Shown: positions 1-64,000, counted from the first letter of the stretch. The stretch is DNA of 64,000 nt from Nitrospirota bacterium (GCA_016222905.1 JACRPZ010000005.1:66346-130345); one strand, 5' to 3'. The notes: generated by a model from the letters alone, not told the origin. Translations and numbers: made by a program.

Positions 1-109
1 CACGCACATCCAGTATCTCAACCTCACCGGCCTTTTCCCCTTCTATCAGCTTTTTCGCATCAGCCGGCGTTATTGTCTCTACTTTTCTGAAGAGATCAGT
101 TATCTTCAT
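1..109 (-). CDS. Rhodanese-like domain protein, N-terminal part only (gene continues past window start)
   Basis: Hand translation from ATG (minus) at 109-107: MKITDLFRKVETITPADAKKLIEGEKAGEVEILDVR..., open to position 1. An AGGGAGGAAT Shine-Dalgarno lies just upstream (110-120). The ...ILDVR opening is typical of rhodanese modules. Below the ORF-track size cutoff. Confidence 0.45.
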   Translation of the reverse strand, partial: MKITDLFRKVETITPADAKKLIEGEKAGEVEILDVR

Positions 110-129
110 TATTCCTCCCTCAATGCGGA

Positions 130-594
130 TTACATGCTCTTCTTCAGCCTGTTCAGCCATACAACGTGACTCTTCTCTTCAATTATGATCTTGTCAATAA
201 GTTCCTTATCCTGAATCATTTCTCTCATGCTGTAGAAATAAAGAAGCGTCTCCTTCTCAAAAACAAGAGCAAATTTAACGGCTTCATCAGGTGTCTTTAT
301 ATGCTCAAGCGCAGGAAGGGACTTATTCTTTCCAAGAAAGAATTCCGATTCAACAATAGCCCTCAGGTAGTGAGAGACCTCTTCCCAGTCCTCTGCGCCT
401 CCGGTCCCTGCTTTTTCTCTCAATCCTGCAAAGAACTTTTCATGATGCAGTTCTTTTATCGCAAGGGTTTCAAAAAGCTTCCTGAGTTCCTCATGCTTTT
501 CAAACCTGCCTGCCATTTGATTATAAAATTCATACCCAAGCCTCTCTGTCTGAACAGCCTGCTCAATAACCTCGCTTACGGAAAAACTTCCCAT
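130..594 (-). CDS. Ferritin-like / rubrerythrin-family diiron protein
   Basis: 154-aa ORF. Helical protein with paired E/H motifs (EQAVQTERLGYEFY, IKELHHEKFF, EKETLLYFY, EEKSHVVWL), as in four-helix-bundle diiron proteins. Sits 20 nt upstream of the rhodanese-like ORF on the same strand. Confidence 0.6.
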   Translation of the reverse strand: MGSFSVSEVIEQAVQTERLGYEFYNQMAGRFEKHEELRKLFETLAIKELHHEKFFAGLREKAGTGGAEDWEEVSHYLRAIVESEFFLGKNKSLPALEHIKTPDEAVKFALVFEKETLLYFYSMREMIQDKELIDKIIIEEKSHVVWLNRLKKSM

Positions 595-772
595 GTTTCC
601 TCCTTATTATTCCATCTTTGTCTTTAGATAACTATAACAGAATGAATCAATTATGAATTCACAGCTCTTCAACTCTATTAATCCGGCATGAGCACTAATA
701 ATTATAGTGAGGCCTTGCAGACTTTCATCTGCACTTTGATTTATCAAACTATGTCGTCTGCTAAACGGCTAA

Positions 773-1132
773 TTACTTAGACTTTGCGTAGTCGATCATC
801 CCCTGAAAATCGATAACGACCGCGGGCTCGTCACCTACCACCCAGGCATCATGGCCAGACGGGAACAGCGAAACGTCGCCGGGCCGGCACTCAAGCTCGG
901 TCCCGTCGTCCATCAGGACCTTCAGCACCCCTGAAACGTGATACTGGAAGTGCGGAGCTTCGCAGCTCTTGGTCTTAGCGAGCGGCTGGATCGATGTCGC
1001 CCATCTCCAGCCAGGCTCAAAAATCGCGCGACCGACCATTGCTCCACCGATCTTGACGAGTTCCAGCCGGCCCTTTGGGAACTCCCTAACCTCATCTGGT
1101 TTACCGAAATGCTTTAACTCTGCCTTGTCCAT
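773..1132 (-). CDS. Cupin domain protein
   Basis: 119-aa ORF. Single small beta-barrel pattern (HFQYHVSG ... GDVSLFPSGHDAWVV) typical of cupins. Confidence 0.55.
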   Translation of the reverse strand: MDKAELKHFGKPDEVREFPKGRLELVKIGGAMVGRAIFEPGWRWATSIQPLAKTKSCEAPHFQYHVSGVLKVLMDDGTELECRPGDVSLFPSGHDAWVVGDEPAVVIDFQGMIDYAKSK

Positions 1133-1266
1133 TACGTACCTCCTTTTCTTTTAAACCTGTAATGAGTATCTATTAAGACTATAGCAAGAAGCTATGGTTG
1201 GGTCAATGCCGTTAGGAGGAACTATTAAGATAACTGCTGAATATAATTATATTCTTTGTTGGGCCT

Positions 1267-1689
1267 CTATTTTATATAGTAGCCGGAGACCCGCCACTTC
1301 TTGTCTTTCTCCATTAAGGGCGTGACTGTCTCTATTGATGCTTCCTTATTCTCAAAGGACGTCTGGAACTGGATGACAACATACTCGCCATCGGGTGCGC
1401 CGGGCAAAGAGGTTTTGTAGGTTTTCATCAGCACTTTTCTTGATATAAGTTTTCCAAGAGGCTTTCTTCCCGCCTGAAGTGAATTTACCCATTGTTCCTG
1501 AGTCAGCGCATTTCTGAAAAGCTCAGCGGCTTCCTTCCAGCTTTCGGCATATTTCCCTGCGTCAATAGAAGCGAGCCATTTCTCGGCTGCGGAAACAGCA
1601 GCCGCTTCTTTTCCGGCATCACTCGCCATGACAATGCCGCCTGACATAATCAATCCAAATATAACCATACATATCATTATACGAATCAT
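1267..1689 (-). CDS. Secreted hypothetical protein (DUF4019-like)
   Basis: ORF track gives 1267..1740. I prefer the ATG at 1689 (MIRIMICMVIFGLIMSGGIVMA, signal-like). It is preceded by a GGAGGGAAT RBS and removes the overlap with 1700..2095. The family call is from memory of DUF4019-type sequences. Confidence 0.5.
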   Translation of the reverse strand: MIRIMICMVIFGLIMSGGIVMASDAGKEAAAVSAAEKWLASIDAGKYAESWKEAAELFRNALTQEQWVNSLQAGRKPLGKLISRKVLMKTYKTSLPGAPDGEYVVIQFQTSFENKEASIETVTPLMEKDKKWRVSGYYIK

Positions 1690-1699
1690 TATTCCCTCC

Positions 1700-2095
1700 T
1701 CATTTAAATAGATCTTTGATATCTTTTTTTGTAAAATCATCCATCATTATTTTAGTTCCCTTTTTCATATTCTCTATCCCCATTTCTTCCTCCATGGCAT
1801 TTATTGCTTGTTTTCGGCCATTTCTAACAATCTCACGAATTCTTTTGACATATAATTGGCGTTCTTCTACTGATAAACATCTTTTTTCTTCCTGAATCTG
1901 ATTCAATATTTTTTGCTCTTCTGCATTTAAATTCTCTTTCATATCTTTTATTGCAGATTTATGTCTTGTAAGAGTGAAGGGAAGGATGATAGCAAGCAAT
2001 ATAAATATGAGAGCTATCACGAAGATAAAAATAAGGCACATAATTATGGGAACTGATAAATATGTTAACAAAAAGCCTGAGCCCACGAATTTCAT
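1700..2095 (-). CDS. Membrane-anchored hypothetical protein
   Basis: 131-aa ORF. N-terminal hydrophobic stretch (LLTYLSVPIIMCLIFIFVIALIFILLAIILPF) followed by a charged helical tail. No recognisable family. Confidence 0.4.
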   Translation of the reverse strand: MKFVGSGFLLTYLSVPIIMCLIFIFVIALIFILLAIILPFTLTRHKSAIKDMKENLNAEEQKILNQIQEEKRCLSVEERQLYVKRIREIVRNGRKQAINAMEEEMGIENMKKGTKIMMDDFTKKDIKDLFK

Positions 2096-2166
2096 ATGTT
2101 ATCCCATATTATTAAGTGATAAGACAAGTGTAGCAAAAGATGGCATAAAATGGAAAAATACACGCC

Positions 2167-3378
2167 TCAGGAAGCCCCCACTTTTCTGAGGTATTTTTTC
2201 GCAAAGATACCTGACGCTATAATACAGAGAACCCCTGCGGCTGTTACGGTATGCGTAGTTCCTGCTTTATCAGCAACAATCCCCATGATGGCATTGCCTA
2301 TAGGCACAGTGCCGAGGAAAATAAAAGAATAAACAGACATGACCCTGCCCCTCAGTTCATCAGGCACTGAGACCTGTATATAACTGTTTGCCGTTGCAAG
2401 ATAGCTGACCATCCCCAATCCCCCGAACATTATGGCTATCAAAGAAACGACAAATATCTTTGAAAATGAAAAAATAAACAACGATATTGAAAAACCGAGA
2501 CACGCGTAAGACATGAACCTTGTTTTGTTCTTTATGTCGCCCTTGACAGCAATAGCCAGCGCCGCCGTCAAAGCGCCTATTCCTGAGGCGCTAACGAGAA
2601 AGCCCAACCCTTTTGCTCCGCTGTGAAAGACCTCCTCCGCGAATACCGGGAGCAGACTGATATAGGGAAGTCCCGCGAGACTGAAGACAGTTATCAGTAG
2701 CATCACATGGATGATCTCCCTGCTCCCCTTCATATAACTTACGCCTTCCATGAAATCGCTCAGAAGTCCTTTAGAACCGGTTTTGATCTCACCCTTTATC
2801 CGCATACACGCAAGCGCCGCGATAACAGCGACAAAGCTCACGGCGTTCAGGAAGAAACAGGCGGGGATGCCGAGATAAGAGATTGCCAATCCTGCGATCA
2901 TAGGGCCGATTATCCTTGCGCCGTTGAAGGCTGCTGAATTAAGCGCAATGGCATTGACTATATGTCCCTTGCCTACCATCTCAGCAAGAAAAGACTGCCG
3001 TGTAGGAATGTCTATGGCATTTATCGTTCCGAGAAAAAAAGCGAGCGCGGCAACATGCCAGACGGTTGCTGTTCCAGTGTTTGTGAGAACGCCTAAAATG
3101 AGCGCTGGAATTATCGAAAGCGCCTGTGTGATCAGCAGGATATTTCTCTTTGGGAACCTGTCTGCGATAATGCCCCCGAGGAGGGTAAAAAGAAGAATGG
3201 GTAGGGAACTTGCAGCGGCGACCATTCCCAGGTAAAACGGCGATTTCGTCAGGCTGTAGACAAGCCATCCCTGGGCAACGGACTGCATCCAAGTCCCTGA
3301 AAGGGATATAAGCTGTCCGAACCAGAAGAGCCTGAAATCTCTGAATGAGAGCGCCCGGAATTTTTCCGAATTTAGCAT
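2167..3378 (-). CDS. MFS transporter
   Basis: 403-aa ORF with about 12 hydrophobic segments. N-terminus FRDFRLFWFGQLISLSGTWMQ and DRFPKR loop are typical of the MFS_3/EntS-like group. Confidence 0.75.
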   Translation of the reverse strand: MLNSEKFRALSFRDFRLFWFGQLISLSGTWMQSVAQGWLVYSLTKSPFYLGMVAAASSLPILLFTLLGGIIADRFPKRNILLITQALSIIPALILGVLTNTGTATVWHVAALAFFLGTINAIDIPTRQSFLAEMVGKGHIVNAIALNSAAFNGARIIGPMIAGLAISYLGIPACFFLNAVSFVAVIAALACMRIKGEIKTGSKGLLSDFMEGVSYMKGSREIIHVMLLITVFSLAGLPYISLLPVFAEEVFHSGAKGLGFLVSASGIGALTAALAIAVKGDIKNKTRFMSYACLGFSISLFIFSFSKIFVVSLIAIMFGGLGMVSYLATANSYIQVSVPDELRGRVMSVYSFIFLGTVPIGNAIMGIVADKAGTTHTVTAAGVLCIIASGIFAKKYLRKVGAS

Positions 3379-3614
3379 TATCTATAATAACCCTTTACGT
3401 AAATCCGGACAATCAAACCGCTCAAATATGAGGAAAAGGGGGCAAGGTGCAATGTCCCATGCTGCTCGGTGCGATCTTATGAATAGAGTTGTTCTTGCAA
3501 AATTTCATATCGATAAATTAAACTTGATAAGAATAATTCCATGCGCTCTATGTGCATACCCTTAGTTTCAGCGACCCCCTGGGTTAAACGCCCTGCGGTG
3601 TTACAATTAAATTT

Positions 3615-4556
3615 ATGATGAAGAAATTTTACGCGATAATTTTATGCGCCGCCTTGTGCGCATGCGCTCGTAATCCAGATGTGAAGATGGGAGAGTATTA
3701 CCCCACGCAGATCGAAAAACTCGACAACATAATTGCAGAGGTGGAACATAGGAACGATACACTGGAGCAGCATCCGGCGTGGATTTCGATGGCAAGCCAG
3801 GGGTTCCTGTTAAGCGATCTCTCCACTCTACGGGTTGATGCTTATGAAAATTACAGGAAATATCTCGATAATGGCGACCTTTATGTCATAGTCCATCCCG
3901 CATATTCCGTGTTTTTCAATAACGATGACCTCTATTCTGACTCAATAGGCACTGTCGACTCCTTTCTGAATGAAACGGCATACACAAAGAGTTCAAGATT
4001 AATCATGGAGCAGGAAAGGTCCTTACGGGATTTTCTCGAGATCACATCAACGCGTAATCGGCTTATCGTGCTCGTCCTGCCGAACAACGGTCAGCAATCC
4101 CGTGGCTCCATCTCCGGGGAGGGGAGAGATAAGTTTGCTCTCTATGTAAACAGTGTTACGAACGGTTCGGATTCAGTACTTTACCTGTACTCTGAAAAGC
4201 CTAACGGAGGCAAGCTCTCCGAAGGGTCAAAACAACAGCTTGTCGAATTCTTTATGGCAGTTGATCCGGAAAGGATCATTATAGGCGGCGGATATCTCGG
4301 AAGGTGTGTTGAGGATTTTTACAGAGATTTCTCGTCTTCGACTTTTGGAGAAAGAATGCTGATCTCCGGGGAGATCAGCTCCTTCAACATAGACGACCTG
4401 AAAGATCTCGACATCGATGATTTCCTTAAGGACGGAAAACTTAATATTGCGGCGCTCAGGGAAGTTGTCTCCTCAAAGAGTGCGGCAGGGATCACTTTCA
4501 AGGAAATCCTCAAGAACTATCAAAACTACAAAAACAACAAAGGACAGAGGGGATAG
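3615..4556 (+). CDS. Hypothetical lipoprotein
   Basis: 313-aa ORF. Signal plus lipobox (MMKKFYAIILCAALCAC). No recognisable catalytic motif. Confidence 0.5.
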   Translation: MMKKFYAIILCAALCACARNPDVKMGEYYPTQIEKLDNIIAEVEHRNDTLEQHPAWISMASQGFLLSDLSTLRVDAYENYRKYLDNGDLYVIVHPAYSVFFNNDDLYSDSIGTVDSFLNETAYTKSSRLIMEQERSLRDFLEITSTRNRLIVLVLPNNGQQSRGSISGEGRDKFALYVNSVTNGSDSVLYLYSEKPNGGKLSEGSKQQLVEFFMAVDPERIIIGGGYLGRCVEDFYRDFSSSTFGERMLISGEISSFNIDDLKDLDIDDFLKDGKLNIAALREVVSSKSAAGITFKEILKNYQNYKNNKGQRG

Positions 4557-4603
4557 CATAAAGGATAAGGGAATATGAGAAGAATGGTTTAAAAGAATGA
4601 AAT

Positions 4604-4650
4604 TGGTGGTGGTGGCTGGACTAGAACCAGCGACACTACGGTTATGAGCC
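4604..4650 (-). repeat. Partial duplicate of the 3' 47 nt of the tRNA(CAU) gene (att-like scar)
   Basis: TGGTGGTGGTGGCTGGACTAGAACCAGCGACACTACGGTTATGAGCC matches 5557-5603 at 44/47 positions in the same orientation. It covers the CCA end through the anticodon loop. No 5' half of a tRNA follows. Confidence 0.8.
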
Positions 4651-4663
4651 AAAAAATTTGGGG

Positions 4664-5368
4664 CTAAGACTTCTTTCTTTTTAGAAGATTTTCTATGGTT
4701 TCTACAAGTTTTTTTGGCGAGGTCATCATCTTTGACAAAAACTCGTCAGCGCCTGCATCGAGCACCTTATTAATGGTGTCTTGGGAGCTCTTTGAAGAAA
4801 ATACTATAACAGGAATATCTCGCCATTGTTCGGAAGCTTTAAGCATTGCCAGTACTTTAAAACCATCAATATTTTCCATGTGAAGGTCAAGGACTATTAA
4901 ATCTGTCTTGTCGACATTGAGATACTTAATAGCTTCATAACCGTCTTTTACTTCATTAACCTGAAAACCCTCTGATACCAGTTTGCTCTTGCATACTCTC
5001 CTTGAAGTATCACTATCTTCAACCAATAAAATGCACTTTTTCTCGGAATTGTCAGGGCTTGTTTGGGTAGCCAGGTATTCAATGTGCTTTTTTATAACAT
5101 CTTTCTGTTCATCGGTTAGTTCGACGAACTTCAGTCCCATGCCAACGCTTGGTTGATTATGCTGTATGTTCGCTTTTACGGTTATCGTAATATCTTTAAT
5201 AGGCAAGGTGACATCTACAATATTCCCAGGTGTAAATGAGCGGCCAGTATGGACATATAAACCCTCTTCACTTATGTCAATTCCCTTGACAAGAATCTTG
5301 TTATTAATAATGATATCTTTTAAAAATGGGATCCTCTTATGTTTTCGGAGTTCTTTTTTGTTATTCAT
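4664..5368 (-). CDS. PilZ domain + response-regulator receiver hybrid protein
   Basis: 234 aa. N-terminal PilZ motifs RKHKR (RxxxR) and DISEEG (DxSxxG). C-terminal REC domain (LLVEDSD, LIVLDLHMENIDG, VIVFSSK, FLSK). No output domain. Confidence 0.75.
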   Translation of the reverse strand: MNNKKELRKHKRIPFLKDIIINNKILVKGIDISEEGLYVHTGRSFTPGNIVDVTLPIKDITITVKANIQHNQPSVGMGLKFVELTDEQKDVIKKHIEYLATQTSPDNSEKKCILLVEDSDTSRRVCKSKLVSEGFQVNEVKDGYEAIKYLNVDKTDLIVLDLHMENIDGFKVLAMLKASEQWRDIPVIVFSSKSSQDTINKVLDAGADEFLSKMMTSPKKLVETIENLLKRKKS

Positions 5369-5556
5369 GCTAATGATTACCAGTTTTAACCTTCATCTAT
5401 TTCATTATACCAAAAGCTAACTTTTTGTATGGTAAAAGCCGTTAAATATCGTAACGTTACCGGAACAACTCATTGATGGAACCATAAACTAGCCGTGGTA
5501 AAATGGAAGCATCAGGTTTACGGAACAGCAACATTATGAGTTAAATGACAAGAAGT

Positions 5557-5633
5557 TGGTGGCGGTGGCTGGACTCGAACCAGCGACACTACGGATATGA
5601 GCCGTATGCTCTAACCGACTGAGCTACACCGCC
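5557..5633 (-). tRNA. tRNA with CAU anticodon (elongator Met, or Ile2 if lysidine-modified), encoded CCA
   Basis: The reverse complement GGCGGTGTAGCTCAGTCGGTTAGAGCATACGGCTCATATCCGTAGTGTCGCTGGTTCGAGTCCAGCCACCGCCACCA folds as a cloverleaf. It has a 7-bp acceptor stem, GCTC/GAGC D stem, TACGG/CCGTA anticodon stem, CTCATAT loop and GCTGG/CCAGC T stem. The 1-72 position is a G-C pair, so it is not an initiator. Confidence 0.9.
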
Positions 5634-5716
5634 TATGGAAAGGAAGCAAATCAGGGTCATAAGCTAACAAAACTAAGCGCTCAAAGTCAAATTAGTTAAG
5701 AACGCTGATGTTAACC

Positions 5717-5875
5717 AGAAAAATGCAGATATTGCTCAATCAGATAATTAACTCGATGAATTTATTGAAATAATATGCAGAAGGCTTTAAATAGAAGAGT
5801 GTGCGCTCATGATAGTTAATATTGTGACTAAGGTATCGTCCCGAAGCATCGGGATCACAACACCTGCATTTTTCT
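5717..5875. mobile_element. MITE-like element, copy A (159 bp, 17-nt terminal inverted repeats)
   Basis: Left end AGAAAAATGCAGATATT (5717-5733) matches the reverse complement of the right end AGAAAAATGCAGGTGTT (5859-5875) at 15/17. The internal segment GCTCAA..TTAACTCGATGAATTTATT is shared with the copy at 52864. It carries an internal hairpin, GTCCCGAAGCATCGGGAT. Confidence 0.6.
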
Positions 5876-5923
5876 TAATACATTTTTTGAATTAGGAACA
5901 CTTTTTGTCAGGAGAAATAAAAA

Positions 5924-8452
5924 CTAAAGCAGGAGCCCAAGATTTATTATCTCATCTCTCCAACTTGAGACCTTTTTTAAACTGAAATCCTGATAGGTTT
6001 GTACGCTATATCCATTATCTTTCAGATTTACAATAACCGCTCCGTCAATATCTGTTCTGTAAATCCTTGTGCCCGCAGCGTTATATCTTTCGAGTGTTGC
6101 CGGATTGGGATGATTATAAGCATTGTATTTGCCGACGCTTATAACTGCGGTCTGAGGAGCGACCGCTTTAATAAATCCTTCTGAACTCGATGTCCTCCCT
6201 CCATGATGGGGAACTTTTATTATATCGCTCTTAAGCCATTTTCTTAGAGGCATCAAACTTTCCTCAGCCTCTGCCTCAATATCGCCGGTAAAAAGTATCG
6301 AGGCTTTATCCGATTCAATCGTTAAAACAAGGGAGCCGCTATTGTAGTTTGAAAAGTCGCCGCGTTCTGAATCAGCAAAGAAATCATCATAAGGATGAAG
6401 CACTTGAATCTTATAATTATCTGTCCCAAGGACATCCCCGCGCCTCTTAACTTCATAATGAATTTTGCTCTCTTTTACCTTCTCAAAAAATATCTCTGAT
6501 TCAGGCGATATTTCTCCATTCAGCCAGATCTCTCCGATCTTAAAATTATCCATTAGGTAGAGAAAACCGCCGAAATGGTCCGGATGCGGGTGGGTTGCTA
6601 CAAGATAATCAACGCGCCTTATACCTTTTGACCATAGATGCGGGGCGATGACCCTCCTTCCCATATCAGGTTCATATTTTCCTCCGTCAATAAGCATCAC
6701 CCTTTTATCAGGCAATTCCACAAGGGCAGAGTCTCCCTGTCCAACATCAAGAAATGTGACTTTAAAGCTATCACCGGAGAGATAGGGGCTGATCATATAA
6801 ACGCAGAGAACCAAGAGGAGCGGTAGAAACCTCCATTTAGTTCCGTTTATGAAGATAAAGAGCAGGCCAAGATAATAGAGCGCAATAATTGAAAATGACG
6901 GGTCAGGGATATGGAGGCTTGCATAAGGTATGTCAGAAAAGAGTTTAATAAGGCGCAAAGAAAAATGTGTTGCCGCGTCAGTCAGCGGACTCAACGGCAT
7001 TGAAGAGATATTGGAGAAGAGCGCGGCAAAGCCTGTAAAAAAACCTAACGGCAATATTATAAAACATACCAAAGGGGTCACAATCAGATTTGTTAAGGGT
7101 GAATAGAGAGGGAATTGTTTAAAGACAAGGGCAATTAGCGGCGTGGTGCCTAAAACCGCCGCTGTGGTCATCAGCAAACCTGTTTTAGTCTGTTCAACCG
7201 CCTTTGTAATCAGCCGCCCGTCATCTTTGTTCTGCATCTCCGGCAAGGCTGGCTGACCGAGTTGATCTTGCTTCCTATTTTCAATCACATAGCCTAATGA
7301 AAGCACCGCCATAAAGGAGAGCTGAAATGAAAGCTCAAAGAGTGTGCCCGGGTTCCACAGCAGGATAATAACCGCTGCGATCGAGAGGGAATTCAGCCAC
7401 TCTCCTTCTCTTCCAAGGAAGAGCGCGAGCATATAGATAAAGATCATTATAAAAGAGCGGACGGTCGGCGTGCTCAATCCTGAAATCACGGCATAGAAGG
7501 CTAAAACAGGCAGGGTCAGCATAACAGCCGCTTGCGTTGGAGTTATATATAAACTTGCTCTTGAAAGAAACTTACCAGGCAGGGATTTGACCAGGGACTT
7601 TGTAAGCTTAAATATTATAAAGGCAAGCATGCCGAAATGCGTTCCTGAGATGCTCAGCAGATGCGCCAGTCCCGTAGCGCTGAACGCGTCTCTCATATCC
7701 TGCCCTATGCCCCTTTGAAATCCCAGTATTATCGCCTTGTGGAAAGATGCGTTCTCTGCTGAGAGGCTTTTATCTATTATTCCGCCTAACCGCTGACGCT
7801 CTTTATATATCCATGCTAACAGCCCCTTTCCTTTTTCCGTCACCTCCAGACCGGTTACATTGCCTGATGCCGCAATGCCTTCTTTCTTTAGATCGTATAA
7901 ATACACACCGGGGTTATGGAGAGGAGCAGGCTCTCTTAGTATTGCAACAGCACTGACCCTGTCGCCATATCCCGGCAAAAGATAATCCTTATCCTTATAA
8001 GCTTCTTCCGGTAAAAAGAGCCTAACTTTCCCATCTATCATCTTCCCGTTTATATATACATCACTAATGGTTAAGCGGAGATTCTCACCTGATATTTCCG
8101 GCACATCAACAACAATGCCCTGCACAACAGATGCCTTATCCGGCAGACGTATATCCTGAAGAGGCTCGCTTCTGATATGGCTATAGAGAAAGCCAAACGC
8201 GAATATGAATAGCAATATGAATGCCCTTACCTTATTCAGTCCTTCGACAAGCTCAGGATGACTGTCATGGTGAGCCTGTCGAACCATGGATTCCCGCCTG
8301 CGCGGGAATGACGAGAAAAGTTTTTTCAACGGTCTATCGAAGAATAAAAAAGCGGCGGTAATAAGAGAAAGAATGATTATTGAAAAAGGGAAGAACTGAA
8401 AGAAGTTGTAAGCTGCGATTCCAAGGATAAGAGATGCGGCCACACCTGTCAT
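5924..8452 (-). CDS. comEC: DNA internalisation competence protein ComEC/Rec2
   Basis: 842 aa. Polytopic competence domain plus C-terminal metallo-beta-lactamase domain ([19 protein letters not shown]). The start overlaps the glmM stop by 4 nt. Confidence 0.85.
8241..8313. repeat. REP-like palindromic module inserted in frame inside comEC
   Basis: The GAGC(C/T)TGTCGAA motif occurs in inverted (8244-8255) and direct (8272-8283) copies, and again at 14345-14356. The hairpin GGATTCCCGCCTGCGCGGGAATGACG (8288-8313) resembles 12908-12937. Translates as [28 protein letters not shown] in ComEC. Confidence 0.65.
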
Positions 8453-9807
8453 TTCATGCTGGATTTAATAACTTCAGCGATATCTTCTGCAATTTCTGTT
8501 ATAACAGTCATATCATCGCCCTCAACCATCACCCTTATCTTAGGCTCTGTTCCTGAGGGCCTGACAAGGATCCTGCCGCTCCTGAGTTTCTTCTCGGCTT
8601 TTTTTATAGCGGCTGTGACAGCAGGCAATCCATTTATGCTGCCCGGCTTCTGCACTTTAACATTCACAAGCACCTGCGGATAGATCGGTATAACAGATGC
8701 AAGTTCGGAGAGGGTCTTGCCGGTTCTGGACATCACCGATAATATCTGAAGAGCCGTTATTGCTCCGTCTCCGGTTGTATTGTAATCCAGAAAGATAACA
8801 TGGCCTGACTGCTCGCCTCCTAAATTGCAGCCTCTTCTGAGCATCTCTTCAACAACATACCTGTCGCCGACCTGTGTCCTTATAACATTGATCCCCGCCT
8901 TATTCAGACATATCTCAAACCCTATATTGCTCATGACTGTGGCGACAACAGTTTTGGCTTTAAGTCTTCCCTCCCTCTTCATATCAAGGGCGCAGATCGC
9001 CATTATCTTGTCGCCGTCAACTATCTCCTGTTTTGCATCGCATAAAATGACCCTGTCAGCGTCGCCGTCATGCGCAATACCGATATCTGCCTTATGCTCC
9101 AGAACCGCTCTCTGCATGGCTTCAGGATGCGTTGCCCCGCAGTCAGCATTTATATTCTTCCCGTCCGGCGTGTTATTGATCGCTATAACATCAGCGCCAA
9201 GTTCGTGAAGCACTGACGGGGTTATCTTATATGCGGAACCATTGGCGCAGTCAACAACTATCTTCAAACCTTCCAGGGTCTTTCCTTTTGGAAATGTTGA
9301 CTTCACAAATTCTATATATCTGCCTGATGCGTCATCCACCCTGTGCGCCTTGCCGATCCCGTCCCCTTCAGGCCTTATCTTTTTAAGCTCACTCGAAAAG
9401 ACCGCTTTCTCTATCTCGCTCTCTATGCTGTCAGGCAGTTTCAGTCCGTCTGAGGAGAAGAATTTTATGCCGTTGTCATCATAAGGATTATGAGATGCCG
9501 ATATCACGATCCCCGCATCAACTCTCAGACTCCGTGTAACAAATGCTATGCCTGGTGTCGGCATGGGACCAACGAGTACAACATCCACACCCATAGAGCA
9601 TATGCCGGAGGTCAGGGCACTCTCAAGCATGTAACCCGAAAGCCTTGTATCTTTGCCTATCAGGATCATGTCCCTGCCGTGCTTCTTCTTTAGCACATAT
9701 GCTGCCGCCCTCCCGACTTCAAATGCCATCTCGCCGGTCATCGGATAATGATTGGCCTTGCCCCTTATGCCGTCTGTTCCGAATAATTTATTTTTCTTCA
9801 TCATCAT
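8449..9807 (-). CDS. glmM: Phosphoglucosamine mutase
   Basis: 452 aa. [10 protein letters not shown]-terminus and SASHNP phosphoserine motif. Lies downstream of cdaA-cdaR, as in the conserved operon. Confidence 0.9.
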
Positions 9808-10445
9808 CTCTTCTTCCTGACAGTAATATCCACCTTTATTTCCCTAATGCCTGTTTTTATATTCGGCGTTATATCCAGCGATGCCGAGTGCTGAAGGTTT
9901 TCATAAATCCCCGATATATCTATAGGCTCTGTCTTTAATACATAGGTCTTTCTAATCAGGCTTTGCGGCCCTTCTATCAAAACTCTTTCAGGCGCTATCT
10001 TTATCTTCTCTACAGCAAAACCTTCTTCAGGAGATCCGACTATAACAGGTTTTACAGAGACCTCTTTCTTTAACCGTTCTTCAAGCGTCAAATTGACTGT
10101 CTGAGGAGAAATGCTGGTTATCAGCAGCCTCTTCGGCATCTTGATATTCTTTCTTGAGAGAGAGTAGATGTTTTTCCCGGCCTTCATATTCTCAAGATCA
10201 ACAACAACGCTTATATCATCCTGATTGAGCCCGCTTAAAAGCCTCTTTTGCCCTTCTATCACAACACTGACATTCTTTGCCATCTCAACAATCTCAAGTG
10301 ATTGAGGCATATTAATATACTGCACCGGAACCTCTTTGATAATAACCGACCGTCCGCTTGACATGACAAAAAACCAGAGGACCACAGCCAAAAAAATTGA
10401 GGCAAGTTTCAGCCATAAGTTTTCTGTTATGAAATTTCTCTTCAT
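9804..10445 (-). CDS. cdaR: YbbR-domain protein, CdaR-like regulator of diadenylate cyclase
   Basis: 213 aa. N-terminal TM helix followed by repeated YbbR-like beta modules. 4-nt overlaps with both cdaA and glmM. Confidence 0.65.
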
Positions 10446-11209
10446 TTCTTCTTCTCTTTTTGCGCCGTAAGATTTTCAGCAAGAAAATTCCTCAGAGCCC
10501 CCATATCCATGTTCTTCACAAGCTTGCCGCCTGTTGACGCACCGATACTGCCTGTCTCTTCAGAGACTATTATGACAACAGCGTCCGTCTCCTCAGTAAG
10601 CCCCATACCGGCCCTGTGCCGGGTGCCGAGAGTCTTTGAAATTCCTGCGCCTAATGTCAGCGGCAGAAAACAGCCAGCCGCAACAATCCGGTTTCCCCTG
10701 ATTATAACAGCGCCGTCATGAATCGGCGACGTAGGGTGAAAGATGCTTAGAAGAAGCTCATGCGATACCCTTGCATCAAGCTTTATTGCCATTTCAGAAA
10801 AGTCGCTGAGACTGGTCTCTCTCTCAATAACAATTAATGCGCCTATCTTTCTGTTTGCCAGAGAGACCGATGCCCTGATAATCTCTTCAAGCGACCTTGA
10901 TTCTTCAGCGCTGCTGAAAGAAGGGAGAAAGCTCGCCTCACCCATATGGGCCAGCGCCTTCCTGATCTCCGGCTGAAAAAGTATGATAACGGCAAGAACG
11001 ATCTGCGCCCACAGGCTCTGAATAATCCAATCTATTGTATAAAATTCAAGGGAGCCTGAGAAGAGAAAGGCTAAAAAAAAGACGCCGAGGCCGATAAGCA
11101 TCTTCGCGGCTTTTGTCCCCTTAATGATCAGAAGGACCCTGTAGAGTATTACGGCAACAATCAGGATATCAACAATATCCTGCCAGCGTATGTTCTTAAG
11201 GATTTCCAT
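10442..11209 (-). CDS. cdaA: Diadenylate cyclase CdaA (DisA_N/DAC domain)
   Basis: 255 aa. Three N-terminal TM helices, then DAC motifs HDGAVII and GTRHRAG. Confidence 0.85.
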   Translation of the reverse strand: MEILKNIRWQDIVDILIVAVILYRVLLIIKGTKAAKMLIGLGVFFLAFLFSGSLEFYTIDWIIQSLWAQIVLAVIILFQPEIRKALAHMGEASFLPSFSSAEESRSLEEIIRASVSLANRKIGALIVIERETSLSDFSEMAIKLDARVSHELLLSIFHPTSPIHDGAVIIRGNRIVAAGCFLPLTLGAGISKTLGTRHRAGMGLTEETDAVVIIVSEETGSIGASTGGKLVKNMDMGALRNFLAENLTAQKEKKK

Positions 11210-11222
11210 AATTGGCTTATAT

Positions 11223-11603
11223 TTATTTCAAAGGCAACAGTATCTTTTTGTTTGGATAATGTTCTTTATTCTTTGTGGCGATTTTGTGGCCTCTTACAAC
11301 AGCAGTCGCATTGACAAGACAGTCAATAGATGTAAGAGTAAGTCCCTCTTTTCTGTATTGCCTGTAAATCTCTCCGGCTTCCATAGTGATTTCAATTGTG
11401 ACGGGTTCAATAATGCATGCATTGACAAATTTCTCGGTATCTTCTGTTTCATTGTCTCTCATTCCTGCATAAAGTTCATATACTGAAAGAATGCTTAAGT
11501 ATGCCGTATTGCTGTCCCACAGATGGAGCATGAGTTCATTGGCATATTGATAGCCGCGAAGATAGTCAATTGCAATATCGGTATCAACTATTACGGTCTG
11601 CAT
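11223..11603 (-). CDS. vapC: PIN-domain toxin (VapC family)
   Basis: 126 aa. VIVDTDIAIDYL N-terminus with conserved acidic residues. Overlaps the upstream small antitoxin ORF. Confidence 0.7.
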   Translation of the reverse strand: MQTVIVDTDIAIDYLRGYQYANELMLHLWDSNTAYLSILSVYELYAGMRDNETEDTEKFVNACIIEPVTIEITMEAGEIYRQYRKEGLTLTSIDCLVNATAVVRGHKIATKNKEHYPNKKILLPLK

Positions 11604-11820
11604 AACGCCGCTTATCCTCTTTTCTTATGTCACTAACTATCTCAACGCTGCGTTTGTCTCTTTTTCCCCATTTGCCGAAACTGGACATCGCTTTTTCAAC
11701 TTTCTTTCTTCTAAGATATTCTTTGAGCGCTTCAGAAACTACTGAGCTGAAATTATCCGAGAGTTTTTTGGCTTCATTAAATACATCATCAGGGATATTA
11801 ATGGAAGTTTTGACAGACAT
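11584..11820 (-). CDS. Type II antitoxin (VapB-like, ribbon-helix-helix-like N-terminus)
   Basis: 78 aa. SINIPDDVFNEAKKLSDNFSSVVSEALKEYL reads as a beta strand plus two helices. 20-nt overlap with the PIN gene. Confidence 0.55.
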   Translation of the reverse strand: MSVKTSINIPDDVFNEAKKLSDNFSSVVSEALKEYLRRKKVEKAMSSFGKWGKRDKRSVEIVSDIRKEDKRRYADRNS

Positions 11821-11838
11821 ATCGGCCTCCTAATTAGT

Positions 11839-11907
11839 GTCATTCCGTGCCTGGCACGGAATCCAGAGCCTTTTAATTATCTTGATTCCGTTTTTACTTG
11901 GAATGAC
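11839..11907. repeat. REP-like hairpin pair (GTCATTCC...GGAATGAC type)
   Basis: GTCATTCCGTGCCTGGCACGGAATCC (11839-11864) and GATTCCGTTTTTACTTGGAATGAC (11884-11907). Same family as 12866-12937, 8288-8313 and 52952-52974. Confidence 0.6.
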
Positions 11908-11968
11908 AAATACTGCAATCTTTATTATTATAAGGTATTACTAAAGAGTATGCAATTATTATTTTTTT

Positions 11969-12757
11969 TCAAAGCATTAAAGTACCCCCCAATATGTATA
12001 TGAAGTGCCCCTTGATCTCCAGATCATCTTTCTCCCAGTTTGCAGGCAAAGGCCAGAACGGCTCAGCATCCTTGAGCGCCTTTATTGCCGCCTTATCAAG
12101 CTCCATGAACCCTGATGTTCTCACAACTTCTATCTTCCCAAGCTTTCCGTCTTTTTTTATAACAAAATCTATATAGAGATCGCCTGATATGCCGAGCCTT
12201 GCCGCCTCCGGTGGATAAACCCATATGCTTTCAATCTTCTGTGTCAGCATCCGCATATATCCTCTATGCTTAAACTCCCCGACATCAAATGTCAGTCCCT
12301 TCTTCTCAGGCGGAGAGGCATTCTTTGCAAACTTCTCAATGGTGTCTCTGTCAAAAAGACGAGACCGCATGGAAGCAGACGAATCATCCGGCAGCGCTGA
12401 TAATGGCGCATCCTTTTGCAAGTGAGAATCACCATTTTCGCTGCTGCCTGAACCTTCCGAAGATTTGGCGTTACTTGCCGGAGGCGTTGATATGCTATCT
12501 TCGCCATGCATAGTCTCAGGCGATAATCTATTATCAGGCGGACGGTGACGATTGTAATCAGGCAGCGGGGATTTTTCCCTGCTTAGTTTGGGGCGTTCTG
12601 CTTTTAGAGTAGGCAGCGGAAGAGCATCAAGGGGATCAATAAGATCAATATCAAATACAGAGAGACCGGTATTTTGGTCAGGCTGTATTACTGCCAGCAA
12701 ACCAATCAGCAACAGATGGGCTAATACAGCTAAAGCTATATAACGATTGAAACTCAA
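11969..12757 (-). CDS. TonB-family C-terminal domain protein
   Basis: 262 aa. N-terminal TM anchor, Pro/Ser-rich linker and TonB_C-like end (YPPEAARLGISGDLYIDFVIKKDGKLGKIEVVRTSG). Confidence 0.65.
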   Translation of the reverse strand: MSFNRYIALAVLAHLLLIGLLAVIQPDQNTGLSVFDIDLIDPLDALPLPTLKAERPKLSREKSPLPDYNRHRPPDNRLSPETMHGEDSISTPPASNAKSSEGSGSSENGDSHLQKDAPLSALPDDSSASMRSRLFDRDTIEKFAKNASPPEKKGLTFDVGEFKHRGYMRMLTQKIESIWVYPPEAARLGISGDLYIDFVIKKDGKLGKIEVVRTSGFMELDKAAIKALKDAEPFWPLPANWEKDDLEIKGHFIYILGGTLML

Positions 12758-12865
12758 TTTCTATCTTTTGATACAGATGACCTGGTAATAACCCATCAAA
12801 TCACATTTTTTGTAATTCTTTACCATGTGGCATATTGCAAAAGTATCGTGGAAATCGCTTTTGCC

Positions 12866-12937
12866 GTCATACCCGCGAAGGCGGGTATCCATGTTTTTAA
12901 AGAGAATGGATTCCCGATAAAGCCCTCGGGAATGACG
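12866..12937. repeat. REP-like hairpin pair
   Basis: GTCATACCCGCGAAGGCGGGTATCC (12866-12890) and GGATTCCCGATAAAGCCCTCGGGAATGACG (12908-12937). These generate the spurious ORF 12761..12949 (..MDTRLRGYDGKSDFHD..). Confidence 0.6.
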
Positions 12938-12987
12938 AATTAAAGACATTCACAAGTCCCTCTATTTACTGGGCAGTAGCTTTGAGA

Positions 12988-13446
12988 TCACTTCTTCGCT
13001 CTATGCTCCGGCACCCTTACCGTTAACACAGGGCACGGCGCCTTTCTTACCACCTTGTCTACAGTGCTGCCAAAGATAAATTTTTCAAAACCCTTTCTGC
13101 CGTAGGTCCCCATTACAATTATATCTATCTTCTTATCTGAAGCGAACTTAATTATCTCCTCATAGGGGATTCCTTTTACAACCACTTTCTCGACATCGGG
13201 AAGTCCCCTGACATGTTCAATACAGCATGTGTCCATCTCTTTCATAGCCCATTCATTCATCTCTCTATGAAGCTCATCCGCTGAGACATGGGGCACATGG
13301 CTTGAGGTCGCCTGTGTAACATCAAACACAACATTAAAAATATAAAGCTTTGCTTTATAAGTTCTTGCAAAGTCCGCGGCATAAGGCAGTGCATGGAAAG
13401 ACCCTGTTGAAAAATCAGTCGGAAAAAGTATACGCTCAACTTTCAT
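12988..13446 (-). CDS. Universal stress protein (UspA family)
   Basis: 152 aa. ILFPTDFS N-terminus and GTYGRKGFEKFIFGSTVDKVVRKAPCPVLTV C-terminal ATP-binding motif. Confidence 0.8.
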   Translation of the reverse strand: MKVERILFPTDFSTGSFHALPYAADFARTYKAKLYIFNVVFDVTQATSSHVPHVSADELHREMNEWAMKEMDTCCIEHVRGLPDVEKVVVKGIPYEEIIKFASDKKIDIIVMGTYGRKGFEKFIFGSTVDKVVRKAPCPVLTVRVPEHRAKK

Positions 13447-13547
13447 GATTAAGCCTCCTTAAAATGTTTTGCCCTCCTGTCGGAAGTGCTTTATTGTTAT
13501 GTCCCAATTATAACCCATTTATCAAGAATCTTATAATATCAAATACA

Positions 13548-14303
13548 TCAAACATTAAGCTCATAGATAATCCTTAATCCCTCAAGAGTAAGAAATTGAT
13601 TCACAGTCCATATGTTTTTTATATAAGGAGAAACTAAATCAGCCATGCCGCCTGTAGCGATTACTTTCGGGGTAATTCCCGCCTCTTTTTTTATCTCTTT
13701 AATTATCCGCTCTACCCCGCCTGCATGTCCTAAAACTAAACCTGCAAGAATGTTCTCTTTTGTATCTCTTCCAATCATCCTTTCAGGCGACTTGATTTTT
13801 ACAAGGGGCAATTTTGCTGTATTTTCAGACAGGGCTTTAGCAGAAATGCCGATCCCCGGCATTATGGCACCGCCTCTGTATTCTCCATTTGCTGTGACCA
13901 CACAAAGCGTTGTTGCCGTGCCGAAATCTACAACTATAAGGTCCCCCTTATAAAGCTTATGCGCTCCGGCAGCAGCAGCTATCCTGTCAGCTCCGAGATT
14001 CTCCGGATTCTTTATCTTAAATTTCAACCCGGTCTTAATCTTACTACTTACGACCAGGGGCTCTATCCTGAAAATCTTTTTTATAGCAGCAGAGATTAAA
14101 GGCGTAACTTTCGGCACAACTGAACATATAGCAGCGCCCGCAAGCACTCTCATCCGATATTTCTTTATGAAACTTTTGAGAAGAGAGGAGTATTTATCCG
14201 TATTAGCATCTATGGCTGTCTTGAATTTCAATACATGCTTAATACCCTTATCATAAAGGCCGATAGTTGTGTTTGTGTTGCCTATGTCAATGAGTAGAAG
14301 CAT
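13548..14303 (-). CDS. coaX: Type III pantothenate kinase
   Basis: 251 aa. LLLIDIGNTNT phosphate-1 motif and DFGTATT, typical of the CoaX/Baf family. Confidence 0.85.
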   Translation of the reverse strand: MLLLIDIGNTNTTIGLYDKGIKHVLKFKTAIDANTDKYSSLLKSFIKKYRMRVLAGAAICSVVPKVTPLISAAIKKIFRIEPLVVSSKIKTGLKFKIKNPENLGADRIAAAAGAHKLYKGDLIVVDFGTATTLCVVTANGEYRGGAIMPGIGISAKALSENTAKLPLVKIKSPERMIGRDTKENILAGLVLGHAGGVERIIKEIKKEAGITPKVIATGGMADLVSPYIKNIWTVNQFLTLEGLRIIYELNV

Positions 14304-14336
14304 GATCCCTTAAATTGTTTATAAATTGTTTTTATT

Positions 14337-14362
14337 GTCACCCTGAGCCTGTCGAAGGGTGC
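14337..14362. repeat. REP-like hairpin (CACCCT-GAGCCTGTCGAA-AGGGTG)
   Basis: GTCACCCTGAGCCTGTCGAAGGGTGC shares the GAGCCTGTCGAA core with the module inside comEC. Confidence 0.5.
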
Positions 14363-14554
14363 TGTAACTTTTTGATTTCCCCCACAGCGGAGCGAGTGGG
14401 GAATGTATACGTCACTGACGAGTGCCACTGCATCTTAAAAACTGGCCTAAAAGTAATTTGCAAATCATAAAGCAATGCTACTCAAAAAAGGTGCTGTAGC
14501 ACTCGTTCAAGTGTACGCAATGATTATACGCTGTTTTTTGCCTCTTCTTTTCTA

Positions 14555-15055
14555 TCAGTTCACTGGTAACAACTTAAATTTATATAAATCTTTTCCTCTG
14601 TAAATTTTACCTCTTGCCTCACCTTTTTCACCTGCTGAAACAATCATAATGTAGTTACCTTTCGGAACATCAAAGACTACTTTTCCTTTTATAGGCACAA
14701 GAGGAGAAAGGCGATCAACAGTAAGTTTATATATGAAATTATCGTCTGGACCTCCCCCTGCAATCCCCCTATCGCTCACCTCATATTCATAACCTTGTTC
14801 GTTTACCAACGTAAATACTGGAGGAGTTAAAGTTGCTGTTTGTTTTCGCATACTTATTATGGACATATCTACAACCAAAAAATTTGCGTCTGCTATTTGA
14901 TAGTTTATTTGGTTAGTCCAATATGCTTCTCCAATTTTCAGTTTGAAGTCTTCTTTATAGCTCACTTCCTGCCCCTGCGAATATGTAGGGATTTCATGGC
15001 GTGCCATTGTTGCGCAACCAACAAATATGAGATTTACCAGGAATAATAATTTCAT
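14555..15055 (-). CDS. Hypothetical lipoprotein (possibly DUF4352-like beta-sandwich)
   Basis: The ORF track gives 14555..15088 with a TTG start. The ATG at 15055 gives MKLLFLVNLIFVGC (signal plus lipobox). The start is ambiguous and the family guess is weak. Confidence 0.45.
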   Translation of the reverse strand: MKLLFLVNLIFVGCATMARHEIPTYSQGQEVSYKEDFKLKIGEAYWTNQINYQIADANFLVVDMSIISMRKQTATLTPPVFTLVNEQGYEYEVSDRGIAGGGPDDNFIYKLTVDRLSPLVPIKGKVVFDVPKGNYIMIVSAGEKGEARGKIYRGKDLYKFKLLPVN

Positions 15056-15334
15056 AAATTTGAGTTTCTGATTCAATTTACCCTCCAATGAATATTAATC
15101 TTATTACCTATAGAGTGAAATGCTGCCACAAATAATTACGTATAATGTTGAGTTAACGCACTAAGGGCCTTGTGCCCTGAGTTAGTTTGAACTCGTTGTT
15201 AGGCTTCCTTTTCCCTTATCATAATTCATCTTGAATTTATTCAATTGGGTTTTGAGATCTTTTAATTTACCTTCGCCTGTCCATTCATTAGCATTGGAAG
15301 CAGCAGTTCAGAGAGGTTTTGATTTTCGATTTCG

Positions 15335-16240
15335 TTAATCATTTTTTTCTTGAAAATAGGTGCAATTACTGTTTTTTAAGATCGTAACATCTCCTGCGCT
15401 CACCCTTTCAATCTTACCGGATGAAAGCCTTATAAGAAGCTGTCCATCATCATTAATGCCCTCTGCAATCCCTGATATTATCTTATCCTCTTCTGATAAA
15501 CCGGAGCGTTCAACTTTGACTTTTCTGCCGATAGTTGAGTCTAAAGAGAGCCACTCATTAATCAGAGCCCTTTTATCGCCGTTTAAAAGTATTTTATACC
15601 AGTGCTCCAGACTGCTAAGCATCACTCCAAAGAGTTTCACCCTGTCAATGTTTCTCCCAGTCTCCAGCTTAAGTGTGGTTGTAAGTTCTCTGACCCCTTC
15701 AGGCAGCATCTCCGGGAATAGATTCACATTCACGCCTATGCCAAGTGCGATAAGATTGATCCTGTTTGCATCAGACTTCATCTCCATAAGTATACCGCCT
15801 GTTTTTTTATCGCCCACAAGTATGTCATTGGGCCATTTAATAACTGCGGACAATCCTGTATGTTCCCTGATCGCAGATACAACAGCTACAGCAGCCATTA
15901 AGGTAAGAAGAGGCGCTTCTCTCGGCGGGAAAGACGGCCTCAAAAGCAGGGTAAAGTAAAGGTTTCCGCCCGGCGGCGATAACCAACTCCTGCCAAGCCT
16001 CCCCTTTCCGCTCTTTTGAGAATCAGCGATAACCACTATACCTTCGGGCTCTTCCCTCTGTGCCCCTATCTCCATTGCCGCATCATTTGTTGAAGCAACG
16101 GATTCAAAGAAGATAATCTCCCTGCCAATTATTCCGCCTGTATACACGTTCTTAAGCTTCTCTGCGGAGAGAGTGTCGTTGGAAGTTGGGGTGTCGGATG
16201 TCCGCAAGGCTGATTTAGAATTGAAGTCCTTCATATTCAT
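15335..16240 (-). CDS. birA: Biotin--[acetyl-CoA-carboxylase] ligase
   Basis: 301 aa. GKGRLGRSW (GRGRxGRxW-type biotin-binding loop), BPL_LplA_LipB core and C-terminal SH3-like end. No obvious N-terminal HTH. Confidence 0.8.
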   Translation of the reverse strand: MNMKDFNSKSALRTSDTPTSNDTLSAEKLKNVYTGGIIGREIIFFESVASTNDAAMEIGAQREEPEGIVVIADSQKSGKGRLGRSWLSPPGGNLYFTLLLRPSFPPREAPLLTLMAAVAVVSAIREHTGLSAVIKWPNDILVGDKKTGGILMEMKSDANRINLIALGIGVNVNLFPEMLPEGVRELTTTLKLETGRNIDRVKLFGVMLSSLEHWYKILLNGDKRALINEWLSLDSTIGRKVKVERSGLSEEDKIISGIAEGINDDGQLLIRLSSGKIERVSAGDVTILKNSNCTYFQEKND

Positions 16241-16425
16241 AAAGATGATATTTTGATGGAAGACGAAAAGATTATAACATGACTAACATCACAATGCATG
16301 TTAATCACTAAAAAAACACAATGATAGCAGGCACATAGCCGTCAACTTTTGTTGACAGGCGCACAATTATGTGCTAATGTCCTCTAACCATATAATAACT
16401 TATTAATTTTTGTGAGGAGGTAGCG

Positions 16426-17457
16426 GTGACAAAGAAAATATTCTTTTCCGTTTTTCTTGTCCTTATTATTGTAAAGTTCGCCGTCGCCGATCCAAGTATT
16501 TCGATTAAAATTCCTGACCCGCTCGGACCAGTCGTTTCAATTAAAACTCTTAACGAAAACAATAAAACAATTGAAGAAAGAATTTATGATAGCAAGGGCA
16601 ATCTCCTTAGATCAACTGTCTTTGATGAGGAGGGGGCAGTTTATGAGGAAAATGAGTACGCATACAATAAAAACAATACGAAAAGTAAGCATATATTCAG
16701 GGACCAGGCTTTTACTGGCGCTCTCATTATTAAATATGGGGAAAACGGTGAAGAATTGGAAGTTACAGATTCACGTCAGGGCAATTGGATCGGTAATGCA
16801 CCATTCAGAAAGTGGATAAATAAATACAATTCCAATGGGATTATGACTGCACAGATTGGTAAGTTTAAAAACGGAGACATATTTGAAAAGACGTCCTATG
16901 TCTATAAAAACAATTTCCTTTCAGAGGAGAGGATGACCAAGAAAGGTAAAGCTGGCCAACACCTAAGAAAGTACGAACGCGATCCTAAAGGTAACGCCAT
17001 TAAAGTTACCATAACGAACTTCGATGGTACCCTCGATAAAGTGGAAACCTTTGAATATGATGCTCAAGGGCATAAGATTGAATGGGTTGAAAATGCATAC
17101 TATCATGGCTCACCACGAGGCATAACAATCCACAGATTTGATGCAAGCGGGAATAAGATCGCAAGAATCTACAAAAGCACGTTAGGCGCTGAATTGGAGA
17201 AGAGAATTTACGAATATGATGATAGAGGAAATTTGATCAGCGAAGATATGTGGGGTGAATCTGGCAACCATGCTGGAGCTTTTAAATACAAGTACGATGA
17301 CAAAGGGAATCTAATATGGCAAGGAGAGACTAATGGAAACAGCCCTGGCTCCGGAGTAAGCTACGAATATGAATATGACAAGTATGGCAATTGGATAAAA
17401 AAAGCCGAATCTGATTCCGGGTCTATTGAAACACGCATAATACAATATGGGAAATAG
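16426..17457 (+). CDS. Secreted hypothetical protein with YD-like repeats
   Basis: 343 aa. GTG start after a GAGGAGG RBS and a signal-like N-terminus. Repeated Y-x-Y-D-x-x-G-N/H units (YEYDDRGNLISED, YKYDDKGNLIWQG, FEYDAQGHKIEW, YEYDKYGNWIKK). Confidence 0.5.
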   Translation: MTKKIFFSVFLVLIIVKFAVADPSISIKIPDPLGPVVSIKTLNENNKTIEERIYDSKGNLLRSTVFDEEGAVYEENEYAYNKNNTKSKHIFRDQAFTGALIIKYGENGEELEVTDSRQGNWIGNAPFRKWINKYNSNGIMTAQIGKFKNGDIFEKTSYVYKNNFLSEERMTKKGKAGQHLRKYERDPKGNAIKVTITNFDGTLDKVETFEYDAQGHKIEWVENAYYHGSPRGITIHRFDASGNKIARIYKSTLGAELEKRIYEYDDRGNLISEDMWGESGNHAGAFKYKYDDKGNLIWQGETNGNSPGSGVSYEYEYDKYGNWIKKAESDSGSIETRIIQYGK

Positions 17458-17476
17458 AATTAAGCGGCGTTTTCTT

Positions 17477-17511
17477 GGTTCAGTTCTTTTGACCAAACAA
17501 AAGAATGAACC
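17477..17511. terminator. Hairpin between convergent genes (possible terminator)
   Basis: GGTTCAGTTCTTTTG-ACCAAA-CAAAAGAATGAACC forms a 14-bp stem with one bulge. There is no clear U-run, so confidence is low. Confidence 0.3.
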
Positions 17512-17557
17512 GAGGCATGGGGCCGAGACCAAGATTCTTCCCTCCCTCTCCTTGCTT

Positions 17558-18253
17558 CTATTCTTCCTTTAATATTCGTACTTCAATCTTCCCCTTCAGT
17601 CCATCTGCGAATCTCTTTGCGTCATCTTTATCCCCGACTATGGAGTTATAGTGCATAGGCACGGCGATCTTAGGTTTTATCTCAAGCGCCGCGTTAACCG
17701 CTTCCTCAGCGGTCATAACATATGTTCCGGATACCGGCAAAAGCGCGATGTCCGCCTTATAATTCTTCATCTCAGGGATCAAGTCTGTGTCTCCGGCAAG
17801 GTAAATCCTTTCGCCTTTTACAGTAAAGATATAACCGACCCAGCTATTGTCCTGTGGATGAAATTTCTTGTTCGTATTGTATGCAGGAACCGCTTCTATA
17901 TCCATGCCTTTGACATTTATCTTGTCACCTGGTTTCATGGTCCTGATATTTCCTGAAAGTTTCCCGGCGCAGTCTGCCGGAGCAACGATTACCGTATCAG
18001 CAGACTGGAGCTTCTTTACATCTTCAGGAGAGCAGTGGTCACGATGTTCATGGGTTATCAGGATTATATCGGCGGAGTCCTTCTTCTTTATTTTGAAGGG
18101 ATCCGTATAAATGACCTTTTCACCAACAATTTTGAATGTGTCATGTCCAAGCCAGTGTATATCATCTATCATTGCGCTCCTCCTCTCTCCTTCGGCAACA
18201 GAAACAGAAGCCATTAATAATAAAGACAAGATGGAAAATATATATCGTTTCAT
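17558..18253 (-). CDS. MBL-fold metallo-hydrolase (secreted)
   Basis: 231 aa. Signal peptide and ILITHEHRDHCS (HxHxDH) motif. Confidence 0.7.
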   Translation of the reverse strand: MKRYIFSILSLLLMASVSVAEGERRSAMIDDIHWLGHDTFKIVGEKVIYTDPFKIKKKDSADIILITHEHRDHCSPEDVKKLQSADTVIVAPADCAGKLSGNIRTMKPGDKINVKGMDIEAVPAYNTNKKFHPQDNSWVGYIFTVKGERIYLAGDTDLIPEMKNYKADIALLPVSGTYVMTAEEAVNAALEIKPKIAVPMHYNSIVGDKDDAKRFADGLKGKIEVRILKEE

Positions 18254-18283
18254 TTTCTTCTCCGGTACGTATATTTAAGTAAA

Positions 18284-19195
18284 TTATATCATACGAGAGT
18301 CCAGCCGCAGATTAAGATAATTAAGCGGATTTTCGGATGCAAACTTCAAGGCGTCACCCCCCGCATCTTTAATATTCTTTAATGCGCCTGAAAGAGTAAC
18401 CGCGCTTCCGGCAATAGATCCGGAGGATGTTTTTATAGGTCCTTTTTTTACTCCTGCTCCTTTTATGGAATCCGAGACAAGGATGACCCTGTCAGCCCGC
18501 TTTATTTTAAAGATAAGGCTCAACGTCTTTGGATCAAGATGAATTCCGTCAGCAACAACCTCTACAAAAACATCTTCTTCCAGAAGCCCGAATCCGGCAA
18601 TCCCCGGCTCCCTGTGATGAAACGGCCTCATTGCATTAAATATATGGCTTATGCCTGTTGCTCCTGCCTTCTTGCCGCTCAATGCCTGCCCGTACGTTGC
18701 ATCAGAATGCCCCATATTAACCTTGATTCCAAGAGAGACCGCCATTTCTATAACCTTCAGCGCTCCCGGCATTTCAGGGGCAATGGTCATTATCTTTATT
18801 ATCTCTTCATAATCTTCAATGAGCCTTTTAAGGTCTGCTATTGTCGGTTTAGTCAATGACTTCTTTTCCTGTGCTCCGCACCTTGCAGGATTCAAAAAAG
18901 GCCCTTCAAGATGAACGCCCAGAATCAATGACGCATCATGACCACTTCTATGTTTTGTCCAAGTCCGGTTTTCTGCGTTCCGCATTATTATTGCGGCTTT
19001 GACTGCCTCCATATTTGCTCGCATCTGCCGGATTGTACCTGAGTAAATAGTTGGGAGAAATGCGGCTGTGCCGGCTTTTGCGTAAAGCATCGCCATCTTC
19101 AGGATATCATCGGGATTCTCAGTCTTCGTATCGTATTTGCCGATGCCGTGTGTATGCAGGTCAATAAGATTTTTATGCATATGAAATAATAGCAT
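18284..19195 (-). CDS. N-acetylglucosamine-6-phosphate deacetylase-like amidohydrolase (short form)
   Basis: 303 aa. IDLHTHG, HLEGPFLNP, GHSDATY, HIFNAM and DGIHLD motifs of the NagA family. The ORF begins almost at the HxH motif, so the usual N-terminal beta-sandwich part is missing. Confidence 0.6.
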   Translation of the reverse strand: MLLFHMHKNLIDLHTHGIGKYDTKTENPDDILKMAMLYAKAGTAAFLPTIYSGTIRQMRANMEAVKAAIIMRNAENRTWTKHRSGHDASLILGVHLEGPFLNPARCGAQEKKSLTKPTIADLKRLIEDYEEIIKIMTIAPEMPGALKVIEMAVSLGIKVNMGHSDATYGQALSGKKAGATGISHIFNAMRPFHHREPGIAGFGLLEEDVFVEVVADGIHLDPKTLSLIFKIKRADRVILVSDSIKGAGVKKGPIKTSSGSIAGSAVTLSGALKNIKDAGGDALKFASENPLNYLNLRLDSRMI

Positions 19196-19320
19196 ATTCA
19201 GGAAGGCGCTTAAACAAAGTCCGTTATTACTCGCAGGACAAAAACCTATATCAAAATCAGGCCATAATCTACTTGCTTTTCAGCGCAACTTATGTAAGAA
19301 TAGTTCTAAAGGGGGGTTAT

Positions 19321-19566
19321 ATGATCCTGAATGTAGAAATTGATAAAGAGACAAAAGAGCGCACAACAGAATGCGAGAAGAATTTTGCGTGTTTAAATGA
19401 TAAAAACCATACTATCTGCAAAGTCGAACGTTGTGTTCATGATGATGTGATATTCATCAAATGTCTGGACACAAAACATTGTGCTTACAAGATGTCTTTT
19501 GGATTTTCTATGTGGATGTGTACTTGCCCTGTCAGAAAAGAGTTCTTCAAAAAATATAAGATTTAA
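19321..19566 (+). CDS. Small cysteine-rich hypothetical protein
   Basis: The ORF track starts at 19273. The ATG at 19321 follows a GGGGGG RBS-like run. 81 aa with 9 Cys (CEKNFAC, CKVERC, CTCP). Confidence 0.35.
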   Translation: MILNVEIDKETKERTTECEKNFACLNDKNHTICKVERCVHDDVIFIKCLDTKHCAYKMSFGFSMWMCTCPVRKEFFKKYKI

Positions 19567-19582
19567 AAGATAGCTATAATAC

Positions 19583-19762
19583 TCAGAGGATCTTCCCTCT
19601 CGCGCTGAAGAACCCGCTCAATGCAAGTCTGATAACAGCCCCTTTTGACCATTTCCGTCCTGTCTCTTTTGAATACTCTTCCGCAGCCTCCTCCAGAGCA
19701 TCAAACACCTCTTCCTCAAGATAAACAGAGAACTTTTTCAATTTTTCATCTTCATCGCTCAT
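19583..19762 (-). CDS. Small ribbon-helix-helix (CopG-like) protein
   Basis: Hand-translated 59-aa ORF, below the track cutoff: MSDEDEKLKKFSVYLEEEVFDALEEAAEEYSKETGRKWSKGAVIRLALSGFFSARGKIL. Shows a strand-helix-helix pattern. The start overlaps the ampG stop by 11 nt. Confidence 0.4.
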   Translation of the reverse strand: MSDEDEKLKKFSVYLEEEVFDALEEAAEEYSKETGRKWSKGAVIRLALSGFFSARGKIL

Positions 19763-20993
19763 TGTTTATATCTCCTTCTTTTGGACTCCACGGCGCAAAT
19801 TTAAGCAAAAGCAGCATACCTGGGATAGCGATTAGCACGCAGCCGATAAAGAAGTTTTCCCATCCCATATATTTCGCGAGAAAGCCGGTCGGCGCTGAAA
19901 GCACTGTTCTGGGAACTGCCATAAGACTGGTTAAAAGAGCATATTGTGTAGCTGTAAATTTTTTATTTGTAATGCTTGCCATGAATGCCATATATGCGGC
20001 AGTACCCATGCCTGCGCTGAGATTCTCAAAACCTATGACTGCAGCAAGAGCGGGAATACTATGTCCTATTCGCGCAAGCACGGCAAACCCGGCAGTGGAT
20101 ATTGCCTGAAGAATACCGAAAATCCAGAGGGAGCGATTGATTCCAAGCCGTAGCATAATTATTCCTCCTATAGATGTCCCTGCTATAGTAGCCCAGAAAC
20201 CAAATAACTTAACAAGAGTGCCAATTTCTTTTAATGAAAATCCTATGTCCATATAAAAAGGTGTCGTTATTGCGCTTGCCATCGTGTCGCCTATCTTGTA
20301 CATAAGGATGAATGCCAGTATCCATAGCGCTCCCTGCCTGTTGAAATAATCAGCTAACGGGGCAAGGACAGCCTCCCTCAGGGACTTTGGTCTTGCAACA
20401 GAAATCAAAGGTTCTTTGGCAAGCAGAGTAGTGAGAATGCCAGGGAGAATAAAGGCAGCCATTATTAAATATACAAAGCGAAACGGCACATAGTCAGCAA
20501 TTATCAAGCCGCCTCCTGCGACAAGTAGTCTTGCAGCTATTAGGTAGCCATTGACATATAAAGAAGAGCCCATGCCGAGTTCTTCATCAGAAAGAGATTC
20601 CCTTCTATATGCGTCTATCACGATATCCTGTGAGGCACTGAAAAAGGTAACAAAAAATGCGATACAGATCAGCAGCCATGGGTCGTTCCGTGGATTGGAA
20701 AAACCAATGCCTGCAATTGAAAGCATAAGGAGCAGTTGAACAATTAAAAGCCAGCCCTTTCTTCTGCCAAGGAACGGCAGGGCAAAACGGTCAAAAACAG
20801 GCGCCCAGAGAAACTTTAATGAATATGGAAGACCGAAAAGAGCTGTCAGACCGATCAGTGTAAGATCAAAACCCTCCTTTTTCATCCATGCCTGCAGAAG
20901 CGTTGAGGTTAAAAGCAGAGGCAGTCCGCTGGAAAATCCCATAATAAAGGAGACCAGCATACGGCGGCTTAAGATTGTTTTGAGTATTTTCAT
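19752..20993 (-). CDS. ampG: AmpG-family muropeptide MFS permease
   Basis: 413 aa. LPYSLKFLWAPVFDRF motif and polytopic MFS topology typical of AmpG. Confidence 0.75.
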   Translation of the reverse strand: MKILKTILSRRMLVSFIMGFSSGLPLLLTSTLLQAWMKKEGFDLTLIGLTALFGLPYSLKFLWAPVFDRFALPFLGRRKGWLLIVQLLLMLSIAGIGFSNPRNDPWLLICIAFFVTFFSASQDIVIDAYRRESLSDEELGMGSSLYVNGYLIAARLLVAGGGLIIADYVPFRFVYLIMAAFILPGILTTLLAKEPLISVARPKSLREAVLAPLADYFNRQGALWILAFILMYKIGDTMASAITTPFYMDIGFSLKEIGTLVKLFGFWATIAGTSIGGIIMLRLGINRSLWIFGILQAISTAGFAVLARIGHSIPALAAVIGFENLSAGMGTAAYMAFMASITNKKFTATQYALLTSLMAVPRTVLSAPTGFLAKYMGWENFFIGCVLIAIPGMLLLLKFAPWSPKEGDINNER

Positions 20994-21713
20994 TTATTTA
21001 GGTCTCAATAGAACAATACCGGGTTTATCATCTATATATTCCCTGAAATCCTCGTCAACTACCTTTCTGTTGTTTGCTGCTGAAGATGCGTGCCTTAAAA
21101 AAGTCTTGTTTCCGTCCTTGATAATTATTCCCGCGTGAGAGACATCGAGCCCCGCTCTCTCCGAATATATTCCGGCATAATCGCCTGTGCTTAAACTCTC
21201 TATGAGAGCATCATCAACAGACTCAGAAGGAATATAAACAACTTCTCTCTCTCTGCATGAAATGCCCGTAAGAAAATATGCGGTGGCATCTTTCTGATTC
21301 AGCGCTTTTTTGATATGCCTGCTTTTTCCGGCGCCTATCTTCCCAGTTACATCTTCAACCAGACTTGAATTGAATTCACGCCAATCTGTGAAGAAGTGGT
21401 TCCTGCTTTCATAAGAAATATTTCCCGATTGGTATCTTACTTTCCTGAGATTGTCTTTGAATTCGGAAAGAGATTTTGAAAGCCGCATCGCTTCTATATA
21501 ATCAATAAATGTAAAGCAGTCAATCCCTTCAAGATTTATTACAAGCTCTTCCGTAATATCTATATTGCCGACCAGCGTATCTTCCTTATACTGCGTGCCG
21601 AGAAATTGCGCGGAAAGAAATTCTATGCGTGCGCCTGAGGATCTGAGTTCAGAGGCCTGCCTGATCATATGGTCTAATTTATCTTCCGTCCATTTGCCGA
21701 AAACGATCTTCAT
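20994..21713 (-). CDS. DUF1460-like (amidase-like) protein
   Basis: 239 aa. Abuts the ampG start with no gap. The family call is from memory of DUF1460 sequences that often accompany ampG. Confidence 0.45.
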   Translation of the reverse strand: MKIVFGKWTEDKLDHMIRQASELRSSGARIEFLSAQFLGTQYKEDTLVGNIDITEELVINLEGIDCFTFIDYIEAMRLSKSLSEFKDNLRKVRYQSGNISYESRNHFFTDWREFNSSLVEDVTGKIGAGKSRHIKKALNQKDATAYFLTGISCREREVVYIPSESVDDALIESLSTGDYAGIYSERAGLDVSHAGIIIKDGNKTFLRHASSAANNRKVVDEDFREYIDDKPGIVLLRPK

Positions 21714-21769
21714 TCCGCCCTATATCAACCTATTTGCTTTACAATTTATACTATAATACATCACATACC

Positions 21770-22483
21770 ATGAAGTTTCTTGCGATCCTGACAGCAGTCC
21801 CGTTTGAATCAGAGCTGATTCTGAAACAGATGAAGAACGTCCGCAACATTAAGACCGCCGGTAAAATTGTTTTCAAAGGGAAGCTTTTAAATCAGCATGT
21901 CCTGCTTATGAACTCCGGCATAGGGAAAGTGAATGCAGCTCACTCCTCAACATTAATTCTTGAGAATTACCCGGTAAAATGCATGATCAATTCAGGAGTC
22001 GGCGGAGCATATCCGAATTCAGGGCTTAAGATCGGCGATATTGCAATAGCATTAAAAGAGATTTATGGAGATGATGGGGTGATAGCTCCAACGGGCTGGA
22101 AAGATTTAAAAGAGATAGGCATACCGCTTTTACAAATCGGCATGAGGAGATACTTTAATGAATTTCCGCTAAATCAGGCGGCACAGATTCCGGTTAATAG
22201 CGGAAAGGGCTTTCAAATAAAGAGAGGCGTCTTTGTTACGGTCTCTTCTGTAACAGGGACACATCAAAGGGCTCTTGAACTTGAAAACCGCTTTAACGCT
22301 ATCTGCGAAAACATGGAGGGCGCAGCCATCGCTCATATATGCGCAATGCATAAAGTCCCTCTGCTTGAAATCAGGGGGATAAGCAACATAGCCGGCATAC
22401 GGGATAAGAGGAGATGGAACCTAAGCCTTGCTTCAGAAAACTGCCAGCAGACGGTTCTTGAGATTATCCCGTATTTGAGGTGA
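21770..22483 (+). CDS. mqnB: Futalosine hydrolase (PNP_UDP_1 family)
   Basis: The ATG at 21770 gives MKFLAILTAVPFESELI. SGIGKVNAA, ENMEGAAIAHIC and EIRGISNIAG motifs match the MqnB/MTA-nucleosidase pattern. Confidence 0.55.
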   Translation: MKFLAILTAVPFESELILKQMKNVRNIKTAGKIVFKGKLLNQHVLLMNSGIGKVNAAHSSTLILENYPVKCMINSGVGGAYPNSGLKIGDIAIALKEIYGDDGVIAPTGWKDLKEIGIPLLQIGMRRYFNEFPLNQAAQIPVNSGKGFQIKRGVFVTVSSVTGTHQRALELENRFNAICENMEGAAIAHICAMHKVPLLEIRGISNIAGIRDKRRWNLSLASENCQQTVLEIIPYLR

Positions 22484-22577
22484 AAGCATTGAAGTTATTG
22501 TAATCATCTCTTTGTTCAGTTAAAATTCATAAATATGTCTTTCGGCTGTTAACTGTTTAACTATCGGAGGTTATAAA

Positions 22578-23696
22578 ATGGGAACGAACAACGTCGTATT
22601 TCTGGAAGTTTTAGAGTGGTTCGATAAGACCGGAAAAGAGATCGTTCAAAGAATACCGGAACACGGTTCAGGAGAGATAAAGTACGGGGCACAGCTTATT
22701 GTGAGGGAGAGCCAGGCTGCTGTCTTCTTTTACAACGGCAAGGCTTATGATGCCTTCGGCGAAGGACGCCACACCCTCAAGACCGCCAACATTCCTATAC
22801 TCAATAAAATTATCAGCATCCCATGGGGCATGACAAGTCCTTTGAGGGCAGAGGTATACTTTGTCAACATGAAGGTCTTCCCCAATCTGAAATGGGGGAC
22901 AAAGGACCCGGTGGCATTCAAGGATTCCAAACTTGGGCTCGTGCGTCTAAGAGCTTTCGGGATATTCAATATCAGAGTGCTTCAGCCGGTCCTTTTTATA
23001 AACAGGCTTGTGGGCACACAGGGGATATTCACTACAGAGGATATTGAAGATTTTTTAAGCCGCGTGATTGTTTCGCGTTTTAACGACCATCTTGGCGAAA
23101 AGCTTGACTCGCTGCTTAACCTTCCGGGTAAATATGACGAATTGTCAGACGGGCTGATGAAGCGCCTTGAAGAAGATTTCAGTCATTACGGACTTGGACT
23201 TTCACAAATATTTATAAGCTCAATCACCCCTCCTCAAGAGGTACAAAAGGCCATAGATGACAAGAGCCGGCTTAGTGTTTTTGACGATCTTGACAAACTA
23301 ATAAAGATGAAGGCTGCCATGGCCATAGAAAAGGTCTCAGAACAGCAGGGTGAAGCAGGGGCGGGGGTTGGAATGGGGCTTGGAATTATGATGCCTGCAA
23401 TGTTTTCCGACTTTATGAAGAAGACCCCTGGTAGCCCGTCAGGCGAAACAACCGTATGCCCTGACTGCAAGAATCCTGTCTCCAAAGAAGCAAGGTTCTG
23501 TCCTTCCTGCGGAAACAATCTGCTTATCTTTCAGCAGTGCGCCAAATGCGGGAAGAATATGCCTCCAGATGCAAAGTTCTGTCCGCAATGCGGCGCGCAG
23601 GCTGCGCAAATAAAAGAGCCGAAAAAATGCCCTCATTGCAGCGCTGAAAACCTGGCAGAATCAGTATTCTGCAACCGGTGCGGTGAAAAGCTCTAA
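22578..23696 (+). CDS. SPFH/band-7 domain protein with C-terminal zinc ribbons (COG4260/YdjI-like)
   Basis: 372 aa. The N-terminus is like YdjI-type SPFH proteins. The C-terminus has three CxxC-x(n)-CxxC ribbons (CPDCKN..CPSCG, CAKCGK..CPQCG, CPHCSA..CNRCG). Confidence 0.7.
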   Translation: MGTNNVVFLEVLEWFDKTGKEIVQRIPEHGSGEIKYGAQLIVRESQAAVFFYNGKAYDAFGEGRHTLKTANIPILNKIISIPWGMTSPLRAEVYFVNMKVFPNLKWGTKDPVAFKDSKLGLVRLRAFGIFNIRVLQPVLFINRLVGTQGIFTTEDIEDFLSRVIVSRFNDHLGEKLDSLLNLPGKYDELSDGLMKRLEEDFSHYGLGLSQIFISSITPPQEVQKAIDDKSRLSVFDDLDKLIKMKAAMAIEKVSEQQGEAGAGVGMGLGIMMPAMFSDFMKKTPGSPSGETTVCPDCKNPVSKEARFCPSCGNNLLIFQQCAKCGKNMPPDAKFCPQCGAQAAQIKEPKKCPHCSAENLAESVFCNRCGEKL

Positions 23697-25017
23697 CAAT
23701 ACAAACCTTCTTATTGAACACCAGTGCCCTCAATGCGGAGGGCCTGTAACGCTTGAAGAGACAGACAGGCTTTTCCTATGCAATTACTGCCGCGTAAGGC
23801 TTTATATAACCGCAAAGAATTATTTCCGCTATTTCCTCTCACCGGCTAAAGAATATACGGAGGATACGATATTCGTGCCTTACTGGAGATTCAGGGGCGC
23901 GTGCTTCTCTCTCAAGGCTCTTACGATAACTGAAAAGGTGATGGATACGAATTTTCTTGCCACAAGGCAGGATTTTCTTCCATATTCCCTCGGATTCAGG
24001 GCGCAGACACAGAGATTGCGATTTGCCGACAGAAATATCAAGGCCGGTATCATAAATCATAACATACCATTCAACGAGGTCATTCAACAGGTCGAAACGG
24101 TTAAACGCTTTACGGACAATCTTATAGTTCGTGATATCGTAAAAAATAAAATACCGCTTAATGAGGCCATTCAACAAGTCGAAACGGTTAAACACGTTAC
24201 GGACAAACTTATCTGTAATGATGTAGTCTTTCACAATGTCTTTATAGGCGAGACTACAAGCATCATCTACGCGCCTCTCTACATCAAAAATAATGCAATA
24301 TATGATGCGGTGCTTGACAGGCCGCTGGCACAACATACTCTGCAGAGAGCTGAGACATTTCAATCCCTCGATACGGAGCGGAACTGGGGCGTAAACTTTG
24401 TCTCCGCACTCTGCCCTGATTGCGGATGGGACTTGACTGGAGAGAGGGATAGCGTAGCGCTCTTATGTAAAAACTGTGATACCGCATGGGAAGAGTCCGG
24501 CGGAAAAATGAGCAAACTGGATTTCGGGGTAATCCTATGCAAGGAACGGGACGTGATATATATCCCTTTCTGGAAGATGAAGATAAACTTCGAGGGAATA
24601 AGTCTGAAGACTTACGCAGACCTCATAAAGATTGCAAACCTTCCAAGGGTAATAACCGATAAACTGCGGGAGAAAGAACTCTTTCTCTGGGCTCCTGCCT
24701 TTAATGCCCGGCCAAACCTCTTCTTAAGATTAGCAGAACAATTGTCTGTGCTTCAGCCGGAAGAGGGATTTGAGAAGACAATTCCTAAATCTGAGATGTA
24801 TCCGGTTACCCTCAAGGCAAACGATGTTATGGAGACTGTCAAGATAATAATTGCGGACATCGGAGTCCCTAAAAAGAATATCTTTCCTGTAATCCCTGAG
24901 ATTAAGATGAAATTAACAGAATCGCTTCTTATCTATCTGCCATTTAAGGAAAAAGGGGATGAGTTAATTCATGAGCAGATGGGACTAAGCATCCTGCGAA
25001 ATGCGCTGAGAAGATAA
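23683..25017 (+). CDS. Zinc-ribbon protein of unknown function (YdjG-like partner of the SPFH protein)
   Basis: 444 aa. GTG start overlapping the upstream gene by 14 nt. Two ribbons (CPQCGG..CNYC and CPDCGW..CKNC). Contains an internal 29-codon tandem duplication. Confidence 0.5.
   Translation: MKSSNNTNLLIEHQCPQCGGPVTLEETDRLFLCNYCRVRLYITAKNYFRYFLSPAKEYTEDTIFVPYWRFRGACFSLKALTITEKVMDTNFLATRQDFLPYSLGFRAQTQRLRFADRNIKAGIINHNIPFNEVIQQVETVKRFTDNLIVRDIVKNKIPLNEAIQQVETVKHVTDKLICNDVVFHNVFIGETTSIIYAPLYIKNNAIYDAVLDRPLAQHTLQRAETFQSLDTERNWGVNFVSALCPDCGWDLTGERDSVALLCKNCDTAWEESGGKMSKLDFGVILCKERDVIYIPFWKMKINFEGISLKTYADLIKIANLPRVITDKLREKELFLWAPAFNARPNLFLRLAEQLSVLQPEEGFEKTIPKSEMYPVTLKANDVMETVKIIIADIGVPKKNIFPVIPEIKMKLTESLLIYLPFKEKGDELIHEQMGLSILRNALRR
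24064..24237 (+). repeat. 87-bp (29-codon) tandem duplication inside the zinc-ribbon gene
   Basis: 24064-24150 and 24151-24237 align at both nucleotide and protein level (IPFNEVIQQVETVKRFTDNLIVRDIV / IPLNEAIQQVETVKHVTDKLICNDVV). Confidence 0.8.
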
Positions 25018-25059
25018 TCTCCTCCATAGAAACGCGCCACTTGAACATACGATTTAGTC

Positions 25060-25089
25060 AATATCCTGAGTAATTTTACTCAGGATATT
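25060..25089. other. Perfect 30-bp palindrome between convergent genes
   Basis: AATATCCTGAGTAATTTTACTCAGGATATT is self-complementary end to end (12-bp stem plus AATTTT loop as RNA). No flanking U-run. Confidence 0.6.
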
Positions 25090-25120
25090 ATGAAGATGTA
25101 AACTGACCAGATTTTTTCTC

Positions 25121-26199
25121 TCAAAACTGCTTATCTCGACTTAAATAATTGTTCTCAAGAAACTTTATGGCCGCCGTTGCTGCGGAAAGGGAAGCTAATG
25201 GCTGCCATATTTTTCGTAATTTAATGTCTCCATTGAGCGTGTCTTTTGAATTAGGGTCGCCAAAATCAGAGATGCCTTTGAACACTAACCAAAGCACACC
25301 TAATTCATCACAGGTACTTGCAAAGCCGCTTGCCTCCATTTCATAAAGTCTAGCTTTTTCATCATATTCATAAATAAGACTTTTTATAGAGCCGTCCGCA
25401 ACTAAATCAGGACCGGAAAGAATATTATTTGAATGAAAGGAGGGCGTCCATGATGGCTCGACTTTGGGTATTTCGCTATACATTGCAAGTCTAGGCATAC
25501 AACTGTGCAACAATTCTTTCCATCTCAACTGTTCTGGGTCAAAGTATTCAATATGCCGCGATAAGACAGGCCCAAGTTTAAAAGGATCTGGCCTTTTTTT
25601 CGGACCATCTGGCTCGAGTCTTCGTGAGGATATGTCCCATACAGTCGTGGCAACTACTACATCGCCAAGATTTACTTTGTCTTCCAATCCTGCGCCCATA
25701 CCCATCAAAATAAATAACTGAACATCATAATTACTGAAAGTGTTCTGCAGGCGTTAGCACAATTAATGCCTCGGTCATGTCCTACCATTGTAAGTACAAC
25801 ATTCAGAGGTCGTTCAAAATGATTACTAGTCACTGTGGTTTCCCAATAACGATAGCCCGAATCCGTTTTAGTTTCCATTGTTCCCTTGTCTATATTCAAC
25901 GCAACCATGGCAGCATATAACTCAGGTTTCTTTATTGTAATGATGGCCACATCAGCTCTTGGTTTAATAGAGACCTGTTGCACATTTGATTTTTTCATAA
26001 TTTCAATGGTCCGTTCGTCGTTAAAAGATTTGTAGAGATTTAGCAGATAATACAATTTAGCTTCTTGTCTTAGATCTCTGACTCTTGTGGCAAAATCATG
26101 CAATAATACTGTCCGTTGCCTTTCATCTAACGTATCCGAAAGTTTTTTCAAAAGCACGCGGCAACTGATTTCACCATCTTCTTTTAAAGGGATATTCAT
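25121..26199 (-). pseudogene. N-terminal helical domain + PNP_UDP_1-family nucleosidase effector, interrupted by a frameshift
   Basis: Two ORFs (25705..26217 and 25121..25708) together give one phosphorylase fold: ADVAIITIKKPE..., GHDRGINCANA | LQNTFSNYDVQLFILMGMGAG..., EMEASGFA, KGISDFGD. The likely start is the ATG at 26199, which makes an ATGA overlap with the upstream stop. Confidence 0.7.
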
Positions 26200-27911
26200 A
26201 TGGCAATTTCTTCCCATGTATTCATATTAAGTTCATAAAGAACATAAGAGTCGATGTCAGTTGGATCGTTCGTTTGATCAAAATTAAATACCGCAAAATG
26301 ACAAAGAACCTCAAGCCCCTTGTGCCTTAGTATTTTGCTAAGGATTCGGCGAGTTTTACCAGAAGCACAAAATTCTTCCACAATTACTACTGGTTGCAAT
26401 TTTGAAGCAGAAGATAATTGCATGCACCATGTGTCCTGCTCACATTTTTTCAATAATCCTGCAATATCATCATCGCTCTTAGATGAATTAATCACTCCTT
26501 TAGGAATATGAATTATGCTCATACCCTTAATAACACCGAGGTAATCAGCTAACGCATTGGCTCCCTTTTCGTCGGGGCAAACTAATAATAGAGGCTGAGC
26601 CGGATAATTTTTTGAATGTGAAATAAGTCTTTCAGTAATTTTTCTTGCAAGCCAAGCCCCGTTCTGAAGAATCATTTTTTCAAAATCTGGGATCAACCCC
26701 AGCCCTGTCCTATAGGCAGGAACATCTTTTTCCTCAGCCCAGCCCGCCTTATCAGCCATTTCCCAGATGTCATAAGTTGTAAGCATTGCATAATCTTCAT
26801 GGTCAAACTTTGATCCTGGAATCTCAAGCTGACACATTGGACATTTGTCAATATAGGTTTGTCGTTCAATTTGTAAAAAGTATCTTATCTTATGTTCATC
26901 ATACGCACCGTTGGCTTGAAATAAACTGTTGTGACCAACCCCCCTTGTGGTTAGCACTGTAAGTACGTTGGGCTTTGGGAAACCTTTCTTTTTCCATTCA
27001 TTTAGTATCAATTCGCAAGTATTGCCAGTATCTATTAACGGAAAAAGAATCAAAGGGGCAACTGAATAGTTGCACTGGATTTTTGCAGTATTCCCCAGAA
27101 AATCGTTAATGTTAATACATTCGGCTCCAATTTTTTGTGCGACTGCGATAGCTGGATTTTTCAGCCAATCAGAAAACTGTTTATAGTACAAAATCAAGGG
27201 TACTTGCGTTTGATATTCTTTATCAATATATTCCAAAATTAGCGTGACCAGTTCTTTCTCGCAGTGAGTTCCATCATAGAAGTACCTAACACAATGTTTT
27301 CCTATTTGATTTTCTTTTTTGAAATGCCCTAACCGTCTTATCATTTTAATTTGAAGCAGATCAAGCGAGTTATTGCTGACATCAGCCTTTTTTATCTTGT
27401 ATTGCCCCAGATCAATCGAAAGTGACTTTTCTGCCAAATAGTTGCCATCATTATCGATGAAAACCACTTTCCCTTCTGCAATACGTTTTTCAAGCATCCT
27501 GTGAATCATCTCGCCTTCAGGTGGCAGTTCCGGGACTAATAAAATATATAAGGTTGGTTTTTCAGCTTTATATATTAGCGCATCTATTGCAGCAGCTATT
27601 TGAACATCTACAGGACCAGAAACAACACTATCTGCTGATAAGGTTTTATCAAAAACAGCAACATCTACGTTTGAATCCCATACCTGAAAACGTTCAAATA
27701 TTTTTTGAAAAGTTACACTAACCTCCTCTTCATACTCGTATAGATTGAGTGCCAATGTAATATCATGACTTCCATCCGATGGCAGATAAAGTTCACAATC
27801 CTCTTGCATTACGACACCTGCCAGCCACTTATAAAATTGTACAAGGTCATTGGACAAACGCTCAGAAATTGCAGCCCCAAAATTAAAAGGAATCAGCCCA
27901 AGTTTTTTCAT
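26196..27911 (-). CDS. Protein with two type-I phosphoribosyltransferase-like domains and an unknown N-terminal domain
   Basis: 571 aa. PRPP-loop-like motifs APLILFPLIDTGNT (degenerate, acidic pair lost) and PVVIVEEFCASGKT (canonical EE-xx-xSGxT). 4-nt overlaps with both neighbouring genes. Confidence 0.6.
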   Translation of the reverse strand: MKKLGLIPFNFGAAISERLSNDLVQFYKWLAGVVMQEDCELYLPSDGSHDITLALNLYEYEEEVSVTFQKIFERFQVWDSNVDVAVFDKTLSADSVVSGPVDVQIAAAIDALIYKAEKPTLYILLVPELPPEGEMIHRMLEKRIAEGKVVFIDNDGNYLAEKSLSIDLGQYKIKKADVSNNSLDLLQIKMIRRLGHFKKENQIGKHCVRYFYDGTHCEKELVTLILEYIDKEYQTQVPLILYYKQFSDWLKNPAIAVAQKIGAECININDFLGNTAKIQCNYSVAPLILFPLIDTGNTCELILNEWKKKGFPKPNVLTVLTTRGVGHNSLFQANGAYDEHKIRYFLQIERQTYIDKCPMCQLEIPGSKFDHEDYAMLTTYDIWEMADKAGWAEEKDVPAYRTGLGLIPDFEKMILQNGAWLARKITERLISHSKNYPAQPLLLVCPDEKGANALADYLGVIKGMSIIHIPKGVINSSKSDDDIAGLLKKCEQDTWCMQLSSASKLQPVVIVEEFCASGKTRRILSKILRHKGLEVLCHFAVFNFDQTNDPTDIDSYVLYELNMNTWEEIAI

Positions 27912-29119
27912 ATCTCATCTGTTTTCTGCAACGGCAAATTAACGGTCAGCATATTGCCCAGAAACTGCGCGCTGGAATAATATCGAGCATTAACCTCGTA
28001 ACCGTAGCTATCAGATTTAGCAGGTTTTATTTCCATAAAATATCCCTTTGTCCGAAAAGAAACGCTCCCATGATATACATTGCAAGCCGCATTTATCAAT
28101 AGATATAGACCCATACCAGGCGACGATAAAATTGGATTTGCCGCTGTTTCAGGACTAGGCACATGAGTCTCTCCTTTTAAATCACAAGTTATTCCTGGAA
28201 ATGTTGCCGCTAAAAGTAGATGTAAGTCCGAAATTGTTTTATCGGGAATCAAATCCGAAGTCAAAATAACAGGCTCTGTTTTATTTCCATCTATGTATTC
28301 GCACACTAATCGATACTTATCGATTATATTTATGGCTCCTCTGGTTAACGCATTCCCATTATTTAATACTTCTCTTAAAGTATCTATCATGCTTTTCCCG
28401 TCATCCCACCAAGTAATTGCCATTTGGCCTTTATTTTGGCCTTTGTCGATTCTTAAACATGAAGTTGTCAGAATAATACTAGCATTAGGATGACGGACGG
28501 CATTCATTATTGCCTCAAAAACAATTCTTGAAGCAAAAAAACCATGCGGCCCATACAAATGCTTCTCTAAAACAGAAGAAATAACTTCTCGTTTCCAGCG
28601 ATTAGCTTCTGTAAGAGCACGTCCCACATTAAAAGAATCGCCCGTATTGCAAAGCTCTAAAATGGGAAGATAATTCTGAAGTATTCTTTCCCATTTACCA
28701 TAATGATTAAATAATTTTCCAGCATAAGTCTGTTCATTCAAACTTGGATTTTCTCCGAAATAACTACGATCTTCTTCCGTAACAATAGCCCAGAAACTCA
28801 ACCCTGTAGTATTCTTTATTGTATCTGGAAATGACCAAGATCTAAGAAAGTCTCTTACTTTTTTTAATCTCGGCAATTTCAAAATTGTTTCCCGATCATT
28901 CCGCGTCCTATTAATTAAAAGAGAGATTAAATAAATAAGGCAGGAAGGTTCAATAAATTCCGACTTTGAAAAATCAAGGACTAAAGACTGCTTATTGTCG
29001 CCTTTTGACGAATAGTAACTAAACCGTCGATCTAAATGTTCCAAAGTGACGTTTTCTGAAAAAGGTATATTCATTCTGTCTGAAACATCTACTTTATTAG
29101 GTTGCTGCATACAAGGCAT
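27908..29119 (-). CDS. STAS-like N-terminal module + GHKL (HATPase_c) ATPase, RsbW/SpoIIAB-like
   Basis: 403 aa. LVLDFSKSEFIEPSCLIYLISLL..LKLPRLKKVRDFLRSWSF is STAS-like. The N box is FEAIMNAVRHPNAS, the G1-like box is WWDDGKS and the G2 box is SSPGMGLYLL. No HisKA H-box. The start could be the second ATG at 29110. Confidence 0.55.
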   Translation of the reverse strand: MPCMQQPNKVDVSDRMNIPFSENVTLEHLDRRFSYYSSKGDNKQSLVLDFSKSEFIEPSCLIYLISLLINRTRNDRETILKLPRLKKVRDFLRSWSFPDTIKNTTGLSFWAIVTEEDRSYFGENPSLNEQTYAGKLFNHYGKWERILQNYLPILELCNTGDSFNVGRALTEANRWKREVISSVLEKHLYGPHGFFASRIVFEAIMNAVRHPNASIILTTSCLRIDKGQNKGQMAITWWDDGKSMIDTLREVLNNGNALTRGAINIIDKYRLVCEYIDGNKTEPVILTSDLIPDKTISDLHLLLAATFPGITCDLKGETHVPSPETAANPILSSPGMGLYLLINAACNVYHGSVSFRTKGYFMEIKPAKSDSYGYEVNARYYSSAQFLGNMLTVNLPLQKTDEI

Positions 29120-29293
29120 GTGTCCTTTCTATATAAAATTCAAAAAAATATTAAGGATAGAAAAAATGCACGGGCTACTTTTTCTCATCCCCCAGCCTCT
29201 TCCTTCAAACTCTTATCCTTCCGCTGCTTCCCTCTGCTCCATAAAAAAATCTTTGAAACATCTGACAGTAGAATCTTCGGCTCATCCGGCGCT

Positions 29294-29641
29294 CTATGCG
29301 CCTGCATCCCTAATAAATCCCCTGACCGCATCCATTAAGCCCGGAAGGTCCTCCTGAATGACCTTCCACACTATCTCAAGGTCAACTCCGAAATATTCAT
29401 GGATAAGGAGATTTCTAAAATCCTTTATGTCCTGCCATTCCACATCGGAGCGTCTTTGTTTCAACTCATCAGGGAGCTTCCCGACAGCCTCGCCGATAAT
29501 CTCAAATTCCCTGATAACCGCCGAATATGTTTTTCTCTCGTTACAGAAATCCTCAAAGGTAATACCGGCAACATACTCCGTGACCGCATTACATGAGTCT
29601 AAAATGTCCGCAAGATATAGCTGAATATCCCTTTCAGGCAT
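29294..29641 (-). CDS. hepT: HepT-like (DUF86) RNase toxin
   Basis: 115 aa. Rx4HxY motif in FRNLLIHEY. Overlaps the upstream MNT gene by 8 nt. Confidence 0.8.
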   Translation of the reverse strand: MPERDIQLYLADILDSCNAVTEYVAGITFEDFCNERKTYSAVIREFEIIGEAVGKLPDELKQRRSDVEWQDIKDFRNLLIHEYFGVDLEIVWKVIQEDLPGLMDAVRGFIRDAGA

Positions 29642-29936
29642 AAATAATTTGTTTTATAACTTTGTCTTTTATCGCAGGTTTCAGAGAATGCTCAAACCCA
29701 AGGTCTATTTCCCTTTCCATCTCATTCTCTAAGAACCTCTTAAGCTTTAGGAAACTGTGAATGTTTTTTTTGTCTTTATCCATTTCTACGACCATGTCAA
29801 TATCGCTTGCTACTGATTGCTCGCCGCGTGCAAAGCTCCCGAAAATTCCGATTCGTATAACACCGAAGCTTTTTCTAAGCAATTCACTGTTTAGTCTTAA
29901 AAAAGATATTATTTCATCCGCAGATGTCTTTTTCAT
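29634..29936 (-). CDS. mntA: MNT-type nucleotidyltransferase antitoxin
   Basis: 100 aa. GIFGSFARGEQSVASDIDMVV (GSxxRG..SDxD) minimal nucleotidyltransferase motif. Confidence 0.8.
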   Translation of the reverse strand: MKKTSADEIISFLRLNSELLRKSFGVIRIGIFGSFARGEQSVASDIDMVVEMDKDKKNIHSFLKLKRFLENEMEREIDLGFEHSLKPAIKDKVIKQIIYA

Positions 29937-30135
29937 AACATCGTTTCCTTTAGTCTGTGTTCAACATCTTATGCCGCTTTCCGTATTACCAACGGCAATA
30001 TACAAATATCGTACTTATCCTCAAGCCTGATGCATTCTTTGTGACATTCAGAAAGCGAAAATTGGGGAAAGGCGTAACTCATGTAAAATTATACATATTT
30101 ATCTTTATTAAGACAATAAGTTATAACGTTTTGTA

Positions 30136-31119
30136 CTACCCGCCTATTTTTGACATGGGCTTCAGTTTTATAAATGAGGACTCATCGCTACAGCCGATAC
30201 TGTGCCCCTCTGGTTTAACCTCTATTGCGAGATTAATAATCCTCTTTATCTCTTGGTCTGATGCCCCGTTTCTGAGCGGTGTCTTCAGATCTATCTCTGT
30301 TTCAGAAAATAGACACGGCCTGAGCTTTCCATCGGAAGTAAGACGGAGACGGTTGCACTCTCCGCAGAATTGATGGGTCACGGCATTAATAAAGCCTACC
30401 ACGCCGGGCGCATTATCAAACCGGAAATATCTTGCAGGACCTGATTTTCTTATCTTTACAGGGGTAAGCCCGCCGATCTTCTCAACAACAGACTTTATCT
30501 CATTGACAGGGATATATTTCTCTTTGCTCCAGAGATCTCTTGCGCCTATCGGCATAAATTCTATGAAGCGCACCTGATACGGCTTCACAAGGGTTATCCT
30601 TGCAAAATCCTCTATCTCTCTGTCATTAAAGCCCCTGACAGGAACCATATTTATTCTGACGGGTTTAAGCCCTGCCTTCTCTGCCCTATCAATCCCCCTT
30701 AACACAGCATCAAGAGAACCTCCTCTTGTTATCTCTGAATATCTCTCAGGGTTGAACGAATCAAGGCTTACATTTACACGGTCAAGGCCTGCGGCAGCAA
30801 GCTCATCGGCATATTTTTCAAGAAGCACGCCGTTGGTTGTCAGGCTCAGATTCTCAATACCGTTTATGGCTTTTACGGATTTAATAAGGAATGATATGTT
30901 CTTCCTTGCAAGGGGTTCCCCGCCTGTAATGCGCACCTTCCTGATGCCGACAGGCGCGGCTATCCTCACAATTCTTATAATCTCTTCATACGTAAGGGTG
31001 TCTTTGTGCCTGAGAGGCTGAACTCCCTCAGAGGGCATGCAGTAGAAACATCTGAGGTTACACCTGTCTGTAACGGATATGCGGAGGTAGTCTATCTTTC
31101 TGCCGTAAGGATCATGCAC
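30136..31119 (-). CDS. moaA: GTP 3',8-cyclase (radical SAM, molybdenum cofactor biosynthesis)
   Basis: 327 aa. CNLRCFYCMP radical-SAM cluster motif and C-terminal CGECNRLRLTSDGKLRPCL second cluster. Confidence 0.9.
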   Translation of the reverse strand: MHDPYGRKIDYLRISVTDRCNLRCFYCMPSEGVQPLRHKDTLTYEEIIRIVRIAAPVGIRKVRITGGEPLARKNISFLIKSVKAINGIENLSLTTNGVLLEKYADELAAAGLDRVNVSLDSFNPERYSEITRGGSLDAVLRGIDRAEKAGLKPVRINMVPVRGFNDREIEDFARITLVKPYQVRFIEFMPIGARDLWSKEKYIPVNEIKSVVEKIGGLTPVKIRKSGPARYFRFDNAPGVVGFINAVTHQFCGECNRLRLTSDGKLRPCLFSETEIDLKTPLRNGASDQEIKRIINLAIEVKPEGHSIGCSDESSFIKLKPMSKIGG

Positions 31120-31979
31120 TATCTTTTTTTCTTTGAAGGGGTTGCTTCCTTGAGCTTCTTCTTTGCGGATTTTGCCTCTTCGGAATCAGGGAATCTCTCT
31201 ATAAGCCTCTCAAGTATCAATTTGCCTGTCTTGGCATCCTTCAAAGCATAAAATGCCAGGCCTTGCTTAAACATTGAGCCCGGAATCTTCTCACTCTCAG
31301 GACTCTTTTTGAAGAGCTCCTCATAGGCAAGAATGGCTTCTTCATAATCTTCGTCTTTGTAATAACTCTCGGCAATCCAGAAGCGGGCATTGTCTGAATA
31401 TTCATTTTCAGGATAATCCTTCAGCATAGCGGCAAAGGCTTCCCTTGCCTCTCTGGTCTTCCCTGCTTTATATGATTCGTAAGCTGTCATATAAGCATCT
31501 TTTGCTTCGGGAACTGCCTGTTTCTTCTCCTCGGTCTGGGCTGCTTTTGCTTCTTCCTCTTTCCCAGCTTTGCTGAAGACAGGAGACATCTCTAACTGAG
31601 CGAGTCTCTTCTCCATCTCTTCAATAAGAGTTTTTATTCTATTCACCTCTGAGGTTATATGCTCCAAATCCTTAACGTTTTTTCCTGCGGAATTTTGCGC
31701 TTCATCAAGGCGGCCTGTAATGCGCTGAATTTCTTTGGACAGCTCCTGAGTCTTCATAAACATATCTGCAACTGATCGCGCGGTAGTCTTCTGAGATTCC
31801 TCCATGCCGGCAATGACATTCTCGGCGGACAATCCGGATTCCGTCTTCGCTTTTAAGGCGGTGATCTCAGACCTTATATCATTAATCTCCCACTGCACTC
31901 TTCCCACGTCGTCGGAAGTTGCGCAGCCGGATATAAAGATGAGAGCAAAAAGCGGGATTATTATATTTTTCAGGTGCAT
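31119..31979 (-). CDS. cpoB: Tol-Pal system protein CpoB/YbgF (coiled coil + TPR)
   Basis: 286 aa. Lipoprotein-like signal, long coiled coil and C-terminal TPR region (YMTAYESYKAGK...ARFWIAESYY). Lies downstream of pal. Confidence 0.7.
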   Translation of the reverse strand: MHLKNIIIPLFALIFISGCATSDDVGRVQWEINDIRSEITALKAKTESGLSAENVIAGMEESQKTTARSVADMFMKTQELSKEIQRITGRLDEAQNSAGKNVKDLEHITSEVNRIKTLIEEMEKRLAQLEMSPVFSKAGKEEEAKAAQTEEKKQAVPEAKDAYMTAYESYKAGKTREAREAFAAMLKDYPENEYSDNARFWIAESYYKDEDYEEAILAYEELFKKSPESEKIPGSMFKQGLAFYALKDAKTGKLILERLIERFPDSEEAKSAKKKLKEATPSKKKR

Positions 31980-32003
31980 ATTAACCTTTTTAAACTTATA
32001 AAT

Positions 32004-32110
32004 TCCCTCTCTCCCGACTCTTCGGGAAGAGGGTTAGGGTGAGGGGGTGAAATGTCATTTTATTCACCCTCCCCTTAATCTCCTCCACAAGGGAGGGGAG
32101 ATACCCTGCG
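32004..32110. repeat. Composite G/C-run palindromic element in the pal-cpoB spacer
   Basis: Nested hairpins TCCCGA-CTCT-TCGGGA and GGGTGAA-N12-TTCACCC, plus CCTCCCCTT...AAGGGAGGG. Similar in style to the element at 53801-53860. Confidence 0.5.
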
Positions 32111-32148
32111 GTCTCTTGCAAGGCGGTTCATTCAAAAGAGGAGTACGA

Positions 32149-32694
32149 TTATTTCACAAGAACAAAATGCGCTCTTCTGTTCTTCTGCCAGCAATCTTCA
32201 CTGCTCTGTGTGCAGGCCGGCCTCTCTTCTCCATAAGTCATTATGCTTAACCTGTTAGCTGAGACGCCTAATAAGGAGAGATACTCCCTTGCAGCCTTTG
32301 CCCTTTTTTCTCCAAGTGCGAGGTTGTATTCATTTGTTCCCCTCTCATCGCAGTGACCCTCTATTGTAATGCTAACGCCTCTGTGGCTGTTCATCCACGC
32401 GGCCACGGAATCGAGAATAGGCCGGGCATCGGGTCTTATATCGTACTGGTCATAATCAAAAAGCACGTCTCTTGAGATAGCTTCCTCTGCTGCCGCCTTT
32501 TCTGTTTCGGTTGCTATGTCTCCCTCTTTCTTTGCGGCATAGAGCGTATCATCAACCATCTCTTTCTTTTTTGTGGAAGCGCCCTCATCTGCTTTCCGTT
32601 CTTTCGTTACAGGAGCTTCTTCAGTGGGCTTTATCTCTTTTTTCGCGCAGCCTAAAGCAAAAACGATCAGTAAAAAAATCAACACCTTCTTCAT
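32149..32694 (-). CDS. pal: Peptidoglycan-associated lipoprotein
   Basis: 181 aa. Lipobox (LGCAK) and OmpA-like domain (FDYDQYDIRPDA..., EGHCDERGTNEYNLALGEKRA). Confidence 0.85.
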   Translation of the reverse strand: MKKVLIFLLIVFALGCAKKEIKPTEEAPVTKERKADEGASTKKKEMVDDTLYAAKKEGDIATETEKAAAEEAISRDVLFDYDQYDIRPDARPILDSVAAWMNSHRGVSITIEGHCDERGTNEYNLALGEKRAKAAREYLSLLGVSANRLSIMTYGEERPACTQSSEDCWQKNRRAHFVLVK

Positions 32695-32736
32695 CGTCCT
32701 AATCCTCCCTTTAATTTTTTATAAGTTATTATCATC

Positions 32737-33981
32737 TTATTTCTTGAAAGGCGACCATCTGGGCGCTCTTGCAGTTGACTCCTTTGGAGTAATTCTACGT
32801 TGCTCCTCTCCGGTTGCGCGCATTACATAAATTCCGCGCCTGCCGTCCCTGTCCGAATCAAAGGCCATAAAGAGTCCGTCAGGGGAGAAGGCCGGTTCTT
32901 CATTATTGCCGGTCTCCGTGAGCTGCCTCATCTCCGTACCATCAGATTTTATCACAAAAATCTGGTTTTTACCATTGACTCTTCCCGCGTAAGCAAGCCT
33001 GCTTCCGTCTGGAGACCACGCTGGAGATGTGTTGTAACTCCCCTCAAACGTTATTCTTCTTACGCCCCCTCCGTCGGCATTCATTATGTATATCTGAGGC
33101 GTGCCTCCTCTGTCCGACACAAATGCTATTTGAGAAGCGTCAGGAGAGAAGGCCGGAGATACATCTATGCCGTAAGACTTGGTGAGTTTTTCAGGAATTT
33201 TTTTGTTTATATCCATCACATATATTTCCGGGCTGCCGTCCTTTGACGATGAAAAAGCAAATCTGCTGCCGGAAGATATGTTTCCTGCAAGGTTAAGCCC
33301 CTCTGACTGAAACAGCGTCTCCTTCTCAGCCCCCATCAGATCAATCAGATATATCGTCCACTTCTTATTGCCCTCTGAAGAATAAGCTATATAATTTCCG
33401 TCGTAAGACCAGTTGTGGCTTAAGGCGAGCCTGCTGGAAACTATGCGTCTTGGATTATAGCCGTCCCAGTCCATCATATAAAGCTCCTTCTTCCCATCTG
33501 AAACAGATATATAGGCGATCTGCGTCCTGAATATGCCGTTCCTTCCGGTGACGGCTTTAAAGATATCATTCGCCGCATTATGGGCAAGCGCGCGGATTAT
33601 ATTCGTTGAAGCCGAGTAAATCTTTTGCAGTATATTCACCCCTTCAATCATGTCAGTTACGGTCACGTATACATCCATATTCTCAGAAACCTGCGCTTCA
33701 ATCTCTATCCTGATCTCAGCGCCCGGAATTTCCGGAGCAACATCAGAAAATATCCCCGTAAAATAGAGGTCATTCTTGATTATCTCCTCTATTGCCGCGG
33801 CTTCGCTTGTGCCTTTATGAGTTATTGAGGTAGGAATTTTTCTCTGTGCCGGAGAGGTAATATCTAAATACACCTTGGCATGAGAAACGCTGAAGAATGA
33901 AGAATAAAGAATAAAAAACGCAAAGACAATAAAAAAAACTTTCAGCTTTAGCCTTTTTCTTATAAAGACTTCCTTGCTCAC
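32737..33981 (-). CDS. tolB: Tol-Pal system beta-propeller protein TolB
   Basis: 414 aa. Repeated P-x-(W/F)-SPDG blades (PAFSPDAS, PAWSPDGS, PAFSPDGL). Position between tolA-like and pal. Confidence 0.85.
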   Translation of the reverse strand: MSKEVFIRKRLKLKVFFIVFAFFILYSSFFSVSHAKVYLDITSPAQRKIPTSITHKGTSEAAAIEEIIKNDLYFTGIFSDVAPEIPGAEIRIEIEAQVSENMDVYVTVTDMIEGVNILQKIYSASTNIIRALAHNAANDIFKAVTGRNGIFRTQIAYISVSDGKKELYMMDWDGYNPRRIVSSRLALSHNWSYDGNYIAYSSEGNKKWTIYLIDLMGAEKETLFQSEGLNLAGNISSGSRFAFSSSKDGSPEIYVMDINKKIPEKLTKSYGIDVSPAFSPDASQIAFVSDRGGTPQIYIMNADGGGVRRITFEGSYNTSPAWSPDGSRLAYAGRVNGKNQIFVIKSDGTEMRQLTETGNNEEPAFSPDGLFMAFDSDRDGRRGIYVMRATGEEQRRITPKESTARAPRWSPFKK

Positions 33982-34709
33982 GGATAAAACCTCAACACTA
34001 TCTCCTCCATCACCAGCGAAAGCGGAGGCAGAGACAGAGGACTGGCTTTTGATATCGCCTTCAACGCAGACTTGTCAAAGAAATCATTGCCTGATGTCTT
34101 CTCAAGTGTCTTGGAAACCACCTTGCCTTTGCTGTCTATTTTTATAGATATTTCAACCTCAAGTCCCGCTGAATCAAAATCAGGAGGTATCTCCCATTCG
34201 TTCCTTATTTCGCCGGTTATCAAGGCATAGTAAGAATCTGAAGGTAGCCGCTCCCCTCCTACGGCGCCTTTTACAGAAGCCGCATTTTTTATAGCTTCTA
34301 TTCCCAGCGTTTTATCTCCCTCTGCTTTTTTTTTGGGCAATGCATTTATAGCTGCATTTATATCTTTAAGATTTTGTCTCTTTTTGTTTACCGTTTCCCG
34401 CAACTTCATGAACATCTCTCTCTCAATATCCTTTTTTTCCGTGTCTGCTTTCTTATCAACTTCCTTCTTTTCTTTTACAGATTCTTCCTTCTTGACGACG
34501 GGCTTCTCTTCAGCCCTTCTTGCCGCAGGCTCTCCGCCCCCGCTCACTTTAGCAGGCTCAACAAGGCTGACGTAATAATTCTTGAACTCTCTCTCTCCTG
34601 TATTAAAAGGAATGAAAAAAAAAGCCATGAGAATAAAATGCAGAACTACAGAGGCGATTACAAGCCTTCGAAGGCTCGGTTCATGGCCGATGCCAATGGA
34701 GATCTTCAT
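33978..34709 (-). CDS. tolA: TolA-like / TonB_C-domain cell envelope protein
   Basis: 243 aa. TM anchor, Lys/Glu-rich helical linker and TonB_C-like C-terminus. Operon position after tolR. Confidence 0.55.
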   Translation of the reverse strand: MKISIGIGHEPSLRRLVIASVVLHFILMAFFFIPFNTGEREFKNYYVSLVEPAKVSGGGEPAARRAEEKPVVKKEESVKEKKEVDKKADTEKKDIEREMFMKLRETVNKKRQNLKDINAAINALPKKKAEGDKTLGIEAIKNAASVKGAVGGERLPSDSYYALITGEIRNEWEIPPDFDSAGLEVEISIKIDSKGKVVSKTLEKTSGNDFFDKSALKAISKASPLSLPPLSLVMEEIVLRFYP

Positions 34710-35095
34710 CTAAACCGTGCTTTTGGCTCCGTAACCATCCCCAGTTTTTCAACACCAATCTCTCTTAGCTCCCCCATAACAGCGACCACAGTTCCATAGG
34801 GAACATCCTTGTCGGCTTTAAGAAAGACCTCTTTATCGAACTTCCCGGAGAGTTTTATTTTAAGCGTATCTAAGGTTACGGCAGACTTATTCAGATATAT
34901 ATTGCCGCCTCTCTTTATGGTTATCTCAACCCTTTCAGCCGGGGAAAGCTTCTGGCCTGAAGCCTGCGGAAGGTTGACATCCACGCCCTGCTGAAGCAGC
35001 GGCGCAGTCGCCATAAAAATTATAAGCAGGACAAGCATTACGTCCACAAAAGGGGTTACATTAATCTCTGATAGAGCCTTGTTGCGCCTCTCCAT
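34706..35095 (-). CDS. tolR: Biopolymer transport protein TolR/ExbD
   Basis: 129 aa. INVTPFVDVMLVLLIIFM TM motif of the ExbD/TolR family. Confidence 0.8.
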   Translation of the reverse strand: MERRNKALSEINVTPFVDVMLVLLIIFMATAPLLQQGVDVNLPQASGQKLSPAERVEITIKRGGNIYLNKSAVTLDTLKIKLSGKFDKEVFLKADKDVPYGTVVAVMGELREIGVEKLGMVTEPKARFR

Positions 35096-35717
35096 GTTTC
35101 CTCATATAACGGTCTATTAATTCCTGTGAGAAATCTTCCATCATAATAGTATCCCTGCGGACCCTGCTCAGATAATAGTTATATGCAACAACAGCGGGGA
35201 TTGCGGCGGCAAGTCCTGCGGCAGTTGCAATCAGCGCCTCGGCAATGCCCGGGGCAACTACAGCAAGAGATGCGGAGCCCATCCTGCCGATGCCTCTGAA
35301 AGAATTCATTATCCCCCAGACCGTTCCAAAAAGACCAATGAAAGGAGTCGTGGAACCGGTTGTTGCAAGAAAAGTGAGGTATCCTTCAAGTTTTGCGGCC
35401 TCGGTTGCCTCTGTCCTCTTCAGAGACCTCTTTATATCATCCTTATCCATCCCTTCAGAAGAATTGACTGTCCTGAAGAGATTCGCAAGGGGACTCAGTC
35501 TTAACCTTACAGTCGTCCTGTAAAGGGTGTCCCAATCCGGGCTCTTTGAAAAGGCCCTCTGAAATTCTTCAGACTCTTTTTCAATTCTTGATAGAAATCT
35601 GAATTTGTAAAATATTATCGCCCATGAAAATACCGAGAAGAATAAGAGCACCAGGAGTATAAATTTTACAACAGGCCCTGCCCTTAATATAAGTGATAAT
35701 ATTGTATCTCCGTCCAT
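35061..35717 (-). CDS. tolQ: Proton channel protein TolQ (MotA/TolQ/ExbB family)
   Basis: 218 aa. Three TM helices and the TTPFIGLFGTVWGIM motif. Confidence 0.85.
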   Translation of the reverse strand: MDGDTILSLILRAGPVVKFILLVLLFFSVFSWAIIFYKFRFLSRIEKESEEFQRAFSKSPDWDTLYRTTVRLRLSPLANLFRTVNSSEGMDKDDIKRSLKRTEATEAAKLEGYLTFLATTGSTTPFIGLFGTVWGIMNSFRGIGRMGSASLAVVAPGIAEALIATAAGLAAAIPAVVAYNYYLSRVRRDTIMMEDFSQELIDRYMRKHGEAQQGSIRD

Positions 35718-35786
35718 AATACATTGAAGTTTAAAAGAAAGCTCTCAAAAAGTCAAAGATTTAAATTACCTTCCTCCTGTTTCTTC

Positions 35787-35816
35787 TTGACAAAATCTAT
35801 TGCGAGAAGATAAAAT
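35787..35816 (+). promoter_or_regulatory. Sigma-70-like promoter candidate for the DsrEFH/TusA-like operon
   Basis: TTGACA (35787-35792), an 18-nt spacer, then TAAAAT (35811-35816), about 45 nt upstream of the ATG at 35859. Confidence 0.4.
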
Positions 35817-35858
35817 CTTTTGTCTTATAAATCTTTTCCTACCCCAGGAGGTATAGTC

Positions 35859-36155
35859 ATGAAATTAGCTGTTTTTGTGAGTGATTTCAGGAATACTGTT
35901 GACACGCTGGACAGGCTAAAACCTGAAAAGCTCGGAGTCATCTTAGTTGGAAACGGTGTGTATCACGCTGTTATCAAGGAAAACGGCGCGCCTTCGCCGG
36001 TTTTGAAGACATCTGCTGACTTTTACGCACTTGCCGAAGACCTTGAGACAAGAGGAATAAACACTGCAAACGTTAAGAACAATGTGAAGGTTATCAGTTA
36101 CGGGGATATTGTTGATTTGATATTTAATGATTACGAAAAAACTGCCTGGTTATAG
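35859..36155 (+). CDS. DsrH/TusB-like sulfur relay protein
   Basis: The ATG at 35859 follows an AGGAGG RBS. 98 aa, MKLAVFVSD...VGNGVYHAV...FYALAEDLETRGI pattern of the DsrH family. Confidence 0.5.
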   Translation: MKLAVFVSDFRNTVDTLDRLKPEKLGVILVGNGVYHAVIKENGAPSPVLKTSADFYALAEDLETRGINTANVKNNVKVISYGDIVDLIFNDYEKTAWL

Positions 36156-36167
36156 GAGGATATAATA

Positions 36168-36527
36168 ATGGGAAAACTTACGATTGGTTGTTTCTCTTCG
36201 CTTGTAGGCTCGATGAGCCTTGATTTTGCTGTAAAGCTTGCCGCTGCTGCCATTGATAAAGGGCATAAGGTTGATTTCTGGGTTTCAGGAAACGGGACAA
36301 TGCTCTCAATAAAAGATCAGAGGTCCTTTAAAGATTATTCTTCCCTTGAAAAACCCCTTAAGGAACTGATGGCAAAGGGCTTGAATGTAACAGCATGCGA
36401 AGCTTGCGCCGAGGCAAGGGGTTATCACAAAGATATTACAATGGAAGGTTTCAAGAGACACAGTATGGACTGGTACCTTGCAAGTACTTTTAGCGCGGAC
36501 AGGGTACTGCATATAGGAGGTGAGTAA
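36168..36527 (+). CDS. DsrE/DsrF-family sulfur relay protein
   Basis: 119 aa. DsrE-fold pattern with VTACEACAEARG near the C-terminal third. Confidence 0.5.
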   Translation: MGKLTIGCFSSLVGSMSLDFAVKLAAAAIDKGHKVDFWVSGNGTMLSIKDQRSFKDYSSLEKPLKELMAKGLNVTACEACAEARGYHKDITMEGFKRHSMDWYLASTFSADRVLHIGGE

Positions 36528-36529
36528 AA

Positions 36530-36943
36530 ATGGCTACTACAAAGTTAGGATTTATTGTTCAGAGGCCGCCGTACAAAAGTGAAAATCCAAAACTTGCATT
36601 AACACATGCTATAGCATCTCAGAGTGTAGAGGTATACCTGAATGACGGTGATATCGTCACCGCAGAGGTTGCTTTTATAGGCGACGGGGTTCTGAACTGC
36701 CTGAAAGACCAGAAGGCAACAGAACACTACGATATCTCAAGCACAGAGTCGCACATCAAGATGTCGCTCCTTGTTGATGTCAAAGTCTTTGTATGCAAGG
36801 AAGACCTCGCAAAATTCGGGCTTACTGAAAATGACATTGTAATGGATGCGGAAGAGTTCGGAGCTGACATGACCGTCAGCGTCGTTCCTTTCCAGGAGAT
36901 AAACAAGATGATGGAAGACGTGAATCACCTTTTATTCTTTTAA
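36530..36943 (+). CDS. DsrE/DsrF-family sulfur relay protein
   Basis: 137 aa. KLGFIVQRPPY...IGDGVLNCLK...VFVCKEDLAKFGL pattern of the DsrE/F family. 2-nt gap to the previous gene. Confidence 0.5.
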   Translation: MATTKLGFIVQRPPYKSENPKLALTHAIASQSVEVYLNDGDIVTAEVAFIGDGVLNCLKDQKATEHYDISSTESHIKMSLLVDVKVFVCKEDLAKFGLTENDIVMDAEEFGADMTVSVVPFQEINKMMEDVNHLLFF

Positions 36944-36972
36944 TTTTCAATTTAAATAAAGAGGAGGCAAGC

Positions 36973-37224
36973 ATGGCTGATTTAAAATCTCAAACACCAA
37001 CAGATACTCTCGACGTACTTGGAAGGGTATGCCCCTATCCGCTCGTACTGACAAAAAAGACTCTTCAGAACGCGGGGAGCGGCGCTTTGCTTAAAGTGCT
37101 CTGTGATGCTCCTGCATCTGCAGAGGATACAATACCGAAGTATTGCGAGAAGCAGGGATATGAATTCGAGTTAGTTAAACTCGATGACAAGGGCTATTGG
37201 GAAATATACATACAGAAGAGTTAA
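36973..37224 (+). CDS. tusA: TusA/SirA-like sulfurtransferase
   Basis: 83 aa. LDVLGRVCPYPLVLTKK contains the conserved CPxP motif. Confidence 0.75.
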   Translation: MADLKSQTPTDTLDVLGRVCPYPLVLTKKTLQNAGSGALLKVLCDAPASAEDTIPKYCEKQGYEFELVKLDDKGYWEIYIQKS

Positions 37225-37254
37225 TGTCTGCTGATTGACGCAGAGAAAAACACC

Positions 37255-37291
37255 AAAAAAAGCGTTCCGAGAAAATCGGAACGCTTTTTTG
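37255..37291. terminator. Bidirectional rho-independent terminator
   Basis: AAAAAA-AGCGTTCCGA-GAAAA-TCGGAACGCT-TTTTTT, a perfect 10-bp stem flanked by A and T runs. Lies between convergent tusA-like and ferredoxin genes. Confidence 0.8.
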
Positions 37292-37307
37292 TTCGGCTAT
37301 TCGTACA

Positions 37308-37493
37308 CTACATTTCAGTTACAGTAATTGCGCCGTTAGGGCACCCTTCAACGCAGGTCAGGCAGTTTACACACTCATCAGCCTGGTACGGGTCGGACTT
37401 TCCATCAACCAGCCTAAAAACCTCTGAAGGGCAGAGATTAACACATTCCTCACACCCATCACATTTCGCATTATCAACGGTTACAATAAACAC
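37308..37493 (-). CDS. 2x[4Fe-4S] ferredoxin
   Basis: 61 aa. CDGCEECVNLCP and CVNCLTCVEGCP cluster motifs. Confidence 0.85.
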   Translation of the reverse strand: MFIVTVDNAKCDGCEECVNLCPSEVFRLVDGKSDPYQADECVNCLTCVEGCPNGAITVTEM

Positions 37494-37673
37494 TCTTTCT
37501 TCCTCCTTGAAAAGTTATATTTAATTATTTAGATCTTATTATAATCCATTATCAAAATTAATTTCAATAACAATCATGTGCCTGAAAATCATCAATTTCC
37601 CTTTATCCAGCCCTTTGCAAAATACTGTATTTACTGATAAAATTTCATCAGGATATAAGAAAAAGGAGCTGCT

Positions 37674-38252
37674 ATGTTCAAATATACCGGAATAAACCAT
37701 ATAGCTTTGGCAACAGGCGATATGGACAGCACCATAAGATTTTGGAGAGACTTGTTAGGCATGAGATTAATAGGGGGATATGGCAAACCTGGAAACAGGC
37801 AGTACTTTTTGGGGCTTACAGACAATGTCCTGATATCTTTTTTCGAATGGCCTGAGGTTAAGCCTGTGCCTGACAAGGATCCCGGCAGGCCTGTCAAAGG
37901 ACCTTTCAGCCTTGATCATGTTGCAATTGAGGTGAAAGATGAGGAGGAGCTCTGGAAGATTAAAGAGAGTTTGGAGGCGGCGAATGTCTGGGTAAGCGAG
38001 GTCATTGATAATGGCTTTATTCATTCAATATTCTCAACCGACCCCAATAACATTCAGCTTGAGTTCTGTAGCAGGGTAGAGGGAGTTAATATGGATGAAT
38101 TGAAAATGATTGACTCTCACCCAACTCCTACGGCCCTGGAAGGTCCTGAGCCTCAGGCCGACAAATGGCCGCCTGTTAAAAACCCCCTACCACCGGATGA
38201 ACGTAAGATATACCCCGGGGAATTAAAGAAGATGCTGAAAGATAAAAAGTGA
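37674..38252 (+). CDS. VOC-family (glyoxalase/dioxygenase fold) protein
   Basis: 192 aa. GINHIALATGDMDSTIRFWRDLLGMRL and LDHVAIEV are typical VOC beta-alpha-beta modules. Confidence 0.65.
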   Translation: MFKYTGINHIALATGDMDSTIRFWRDLLGMRLIGGYGKPGNRQYFLGLTDNVLISFFEWPEVKPVPDKDPGRPVKGPFSLDHVAIEVKDEEELWKIKESLEAANVWVSEVIDNGFIHSIFSTDPNNIQLEFCSRVEGVNMDELKMIDSHPTPTALEGPEPQADKWPPVKNPLPPDERKIYPGELKKMLKDKK

Positions 38253-38362
38253 GAGCTGAGCTCTGCTTGATGGCCAACGATTCACGCTGAAACCGCAAAC
38301 ACTTCCTTAAGCTCTGGAATATTTTCTCCATTTTCAAGCCGGTCAGCCATGAGAATAGGATT

Positions 38363-38587
38363 ATGAAGAACCTAATCTGCTACTGTTTCGGTTACTCCGA
38401 GGCGGACATAACAAAAGATGTCCGGGAGAATCAGGGAAGATCCCTGATCCTGGAGAGGATACTTTCCGAGAGGAAGAAAGATTCTTGCAATTGCGTCGAA
38501 ACTAATCCAATGGGGCGTTGATGTTTGAGCGATGTCCGCCGTGTTGTGGACAAAGCAAAAGAAGAAATGAAGCTTAAAGACACTTAA
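38363..38587 (+). CDS. Small Cys-rich (BFD-like?) protein with in-frame TGA at codon 53: candidate selenoprotein, or else a 52-aa protein or pseudogene
   Basis: Hand translation: MKNLICYCFGYSEADITKDVRENQGRSLILERILSERKKDSCNCVETNPMGR-TGA-CLSDVRRVVDKAKEEMKLKDT-TAA. The TGA is at 38519-38521 and is directly followed by a Cys codon. A hairpin (TGTCC-N10-GGACA with outer pairs) starts about 11 nt downstream. Confidence 0.35.
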
Positions 38588-38698
38588 GGTGTGCGTGAAG
38601 TTTCCCTGGTTTCACGGACACCCCTGAGGGTTAGGTAGCATCAGTGCTGACCAAAAAATAGTTAGACAATTCCAGGCATTTGATGATACCTTATTTAA

Positions 38699-39508
38699 AT
38701 GAAAGCAGGCTGTTACCAGTTTGATCCGGCATTCGGGGAAAAAGAGGAAAACCTAAACAGGGTTGCGTCCGCATTAAAAAATGCCGACCTGAATCTCCTT
38801 GTCCTGCCCGAGTTCTTTGCGACAGGTTATCAATTCAGGTCAAAAGATGAGGTGGCAGAGCTTTCTGAATCTGTTAAGAGCGGACAGACAACCGAGTTTC
38901 TATGCGGCATGTCCAGAGAAAAAGGCATCTATATTGTTGCCGGACTTCCTGAAAGGGACGGGGATAAGTTTTATAACTCCGCTATTCTCACGGGGCCAGA
39001 CGGCTTAATGGGTGTCTACCGCAAGACACATCTATACTTTGAGGAAAAACTCTACTTCAGTCCCGGAGACACCGGATTTAAGGTGTGGGATACGGAGATT
39101 GGACGCATCGGTATAATGATATGCTTTGACTGGTTCTTTCCGGAAGCGATGAGGTGTCTTGCATTGAACGGCGCGGAGATCGTGGCACACCCTTCAAACC
39201 TTGTCCTGCCTCATTGTCCTGGCGCGATGCCTCTGAGATGCCTTGAAAACAGGGTGTACGCTATCACCGCAAACCGCATCGGAACTGAAGATAGAACAGA
39301 AGGCAAACCATTGAAGTTCATAGGGCAGAGCCTGATAGTCTCTCCAAGAGGTGAAGTATTGGCAAATGCCCCGGCAGAGGAAGAAACACTTCTTATCGCG
39401 GAACTCGATCTAAAGTCGGCAAGAGATAAGACGTTAAACCCGCTCAATGATATATTTAAAGACAGAATGCCGGAGGCTTACGAAGCAATATTAAAGAAAG
39501 AGCGATGA
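38699..39508 (+). CDS. Carbon-nitrogen hydrolase (nitrilase superfamily)
   Basis: 269 aa. Glu-Lys-Cys triad contexts LPEFF, YRKTHLY and MICFDWFFPE. Confidence 0.8.
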   Translation: MKAGCYQFDPAFGEKEENLNRVASALKNADLNLLVLPEFFATGYQFRSKDEVAELSESVKSGQTTEFLCGMSREKGIYIVAGLPERDGDKFYNSAILTGPDGLMGVYRKTHLYFEEKLYFSPGDTGFKVWDTEIGRIGIMICFDWFFPEAMRCLALNGAEIVAHPSNLVLPHCPGAMPLRCLENRVYAITANRIGTEDRTEGKPLKFIGQSLIVSPRGEVLANAPAEEETLLIAELDLKSARDKTLNPLNDIFKDRMPEAYEAILKKER

Positions 39509-39513
39509 TCTCT

Positions 39514-39750
39514 TTAATCTTTTAGAATCTTTTCCTTTACCATTTCCTGCCTATGTTCATCCCCTGTTTCGGTTACATCAGAGATCATAAATAGGACACC
39601 GTACAGAAGGAATACAATGACAGCTATCGCAATGAAAATCTTAGGCTTGCGAAATATCAGCAGGAGGAAGACCAGCACAAGACCAAGAGTAACGTAGATG
39701 TTGCTTTGCAGGTAAGTTGCTATGTCGTTAATAGTCTCGGAAAAGTCCAT
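39514..39750 (-). CDS. Small two-TM membrane protein
   Basis: 78-aa ORF with two hydrophobic helices. No family recognised. Confidence 0.35.
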   Translation of the reverse strand: MDFSETINDIATYLQSNIYVTLGLVLVFLLLIFRKPKIFIAIAVIVFLLYGVLFMISDVTETGDEHRQEMVKEKILKD

Positions 39751-39892
39751 AAGAAACCTTTTGAACTATTAGTTAAAAAACCTATATTCAAAGTATAGGA
39801 AATCTATCCCAAAAAGTCCACCGAATGACTAATTATGGCTTCTTAGGAAGTTTGCTATTTAGGGGTATTTTAATTTATGATTGGCACAAGTC

Positions 39893-41557
39893 ATGAAAAT
39901 CTCGCTTTCTAAATGTTTAACATATCTGCTTCTCTTTCTATTAACTGGCTGTGCCTCGCCGAACAGCTATGTCCCTGACTATCGCTATGAGCTTAATGCC
40001 CCTCCTTCTCCCATAAGCGTAAACAAAGACTCCCCCGCTCTTCCCCCTGAAGAAAAAGTCCTTGCCGAACCGGCAGGCGCTTCAGTTGATGAGGAGCAAC
40101 CCGCAAAACCTCCTGTCTCGGTGGATTCCAAGACGAGCGGCGATTTAAGCGCGGGTAAAAAAGAGGTTCAGAATATGCTTGATACGGCTCTGGACTTATG
40201 CGATGCATCTCAGGAGTATTGGTCTAAGGGAGAGCTCGAAGAAGCAATTGATGCCCTTGACGAGGCTTACAGCCTTGTCCTGAAGGCTGAAACTGACGAC
40301 AATCCTGAGCTGTTTCAGCAAAAAGAGGATCTAAGGTTTACGATCTCTAAAAGGATAACGGAGATTTACGCCTCCCGCTATACGGCTGTTGACGGCAGGC
40401 ATGACGCAATCCCCATGATAATGAATAAGTATATTGAGGATGAGATTAAATTCTTTCAGGGGCCTGCGCGTGATTTCTTTATGGAGTCATATAGGCGGTC
40501 AGGGAAGTATCGTGAGGCTATGCTAAAAACCTTAAAAGAGGCGGGACTTCCCGCAGAGCTCTCTTGGCTGCCCCTTATTGAAAGCGGCTTTAAGGTAAGA
40601 GCTCTCTCTACCGCGCGCGCCTTAGGGCTATGGCAGTTCATACCTTCCACAGGTTATAAATTCGGGCTTACAAGAGATACATGGATTGACGAGAGGATGG
40701 ATCCTGAAAAAGCCACTGCCGCTGCAATAGAGTACTTAAAAGAACTGCACAATATTTTTGGTGATTGGAGCACCGTGCTTGCCGGTTATAACTGCGGCGA
40801 GTGGGCAGTGCTAAGAATTATACAGAGGCAGCAGATCAACTACCTTGATAATTTCTGGGATCTGTATGAGAGGCTGCCGAGGGAGACAGCCCGGTATGTT
40901 CCAATGTTTCTGGCAACACTGCATATTATGAAGGATCCTAAAAAGTATGGGTTTGAATTTGAAGAGCCGTATAAGCCGACGCTTTTTGAGTCGGTCACTA
41001 TTGAAAAACAGGTTCATCTGGAGGCGGTTGCGGGCAGCCTTGTGGTCTCATTTGACAGTCTCATAGATCTGAATCCTGAACTTCGCCAGCATATTACTCC
41101 AAATACCCCTTATGCACTGAAAGTCCCTTATGGAAAAGGGGAGGAACTGCTTGCAAAACTGGAGAGCATCCCGAACTGGGCTGCGCCGGAACCGGCGACA
41201 AGAAAGGCAAGAAAGGAGTACGTTTACCATAAAGTAAGAAGAGGCGAGACACTCGCAATTATAGCCGCAAAATATAAATCAACCTTGCCGGATATTGCCA
41301 AAGCAAACAGGTTAAAGCAGAAAAGTATTGTTCATGCCGGGCAGACGCTGAAGATTCCGGTTAAAGGCGGAGCGGGCGAGAAACGCATTGCTTTAAAAGA
41401 CGAACTATTGCAGGGCGGTAAATACCGTGTAAAAAGGGGAGATTCACTCTACCTTGTAGCTAAGAAGTTCAATACAGATACAAAAACGCTAAAAAGGCTT
41501 AATGCCTTGAAAACCGCGCAACTCTATGTAGGCCAAGTGCTTAAGGTAACAAGATAG
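39893..41557 (+). CDS. Lytic transglycosylase lipoprotein with two LysM domains (MltD-like)
   Basis: The ATG at 39893 gives MKISLSKCLTYLLLFLLTGC (lipobox). SLT motifs LIESGFK and GLWQFIPSTG. C-terminal LysM repeats (YHKVRRGETLAIIAAKY, YRVKRGDSLYLVAKKF). Confidence 0.8.
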   Translation: MKISLSKCLTYLLLFLLTGCASPNSYVPDYRYELNAPPSPISVNKDSPALPPEEKVLAEPAGASVDEEQPAKPPVSVDSKTSGDLSAGKKEVQNMLDTALDLCDASQEYWSKGELEEAIDALDEAYSLVLKAETDDNPELFQQKEDLRFTISKRITEIYASRYTAVDGRHDAIPMIMNKYIEDEIKFFQGPARDFFMESYRRSGKYREAMLKTLKEAGLPAELSWLPLIESGFKVRALSTARALGLWQFIPSTGYKFGLTRDTWIDERMDPEKATAAAIEYLKELHNIFGDWSTVLAGYNCGEWAVLRIIQRQQINYLDNFWDLYERLPRETARYVPMFLATLHIMKDPKKYGFEFEEPYKPTLFESVTIEKQVHLEAVAGSLVVSFDSLIDLNPELRQHITPNTPYALKVPYGKGEELLAKLESIPNWAAPEPATRKARKEYVYHKVRRGETLAIIAAKYKSTLPDIAKANRLKQKSIVHAGQTLKIPVKGGAGEKRIALKDELLQGGKYRVKRGDSLYLVAKKFNTDTKTLKRLNALKTAQLYVGQVLKVTR

Positions 41558-41621
41558 ATGATTGTCTGACCGGCATTCCAAAAATAATATCAAGCCTGAT
41601 TCACTAAGCTACAATCATTAA

Positions 41622-42236
41622 ATGCGGATATTCTCTTTTAAACCGGACACGGCAAAAGAAGTTCTTGAAAAATCATTGAAAATCCTTAAAGCTGGCGGAG
41701 TCATAGCTTACCCAACCGAGAGCTTCTATGCGCTTGGCGTTCTTGCAGCAGATGAGGCAGCGGTTAAAAGACTCTGCCAGATTAAGAATAGACCTTTAAA
41801 CAAGCCATTACCGCTAATAGTCGGTGATATAGAGATTCTCAGGTCTGTTGTTAAATCTGTTCCTTTACAGACCGAAATCTTAATTGGAAAATTCTGGCCC
41901 GGCCCTTTAACCATTATATTTGAATCAGTGAGGGGGCTGCCTGCATTACTGACAGGAGGTTCTGACAGGATAGCTGTAAGGATACCTGGTGAAAGCGTTG
42001 CCCTTCATCTCTCAAGGCTGGCAAGGCTTCCCATTACCGCCACAAGCGCCAATCCTTCTGGGAGCGTCCCGGCAAGGAGCGCCCAGGAGGTTATAGATTA
42101 TTTTGGGGAGAGCGTTGACCTTGTCATTGATGCAGGGGAGACACCGGGCGGCAAACCCTCAACAATTATTGATGTCACAGTCACACCGCTGAAAATTCTG
42201 AGGGCGGGAAGGATAGATCTGCAAGAGTATTTATAA
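41622..42236 (+). CDS. tsaC: L-threonylcarbamoyladenylate synthase (TsaC/YrdC/Sua5 family)
   Basis: 204 aa. YPTESFYALG, KNRPLNKPLPLIV and TSANPSG motifs of the YrdC domain. Confidence 0.75.
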   Translation: MRIFSFKPDTAKEVLEKSLKILKAGGVIAYPTESFYALGVLAADEAAVKRLCQIKNRPLNKPLPLIVGDIEILRSVVKSVPLQTEILIGKFWPGPLTIIFESVRGLPALLTGGSDRIAVRIPGESVALHLSRLARLPITATSANPSGSVPARSAQEVIDYFGESVDLVIDAGETPGGKPSTIIDVTVTPLKILRAGRIDLQEYL

Positions 42237-43223
42237 GGTCATTGCCAGCAGTTTATAAATGGCCCACGCCAAAATTGCGCACGCAGGAAGTGTGAGAACC
42301 CATGCCATCACAATTCTCCCTGCGATTCCCCATCTGACCGCAGACGCTCTTTTTGTTGCGCCGACCCCGAGAATAGTTGATGAGATGATATGCGTTGTTG
42401 AAAGAGGGAGTCCAAACCTGGAGGCTATCTCTATCACTGTTCCGGCAGAAGCTTCTGCTGCAAATCCGTGAATAGGCTGCAGATGCACAAGCCTCACGCC
42501 GAGGGTCTTTATAATCCTCCAGCCGCCTAACGCGGTGCCTAACGCCATAGCTACCGCACAGAGTATCATTACCCATAAGGGAACATTGAAGTCCGGAAGC
42601 TTATAGTAGCTTACCAGCGCCATTGTTATGATGCCCATTGTCTTTTGAGCATCGTTGTTGCCGTGGCTGAACGCCATATAAGCAGCCGACACTATCTGGA
42701 GTTTGTTGAAGAATGTATTTACAAAAGCTATCGGCGATCTCCCGAACAGTCGCAGCATCAGCATCATCAGGAGAAAGCCGAGTCCAAAACCGACAATAGG
42801 GGAGACAACCAGTCCTATCAAGACCTTGTATACGCCTTTCTGAATGATAACCTCTGTCCCGGCAGTGGCAACAGCAGCGCCTAATATACTCGCTAAAAGG
42901 GCGTGGCTCGAGGATGTCGGCAGGGCGAAATACCATGTGATCAAGTCCCAGATAATGGCAGACAACAGGGCGGCTACAACAGTGGCCTGTGTGATATATT
43001 GAGCCTCTACAAGGCTTGCTCCCACGGTTTTAGCCACAGCAGTGCCTGTCAAGGCTCCGGCCAGATTCAATACAGCAGCCATGGTAACCGCTGTCTTTGG
43101 CGATAAAACACGCGTTGATACGGATGTGGCTATAGCGTTTGCCGTGTCATGAAAACCATTTATGAAATCAAAGATAGTGGCAAGAACTATTACGCATACA
43201 AGGAGAAAATAAGTATCATGCAT
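42231..43223 (-). CDS. Inorganic phosphate transporter (PiT/PHO4 family)
   Basis: 330 aa. GFHDTANAIAT and HGNNDAQKTMG signatures. Polytopic. Confidence 0.85.
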   Translation of the reverse strand: MHDTYFLLVCVIVLATIFDFINGFHDTANAIATSVSTRVLSPKTAVTMAAVLNLAGALTGTAVAKTVGASLVEAQYITQATVVAALLSAIIWDLITWYFALPTSSSHALLASILGAAVATAGTEVIIQKGVYKVLIGLVVSPIVGFGLGFLLMMLMLRLFGRSPIAFVNTFFNKLQIVSAAYMAFSHGNNDAQKTMGIITMALVSYYKLPDFNVPLWVMILCAVAMALGTALGGWRIIKTLGVRLVHLQPIHGFAAEASAGTVIEIASRFGLPLSTTHIISSTILGVGATKRASAVRWGIAGRIVMAWVLTLPACAILAWAIYKLLAMTL

Positions 43224-43839
43224 GTTTCAGGACTATACTTTCAAGGATGTTCGCAACATCTTCACATATGTCAGTAGCATCTTCGAGGTTTTCATAAATA
43301 TTCTTCCACTTAATGACAAGTATAGGGTCTTTTGTATTCTCAAACAGTCTGGCAAGAGCTTCCCTGAAGATTCTGTCAGCGGCGTTTTCAAGTCGGTTTA
43401 TCTCTATGCAGTATTCCTGTATATAAGAATATTTCTTATCTTTAAGGCTCGTTACGGCTTTAGTGATAATCTCTGTTGTGGAGAGGATGCATTTTGAGAG
43501 TTCAACCGCCTCAGGCGTAGACTCTTTTATCTTAAATAAGGTCGCCCTGTCAGCAGACGCCCATATGAGGTCAAGGACATCGTCAATGCGCGATATGAGG
43601 GAATGTATGTCTTCCCTGTCAAGAGGGGTAATAAAGGTTTTGTTAAGCCTGCGCATAACCTCATGCGTAAGCATGTCCCCTTCCTGCTCAACCTCATATA
43701 TCTCTTTTGATTTGGTTTCAGCTTTGCTGAGATCTTCCATCATCTCAACAAGAAGGACAGCCCCTTTGTTAAGGTTGCGGGCTGCTTTATCGAACATTGT
43801 ATAAAAGTCGGTCTCTTTTGGAAAGAATTTTTTTATCAC
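43216..43839 (-). CDS. PhoU-like DUF47 family regulator paired with PiT
   Basis: 207 aa, all-helical. Conserved pairing and an 8-nt overlap with the PiT gene. Confidence 0.7.
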   Translation of the reverse strand: MIKKFFPKETDFYTMFDKAARNLNKGAVLLVEMMEDLSKAETKSKEIYEVEQEGDMLTHEVMRRLNKTFITPLDREDIHSLISRIDDVLDLIWASADRATLFKIKESTPEAVELSKCILSTTEIITKAVTSLKDKKYSYIQEYCIEINRLENAADRIFREALARLFENTKDPILVIKWKNIYENLEDATDICEDVANILESIVLKHA

Positions 43840-43961
43840 AAGCTCTCCGTTATCTCAAGTATGAATTCAAGAATACTATAACATTTATTTGATGTCAACA
43901 CGGTGAAAAAGTTATTAGAAAATTAAATAGCTTGTGAGAAATCGGGAAGTTTTTCTGGTCT

Positions 43962-44855
43962 TTAACCGACAAAAACCTTCAGCTCATCTGCCAGTGTTGG
44001 CTGTTTATAGCCGAGACTTACAGCTTTTGAACTGTCAAGTGAGAGGTCGGGTGGTCTTGAGGCGGGCATAGCAACATCTTTTTGCATACACGGCGTCAGC
44101 ACAGCATTCTGCAGACCTAAAAGATTCTGCACCAGCTTCCCGAAATCATACCTGGAGATGCGCTCTCTGCCGCCAAGATGCAGTATCCCGCTCAACTTTT
44201 CAAGGGCGAGGAGGAGCCCTTGAGAAGCGGTCTTTCCGCTGACAGGGGTTCTATACTCATCTGTGAAGAGTTTAAGCTCCCCGCCCTCTCTCATAGCCTT
44301 TATCATCGGCTGGATAAAACTCGCTGATGCAGGGCTTGGAAGACCGAACATCAGGGGCATGCGGCAGACAGCGGTCTTTGGATAGCGCTTCAGCATCCCC
44401 TCCTCGGCACATGCCTTCTGCTCTCCGTAAATATTGATCGGAGAGACAGGGGCATCTTCCTTATATGGAGGGGTCAATCCGTTAAAGACGCTGTCTGTTG
44501 AGGTGAATACGCACGGGATCTTGTGATCAGCGCAAAGCCCTGCTGTATATATGGAGGCATCAAGATTTATCTTTTCTGATTCTGTCCGGTGAGTCTGGCA
44601 ATAATTAGGATTAGAGGCTGCTGCCGTATGAATAACCGCATCAGGACGGACTTCATGAAACATCTTCTTCAGGCTATCGTAATCAGTGAGATCAATCCTG
44701 ATGATCTTAACTTGCTCTATCTCTATCGGATGAGAATAAACCGTTCCGTATATATCCCATTTATCTTTTGCTTCCTGACAGAGGTTCCAGCCCAAAAAAC
44801 CGCTTGCGCCCGTTACGAGCAATCTTTTCTTTGGTATTGTAATCTTCTCTTTCAT
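43962..44855 (-). CDS. NAD(P)-dependent sugar-nucleotide reductase/epimerase (RmlD-like SDR)
   Basis: 297 aa. LLVTGASGFLGWNL Rossmann motif and YGEQK (YxxxK). Confidence 0.7.
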   Translation of the reverse strand: MKEKITIPKKRLLVTGASGFLGWNLCQEAKDKWDIYGTVYSHPIEIEQVKIIRIDLTDYDSLKKMFHEVRPDAVIHTAAASNPNYCQTHRTESEKINLDASIYTAGLCADHKIPCVFTSTDSVFNGLTPPYKEDAPVSPINIYGEQKACAEEGMLKRYPKTAVCRMPLMFGLPSPASASFIQPMIKAMREGGELKLFTDEYRTPVSGKTASQGLLLALEKLSGILHLGGRERISRYDFGKLVQNLLGLQNAVLTPCMQKDVAMPASRPPDLSLDSSKAVSLGYKQPTLADELKVFVG

Positions 44856-44931
44856 GAGGTTTCAGAAAAGATGAATAATGGCTCCATTATGAGCCATTAT
44901 TCAGGTCATCTAAGGAAAGCAATTTCAGGGG

Positions 44932-45933
44932 TTATAAAGTTATATCTAAACTCGCTTCAACGCTGTTTTCTTTAATGTCAAAAGCGCTTATCCTGACCCT
45001 TGCCTGCTGAGGCGTATAAGGCAGATGAAGCTCATGAAAACGGAACTGGACAAGATAAGCCTCTTCTCTGGCATTAAAGACTGCCGGACCTACCTCTATA
45101 CCGTTAAAGTCGGGATTGGTGAGGTATTGATCCGGATTGTTTTCAGGTGTGTAAATATAATTCCACAATTCAATGTCATAAGATTGAGATGCAAGGCTTA
45201 CTTCAGAGCCGCTTGATATGTCAAAGACTTCAACTTTGACCCGGTTAAAGTCAAGTTCATTTGAAGGCGAAGAGACCTCCGCCTCTACCTCTGGAGATAA
45301 AGTATTGGAGAAATCAGGGTCGCCCGCAAAACTTATGCTCAGATTCAAAGTATCCTGATACGGCATGGCTTTCCAAGGGTTTATACAGTTTTTCTGATAA
45401 ATGCCGTTATCGCGTATCTCAAGATGCAGATGGGCAAAGCCGCTTTCACTTGCGCCGGTATACCCTATGATAGCGCCTTGGCTGACATTAGCCCCAGCCG
45501 AAACGGCAACAGAACTGAGATGCATACTGTTGGAATAATAGCACCCTCTGTTGGCACATGTCATTGGGCCGCTTCCGGGTTTATAATGCCTGATCTGGAC
45601 TAACGTATCAGAGTAAGATGAATAGTTTCCAGCCAGCCTTACAACTCCGTCAGCAACGGCATGAACAGGCGTGCCGAGTGGAGTTGGAATGTCAATGCCG
45701 CGGTGAAAATCATAAATGAAATTTTCAGAAGCTTTTAAACGGGGGCCAAATACAGATGACATAGGAAGGTCAGGCGTGGTGGTTCCTGAGAGGGGCCAGA
45801 TATGCGGCAGGTATCCTGCGGCATTTACAGTTGAGACAATGCCTGTCAAAAATGAGAGAGTCAGTAATAAAAAAAAGAGTCCGCAAACTTTCTTTTGTAA
45901 CCCTGATAACCGTCTCATAATAACCCTCCTCAT
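44932..45933 (-). CDS. M23-family metallopeptidase (secreted)
   Basis: 333 aa. Signal-like N-terminus, HRGIDI (HxxxD) and HLHLEI (HxH) motifs. Confidence 0.8.
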   Translation of the reverse strand: MRRVIMRRLSGLQKKVCGLFFLLLTLSFLTGIVSTVNAAGYLPHIWPLSGTTTPDLPMSSVFGPRLKASENFIYDFHRGIDIPTPLGTPVHAVADGVVRLAGNYSSYSDTLVQIRHYKPGSGPMTCANRGCYYSNSMHLSSVAVSAGANVSQGAIIGYTGASESGFAHLHLEIRDNGIYQKNCINPWKAMPYQDTLNLSISFAGDPDFSNTLSPEVEAEVSSPSNELDFNRVKVEVFDISSGSEVSLASQSYDIELWNYIYTPENNPDQYLTNPDFNGIEVGPAVFNAREEAYLVQFRFHELHLPYTPQQARVRISAFDIKENSVEASLDITL

Positions 45934-46075
45934 ATAGGAAATATCAGAATATTATTGTATTATTGTTATTACAAATAAACATTACATTAAATGGTATTTC
46001 GTGTCAAGGATTTGAATCACCTGCTTGACAGGCAAACATAAATTTACGAGTAAACTCTAAAAGAGGATAAAGAGA

Positions 46076-48766
46076 ATGTCTCTTCGAAGATACCTGGCTT
46101 TTGGCATAGGAATAGCGATAACAGTATGGCTTGTGAGCATGTTAAGCCTGCTTCGCATGCCGGATGGACTCTTTTATGATAAGTTTGTAACCATTACTCC
46201 TGAAGTCACCAAGTCGTCGTCAAATATTCTTTTGGTAGAGGCTGATCTTGACCACAGAAGCGACGGGGATGAACTCTGGCTGAAACTCCTTGAGATACTT
46301 GAGAGAATGAAGCCGTCTCAGGTGGTTTTTACCTTTTTGCCAAAACATGCTTCCAAAGACTTTTATAATGCAGCCGTCAAATACGGAAATGTCATATTCG
46401 GACGCGAGATTATTTCCGATATCTACAACCCTGACAAATTTTTTCTTGAGCCGGTTCCTGCTATTGCGGATGAGAGCCGTATCAGGTTTGGTGTAGTCAG
46501 TCTGCCTGATGCGTCCCACGGCATTTACCGTCATTCACACAGTTCATTCAAGATAGACGGAGTTGAATATCCATCTCTTGAAGCCGTAGCATCCGGCGGA
46601 GACGCTAAAAAAGAGTCCGGATTTCCTGAGGAATACACTGTCAATTTCAACGGCAAGCTCAGCGGCCTTCCGAATGTTGGCATTAAGAGGGCGATGACAG
46701 GTGGAATAATTAAGGAACTGGTAAACGGGAAGGCTGTGGTTGTCGGTTTTGGGACATCCGGGACAATTCCGGGACTGCACACGCCGATTATATCAAACAA
46801 TAAGACCATGTCAATGCTCGAATTTCATGGTTATGCCATAGATACCCTGATGTCAAAAAGCTGGATTAAAACAGCAGGCCCGGGACTCAAATTCATATTG
46901 TTTATAGTTGTTGTTCTTATTAATCTGGCGGCTTACAAATTTTTAAATATCCGGCTCTCTTTTCTCTTTGCCTTTTCCATAGCTATATTGTCGTTTTATT
47001 TAATCCTCACATGGTTGGCGCTCTCATATTTTTTTGCATGGACGCCTTTGGTAGAAGTTTTAGCTGTTCAGATAGGGTTATCAATCTTCATCTTTACAAG
47101 AAAAGCGGTGCTTGAGGAAGAGGGCACAAAGAGGATGCTGATTGAGACATCAATCAAGCTGGAAAAAAGATTCTTGCCTGAAAGCTTTTATACTTCCGAA
47201 GAGTACTGGGCCCAGTTAATTGTTTTTGTCAGCCAGACCCTTCAGCTCAACAAGGTGATCTTTCTTGAAAAGGTTGAGGATGATCATCGTCTCAGGGAGG
47301 TCAAGTCCCTCAACTGCCTGCTGTCTGATATTTATGAGAGACGAAGGGATTATGAAAGAGAACCATACAGCACAGCCATAACAGAGAATAGTCCGGTGGA
47401 AGTGAAGAGGCCGTTTTTTAAAGATATAAAAGAGGGCGAGAGAGAGTTTGTCGTTCCGCTGATCTTTGCCAATGATGTTCTTGGTTTCTGGGCCTTCACC
47501 ATTGAGCCTTCAGTAGTGCCTGAACTCAGCGCCTTCATATCGGTTGTAAGGGATTACGCAGTCCAGATAAGCGAACTCCTTTATCAAAGACGTCAGAGAG
47601 AGTTAAAGAAACGCGAATTAACCGGCCTCAGGAAATTGCTGCGTCATGAAGTCGCCAGGGTCTTTTACAAGGAACTGAACGAGAATATGGCGCTTTTGGA
47701 GGAGAGGCTCATCTTGCTTGAGAAGATCCTTGACGATATGAATACAAGCACTATACTCTATGACCTCTTCGGCAGGGTCATCTATATCAACAAACAGATG
47801 TTTGAACTATTAAAGTCAGCGGGAATAGCACCTTACAATATGACAGCCCTTGATCTGGCGGTTAAATTAAGCGCTGTGGAGCCTGAAAGGGTCCGCCTGC
47901 TCCTGCAGAAGGTTGTGCTTGATCAGGAAGTGATGTCTCTCTCCGCATCGTTTGAGTCTGACCCGAACAAGGCATATATACTGTATGTCAAGCCCATAAT
48001 TTATGATGACAGCGGTATGACTTCCTCCAGGGCGCATCCTTTTCATGTTCTCGGCACCCTCTTTGATCTGGTTGATGTCAGCTACCTGAAGGCGCTCGAC
48101 CTGTTTAAAGAGACCCTCTTTAAAGACATGGATTACCGGCTCCGCAACCACATCGAGGCTATTGCGCTTGCAGCTTCCCTGTTAAGCCATGAAGCCCTGC
48201 CTGACGCACAGCGGAAGCTCGCTATCGGGATGCTGAATGATAAAGTTAACGCTGTAAATGATTTCCTTAAAGAGATACAGGATTATCTTGCAAAAGATAT
48301 CTTCATCAATGAACTGGAGCTTTATCCTGTGGATATAAGGAAGCCTGCGATAGCCGGGGTGGAAGAGCTCTCGGAAGAGGCCGGACTCCGCAAGATACAA
48401 TTAGACCTGAAAGTTCCTGATCTCGTATGCATGGTATTTGCATCTCCTAAATTAAAAGAGGTTATCATGAGTCTGCTTAAGATCATAATGAATGATTCGG
48501 TTGAAGACGGCAAAGTTGCAATAATATTGGAAGAGACGTCGGATTGGGTCATCTGTACATTCTCCAATACAGGCCTCGGAATGCCGGCGGAGCTTTTCCA
48601 TAAATACATCTACTCGGATACCGAAGAGATAAGTTCAGGCGAACTGAAGAAATTGCGTGCGATGATCAAGCAGGTTAAGCAGTGGGGGGGAGAGCTCGAA
48701 GCATCAAGCGATATAGGAGTTGGGATGCGCTTTATTATGCGGCTTAAGAGGGCGGCTAACGACTGA
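46076..48766 (+). CDS. Sensor histidine kinase-like protein with CHASE2-type N-terminal sensor
   Basis: 896 aa. A TM helix, then an extracytoplasmic domain of about 230 aa, then 3 TM helices (CHASE2 layout). These are followed by GAF/PAS-like regions, a possible H-box (RLRNHIEAIALAA) and an HATPase end (FSNTGLGMP...GVGMRF). Confidence 0.6.
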   Translation: MSLRRYLAFGIGIAITVWLVSMLSLLRMPDGLFYDKFVTITPEVTKSSSNILLVEADLDHRSDGDELWLKLLEILERMKPSQVVFTFLPKHASKDFYNAAVKYGNVIFGREIISDIYNPDKFFLEPVPAIADESRIRFGVVSLPDASHGIYRHSHSSFKIDGVEYPSLEAVASGGDAKKESGFPEEYTVNFNGKLSGLPNVGIKRAMTGGIIKELVNGKAVVVGFGTSGTIPGLHTPIISNNKTMSMLEFHGYAIDTLMSKSWIKTAGPGLKFILFIVVVLINLAAYKFLNIRLSFLFAFSIAILSFYLILTWLALSYFFAWTPLVEVLAVQIGLSIFIFTRKAVLEEEGTKRMLIETSIKLEKRFLPESFYTSEEYWAQLIVFVSQTLQLNKVIFLEKVEDDHRLREVKSLNCLLSDIYERRRDYEREPYSTAITENSPVEVKRPFFKDIKEGEREFVVPLIFANDVLGFWAFTIEPSVVPELSAFISVVRDYAVQISELLYQRRQRELKKRELTGLRKLLRHEVARVFYKELNENMALLEERLILLEKILDDMNTSTILYDLFGRVIYINKQMFELLKSAGIAPYNMTALDLAVKLSAVEPERVRLLLQKVVLDQEVMSLSASFESDPNKAYILYVKPIIYDDSGMTSSRAHPFHVLGTLFDLVDVSYLKALDLFKETLFKDMDYRLRNHIEAIALAASLLSHEALPDAQRKLAIGMLNDKVNAVNDFLKEIQDYLAKDIFINELELYPVDIRKPAIAGVEELSEEAGLRKIQLDLKVPDLVCMVFASPKLKEVIMSLLKIIMNDSVEDGKVAIILEETSDWVICTFSNTGLGMPAELFHKYIYSDTEEISSGELKKLRAMIKQVKQWGGELEASSDIGVGMRFIMRLKRAAND

Positions 48767-48942
48767 TTTTTCATTTTTCATTTTTGTATTGACAAACACC
48801 ATATTAATGAAGTAGGCTTTCATCTAATGCCGTTTGTGAGATAAACCGAAACAAATTTTATCTGACTGCATATGAGCAGGTTGGTGATTGCTGATGAAGA
48901 TCAGACAAAAAACCGGAAAGAACAAATTGGCCCGGAATTTGC

Positions 48943-48966
48943 TCACTCACTCACTCACTCACTCAC
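48943..48966. repeat. (TCAC)6 tetranucleotide microsatellite
   Basis: Six perfect TCAC units, 98 nt upstream of the ATG at 49064, in the 297-nt spacer after the kinase gene. Confidence 0.95.
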
Positions 48967-49004
48967 TTTTTAAAACCTTACACGAACTTTTCCATTAACA
49001 ACCA

Positions 49005-49046
49005 AAGGGCGTCTTCTGTTAATTCAGGAGACGCCCTTTTTTATTT
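49005..49046 (+). terminator. Strong terminator-like hairpin immediately upstream of the 49064 RBS
   Basis: AAGGGCGTCT-N14-AGACGCCCTT followed by TTTTTTATTT. It ends 6 nt before the AGGAGG RBS, 239 nt after the kinase stop. Confidence 0.6.
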
Positions 49047-49063
49047 CAAACAGGAGGATGAAT

Positions 49064-50119
49064 ATGAAGAAAGCGATTGTTTTAATGATATGGATACTGC
49101 TGCTTAGCAGCAATCTTCCGGCAGAAGCCGGAGATTTTATCGTGGAGGGGAATGTAGGTATTGGCACAGATACCCCAGGCGCAACCCTTGATGTAAGAGG
49201 TTCGGCTGTTTTTAATGAGGATGGAGGCGATAATGATTTCAGGATTGAAGGTGATACAGCCCCCAATTTATTTGTTGTAGATGCCGGAAAAGATGCTTTT
49301 GGATTTGGAGAAGTTGCCGATTATAGTTATGGACTCACGAAATTCTCTTTTGTATCAAAGGATAAATATAATGCAATGACTTTTGGTGTAAGCCAGTCAA
49401 ATCCTGCTGGTCAGGCAAATGGAATGTTATTTGACTTGGGCAGAACAGGCAGCGCTGATGTAACTAACGATACAATAGGAATCAAGTTTGGTTTGGGTTT
49501 ATGGGGTTCCGGAAATATTTCCGCCGGTCAATTAACTCCTTTTTTGACAGTGATTAAATTTGGATCTACCGTTGCCGGAACATCAACTGTTAACACAATG
49601 GAAACCTCAAATTTCGCGGCGAGGTGGCGGGCATTAAATAATTCAAGGACCTGGAATATAACCTCTGTTGCTTCTGATTATTTAAGTATAGGACAAGATG
49701 CGAATACCGGCACAGGCGGGATAAATTTTTCAGATTTCAGGCATTTCTATGCTCAAGACAGTGCGCAAGGGACATTCACTCAACAAACCGGTTTATGGAT
49801 AGACAAACAAACAAAGGGCACAACCAAAAATGGCATAGTCCTAAATGGCGACGGGATAGGCGCTGATTTGGTTTTAGGAGCCAGCAAAGAGACGAGATTA
49901 TATGGAAGCTCAGGGAATCTTATAGTTAATACTGCGGGTAAAGTGGGCATTGGGACGACAACCACGCCAACGGAAAAACTGGAAGTTAACGGGGCCGTCA
50001 AGGTGGCGGGTACCACGTCACAGTGCGACCAATCTAATGCTGGAACAATAAAATTTGATAACGTAACCTCTAACTTCTTTGGTTGTAATGGAACTGCATG
50101 GGTACAATTGAATAATTAA
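49064..50119 (+). CDS. Secreted protein with tail-fibre-like G-x-V-G-I-G-T motifs
   Basis: The ATG at 49064 lies 6 nt after AGGAGG and is followed by a signal peptide. GNVGIGTDTPGATLDVRG lies near the N-terminus and GKVGIGTTTTPTEKLEVNG near the C-terminus. The protein ends with a C..AGTIKFD..FFGCNGTAWVQL motif. Confidence 0.5.
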   Translation: MKKAIVLMIWILLLSSNLPAEAGDFIVEGNVGIGTDTPGATLDVRGSAVFNEDGGDNDFRIEGDTAPNLFVVDAGKDAFGFGEVADYSYGLTKFSFVSKDKYNAMTFGVSQSNPAGQANGMLFDLGRTGSADVTNDTIGIKFGLGLWGSGNISAGQLTPFLTVIKFGSTVAGTSTVNTMETSNFAARWRALNNSRTWNITSVASDYLSIGQDANTGTGGINFSDFRHFYAQDSAQGTFTQQTGLWIDKQTKGTTKNGIVLNGDGIGADLVLGASKETRLYGSSGNLIVNTAGKVGIGTTTTPTEKLEVNGAVKVAGTTSQCDQSNAGTIKFDNVTSNFFGCNGTAWVQLNN

Positions 50120-50208
50120 AGATCATATGGCAAGCGGCTTCCTTTAAAAGTGTTTAAGAGAGAAGAAATGAAATGCAATATGTATAAAAGATTGTTTTAT
50201 AGAAATTT

Positions 50209-51339
50209 ATGAGAAAAATAACCTGTGCATTAATCTTATGTATCTTCTTCATCTTACCCTCCTTAACCAGCGGAGACTCTGTTGACTACAGCTATGATGA
50301 TAACGGCAGACTTGTAAGAACAAGCAACGCAGACAATATCCGTGTCCTCTACCAATATGACGAGGTAGGCAATCTTATATCCATTTTCAAAGAGACCTCA
50401 ACACCGCAAGCCGTGCCCCCTGTGCTCCAAAGCATAGACCCTGATATCTTTCTTATCGGCAATAATTATAATGTCGTTATAACAGGACAGAATCTTCTGA
50501 CAACAAGCAGTGTTACATCAGATAATCCCGATATCTCCATCAAGTTTATCGAATCCATAGATACAAAGATTATTGCGCTTTTATCAATAGCAGGGACAGC
50601 CTCCCCCGGACAGGCTAACATAACAGTTACTACATCATATGGCTCTGTGAGCATGTCAATTAACCTCTACCGGGCAAATATTTCACCTGATTCGATCGCA
50701 TTATTTCCCATATTCACAGCGTCCTTGTCTGTCAGCCTCACTCCTTCAGCGCTGACGGATGTAACCGTATCAATAGAGAATAAAAACCCTGACGTTATAG
50801 ATACACCCTTTTCTGTCACCATTCCTGCAGGGGGAGCCGCTGATTTTACAGTAACAGCGCTTAGTGGAGGCACAGGCATAATTAAAATAGCAACCGCAGA
50901 AGCAACTGTTTTTGTTATTGGCGATGACTCTCCAATACGGTCTATGCCGGTAAGCGTTTCTATGGGACATATGCCTGACGGCTCTATCTTATTTTCTCAT
51001 CAGGTCAGCGTTGAATGGTACGCCGTCGTAAACGCAACAATATTATCCATTCCTGTAAGCGTTGCGCGTATATGTCCGAATCCTCCGGTAAGGATCGCCG
51101 GCAGATCCTCTTACTCAACGCTTCAGGATGCGTATGATGCTGCACTGAACGGAGATATTATACAGGCTCAAAAAGGACCATTTACTGGAACCCTTAACAT
51201 CAATCGTGACATATCGGTTACTCTGCACGGAGGTTATGATTGTGATTTTACGGCTATCAGTAGCAAGACAATGCTAATAGGACATATGACAAAAAGCAGC
51301 GGCACATTTAAGATTGGAAACTTTATATTGAAGAACTAA
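50209..51339 (+). CDS. Secreted protein: YD repeats + IPT/Ig-like domains + beta-helix-like C-terminus
   Basis: 376 aa. Signal peptide, VDYSYDDNGRLVRT / YQYDEVGNLISI, an IPT-like segment (PVLQSIDPDIFLIGNNYNVVITGQNL) and C-terminal YSTLQDAYDAALNGDIIQAQKG. Confidence 0.5.
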   Translation: MRKITCALILCIFFILPSLTSGDSVDYSYDDNGRLVRTSNADNIRVLYQYDEVGNLISIFKETSTPQAVPPVLQSIDPDIFLIGNNYNVVITGQNLLTTSSVTSDNPDISIKFIESIDTKIIALLSIAGTASPGQANITVTTSYGSVSMSINLYRANISPDSIALFPIFTASLSVSLTPSALTDVTVSIENKNPDVIDTPFSVTIPAGGAADFTVTALSGGTGIIKIATAEATVFVIGDDSPIRSMPVSVSMGHMPDGSILFSHQVSVEWYAVVNATILSIPVSVARICPNPPVRIAGRSSYSTLQDAYDAALNGDIIQAQKGPFTGTLNINRDISVTLHGGYDCDFTAISSKTMLIGHMTKSSGTFKIGNFILKN

Positions 51340-51388
51340 GGTGTCATTAAATTGATGATAAATATAAAAACTCAAATAGGGAGGTCAT

Positions 51389-52852
51389 ATGAAAAGAGTG
51401 TTTTTTTCTAAGATAATCACCCTGAACTTGATTCAGAGTCTTGTTTTGACGCTATTTCTTACGGGCAATACCTATGCTGCCTTTGACAGCGGCAGCACAG
51501 GCGCAGATGGCGCATTTAACCCAACAGCACACACCGAAGTTACACTTCCGGCAGACGGCAAATTGAATTACACATCTGTAAATATCCCAACTGGTGTTAC
51601 AGTCACATTTAAAAGGAATTCCACTAATACACCTGTATATGTCCTTGCAACAGGAGATGTAACAATAGCAGGGACTATAAACTTAAATGGCACAAATGCA
51701 AACGGCAGATTTCATGGGAAAGGCGGGCCCGGTGGATTTGACGGAGGGTTTGGAGGCACGCCGGTTGATGGCGGCATCCCTGCTTCACCGGGCGGCAAAG
51801 GACTTGGCACAGGGGGAGGAAACCCGGGATCATCCGCTTCAACTAATCCAGTTCAATATGGCGTAGGAGGAGGTGGAGGAGGTGGTGGTTTTGCTTCTAA
51901 CGGCTCTGATGGCGCAGGCAATTCAACATATGCGCCGGGAGGCAGTGGAGGAGGAAGTTATGGGAACATAAATATCCTTCCCATGATTGGAGGCGCCGGC
52001 GGAGGAGGCGGTGCAGGCTCTGCTGCTGAAAATCTCAAAAATTCGGGCGGTGCAGGAGGCGGTGGCGGTGGCGCAATATTAATCGCTTCATCAAGTGTTA
52101 TTACAGTATCAGGCTCAATAACAGCCAATGGAGGAAAAGGTGGTGATGGCACCCCAGCTATAGTTTATGCAGGCGGTGGAGGAGGAGGCAGCGGTGGAGC
52201 TGTAAAACTCATGGCTGATACCATAACAGGCGATGGCATAATCTCTGCAATCGCGGGGACAGGAGGTAATGGCTACAGTGTTGGCGGCGCTGGCGGAAGC
52301 GGCAGGATCCGCCTTGAGGCAACAAATCCAGTAACAGGGACAATATCAACCTCGACAACGCCTCTATTCTCATATGGATATCCGGGGACTGTTTTTGTAA
52401 CAAATATTCCTACTCTTTCCATCACCAGAATCGGCGGGATAGATGTGCCTGCAAATCCAACAGGCTCATATGCGCAACCTGATATAACGCTTCCGGGCAC
52501 AACTCAAAACCCTGTAACTGTAAATATCTCTGCAACAAATATTCGAACAGGCACAACTGTTACAGTTACCTCAATCCCGGAGTATGGCAACTCAACTAAT
52601 GCAGCCGGAGCTCTCAGCGGTACAGACGCGTCATCAACGGCTTCTGTCTCTATAACACTTTCAACATCATATCAGAGCATACTGACTGCTACTGCTACAT
52701 TCACCATTCAGACAGCGATGTATTGGGACGGTGAGAAGATAGAAAAGGTCAGGGTGGCTGCAACAGCGGGCAAAGGCTCAGAGGCTTTTTATATAACAGA
52801 ATCAGGAAAGGAAATAAAGGCAGGAGAGCTGATGGCAAAGCTCATGAAATGA
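51389..52852 (+). CDS. Secreted glycine-rich repeat protein
   Basis: 487 aa. Signal peptide and long GGxGGGGG / GG(A/S)GG tracts suggesting a beta-helical or beta-roll surface protein. No family recognised. Confidence 0.45.
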   Translation: MKRVFFSKIITLNLIQSLVLTLFLTGNTYAAFDSGSTGADGAFNPTAHTEVTLPADGKLNYTSVNIPTGVTVTFKRNSTNTPVYVLATGDVTIAGTINLNGTNANGRFHGKGGPGGFDGGFGGTPVDGGIPASPGGKGLGTGGGNPGSSASTNPVQYGVGGGGGGGGFASNGSDGAGNSTYAPGGSGGGSYGNINILPMIGGAGGGGGAGSAAENLKNSGGAGGGGGGAILIASSSVITVSGSITANGGKGGDGTPAIVYAGGGGGGSGGAVKLMADTITGDGIISAIAGTGGNGYSVGGAGGSGRIRLEATNPVTGTISTSTTPLFSYGYPGTVFVTNIPTLSITRIGGIDVPANPTGSYAQPDITLPGTTQNPVTVNISATNIRTGTTVTVTSIPEYGNSTNAAGALSGTDASSTASVSITLSTSYQSILTATATFTIQTAMYWDGEKIEKVRVAATAGKGSEAFYITESGKEIKAGELMAKLMK

Positions 52853-52863
52853 AAGTTTAATCC

Positions 52864-53054
52864 AAATAATGCAGACATTGCTCAAAAATTTATTTAACTC
52901 GATGAATTTATTAATGAACGGCTCAGCAGTAAGCTGCGAAATATCCAAGCCGTCATTCCGGCTTGTCCGGAATCTTTCGTCAAAAAGGTATCGAAAAATA
53001 AAATTTCTCGCAACATCTGCATTATTTCAAAGCAACATCTGCATTATTTCAAAG
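52864..53054. mobile_element. MITE-like element, copy B, with duplicated right end
   Basis: Left end AAATAATGCAGACATTG (52864-52880) matches the reverse complement of the right end AAATAATGCAGATGTTG at 15/17. The 22-bp right end CAACATCTGCATTATTTCAAAG is present twice in tandem (53011-53032, 53033-53054). Internal hairpin GTCATTCCGGCTTGTCCGGAATC. The 5' 50 nt align with copy A. Confidence 0.6.
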
Positions 53055-53096
53055 ACATTTTTGGGTCAACTGCACGCTGTCTGCAAGGGAGATTAT

Positions 53097-56000
53097 ATGA
53101 AAAGATTAATGCCTTTATTCTTAATTGTCGTTCTATCCGCATTCGCTGGTTCCGCATCTGCTTATGACATCCGGATAAATGCGAATATCCCCCTTGCGGA
53201 CAAAATCTCAGGCATCTCAATAAACCCTGACGCAGGAACAGCCCTTGCCGCAGGCAAAGAGACAAAAACCCTCTATCTGATTGATACGCTGACAAATGCT
53301 GTTATAAAAAAAATCCCTCTTGATGCAGTTCCTTCCGGTGTTGCTGTTTATGAAAAGAAAAACTATGCTGTTGTCTCCTCTAAGGATGGGGCGCTATATT
53401 TTATTGATCTCGTGACAGGAAATCCTGTCAAAACAATCAATACAGGCCGGACTATTCATGCTATTGCCATTAATAAAGATAGCGATATGCTCTACATTGG
53501 AAATAGCAATAGCCTCGTGGCAATGGACTTAACTATAGAGAAGACCGTCAAAGAATTGGTGTTAATGGAAGGAATGGGCGAATTATCAATCTATAATTCT
53601 GAGACATTACAGCCTTTTACAGAAATAAAAATCTGTAGTTCAACTCTAAACTCAGAACCCGGAACTCGCAACTGCAATCTTGCAGGAGTTTCAGTTAACC
53701 AATCAACACACATTGCGGTTCTCACAAACAATTCAGACAACAGCATCTCAATCATTTCCCTTGAAAATAAGACAGTATTGGATACAGTTCCTCTTAATTC
53801 CCCTCTATCAAGAGGTGTCTTCCCCACTTTGGAAAAGGGGGGCGAGGGGGGATTTTCAGTTGAAAATCCGGGAGCAATTGCAATAGACCCTGTGACTAAC
53901 ACAGCCCTGATAAGTCACACAAACGGCATCGCAGTGGTTAAGCTTGAAAACCCGGTGCCTTTAATTCATACGCTCATACCTGAATTCAGCAGGGTCGGCG
54001 ACGCCGGTTTTACACTTTCAATAAAAGGAGAAAAATTTGTAAAAGAGACAAAAGCAAGATTTAACCGGAAGGAGCTGGAAACAAAACCTCTGGACAATTT
54101 CAGCCTTCAGGCAGATGTTCCGTCGTCGGAACTGCAGGCGCCGCGTAATGTTGATGTAACAGTAGTTAATCCATCACCCGGCGGAGGGCCGTCAAATAAA
54201 CTCAGTTTCAGGATTTACAATCCCATGCCCGCTTTAGAATATATATCCCCAGATACAATACTTTTAACCTCGAATAACGAACTCCGATCCTTGTCCCCGC
54301 AATCTTTAAGCGGGGATCTGAACTCCGAACTCGTAACTACCTTCAGGGTATATGGCAAAGGTTTCTTACCTGTATCGGGTATAAATCTTAACGGCCAAGA
54401 CCTCAAAACCAGATTTATAAGCAGTATCCTTCTTGAGGCAGAGATAAAGCCAGCAGACATAGAGTCTCCTGGGAAGTATATGGTTGTTGTCATAAATCCT
54501 TCACCGGGCACATTTACCTCCAATGCCGTTTATCTCAATGTTGTTAAAGATGCAACGGATCTTCAAGGTGAAGAAACCCAAACACCTGCTTTGGGGCAGG
54601 CGCAATCAACTCAGAAAAAAGATGCTGCCGGAACACTCAAAGGAAGAATTTTAAATACCAATAAAGAGCCTGTTGAAGGCGTGACAGTCAAAACAAAGAA
54701 TATCTCTGCTGTCACGGATTCCAATGGATATTTTACCCTTGAGAATGTGCCTTCAGGCAGACGGCATCTAATGGTACACGGCTCTACCGTAAAGGATGCA
54801 GGCAGTCATTACCCGACAATCCCTCTCACAATAGACATTCAGGCAGGCATGATAAACGAGATGCCTTTCCAGATCTACCTTCACCGGCAGAAGAACTATA
54901 ACTTTAAGGACATAAATCCTGATGAAGATACCGTTCTCACTGACCCTGAGGTGCCGGGCTTTGAGATAAAAATTCCAAAAGGCATAAAGATTACAGGATG
55001 GGACGGCAAGCCCAATAAAAAAGTTTCGGTAAGGACCGTGCCTGCAGACAGGCTTCCTGTAAAGCCCCTTCCGTCAAACGCAAATGTGCGGACAGTCTAT
55101 ATGTTCTATTTTGATAAAGAGGGCGGCGGCATACCTGACGAGCCTATCGCGATTAAGTCCAGGAACGACCTCGGCCTTCTGCCAGGGGAGAAGGCGGTGC
55201 TCTGGTATTATGACGAGTCACCAAATGAGGGAGAGGCGCCGAATGACTGGGCCATAGCAGGCACAGGCACAGTCACTCCTGACGGGAAATATATAGTCTC
55301 CGACCTCGGCGTAGGCATTCCCAAATTCTGCTGCGGCGCGACAGCATGGGGAGGGTCAGGGAGTGGCGGGGACGGCAGCGGTGGAGACGGAGACAGCGGC
55401 GGCGGAAGTGGTGGCGCTGGAGGAGATGATGGCGGAAATAATAAGCCCCCTGACCCATGTGGCAATGCAGGCGATCCGGTTAACCTTGCAACAGGATATT
55501 TCATCCATTCAAAAACAGACCTGCATATACCGGGCATTATCCCTGTGAATATAACAAGGTATTACAGAAGCGGCGTCACCGGACTGGGCGCATTCGGCAT
55601 AGGAACATATTTTGAATACGATTGGTGGCTTGGGGCTTATGGCGCTGACGGGCAGCTTAATGATACCAATCCAACTATGCTTTTGCTTATCAAGCCAGGG
55701 AATTTTCAATACAGATTTACAGACCCTGACGGCGATGGAACATTTACCAATACAACCGACTCTGCATTTAGCGGCGTCACAGTTTCTTATGATTCTTTTT
55801 ATGAGACAAGAACTCTCAGAATGAGGGATGGGATACAGTACAAGTTTATTTACTCAGAAAAGTACAATGGAGAATTGATGGAGATAGCGGACAGAAACGG
55901 GAATAAACTCAACTTCACAAGGCAGCCGAGACCGGAATCCGGAGATGACGCAGGCGGATATTTAACTGGAATAACCACATCGGAGGGAAGAACAATTACA

Positions 56001-58742
56001 TTTAATCAGACATACACAGGTAATTTCTTTCAGACAGATTCAATAACCGACTCAGCAGGCAGGACTGTCACATATACCTATGAAGATGACCCATTAAGCG
56101 TTTATCCCCGGTTGCAAAAAGTCACCTCTCCTGACGGAGGGGTGCTGGAATATCACTATGATGCATCCGGGAGAATGTCTGAAATTATAAATGAGAGAGG
56201 AATCCGCGAGGTCTTAAATGAATACTATGATGCACCTCCTGAAAAACAGAATAGAATTTACCGGCAGACCCATGCGGATGGAGGCATTTACTTATTCGAC
56301 TATACAATTGCAGGCGGCAATATATCAGAGACAACCATGACAGCCCCGAATGGCGCGGTGACAACATGGAGGTTCTATGATGATCTGGGCAACTTCTATG
56401 ATAAATACATAGTAAAAAAGACAACGTCTGATGGCGCAACGATTTACAGCAGACAACTTGGCTCTAATCTCATAACATCCATTACAGACCCGCTTAACAG
56501 GGTGATGAACTACACTTATTATCCGAATGGACAGGTACAGACAGTCACGGACAATCTCGGCAATGTGACGAGATATGAATATGAAGCGGTCTATGGCCTG
56601 ACCACAAAGATAACGGACGCGAATCTTAAAGACACGACATTCACTCATACATTTGTAAACAACAAACTCACAAAGACAGATATAAGAGACCCGCTTCTGC
56701 ATCTTACTACAACTAATTACAATTCATACGGGATGCAGACAAGCATAACAGATGCCAACAATAACACAACAACATTCCTGTATGATAATGCAGGGAAGCC
56801 CGCTGAACTTACAAGAGTCATTGATGCTCTAAGTAATACAACTATCAATACCTATGACAGTCTTGGAAGGCTGTGGACAATAACAGATGCGAAAGGAAAG
56901 ACAACGACATATACGTATGACAACATGGACAGAATGATAGAGGTAAAAGACCCGCTTGACGGTATAACGATATATACTTATGATAAAAAAGGGAATCTCA
57001 GGTCAGTCACAGATGCAAAGAATCAAACCATCAGATATGAATATGATACAAGAGACAGGATCAAGAAGATGACAGACCAGTTGGGAAGGGATGAAGTTTA
57101 TACCTATTACACCGGAACGGAGATAACGCCCACCACCGGCGATAACCTCAAGAGCATAACAGACAGGAAAGGGCAGGTAACAACTTTTAATGAATACGAT
57201 TCCCGGAACAGGATTAAAAAGATAACATATCAAGACGGTTCGTATGTCCAGTATACCTATGATACAGTTGGCAGGATTGATTATATCAATGATTCAATCT
57301 CCGGCTTCATAGATTACACATACAACGACTTCGGCTGCACAACCTGTTCCGGCATCGGCAGAGACAGGATTTCACAGGAAGTAACGCCTCTTGGGACAAT
57401 TGATTATACTTATGACAAACTCGGCAGAAGACAAACAATGACAGTAGCAGGTGAGCCAGATGTCACTTATACCTATTACGATAATGGCAGATTAAAGGAT
57501 GTAATTAGAAAGATAGGGACTAAGAGCAGGACATACACGCTGGCCTATGACAACGGCGGAAGAAGGACATCCCTCGCATTGCCCATGTCGCAACACAACA
57601 AATACGTTACAACAAACTATGCCCCATACGATAACGCCAACAGACTGTTAGGAATGGACATACAGGGACCAACAGCCCAGATAGAGAACCTTGTTTATGG
57701 ATATGACGCTAAAGGAAACAGAACAAGCATGAACAGGCTGTCTGTGACTCTACCTATGCCTAATGCTGTGACAAATACCTCTTACAACGACGCTAATCAG
57801 ATGTTGGCATTCAATGACAAAAATATCTCCTACGATAACAACGGTAATCTACTGACTTCAACTAATGCCGCAGGAACGGCTAACTACACATGGAATGCAA
57901 GAAACCAGCTCACGGCAATAAGCGGCCCATCCTTAACAGCCTCTTTCAAGTATGATGCTTTAGGAAGAAGGATAGAAAAGACCATTAATGGCACGACCAC
58001 GAAGTTCCTCTATGACGGAGTGGATATTATGCAGGAGATTCAGGGAACCGCTAAAACAAGCTATATAAGAATGCTCAATATAGATGAACCGTTAACAAGA
58101 ATCAAGGCTGACGGAACTGTAAGGCATTACGTTAAAGATGCATTGGGCAGTGTGATTGCTCTGACTGACGACTCAGGAGTTGTAAAGACAACGTATGCCT
58201 ACGACCCATTTGGAAATACCACTGTAAGCGGTGAAACCTCTGATAATCCAATTCAGTATACGGGTCGTGAAAATGACAATACTGGACTCTATTACTATCG
58301 TTCCCGTTACTATTCACCTGAGTTGCAGAGATTTGTGTCAGAAGATCGATTAGAATGTGAACGGAAACATGGGAATAATCTCTACCTTTATGTGAGGAGT
58401 AACCCTATAAATCTTGTGGACCCATTGGGGTTAGATCCTTACGAGCCTCTTCCTTCAAGTGGATGTGAGTATTATAAAGAACAGTGCAATAAGAATAAGA
58501 AATGTGAAGGTGGAGATAAAGATGAATACCCGTGTAAAGCTTATCAATGTTGTAAAGATTTTGGTGATGGCCCTACAAATAATTGTGTAAGGGGGTGCTT
58601 AATAAAATGGGATAAAGAAAAGTGTTCAAAATTATCAGAGCCGGCAAGAACAAACTGTAGAAAGAATGCTCACGCTAGTTGCTACAGTAGTTGTTTAAAA
58701 TTACCCGTTAATATTCCCCCGTCTTGTGGAGGGATATTGTAA
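53097..58742 (+). CDS. Sec-type Rhs/YD-repeat polymorphic toxin with cysteine-rich C-terminal tail
   Basis: The ATG at 53097 follows AAGGGAG and gives the signal MKRLMPLFLIVVLSAFAGSASA. Then come YVTN-like propeller repeats, IPT-like domains, a CarboxypepD_reg-like segment and a Gly/Asp linker. The plug motif GDPVNLATGYF follows, then dozens of YD repeats. The core ends YTGRENDNTGLYYYRSRYYSPELQRF...NPINLVDPLGL, followed by a 102-aa tail with 13 Cys. Confidence 0.85.
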   Translation: MKRLMPLFLIVVLSAFAGSASAYDIRINANIPLADKISGISINPDAGTALAAGKETKTLYLIDTLTNAVIKKIPLDAVPSGVAVYEKKNYAVVSSKDGALYFIDLVTGNPVKTINTGRTIHAIAINKDSDMLYIGNSNSLVAMDLTIEKTVKELVLMEGMGELSIYNSETLQPFTEIKICSSTLNSEPGTRNCNLAGVSVNQSTHIAVLTNNSDNSISIISLENKTVLDTVPLNSPLSRGVFPTLEKGGEGGFSVENPGAIAIDPVTNTALISHTNGIAVVKLENPVPLIHTLIPEFSRVGDAGFTLSIKGEKFVKETKARFNRKELETKPLDNFSLQADVPSSELQAPRNVDVTVVNPSPGGGPSNKLSFRIYNPMPALEYISPDTILLTSNNELRSLSPQSLSGDLNSELVTTFRVYGKGFLPVSGINLNGQDLKTRFISSILLEAEIKPADIESPGKYMVVVINPSPGTFTSNAVYLNVVKDATDLQGEETQTPALGQAQSTQKKDAAGTLKGRILNTNKEPVEGVTVKTKNISAVTDSNGYFTLENVPSGRRHLMVHGSTVKDAGSHYPTIPLTIDIQAGMINEMPFQIYLHRQKNYNFKDINPDEDTVLTDPEVPGFEIKIPKGIKITGWDGKPNKKVSVRTVPADRLPVKPLPSNANVRTVYMFYFDKEGGGIPDEPIAIKSRNDLGLLPGEKAVLWYYDESPNEGEAPNDWAIAGTGTVTPDGKYIVSDLGVGIPKFCCGATAWGGSGSGGDGSGGDGDSGGGSGGAGGDDGGNNKPPDPCGNAGDPVNLATGYFIHSKTDLHIPGIIPVNITRYYRSGVTGLGAFGIGTYFEYDWWLGAYGADGQLNDTNPTMLLLIKPGNFQYRFTDPDGDGTFTNTTDSAFSGVTVSYDSFYETRTLRMRDGIQYKFIYSEKYNGELMEIADRNGNKLNFTRQPRPESGDDAGGYLTGITTSEGRTITFNQTYTGNFFQTDSITDSAGRTVTYTYEDDPLSVYPRLQKVTSPDGGVLEYHYDASGRMSEIINERGIREVLNEYYDAPPEKQNRIYRQTHADGGIYLFDYTIAGGNISETTMTAPNGAVTTWRFYDDLGNFYDKYIVKKTTSDGATIYSRQLGSNLITSITDPLNRVMNYTYYPNGQVQTVTDNLGNVTRYEYEAVYGLTTKITDANLKDTTFTHTFVNNKLTKTDIRDPLLHLTTTNYNSYGMQTSITDANNNTTTFLYDNAGKPAELTRVIDALSNTTINTYDSLGRLWTITDAKGKTTTYTYDNMDRMIEVKDPLDGITIYTYDKKGNLRSVTDAKNQTIRYEYDTRDRIKKMTDQLGRDEVYTYYTGTEITPTTGDNLKSITDRKGQVTTFNEYDSRNRIKKITYQDGSYVQYTYDTVGRIDYINDSISGFIDYTYNDFGCTTCSGIGRDRISQEVTPLGTIDYTYDKLGRRQTMTVAGEPDVTYTYYDNGRLKDVIRKIGTKSRTYTLAYDNGGRRTSLALPMSQHNKYVTTNYAPYDNANRLLGMDIQGPTAQIENLVYGYDAKGNRTSMNRLSVTLPMPNAVTNTSYNDANQMLAFNDKNISYDNNGNLLTSTNAAGTANYTWNARNQLTAISGPSLTASFKYDALGRRIEKTINGTTTKFLYDGVDIMQEIQGTAKTSYIRMLNIDEPLTRIKADGTVRHYVKDALGSVIALTDDSGVVKTTYAYDPFGNTTVSGETSDNPIQYTGRENDNTGLYYYRSRYYSPELQRFVSEDRLECERKHGNNLYLYVRSNPINLVDPLGLDPYEPLPSSGCEYYKEQCNKNKKCEGGDKDEYPCKAYQCCKDFGDGPTNNCVRGCLIKWDKEKCSKLSEPARTNCRKNAHASCYSSCLKLPVNIPPSCGGIL
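53801..53860. repeat. G-run palindromic element inserted in frame in the Rhs propeller region
   Basis: CCTCT-ATCA-AGAGG and CCCC-N11-GGGG hairpins. Translates as PLSRGVFPTLEKGGEGGFS, interrupting a propeller blade. Same style as 32004-32110. Confidence 0.45.
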
Positions 58743-58756
58743 GTTTACAATCACTG

Positions 58757-59593
58757 ATGAATGATAATAATAAAAAAGATCGACAGTTAATATATATTTC
58801 CATATTAATCCCTCTTTTTATTTTGCTTAGTAATTTATATTTGGGGTTGTTAGTTAATAAGGAAGTCGCTTTCTTAGGAAGAAAACCGATTGTTTTTTTA
58901 ATTTTATTTTTAAATTCTTTCTGGATTATTCGGTTTATATGGGAAAAGTTAAGAACTATTAATAATAAAAAATTTTATGAGATGTATCGGTATATTTGGC
59001 TTTATGTCCCCGCGTTATGGTCCATTGGGGTTGGTTTATACTTTGCTACAGCAGCAATATTTTTTGGTTTTGTTTCTGTAATTTCTTCTGATAAGGATAA
59101 AATTGAGTTAGCTTCAGGGTTCGTATCTAGCCATGTATTTTATGAGTGTGGTTGGATTATTCTAATTGCATTCCTATCAATGTCAAAAACTGTTATGGAT
59201 AAGATTGGAAATCTCAAAAGACCAGGACATTATTCGGTAATTATTGTTGCTCTCTTGTGGGTTGTAATGTATTTGAATCCTGAAAAAGCTATGCTACCTA
59301 AAACTTATAATGAGCTAAAACCTAATTTAATTGTACTGATTGTTGAAATACTCTATATATGGGTATTTTTAATGATCTTGTTCTCACTTTTTAATAAGAA
59401 AAAATCTACAAATTTAATAGGTATCATAAGTTGCTCAATTATTATTATGCTTATTTTCTTCACAAATATAGGACTAAATTATGTAAATAGGTTTACCTAC
59501 AACTTTCTTTTTTTTGGCCCGACTATTTTATTTGCGATGCTTAGTTTAGAAATAATTTTATGGCAGGCTTTAAGAAAATTGGGTAAAAGATAA
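58757..59593 (+). CDS. Polytopic membrane protein, candidate immunity protein for the Rhs tail
   Basis: The ATG at 58757 is 15 nt after the Rhs stop. About 8 hydrophobic helices and very AT-rich (15 G+C in 58861-58920). This is the position expected for an immunity gene. Confidence 0.5.
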   Translation: MNDNNKKDRQLIYISILIPLFILLSNLYLGLLVNKEVAFLGRKPIVFLILFLNSFWIIRFIWEKLRTINNKKFYEMYRYIWLYVPALWSIGVGLYFATAAIFFGFVSVISSDKDKIELASGFVSSHVFYECGWIILIAFLSMSKTVMDKIGNLKRPGHYSVIIVALLWVVMYLNPEKAMLPKTYNELKPNLIVLIVEILYIWVFLMILFSLFNKKKSTNLIGIISCSIIIMLIFFTNIGLNYVNRFTYNFLFFGPTILFAMLSLEIILWQALRKLGKR

Positions 59594-59802
59594 AAGGGCC
59601 ACCCAAAAATAGCGAGCAAAGGAACGGGGTCTTGTTCCGTGCATTTTGCGTAGGATAATAGGGGCCTCACCCATTTTACGGAGTCGGCACACTTAAAGGC
59701 AGAATTTTAAACACCAATAAGGAGCCTGTTGAGGGCGTAACCGTCCAGATAAAAAATATAAAGGCGGTTTCAGATGCGAATGGATACTTTACCCTTGAGA
59801 AT

Positions 59803-62800
59803 GTGCCGTCAGGCAGACGGCTTCTCATGGTACACGGCTCCACCGTAAAAGACGGCAGCCATTATCCGACAATCCCTCTTTCAATTGAGATTCAGGCAGG
59901 CGCGGTAACCGAGATGCCTTTCCAGATATACCTTCACCGGCAGAAGAACTATAACTTCAAGGATATAAATCCTGATGAAGATACCGTTCTCACGGATCCC
60001 GAAGTTCCGGGCTTTGAGATAAAGATCCCAAAAGGCATAAAGATCACAGGATGGGACGGAAGTCCGAATAAAAAAGTGTCAGTCAGGACAGTGCCGATAG
60101 ACAGGCTTCCTGTAAAGCCCCTTCCGTCTAATGCAGATGTGCGCACGGTCTATATGTTCTATTTTGATAAAGAGGGCGGCGGCATACCTGACGCGCCTAT
60201 TGCCATTAAGTCTAAAAACGACCTCGGCCTCCTGCCCGGACAGAAGGCGGTGCTATGGTATTATGACGAATCACCAAACGAAGGAGAAGCGCCGAATGAC
60301 TGGGCCATAGCAGGCACAGGCACAGTCACCCCTGACGGAAAATATATAGTCTCAGACCCCGGCGTAGGTATTCCAAAATTCTGCTGCGGCGCGACAGCAT
60401 GGGGAGGGTCAGGCAGCGGCGATGGGCCGAGCGGCTCTGACGGAGACAGCGGCGGCGCTGGAGGAGGCGACGGAGGCGGAGCTGGTGGTGGTGCTGGAGG
60501 TGGTGATGACCCTCCCGGAGGTGATGACGGAAATAATAAGAACCCTGACCCTAACCGTTGCCCCAATGGCAATGCGGGTGATCCTGTTAACCTTGCAACA
60601 GGCTATTTCCTCCATTCAAAAACAGACCTTCATATACCGGGTATCATCCCTGTGAATATAACAAGGTATTACAGAAGCGGCGCCACCGGACTGGGCGCCT
60701 TTGGCATAGGAACATTTTTTGAATATGACTGGTGGCTTGGCGCTTATGACGCAGACGGCAACTTAACTGATACCGATCCTACCATGCTTTTGCTTATCAA
60801 GCCGGGGAATTTTCAATACAGGTTTGATGTAAAACAGGCAGATGGGACATTTATAAATGACTCAAATCCTGCAATGCGCGGTGCAGTTATTACAAAGAAT
60901 GCAGACAACACAAAAACCATGAGGATGAGAAACGGCTGGACGTATAATTTTGATAGCAGCGGTAAACTTATAGAGATAGCTGACAGAAACGGCAATCAAC
61001 TTACTCTTACAAGACACTCTGACTTTGAAGGCGGATATATAAGTGGAATAACTACATCGGAAGGCAGAACAATAACCTTCAACCAGACCTATACAGGAAA
61101 TTTCTTCCAGACAGATTCAATAACCGACTCAGCAGGCGGGACTGTAACATACACCTATGAGACAGTACCCTCCAGTGTATACCCAAGATTAAAGACCGTC
61201 ACCTATCCTGACGGTGGTGTGCTGAACTATCACTATGATTCGGCCGGGAGAATGTCGGAGATTAAAAATGAGAGAGGAGCCAGCGAAGTTATAAATGAAT
61301 ACTATGATACGCCTGCTGAAAAACAGAATAGAATCTACAGGCAAACGCATGCAGATGGAGGCATTTACACATTTGACTACACAATTCCAAGCGGTAATAT
61401 AACACAGACTTCAATGACAGCCCCGAACAGCGCGGTGACAACATGGAGATTCTATGATGATCTGGGCAATTATCATGATGGATACATAGTAAAAAAGACA
61501 ACGTCTGACGGAGCAACTGTTTATGAAAGGGATTTAGTGTCAAATCAGATAAAGTCAGTCACAGACCCGCTCAACAGGGTGATGAGCTACACTTACTATC
61601 CGAATGGACTGGTACAGACAGTCACTGACAATCTCGGCAATGTGACTAATTATGAATACGAAGCGGTCTACGGCCTGACCACAAAGATAACGGATGCAAA
61701 CCTGAAGGAGACAACTTTTGCATTTACATATGATGCGAACAACAAGATAACAAAGAAAGAAATAAGAGACCCGCTTCTGCATCTAACGACAATCAATTAC
61801 AATTCAAACGGGATGCGGACAAGTATAACAGACCCGAACAATAACACGACAACATTCTATTATGACAATGCAGGCAAGCCTGCCGAGCTTACCAGGATTA
61901 TCAGCCCATCTCCCATAAACAGCACGACCACTATGACCTATGACAGCCGTGGAAGATTATGGACAGTCACTGACGCATTGGGCAAGACAACAACCTATAC
62001 ATATGATGAGATGAACAGGATATATGAAGTAAAAGATCCGCTTGACGGTATAACGAGATATACTTATGATAAAAAAGGGAATCTCAAATCAGTCACAGAT
62101 GCAAAAAACCAAACAATAAGATATGAATATGATAATAGAGACAGGATCAAGAAGATGACTGACCAGTTGGGAAGGGAAGAGGTTTATACTTATTACACAG
62201 GCGCGGAGATAACGCCGACAACAGGCGATAACCTCAAGAGCATAACAGACAGAAAAGGGCAGACAACGACTTTTAATGAATATGATTTTATGGGCAGAAT
62301 TAAAAAGATAACCTACGATGACGGCTCAACAGTTAATTACACCTATGATTTAGCCGGGCGAATTGATTACATCAATGATTCAGTATCAGGCTTCATAGAT
62401 TACACATACAATGACTTTGGATGCACAACATGCTCCGGTATCGGCAGAGACAGGATTTCACAGGAAGTAACGCCCCTTGGGACAATAGATTACACATATG
62501 ATAAACTTGGCAGAAGGGAGACAATGACAGTAGCAGGAGAGCCTGTAGTGACTTATACAAAAGATGATGCTGGCAGGATGACGAAAATATCCAGAGCGAT
62601 AAACGGAACCACGAGGGACTTCATTATAACTTATGATAATGGCAATAGAAGGACATCAAAACAGATTTTTTTATATCGCCATGGCAACAAAGATTATTAT
62701 TTGACGAATAATTATAGTTATGATAATGCAAACAGGTTAACGGAAATAAAACATCAGTTGCGGGATTCTATCATAGAAGACCTTGTTTATGAATATGACC

Positions 62801-63744
62801 TTAACGGCAATAGAACAAGGTTCACAAGGAATGCAGCACAGCCTTCAAGAGATGCGGTAACAAGCACGAATTATAACGATGCAAATGAGATGCTATCATT
62901 CACGCCTGCAACAAGTTCTTCAAAGAACATGGTTTACGATAATAACGGAAATCTAATGACGTCAACTAATGCCTCAGTAACGACTAACTATACATGGGAC
63001 GTAAGAAATCGTCTCACCGCAATAACTGGCCCATCCTTAACTGCTTCTTTCAAGTATGATGCGCTCGGCAGAAGAATTGAGAAGACCATTAACGGAACTA
63101 CCACAAAATACCTTTATGACGGAGTGGATGTAATACAGGAAAAGAACCAGAGCGGAGCAGTAACAGCAAACTATATCCGCACATTAAACATAGACGAGCC
63201 GTTGATAAGAATAAAGGCTGACGGAACTGTAAGGCATTACGTAAGGGATGCTCTGGGGTCTATTATTGCTTTGACAGACGACAGCGGTGTGGTGAAGACA
63301 ACATACTCTTATGACCCGTTCGGTAATACCACCGTCTCAGGCGAGACAAGCGATAATCCTTTCCAGTATACGGGGCGTGAGAATGACGGTACAGGTTTGT
63401 ATTATTACAGGGCAAGATACTACTCCCCTGAGCTGCAGAGATTTATAAGCGAAGACCCGATACGGTTAGATGGCGGCGATGTGAACTTTTACGCATACGT
63501 GGGGAATGACCCCGTGAGGTTTAAAGATCCTACCGGGGAATGGCTTTGCGATGCTATTTGTGATCTAATTCCGCTGCCATTGTACTTAGCTCCAATATGT
63601 AATTTAGTGTGCCCTGACGAGACTTCACTGGACCCCAATGAATGTGTTTTAATAAATTCTTCTGACGACAAATGCGAATATGAATGTTATGGTGGACTTA
63701 GATATTGGACTGCCAAGGGAGAATGTCAAAAATGTCCTCAGTAA
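59803..63744 (+). CDS. 5'-truncated second Rhs/YD-repeat gene (orphan copy) with a different cysteine-rich tail
   Basis: Homology to the first gene begins at 59686 (GTLKGRILNTNKEP = 54630 in copy 1), just after an in-frame TAG at 59659. The first possible start is the GTG at 59803 and there is no signal peptide. Full YD shell with core end YTGRENDGTGLYYYRARYYSPELQRF...NDPVRFKDPTGE, then a 67-aa tail with 9 Cys. Confidence 0.7.
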   Translation: MPSGRRLLMVHGSTVKDGSHYPTIPLSIEIQAGAVTEMPFQIYLHRQKNYNFKDINPDEDTVLTDPEVPGFEIKIPKGIKITGWDGSPNKKVSVRTVPIDRLPVKPLPSNADVRTVYMFYFDKEGGGIPDAPIAIKSKNDLGLLPGQKAVLWYYDESPNEGEAPNDWAIAGTGTVTPDGKYIVSDPGVGIPKFCCGATAWGGSGSGDGPSGSDGDSGGAGGGDGGGAGGGAGGGDDPPGGDDGNNKNPDPNRCPNGNAGDPVNLATGYFLHSKTDLHIPGIIPVNITRYYRSGATGLGAFGIGTFFEYDWWLGAYDADGNLTDTDPTMLLLIKPGNFQYRFDVKQADGTFINDSNPAMRGAVITKNADNTKTMRMRNGWTYNFDSSGKLIEIADRNGNQLTLTRHSDFEGGYISGITTSEGRTITFNQTYTGNFFQTDSITDSAGGTVTYTYETVPSSVYPRLKTVTYPDGGVLNYHYDSAGRMSEIKNERGASEVINEYYDTPAEKQNRIYRQTHADGGIYTFDYTIPSGNITQTSMTAPNSAVTTWRFYDDLGNYHDGYIVKKTTSDGATVYERDLVSNQIKSVTDPLNRVMSYTYYPNGLVQTVTDNLGNVTNYEYEAVYGLTTKITDANLKETTFAFTYDANNKITKKEIRDPLLHLTTINYNSNGMRTSITDPNNNTTTFYYDNAGKPAELTRIISPSPINSTTTMTYDSRGRLWTVTDALGKTTTYTYDEMNRIYEVKDPLDGITRYTYDKKGNLKSVTDAKNQTIRYEYDNRDRIKKMTDQLGREEVYTYYTGAEITPTTGDNLKSITDRKGQTTTFNEYDFMGRIKKITYDDGSTVNYTYDLAGRIDYINDSVSGFIDYTYNDFGCTTCSGIGRDRISQEVTPLGTIDYTYDKLGRRETMTVAGEPVVTYTKDDAGRMTKISRAINGTTRDFIITYDNGNRRTSKQIFLYRHGNKDYYLTNNYSYDNANRLTEIKHQLRDSIIEDLVYEYDLNGNRTRFTRNAAQPSRDAVTSTNYNDANEMLSFTPATSSSKNMVYDNNGNLMTSTNASVTTNYTWDVRNRLTAITGPSLTASFKYDALGRRIEKTINGTTTKYLYDGVDVIQEKNQSGAVTANYIRTLNIDEPLIRIKADGTVRHYVRDALGSIIALTDDSGVVKTTYSYDPFGNTTVSGETSDNPFQYTGRENDGTGLYYYRARYYSPELQRFISEDPIRLDGGDVNFYAYVGNDPVRFKDPTGEWLCDAICDLIPLPLYLAPICNLVCPDETSLDPNECVLINSSDDKCEYECYGGLRYWTAKGECQKCPQ

Positions 63745-63780
63745 ATTTGTGTGCTTGGGAAATAATCTGGAAAAAAATTT

Positions 63781-63812
63781 AAGACCTTACGGGGAATGGC
63801 TTTGAAATGCTA
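63781..63812 (+). repeat. Remnant copy of the rhs core/tail junction
   Basis: AAGACCTTACGGGGAATGGCTTTGAAATGCTA matches the junction at 63524-63556 (AAGATCCTACCGGGGAATGGCTTTGCGATGCTA) at 28 of 33 aligned positions. It is preceded by TAA and closed by TGA after 18 codons. Confidence 0.6.
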
Positions 63813-63832
63813 AATATTGTTGAAAAAAGAGC

Positions 63833-64000
63833 ATGAAAATTCTTGGAGTATTTTTTTTCCTTTTAGCTTCTTATGGAAGTTTAGCTTCTTATAGAATTTT
63901 AAGATACAGAGAGCTTTATTGGGCATATCCTCTGTTAAGGTACAGAAAAGAAAAAGGTTATTCTAGATTTATTTGCAATTTAGTAGGGATTGGCTCAATA
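63833..64000 (+). CDS. Hypothetical membrane protein, N-terminal part (runs off window end); possible immunity gene
   Basis: Hand translation from the ATG at 63833: MKILGVFFFLLASYGSLASYRILRYRELYWAYPLLRYRKEKGYSRFICNLVGIGSI..., open to 64000. Confidence 0.35.
   Translation, partial: MKILGVFFFLLASYGSLASYRILRYRELYWAYPLLRYRKEKGYSRFICNLVGIGSI

Follow-up and report, generated by a model that had tools for sequence, protein, structure and literature searches.

What does an operon do that places a STAS-GHKL protein (A), a double PRTase (B) and a PNP-family nucleosidase (C) in one row? The question arises from a stretch of 64,000 nucleotides from a Nitrospirota bacterium (GCA_016222905.1 JACRPZ010000005.1:66346-130345; hereafter the window), in which a preliminary description had proposed a nucleotide-pool-targeting abortive-infection system. 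Our data indicate that the three genes form a rare, conserved and mobile cassette, and they allow the proposed role to be weighed against several others.

Locus layout and the split of gene C

The three genes lie on the minus strand. Gene A, encoding the STAS and GHKL ATPase/kinase-like protein, occupies 27908-29119 as an ORF of 403 aa (gene callers favour a 400-aa form with its start at 29110). Gene B, encoding an N-domain and two PRTase-like domains, occupies 26196-27911 (ORF of 571 aa), and gene C, which encodes a helical N-domain and a Cap17-like nucleosidase of the PNP/MTAN family and is a pseudogene in the window, occupies 25121-26199. Direct reading of the sequence confirmed the 4-nt ATGA stop/start overlaps described for consecutive genes, at 27908-27911 between A and B (gagatATGAaaaaac) and at 26196-26199 between B and C (gccatATGAatatcc); A, B and C are translationally coupled. 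The non-coding DNA ahead of the operon, given earlier as about 175 nt, measures 174 nt (29120-29293, minus strand), contains no ORF and ends at the stop codon of HepT. It is presumed to be the promoter region; a promoter scan of 29120-29293 gave matches no more numerous than in shuffled sequence, and no promoter was demonstrated. The GC content of the trio is 36-40%, compared with about 43-47% in the flanks. HepT-MNT adjoins the trio in the window, and a housekeeping PNP_UDP_1 gene, missing from the other loci, lies 2.6 kb from it.

In the window gene C is broken into an ORF of 164 aa that starts with MNIPLK (25705-26199) and a second one at 25121-25708. Three-frame translation against L001 (359 aa), the nearest ortholog that is intact, places a 1-nt deletion in 'CTTTC' at approximately 25736-25740 on the minus strand, where the ortholog reads ACRTL-Y-SNYDV and the window reads aca-ctt-tca-gta. 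The repaired protein has 359 aa. The identical split into 164 and 194 aa is found in three independent Logan assemblies (L008, L009 and L010), and the split is therefore not an assembly error. The context of the deletion, read directly, is no canonical slippery heptamer. With a fixed 1-nt deletion in C, the window's own copy of the system is probably dead.

Domain architecture of A, B and C

The AF2 model of A (pLDDT 87.9, pTM 0.88) has an N-terminal STAS-fold domain at 28802-29086 on the minus strand, which in the 400-aa form corresponds to residues 9-103 or so. In a Foldseek search this domain matched TM1442 (1vc1) with a probability of 1.00, a TMt of 0.62 and an rmsd of 2.5, and further matches were the STAS domains of prestin and SulP, SpoIIAA and RsbV. 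The best matches of its profile in the PDB were likewise the STAS proteins 1sbo (E 0.017) and 4hyl (E 0.033). The N-terminus of A, as modelled, is thus a STAS domain at the level of fold, the resemblance being weak at the level of sequence. The canonical phospho-Ser position is hydrophobic in the A family, with 'MDSAGL' of TM1442 aligned to 'IE[VPIL]xx L'. The C-terminal part (27926-28549, minus strand) is a GHKL ATP-binding domain with an N box (E..N), a G1 box (DxG) and a G2 box (GxGL) on a Bergerat fold. Its assignment to GHKL rests on motifs and fold, because the match to Pfam HATPase_c falls short of the cut-off (14.7 bits against 26.4, E 0.043). Profile matches in the PDB were to the HATPase domains of DevS/DosT (E 0.1-0.17), and Foldseek gave CheA P4 (probability 0.66-0.72) as well as GyrB/ParE. 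E199, N203, H207, W235, D236, G238 and G332-M333-G334-L335 are invariant among 39 homologs. HisKA had no Pfam match in A at E≤1, and A lacks an H-box, since no His outside the N-box is conserved among 36 homologs; between STAS and GHKL the AF2 model has beta strands and short helices and no DHp hairpin. In A, a STAS domain and a GHKL ATP-binding domain whose Mg/ATP-binding boxes are invariant form one protein, and the profile, Foldseek and invariant boxes bear out the STAS-like, HisKA-less protein proposed for the first gene.

Homologs of B numbered 532 representatives at E≤1e-3 in a search among 1.84 billion proteins. The AF2 model (pLDDT 76) gave 361 Foldseek matches at E≤1e-3 with a probability of 1.0, and among the matches listed all are type-I PRTases or PyrR except one hypothetical protein. 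The N-terminal domain (residues 1-188; 27348-27911, minus strand) alternates beta and alpha elements in the model; it has no credible sequence match in Pfam or the PDB when 25 members are searched, and G12, D88 and G156 are conserved. The first PRTase-like domain (26778-27347, minus strand) was recognised by Pfam and by profile comparison with the PDB and has a degenerate PRPP loop, LILFPLIDTGNT. Searched alone among 34 members, it matched Pribosyltran in 10, UPRTase in 7 and PRTase_2 in 4, and its profile had 41 PDB matches, nearly all of them PRTases (best E 0.0016). In its loop [VL][PD] stands where the acidic pair would be expected, P or D being the substitute among 123 representatives. 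The domain is bracketed by a KxIRRxGHF motif and by Cys207, Cys217, Cys357 and Cys360, which are retained in 99-114 of the 123 representatives, and the two PRTase folds are probably joined by a Cys4 zinc site.

The second PRTase-like domain of B (26199-26729, minus strand) has a canonical PRPP loop, VVIVEEFCASGKT. It matched Pfam Pribosyltran over residues 421-543 with E 5.5e-5 and 23 bits, against a cut-off of 26.3, and also matched APRT and PurR. The loop motif [DE][ED]Fxx[ST]GxT is kept in 113-122 of the 123 representatives ([DE]512 in 122, [ED]513 in 113, G518 in 114 and T520 in 117). B has three domains, and of its two PRTase folds the second alone has a complete PRPP binding loop. Fold and loop conservation agree with what was said of the second gene, an N-domain followed by a double PRTase whose first loop is degenerate.

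C consists of a helical N-domain of about 80 aa, a short bundle without a family match, and a PNP nucleosidase domain that scores above the cut-off for Pfam PNP_UDP_1 (28.6 bits). The PADLOC model PDLC00759, a 'PN-superfamily' CBASS effector, matched 11 of 11 family members (best 1.2e-46), and the repaired protein of the window matched it at 8e-28. The match to MTA/SAH nucleosidases is 8e-14, with EME and SD aligned to their VEMEA and ISD motifs, and C fits the Cap17-type model (1e-46) far better than housekeeping MTANs (1e-8 to 1e-14). Across the family E287-M288-E289 and D312 do not vary, and S311 hardly does. EME corresponds to the catalytic Glu174 of MTAN, and SD to its general acid Asp197 and, judging by how far the model alignment reaches, presumably also to D472 of Cap17. 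Pfam, PADLOC and the invariant residues agree with the third gene as first described, a helical N-domain with a nucleosidase whose active-site contexts are intact, and the motifs named for all three proteins are present on family-invariant columns. By its sequence C groups with the immune PNPs, with a Cap17-like domain whose catalytic Glu and Asp are intact. ATP nucleosidase activity has been shown for Cap17 and the Detocs PNPs, and enrichment close to defence genes for the Cap17 clade (bioRxiv 10.1101/2023.01.24.525353). C probably destroys ATP and dATP, as judged purely from clade membership.

Distribution of the trio and its relation to named systems

The order A-B-C is retained in all of about 26 distinct independent loci where the contig reaches far enough. 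The order was identical in each related locus examined, which is more than chance, and in four lineages B and C are fused into a single polypeptide (L019, P0127, P0147 and P0151). The trio occurs in only 8 of 185,579 species genomes, in at least six phyla. One copy lies inside a prophage, between terminase and portal and adjoining a TIR gene (L012), another is carried with TIR and Vsr on a Tn7-like element (L023), a third is on a conjugative element with relaxase, TrwB, HicAB and integrase (L024), and a fourth is accompanied by IS66/IS110, a CAP12-type TIR and AbiEi (L013). Other neighbours are GmrSD and HEPN (L011), PycTM, Ymh, a resolvase and an integrase (L005), PIN-TPR-GreABC (L001) and AbiEi/AbiEii. 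Several loci (L002 and L018) have solely housekeeping or unannotated neighbours. None of the viral contigs, sequenced phages or plasmid records carried the trio, and neither a sigma factor nor a PP2C phosphatase is conserved beside it in any locus. Bona fide modular defence systems often swap effectors; no swapping was seen among the about 26 loci. The trio is a rare, horizontally mobile cassette spread on mobile elements, and the collected homologues show it co-localised, strictly conserved and often beside defence or toxin-antitoxin genes.

The statement that the trio matches no named system was upheld. PADLOC v2.0.0 (2023) assigned no system to it, C alone matching a model, and full-text literature searches found no name or description. 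The PADLOC models matched none of 36 A proteins, and PRTase_III-A matched 1 of 13 B proteins (E 0.024). A and B are unmatched to any defence system in PADLOC v2 or in the literature searched.

The trio resembles Detocs in that both are three-gene operons in which an ATP-binding protein of the GHKL class and a middle protein accompany a PNP of the Cap17 clade, which carries a regulatory domain at its N-terminus. Detocs, from Rousset et al. 2023, reportedly comprises a sensor histidine kinase (DtcA), a receiver 'buffer' (DtcB) and a receiver-PNP effector (DtcC). A Cap17-like immune-clade PNP effector is present in the trio (PDLC00759, 11/11), and by analogy its output would be the conversion of ATP and dATP to adenine. 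Unlike Detocs, however, the trio has no HisKA match at E≤1 and no phospho-acceptor His, none of A, B and C matches Response_reg at E≤1, a double PRTase of 570 aa, and not a receiver, takes the middle position, the N-domain of C is helical, and the PADLOC matches of C are PDLC00759 and PDC-M60C only, with no Detocs model. CBASS with a Cap17 effector provides the closest match to the catalytic domain of C (up to 1e-46 over the PNP part), but A and B match no PADLOC CD-NTase cyclase model, the conserved unit is A, B and C only, no cyclic-nucleotide sensor domain is recognised in C, and genes for Cap2 or Cap3 are lacking. The PADLOC candidate PDC-M60 has the effector domain alone in common with the trio: the similarity of C to PDC-M60C (up to 4e-23) is confined to the PNP part, and the PDC-M60 partner models match 0 of 36 A and 0 of 13 B proteins. 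ShosT of ShosTA, the type III-A retron PRTase, PsyrT and Ophion OpnC share with B the type-I PRTase fold and a defence context; B differs in its two PRTase folds, its extra N-domain and its Cys4 site, lacks a DprA-like, reverse transcriptase or rSAM partner, and essentially does not match PRTase_III-A (1/13, E 0.024).

The partner-switching systems SpoIIAB/SpoIIAA and RsbW/RsbV have a STAS fold and a small GHKL domain without a His-phosphotransfer domain, as A does. In A, however, STAS and GHKL belong to a single chain, a hydrophobic residue replaces the Ser/Thr of D-S-x-G-L where STAS helix 3 begins, and the trio has no cognate sigma factor or PP2C phosphatase. The partner-switch-like control proposed earlier amounts to an analogy: the STAS fold is there, and the phospho-acceptor Ser, the sigma factor and the phosphatase are not. 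The likeness of the N-box to RsbW/SpoIIAB was not sustained: the best sequence matches are histidine kinases of the DevS/DosT/NarQ type, CheA P4 is matched by fold, and SpoIIAB is absent from the matches.

Function of the operon

We consider the chances somewhat better than even that the trio is a conserved, horizontally mobile conflict system, most likely an unnamed abortive-infection anti-phage system in which B holds C and A acts as the switch. B would bind C through the helical N-domain of C and hold the nucleosidase off, serving as a scaffold or nucleotide sensor whose second PRTase domain would receive its input as a phosphoribosyl ligand, either PRPP or a nucleotide. When infection is sensed, ATP binding, hydrolysis or Ser/Thr phosphorylation by A would turn the B-C complex on; C would then deplete ATP and dATP, and the collapse of energy and dATP supply would stop phage replication. 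Locus order, the B-C fusions, the distribution, mobile carriers, defence neighbours, the clade of C and the domain identities of A and B were counted for this reading. Counted against it were the absence from viral and plasmid records, the loci with housekeeping or unannotated neighbours only (L002 and L018), the lack of effector swapping, the pseudogene in the window, the scores of A for HATPase_c and of B for Pribosyltran below the Pfam cut-offs in the window proteins, and a STAS domain without a phospho-acceptor Ser. The nucleotide-pool abortive-infection role first proposed agrees with the domains, mobility and defence surroundings; its partner-switch control remains at the level of analogy.

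B may instead be a second catalytic arm, its PRTase consuming PRPP or converting released adenine or other bases under the switch of A, so that neither host nor phage enzymes could salvage adenine to AMP/ATP and the ATP depletion caused by C would become irreversible. The PRPP loop of domain 2, including its acidic pair, is nearly invariant, and B-C fusions would suit two coupled enzymes. ShosT, type III retron effectors, PsyrT and Ophion OpnC have also been reported as effectors acting on nucleotide metabolism (bioRxiv 10.1101/2025.09.30.679545). However, B falls outside the known defence PRTase clade, because PRTase_III-A matches only 1 of 13 B proteins (E 0.024); of its three domains two are degenerate, as would be more usual in a regulatory scaffold, and the PPi-binding Arg of APRT is not conserved at column 449 as we read it. 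We regard this second arm as rather doubtful. The apparent catalytic competence of domain 2 and the nucleotide messengers that drive many PNP-effector systems (CBASS) would also suit a B that, regulated by A, makes an unusual phosphoribosyl nucleotide on infection and so activates C, but C has no recognised nucleotide-sensor domain, its N-domain being a short helical bundle without a family match, and fusion of producer to effector would leave a diffusible signal pointless; such signalling seems quite improbable.

Stabilisation of mobile elements in the manner of a toxin-antitoxin pair, with C as the toxin neutralised by A and B and with no specific anti-phage role, is improbable. It would fit the carriage of the trio on or beside mobile elements and TA pairs and the high toxicity of the PNP domain by itself in E. 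coli, but three large multi-domain proteins with conserved ATP- and PRPP-binding sites far exceed the needs of addiction, and the clade of C is defence-associated. We give very little credence to housekeeping or specialised nucleotide metabolism, such as purine salvage or nucleoside natural product synthesis. PRTases and nucleosidases are salvage-type enzymes, a PNP_UDP_1 gene lies 2.6 kb off in the window, and some loci have metabolic neighbours only (L018). Against these points stand the extreme rarity and patchy cross-phylum spread of the trio, its low GC content, its position on mobile elements and among defence genes, the fit of C to the immune PNP model and not to MTAN or futalosine hydrolases, the lack of biosynthetic genes conserved beside it in the loci examined, and the lack of the window's nearby PNP gene at other loci.

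A bolder proposal is that the double-PRTase protein, as a binder of PRPP or phosphoribosyl groups, gauges the nucleotide pool or produces a phosphoribosyl signal, and that a STAS-GHKL Ser/Thr kinase-like switch then licenses an ATP nucleosidase. We hold this proposal to be unlikely. If it is true, partner-switching logic and PRTase chemistry would both have been recruited to antiviral immunity, and the trio would represent a new type of immune pathway, with a sensor directed at neither nucleic acid nor protein.

Gene order and the broken copy of gene C

The candidate trio lies on the minus strand of the window and consists of gene A (27908-29119, 403 aa; the gene callers place its ATG at 29110, which gives 400 aa), encoding a STAS and GHKL protein, gene B (26196-27911, 571 aa), encoding a double PRTase, and gene C (25121-26199), a PNP nucleosidase gene present as two ORFs of 164 aa and 195 aa. 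The genes are co-directional, and direct reading of the sequence confirmed the layout given in the preliminary description, with ATGA stop/start overlaps at both the A/B and B/C junctions. The 174 nt upstream of gene A contain no ORF and end at a HepT stop codon. GC content is 36-40% over the trio compared with approximately 43-47% in the flanks. A promoter and terminator scan gave matches no more numerous than in shuffled sequence, and no flanking repeats marking an insertion boundary were found in the window. Other low-GC patches, at 5001-6000, 11001-12000 and 58001-60000 (GC 0.36-0.38, compared with about 0.43-0.45 over most of the window), may be further acquired segments.

HMMs of the A, B and C families were run over all fetched loci, among them the ones reached through the most distant A homologs. 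The order A-B-C was present in every locus where the contig reaches far enough, approximately 26 distinct loci, and the conservation of the trio, which was to be checked through homologues of B, was thus borne out. Among the fetched loci there was no further gene conserved with the trio, and no effector swapping or alternative effector in place of C. B and C are fused into one ORF in one fetched locus (L019) and in three B-family representatives from the protein search (P0127, P0147 and P0151). These fusions argue strongly that B and C cooperate physically.

Three-frame translation against the closest intact C ortholog (locus L001, 359 aa, 75% identical) showed that the copy in the window lacks one nucleotide in 'aca CTTTC agt', at approximately 25736-25740, where the ortholog reads ACRTL-Y-SNYDV. 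Since the identical split occurs in three independent assemblies from other sequencing runs (L008-L010), the lesion is real in that population. Programmed frameshifting was rejected because the site is not an X_XXY_YYZ slippery heptamer and C is a single ORF in all other loci examined with a complete C. Gene C of the window is most likely a pseudogene, and this copy of the trio inactivated.

Domains of the three proteins

The C-terminal part of C exceeds the Pfam PNP_UDP_1 cut-off. PADLOC's 'PN-superfamily' model, made for Cap17-type CBASS effectors, matches the repaired window C and all 10 of the 10 orthologs tested (best E 1.2e-46), whereas matches to housekeeping MTA/SAH nucleosidases are much weaker (1e-8 to 1e-14). 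EME and the Asp of SD are invariant and the Ser of SD nearly so; in the alignment EME corresponds to the ribose-binding Glu of MTAN, and SD to its general-acid Asp. The first ~80 residues are helical and gave no family match. C is therefore a helical N-domain joined to a PNP_UDP_1 fold with intact active-site motifs, as had been read from the sequence. The PNP domains of Cap17 and Detocs convert ATP and dATP to adenine, and their clade is the sole PNP clade enriched beside defence genes (bioRxiv 10.1101/2023.01.24.525353).

A word-indexed homolog search with B returned only 9 clusters. An exhaustive HMMER search of 1.84 billion proteins gave 532 representatives at E<=1e-3, of which 329 reach E<=1e-30; most of the representatives are 550-600 aa long. 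A second, index-based search with the B alignment, which ran up to its candidate cap, added no homologs. The AF2 model of B (pLDDT 76) gave 361 Foldseek matches in the PDB at E<=1e-3, and the matches listed were all type-I PRTase or PyrR except one hypothetical protein. Domain 2 (residues ~395-571) matches Pfam Pribosyltran (E 5.5e-5) and also APRT and PurR. Domain 1 alone (residues 189-378) matches Pribosyltran (10/34 members), UPRTase (7/34) and PRTase_2 (4/34), and its profile has 41 matches in the PDB, nearly all PRTases (best E 0.0016). Over 123 full-length representatives, the second PRPP loop reads [DE][ED]Fxx[ST]GxT in 113-122, and the first keeps D[TS]GxT with the acidic pair replaced by [VL][PD]. 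Both parts of the initial reading of B, two PRTase folds and a degenerate first loop followed by a canonical second one, thus hold. In the same set a KxIRRxGHF motif is nearly invariant, and four cysteines bracketing domain 1 (C207, C217, C357 and C360) are kept in 99-114 representatives, a sequence pattern that suggests a structural zinc site. The N-domain (residues 1-188) is an alpha/beta domain with no credible match in Pfam or the PDB; the sole 'significant' match, a designed repeat protein, was judged spurious. It is possibly a third degenerate PRTase repeat, and hhalign against the PRTase domains gave a P of only ~0.03-0.04. Because PADLOC found only two marginal, single-member matches to B, a TIR effector (E 0.006, 1/13) and PRTase_III-A (E 0.024), B falls outside the known defence PRTase clade.

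For A, 39 homologs were found among 5.8 billion proteins. Invariant in their alignment are E199 and N203 of the N box (FEAxxNAxRH), W235-D236-x-G238 of the G1 box and G332-M333-G334-L335 of the G2 box; the Pfam HATPase_c match stays below the cut-off (E 0.043; 14.7 bits, where 26.4 are required). The AlphaFold2 model is confident (pLDDT 87.9, pTM 0.88). In Foldseek against the PDB its N-terminal part is a STAS fold, matching TM1442 (prob 1.00, TMt 0.62, rmsd 2.5) and also prestin and SulP STAS domains, SpoIIAA and RsbV, and its C-terminal part is a GHKL domain, matching CheA P4 (prob 0.66-0.72), with GyrB and ParE lower. In an independent profile search of PDB sequences the top two ranks (E 0.017 and 0.033) went to STAS proteins, and next came the N-box region of DevS/DosT and one further protein. 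Since A has no HisKA match and the homolog alignment contains no invariant His outside the N box, it does not belong to the classical histidine kinases. A specific affiliation with SpoIIAB/RsbW was not supported; neither is among the sequence or fold matches of A. The position phosphorylated in SpoIIAA-type STAS proteins is hydrophobic in A. Of the partner-switch-like protein proposed in the preliminary description, the STAS fold, the GHKL boxes and the lack of HisKA therefore stand, but 'partner switch' is an analogy and not a membership.

Distribution and neighbouring genes

B occurs in only 8 of 185,579 species genomes (Desulfosarcina, Sulfotelmatobacter, Bryobacterales, Ca. Magnetobacterium, Ca. 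Magnetaquicoccus, Rhodocyclaceae, Sulfuritalea and Phycisphaerales). Viral contigs, sequenced phage records and plasmid records contained no A or B homolog. In a prophage of a Syntrophales MAG (L012, 3974-17350), the large terminase (GpA) and portal genes enclose the trio together with a TIR_2 gene, an arrangement that looks like moron-type defence cargo. Other carriers are a Tn7-like transposon with TIR and Vsr, a mobile element with relaxase, TrwB, HicAB and integrase, and an IS66/IS110 locus with a CAP12-type TIR, an AAA_21/DUF4435 protein and AbiEi. Neighbours elsewhere are GmrSD and HEPN defence genes, PycTM with Ymh, resolvase and integrase, or AbiEi/AbiEii. The closest ortholog of the trio (L001, 2691-8283) sits immediately downstream of a PIN-TPR-GreABC / permuted GreAB-C pair, with SNF2, RadC and DUF6094 genes nearby, in a dense conflict-gene island. 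Some trio loci have only housekeeping or unannotated neighbours. In a Desulfosarcina MAG (L015, 2144-13793) the trio falls within an 8.6-kb tandem segmental duplication. Copies of two unannotated genes (~306 and ~347 aa), 94-100% identical, flank the trio on either side, and a shorter repeat (77-82% identical), which reads like an HU-like gene start, lies upstream of gene A and of a 777-aa ORF.

In the window, a HepT-MNT toxin-antitoxin pair (29294-29936, minus strand) is directly upstream of the trio, with overlapping genes for a HepT-like RNase (PF01934, 1e-27) and an MNT-type nucleotidyltransferase (PF01909). On the plus strand, 2.6 kb from the trio, is a second PNP_UDP_1 gene (21734-22483, 249 aa, 7e-33, futalosine hydrolase/MTAN-like). 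Its match to the C-family HMM is marginal (9e-6), the other trio loci lack it, and we take it to be a housekeeping gene near the trio by coincidence. A plus-strand SPFH/Band_7_1 gene (22578-23696), whose product has three zinc ribbons, runs into the start of the gene for a 444-aa zinc-finger protein (23683-25017, plus strand); this second gene contains an in-frame 87-nt tandem duplication (24048-24221, copies 79% identical).

Relation to known systems and proposed function

Detocs is nearest by logic: in both, a PNP effector is accompanied by a GHKL-class protein and a middle protein. The H-box and receiver domains that define Detocs were looked for and are absent from the trio. What CBASS has in common with the trio is the effector domain alone, and PADLOC PDC-M60 shares only its third protein. 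No PADLOC model matched any A protein, and full-text searches of the literature turned up no paper combining these components. The Cap17 paper remarks that some defensive-clade PNPs sit in unreported operons (Table S4 of bioRxiv 10.1101/2023.01.24.525353), and members of the trio may be listed there without description. The trio is a real, conserved and apparently undescribed three-gene candidate defence system, in which the effector type is known and the partners are new.

We consider it likely that the trio is a system of conflict or defence whose effector is a PNP. The interpretation first put forward was partly upheld: the domain readings hold, and the conservation of the trio and its mobile and defence context are shown, but partner-switch-like control by A is only an analogy. 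The catalytic motifs of C and the ligand-binding motifs of B domain 2 and A are intact in the family. How the work is divided among the proteins is far more doubtful. Tentatively, C would be the effector depleting ATP and dATP, and B a scaffold holding C through its helical N-domain. By analogy with the PRTase-fold regulators PurR and PyrR, the second PRTase domain of B might read a phosphoribosyl ligand. A would be an ATP-driven switch or Ser/Thr kinase licensing activation. The main mechanistic rivals also concern B, which could instead be a second, PRPP-consuming effector or a signal synthase. At the level of function, the trio could be an addiction module. A metabolic operon is the least likely reading, and was rejected on the distribution and context of the trio.

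Effectors of the ATP-nucleosidase (Cap17-like PNP) kind have recently been recognised as an immune module common to bacteria and eukaryotes. To our knowledge, their off/on control is understood in few contexts only, for example CBASS and Detocs. The trio joins such an effector to a STAS-GHKL fusion and a double PRTase, and no available defence resource links either partner type to it. Many untested candidate defence systems already exist, which limits the interest of one more. The trio also shows that current defence catalogues miss systems confined to uncultured environmental lineages. If validated, it would bring a new logic of sensing and regulation to nucleotide-depletion immunity, assign PRTase-like folds a role as regulator or second effector, and offer mechanistic studies a compact set of three genes that always occur together.
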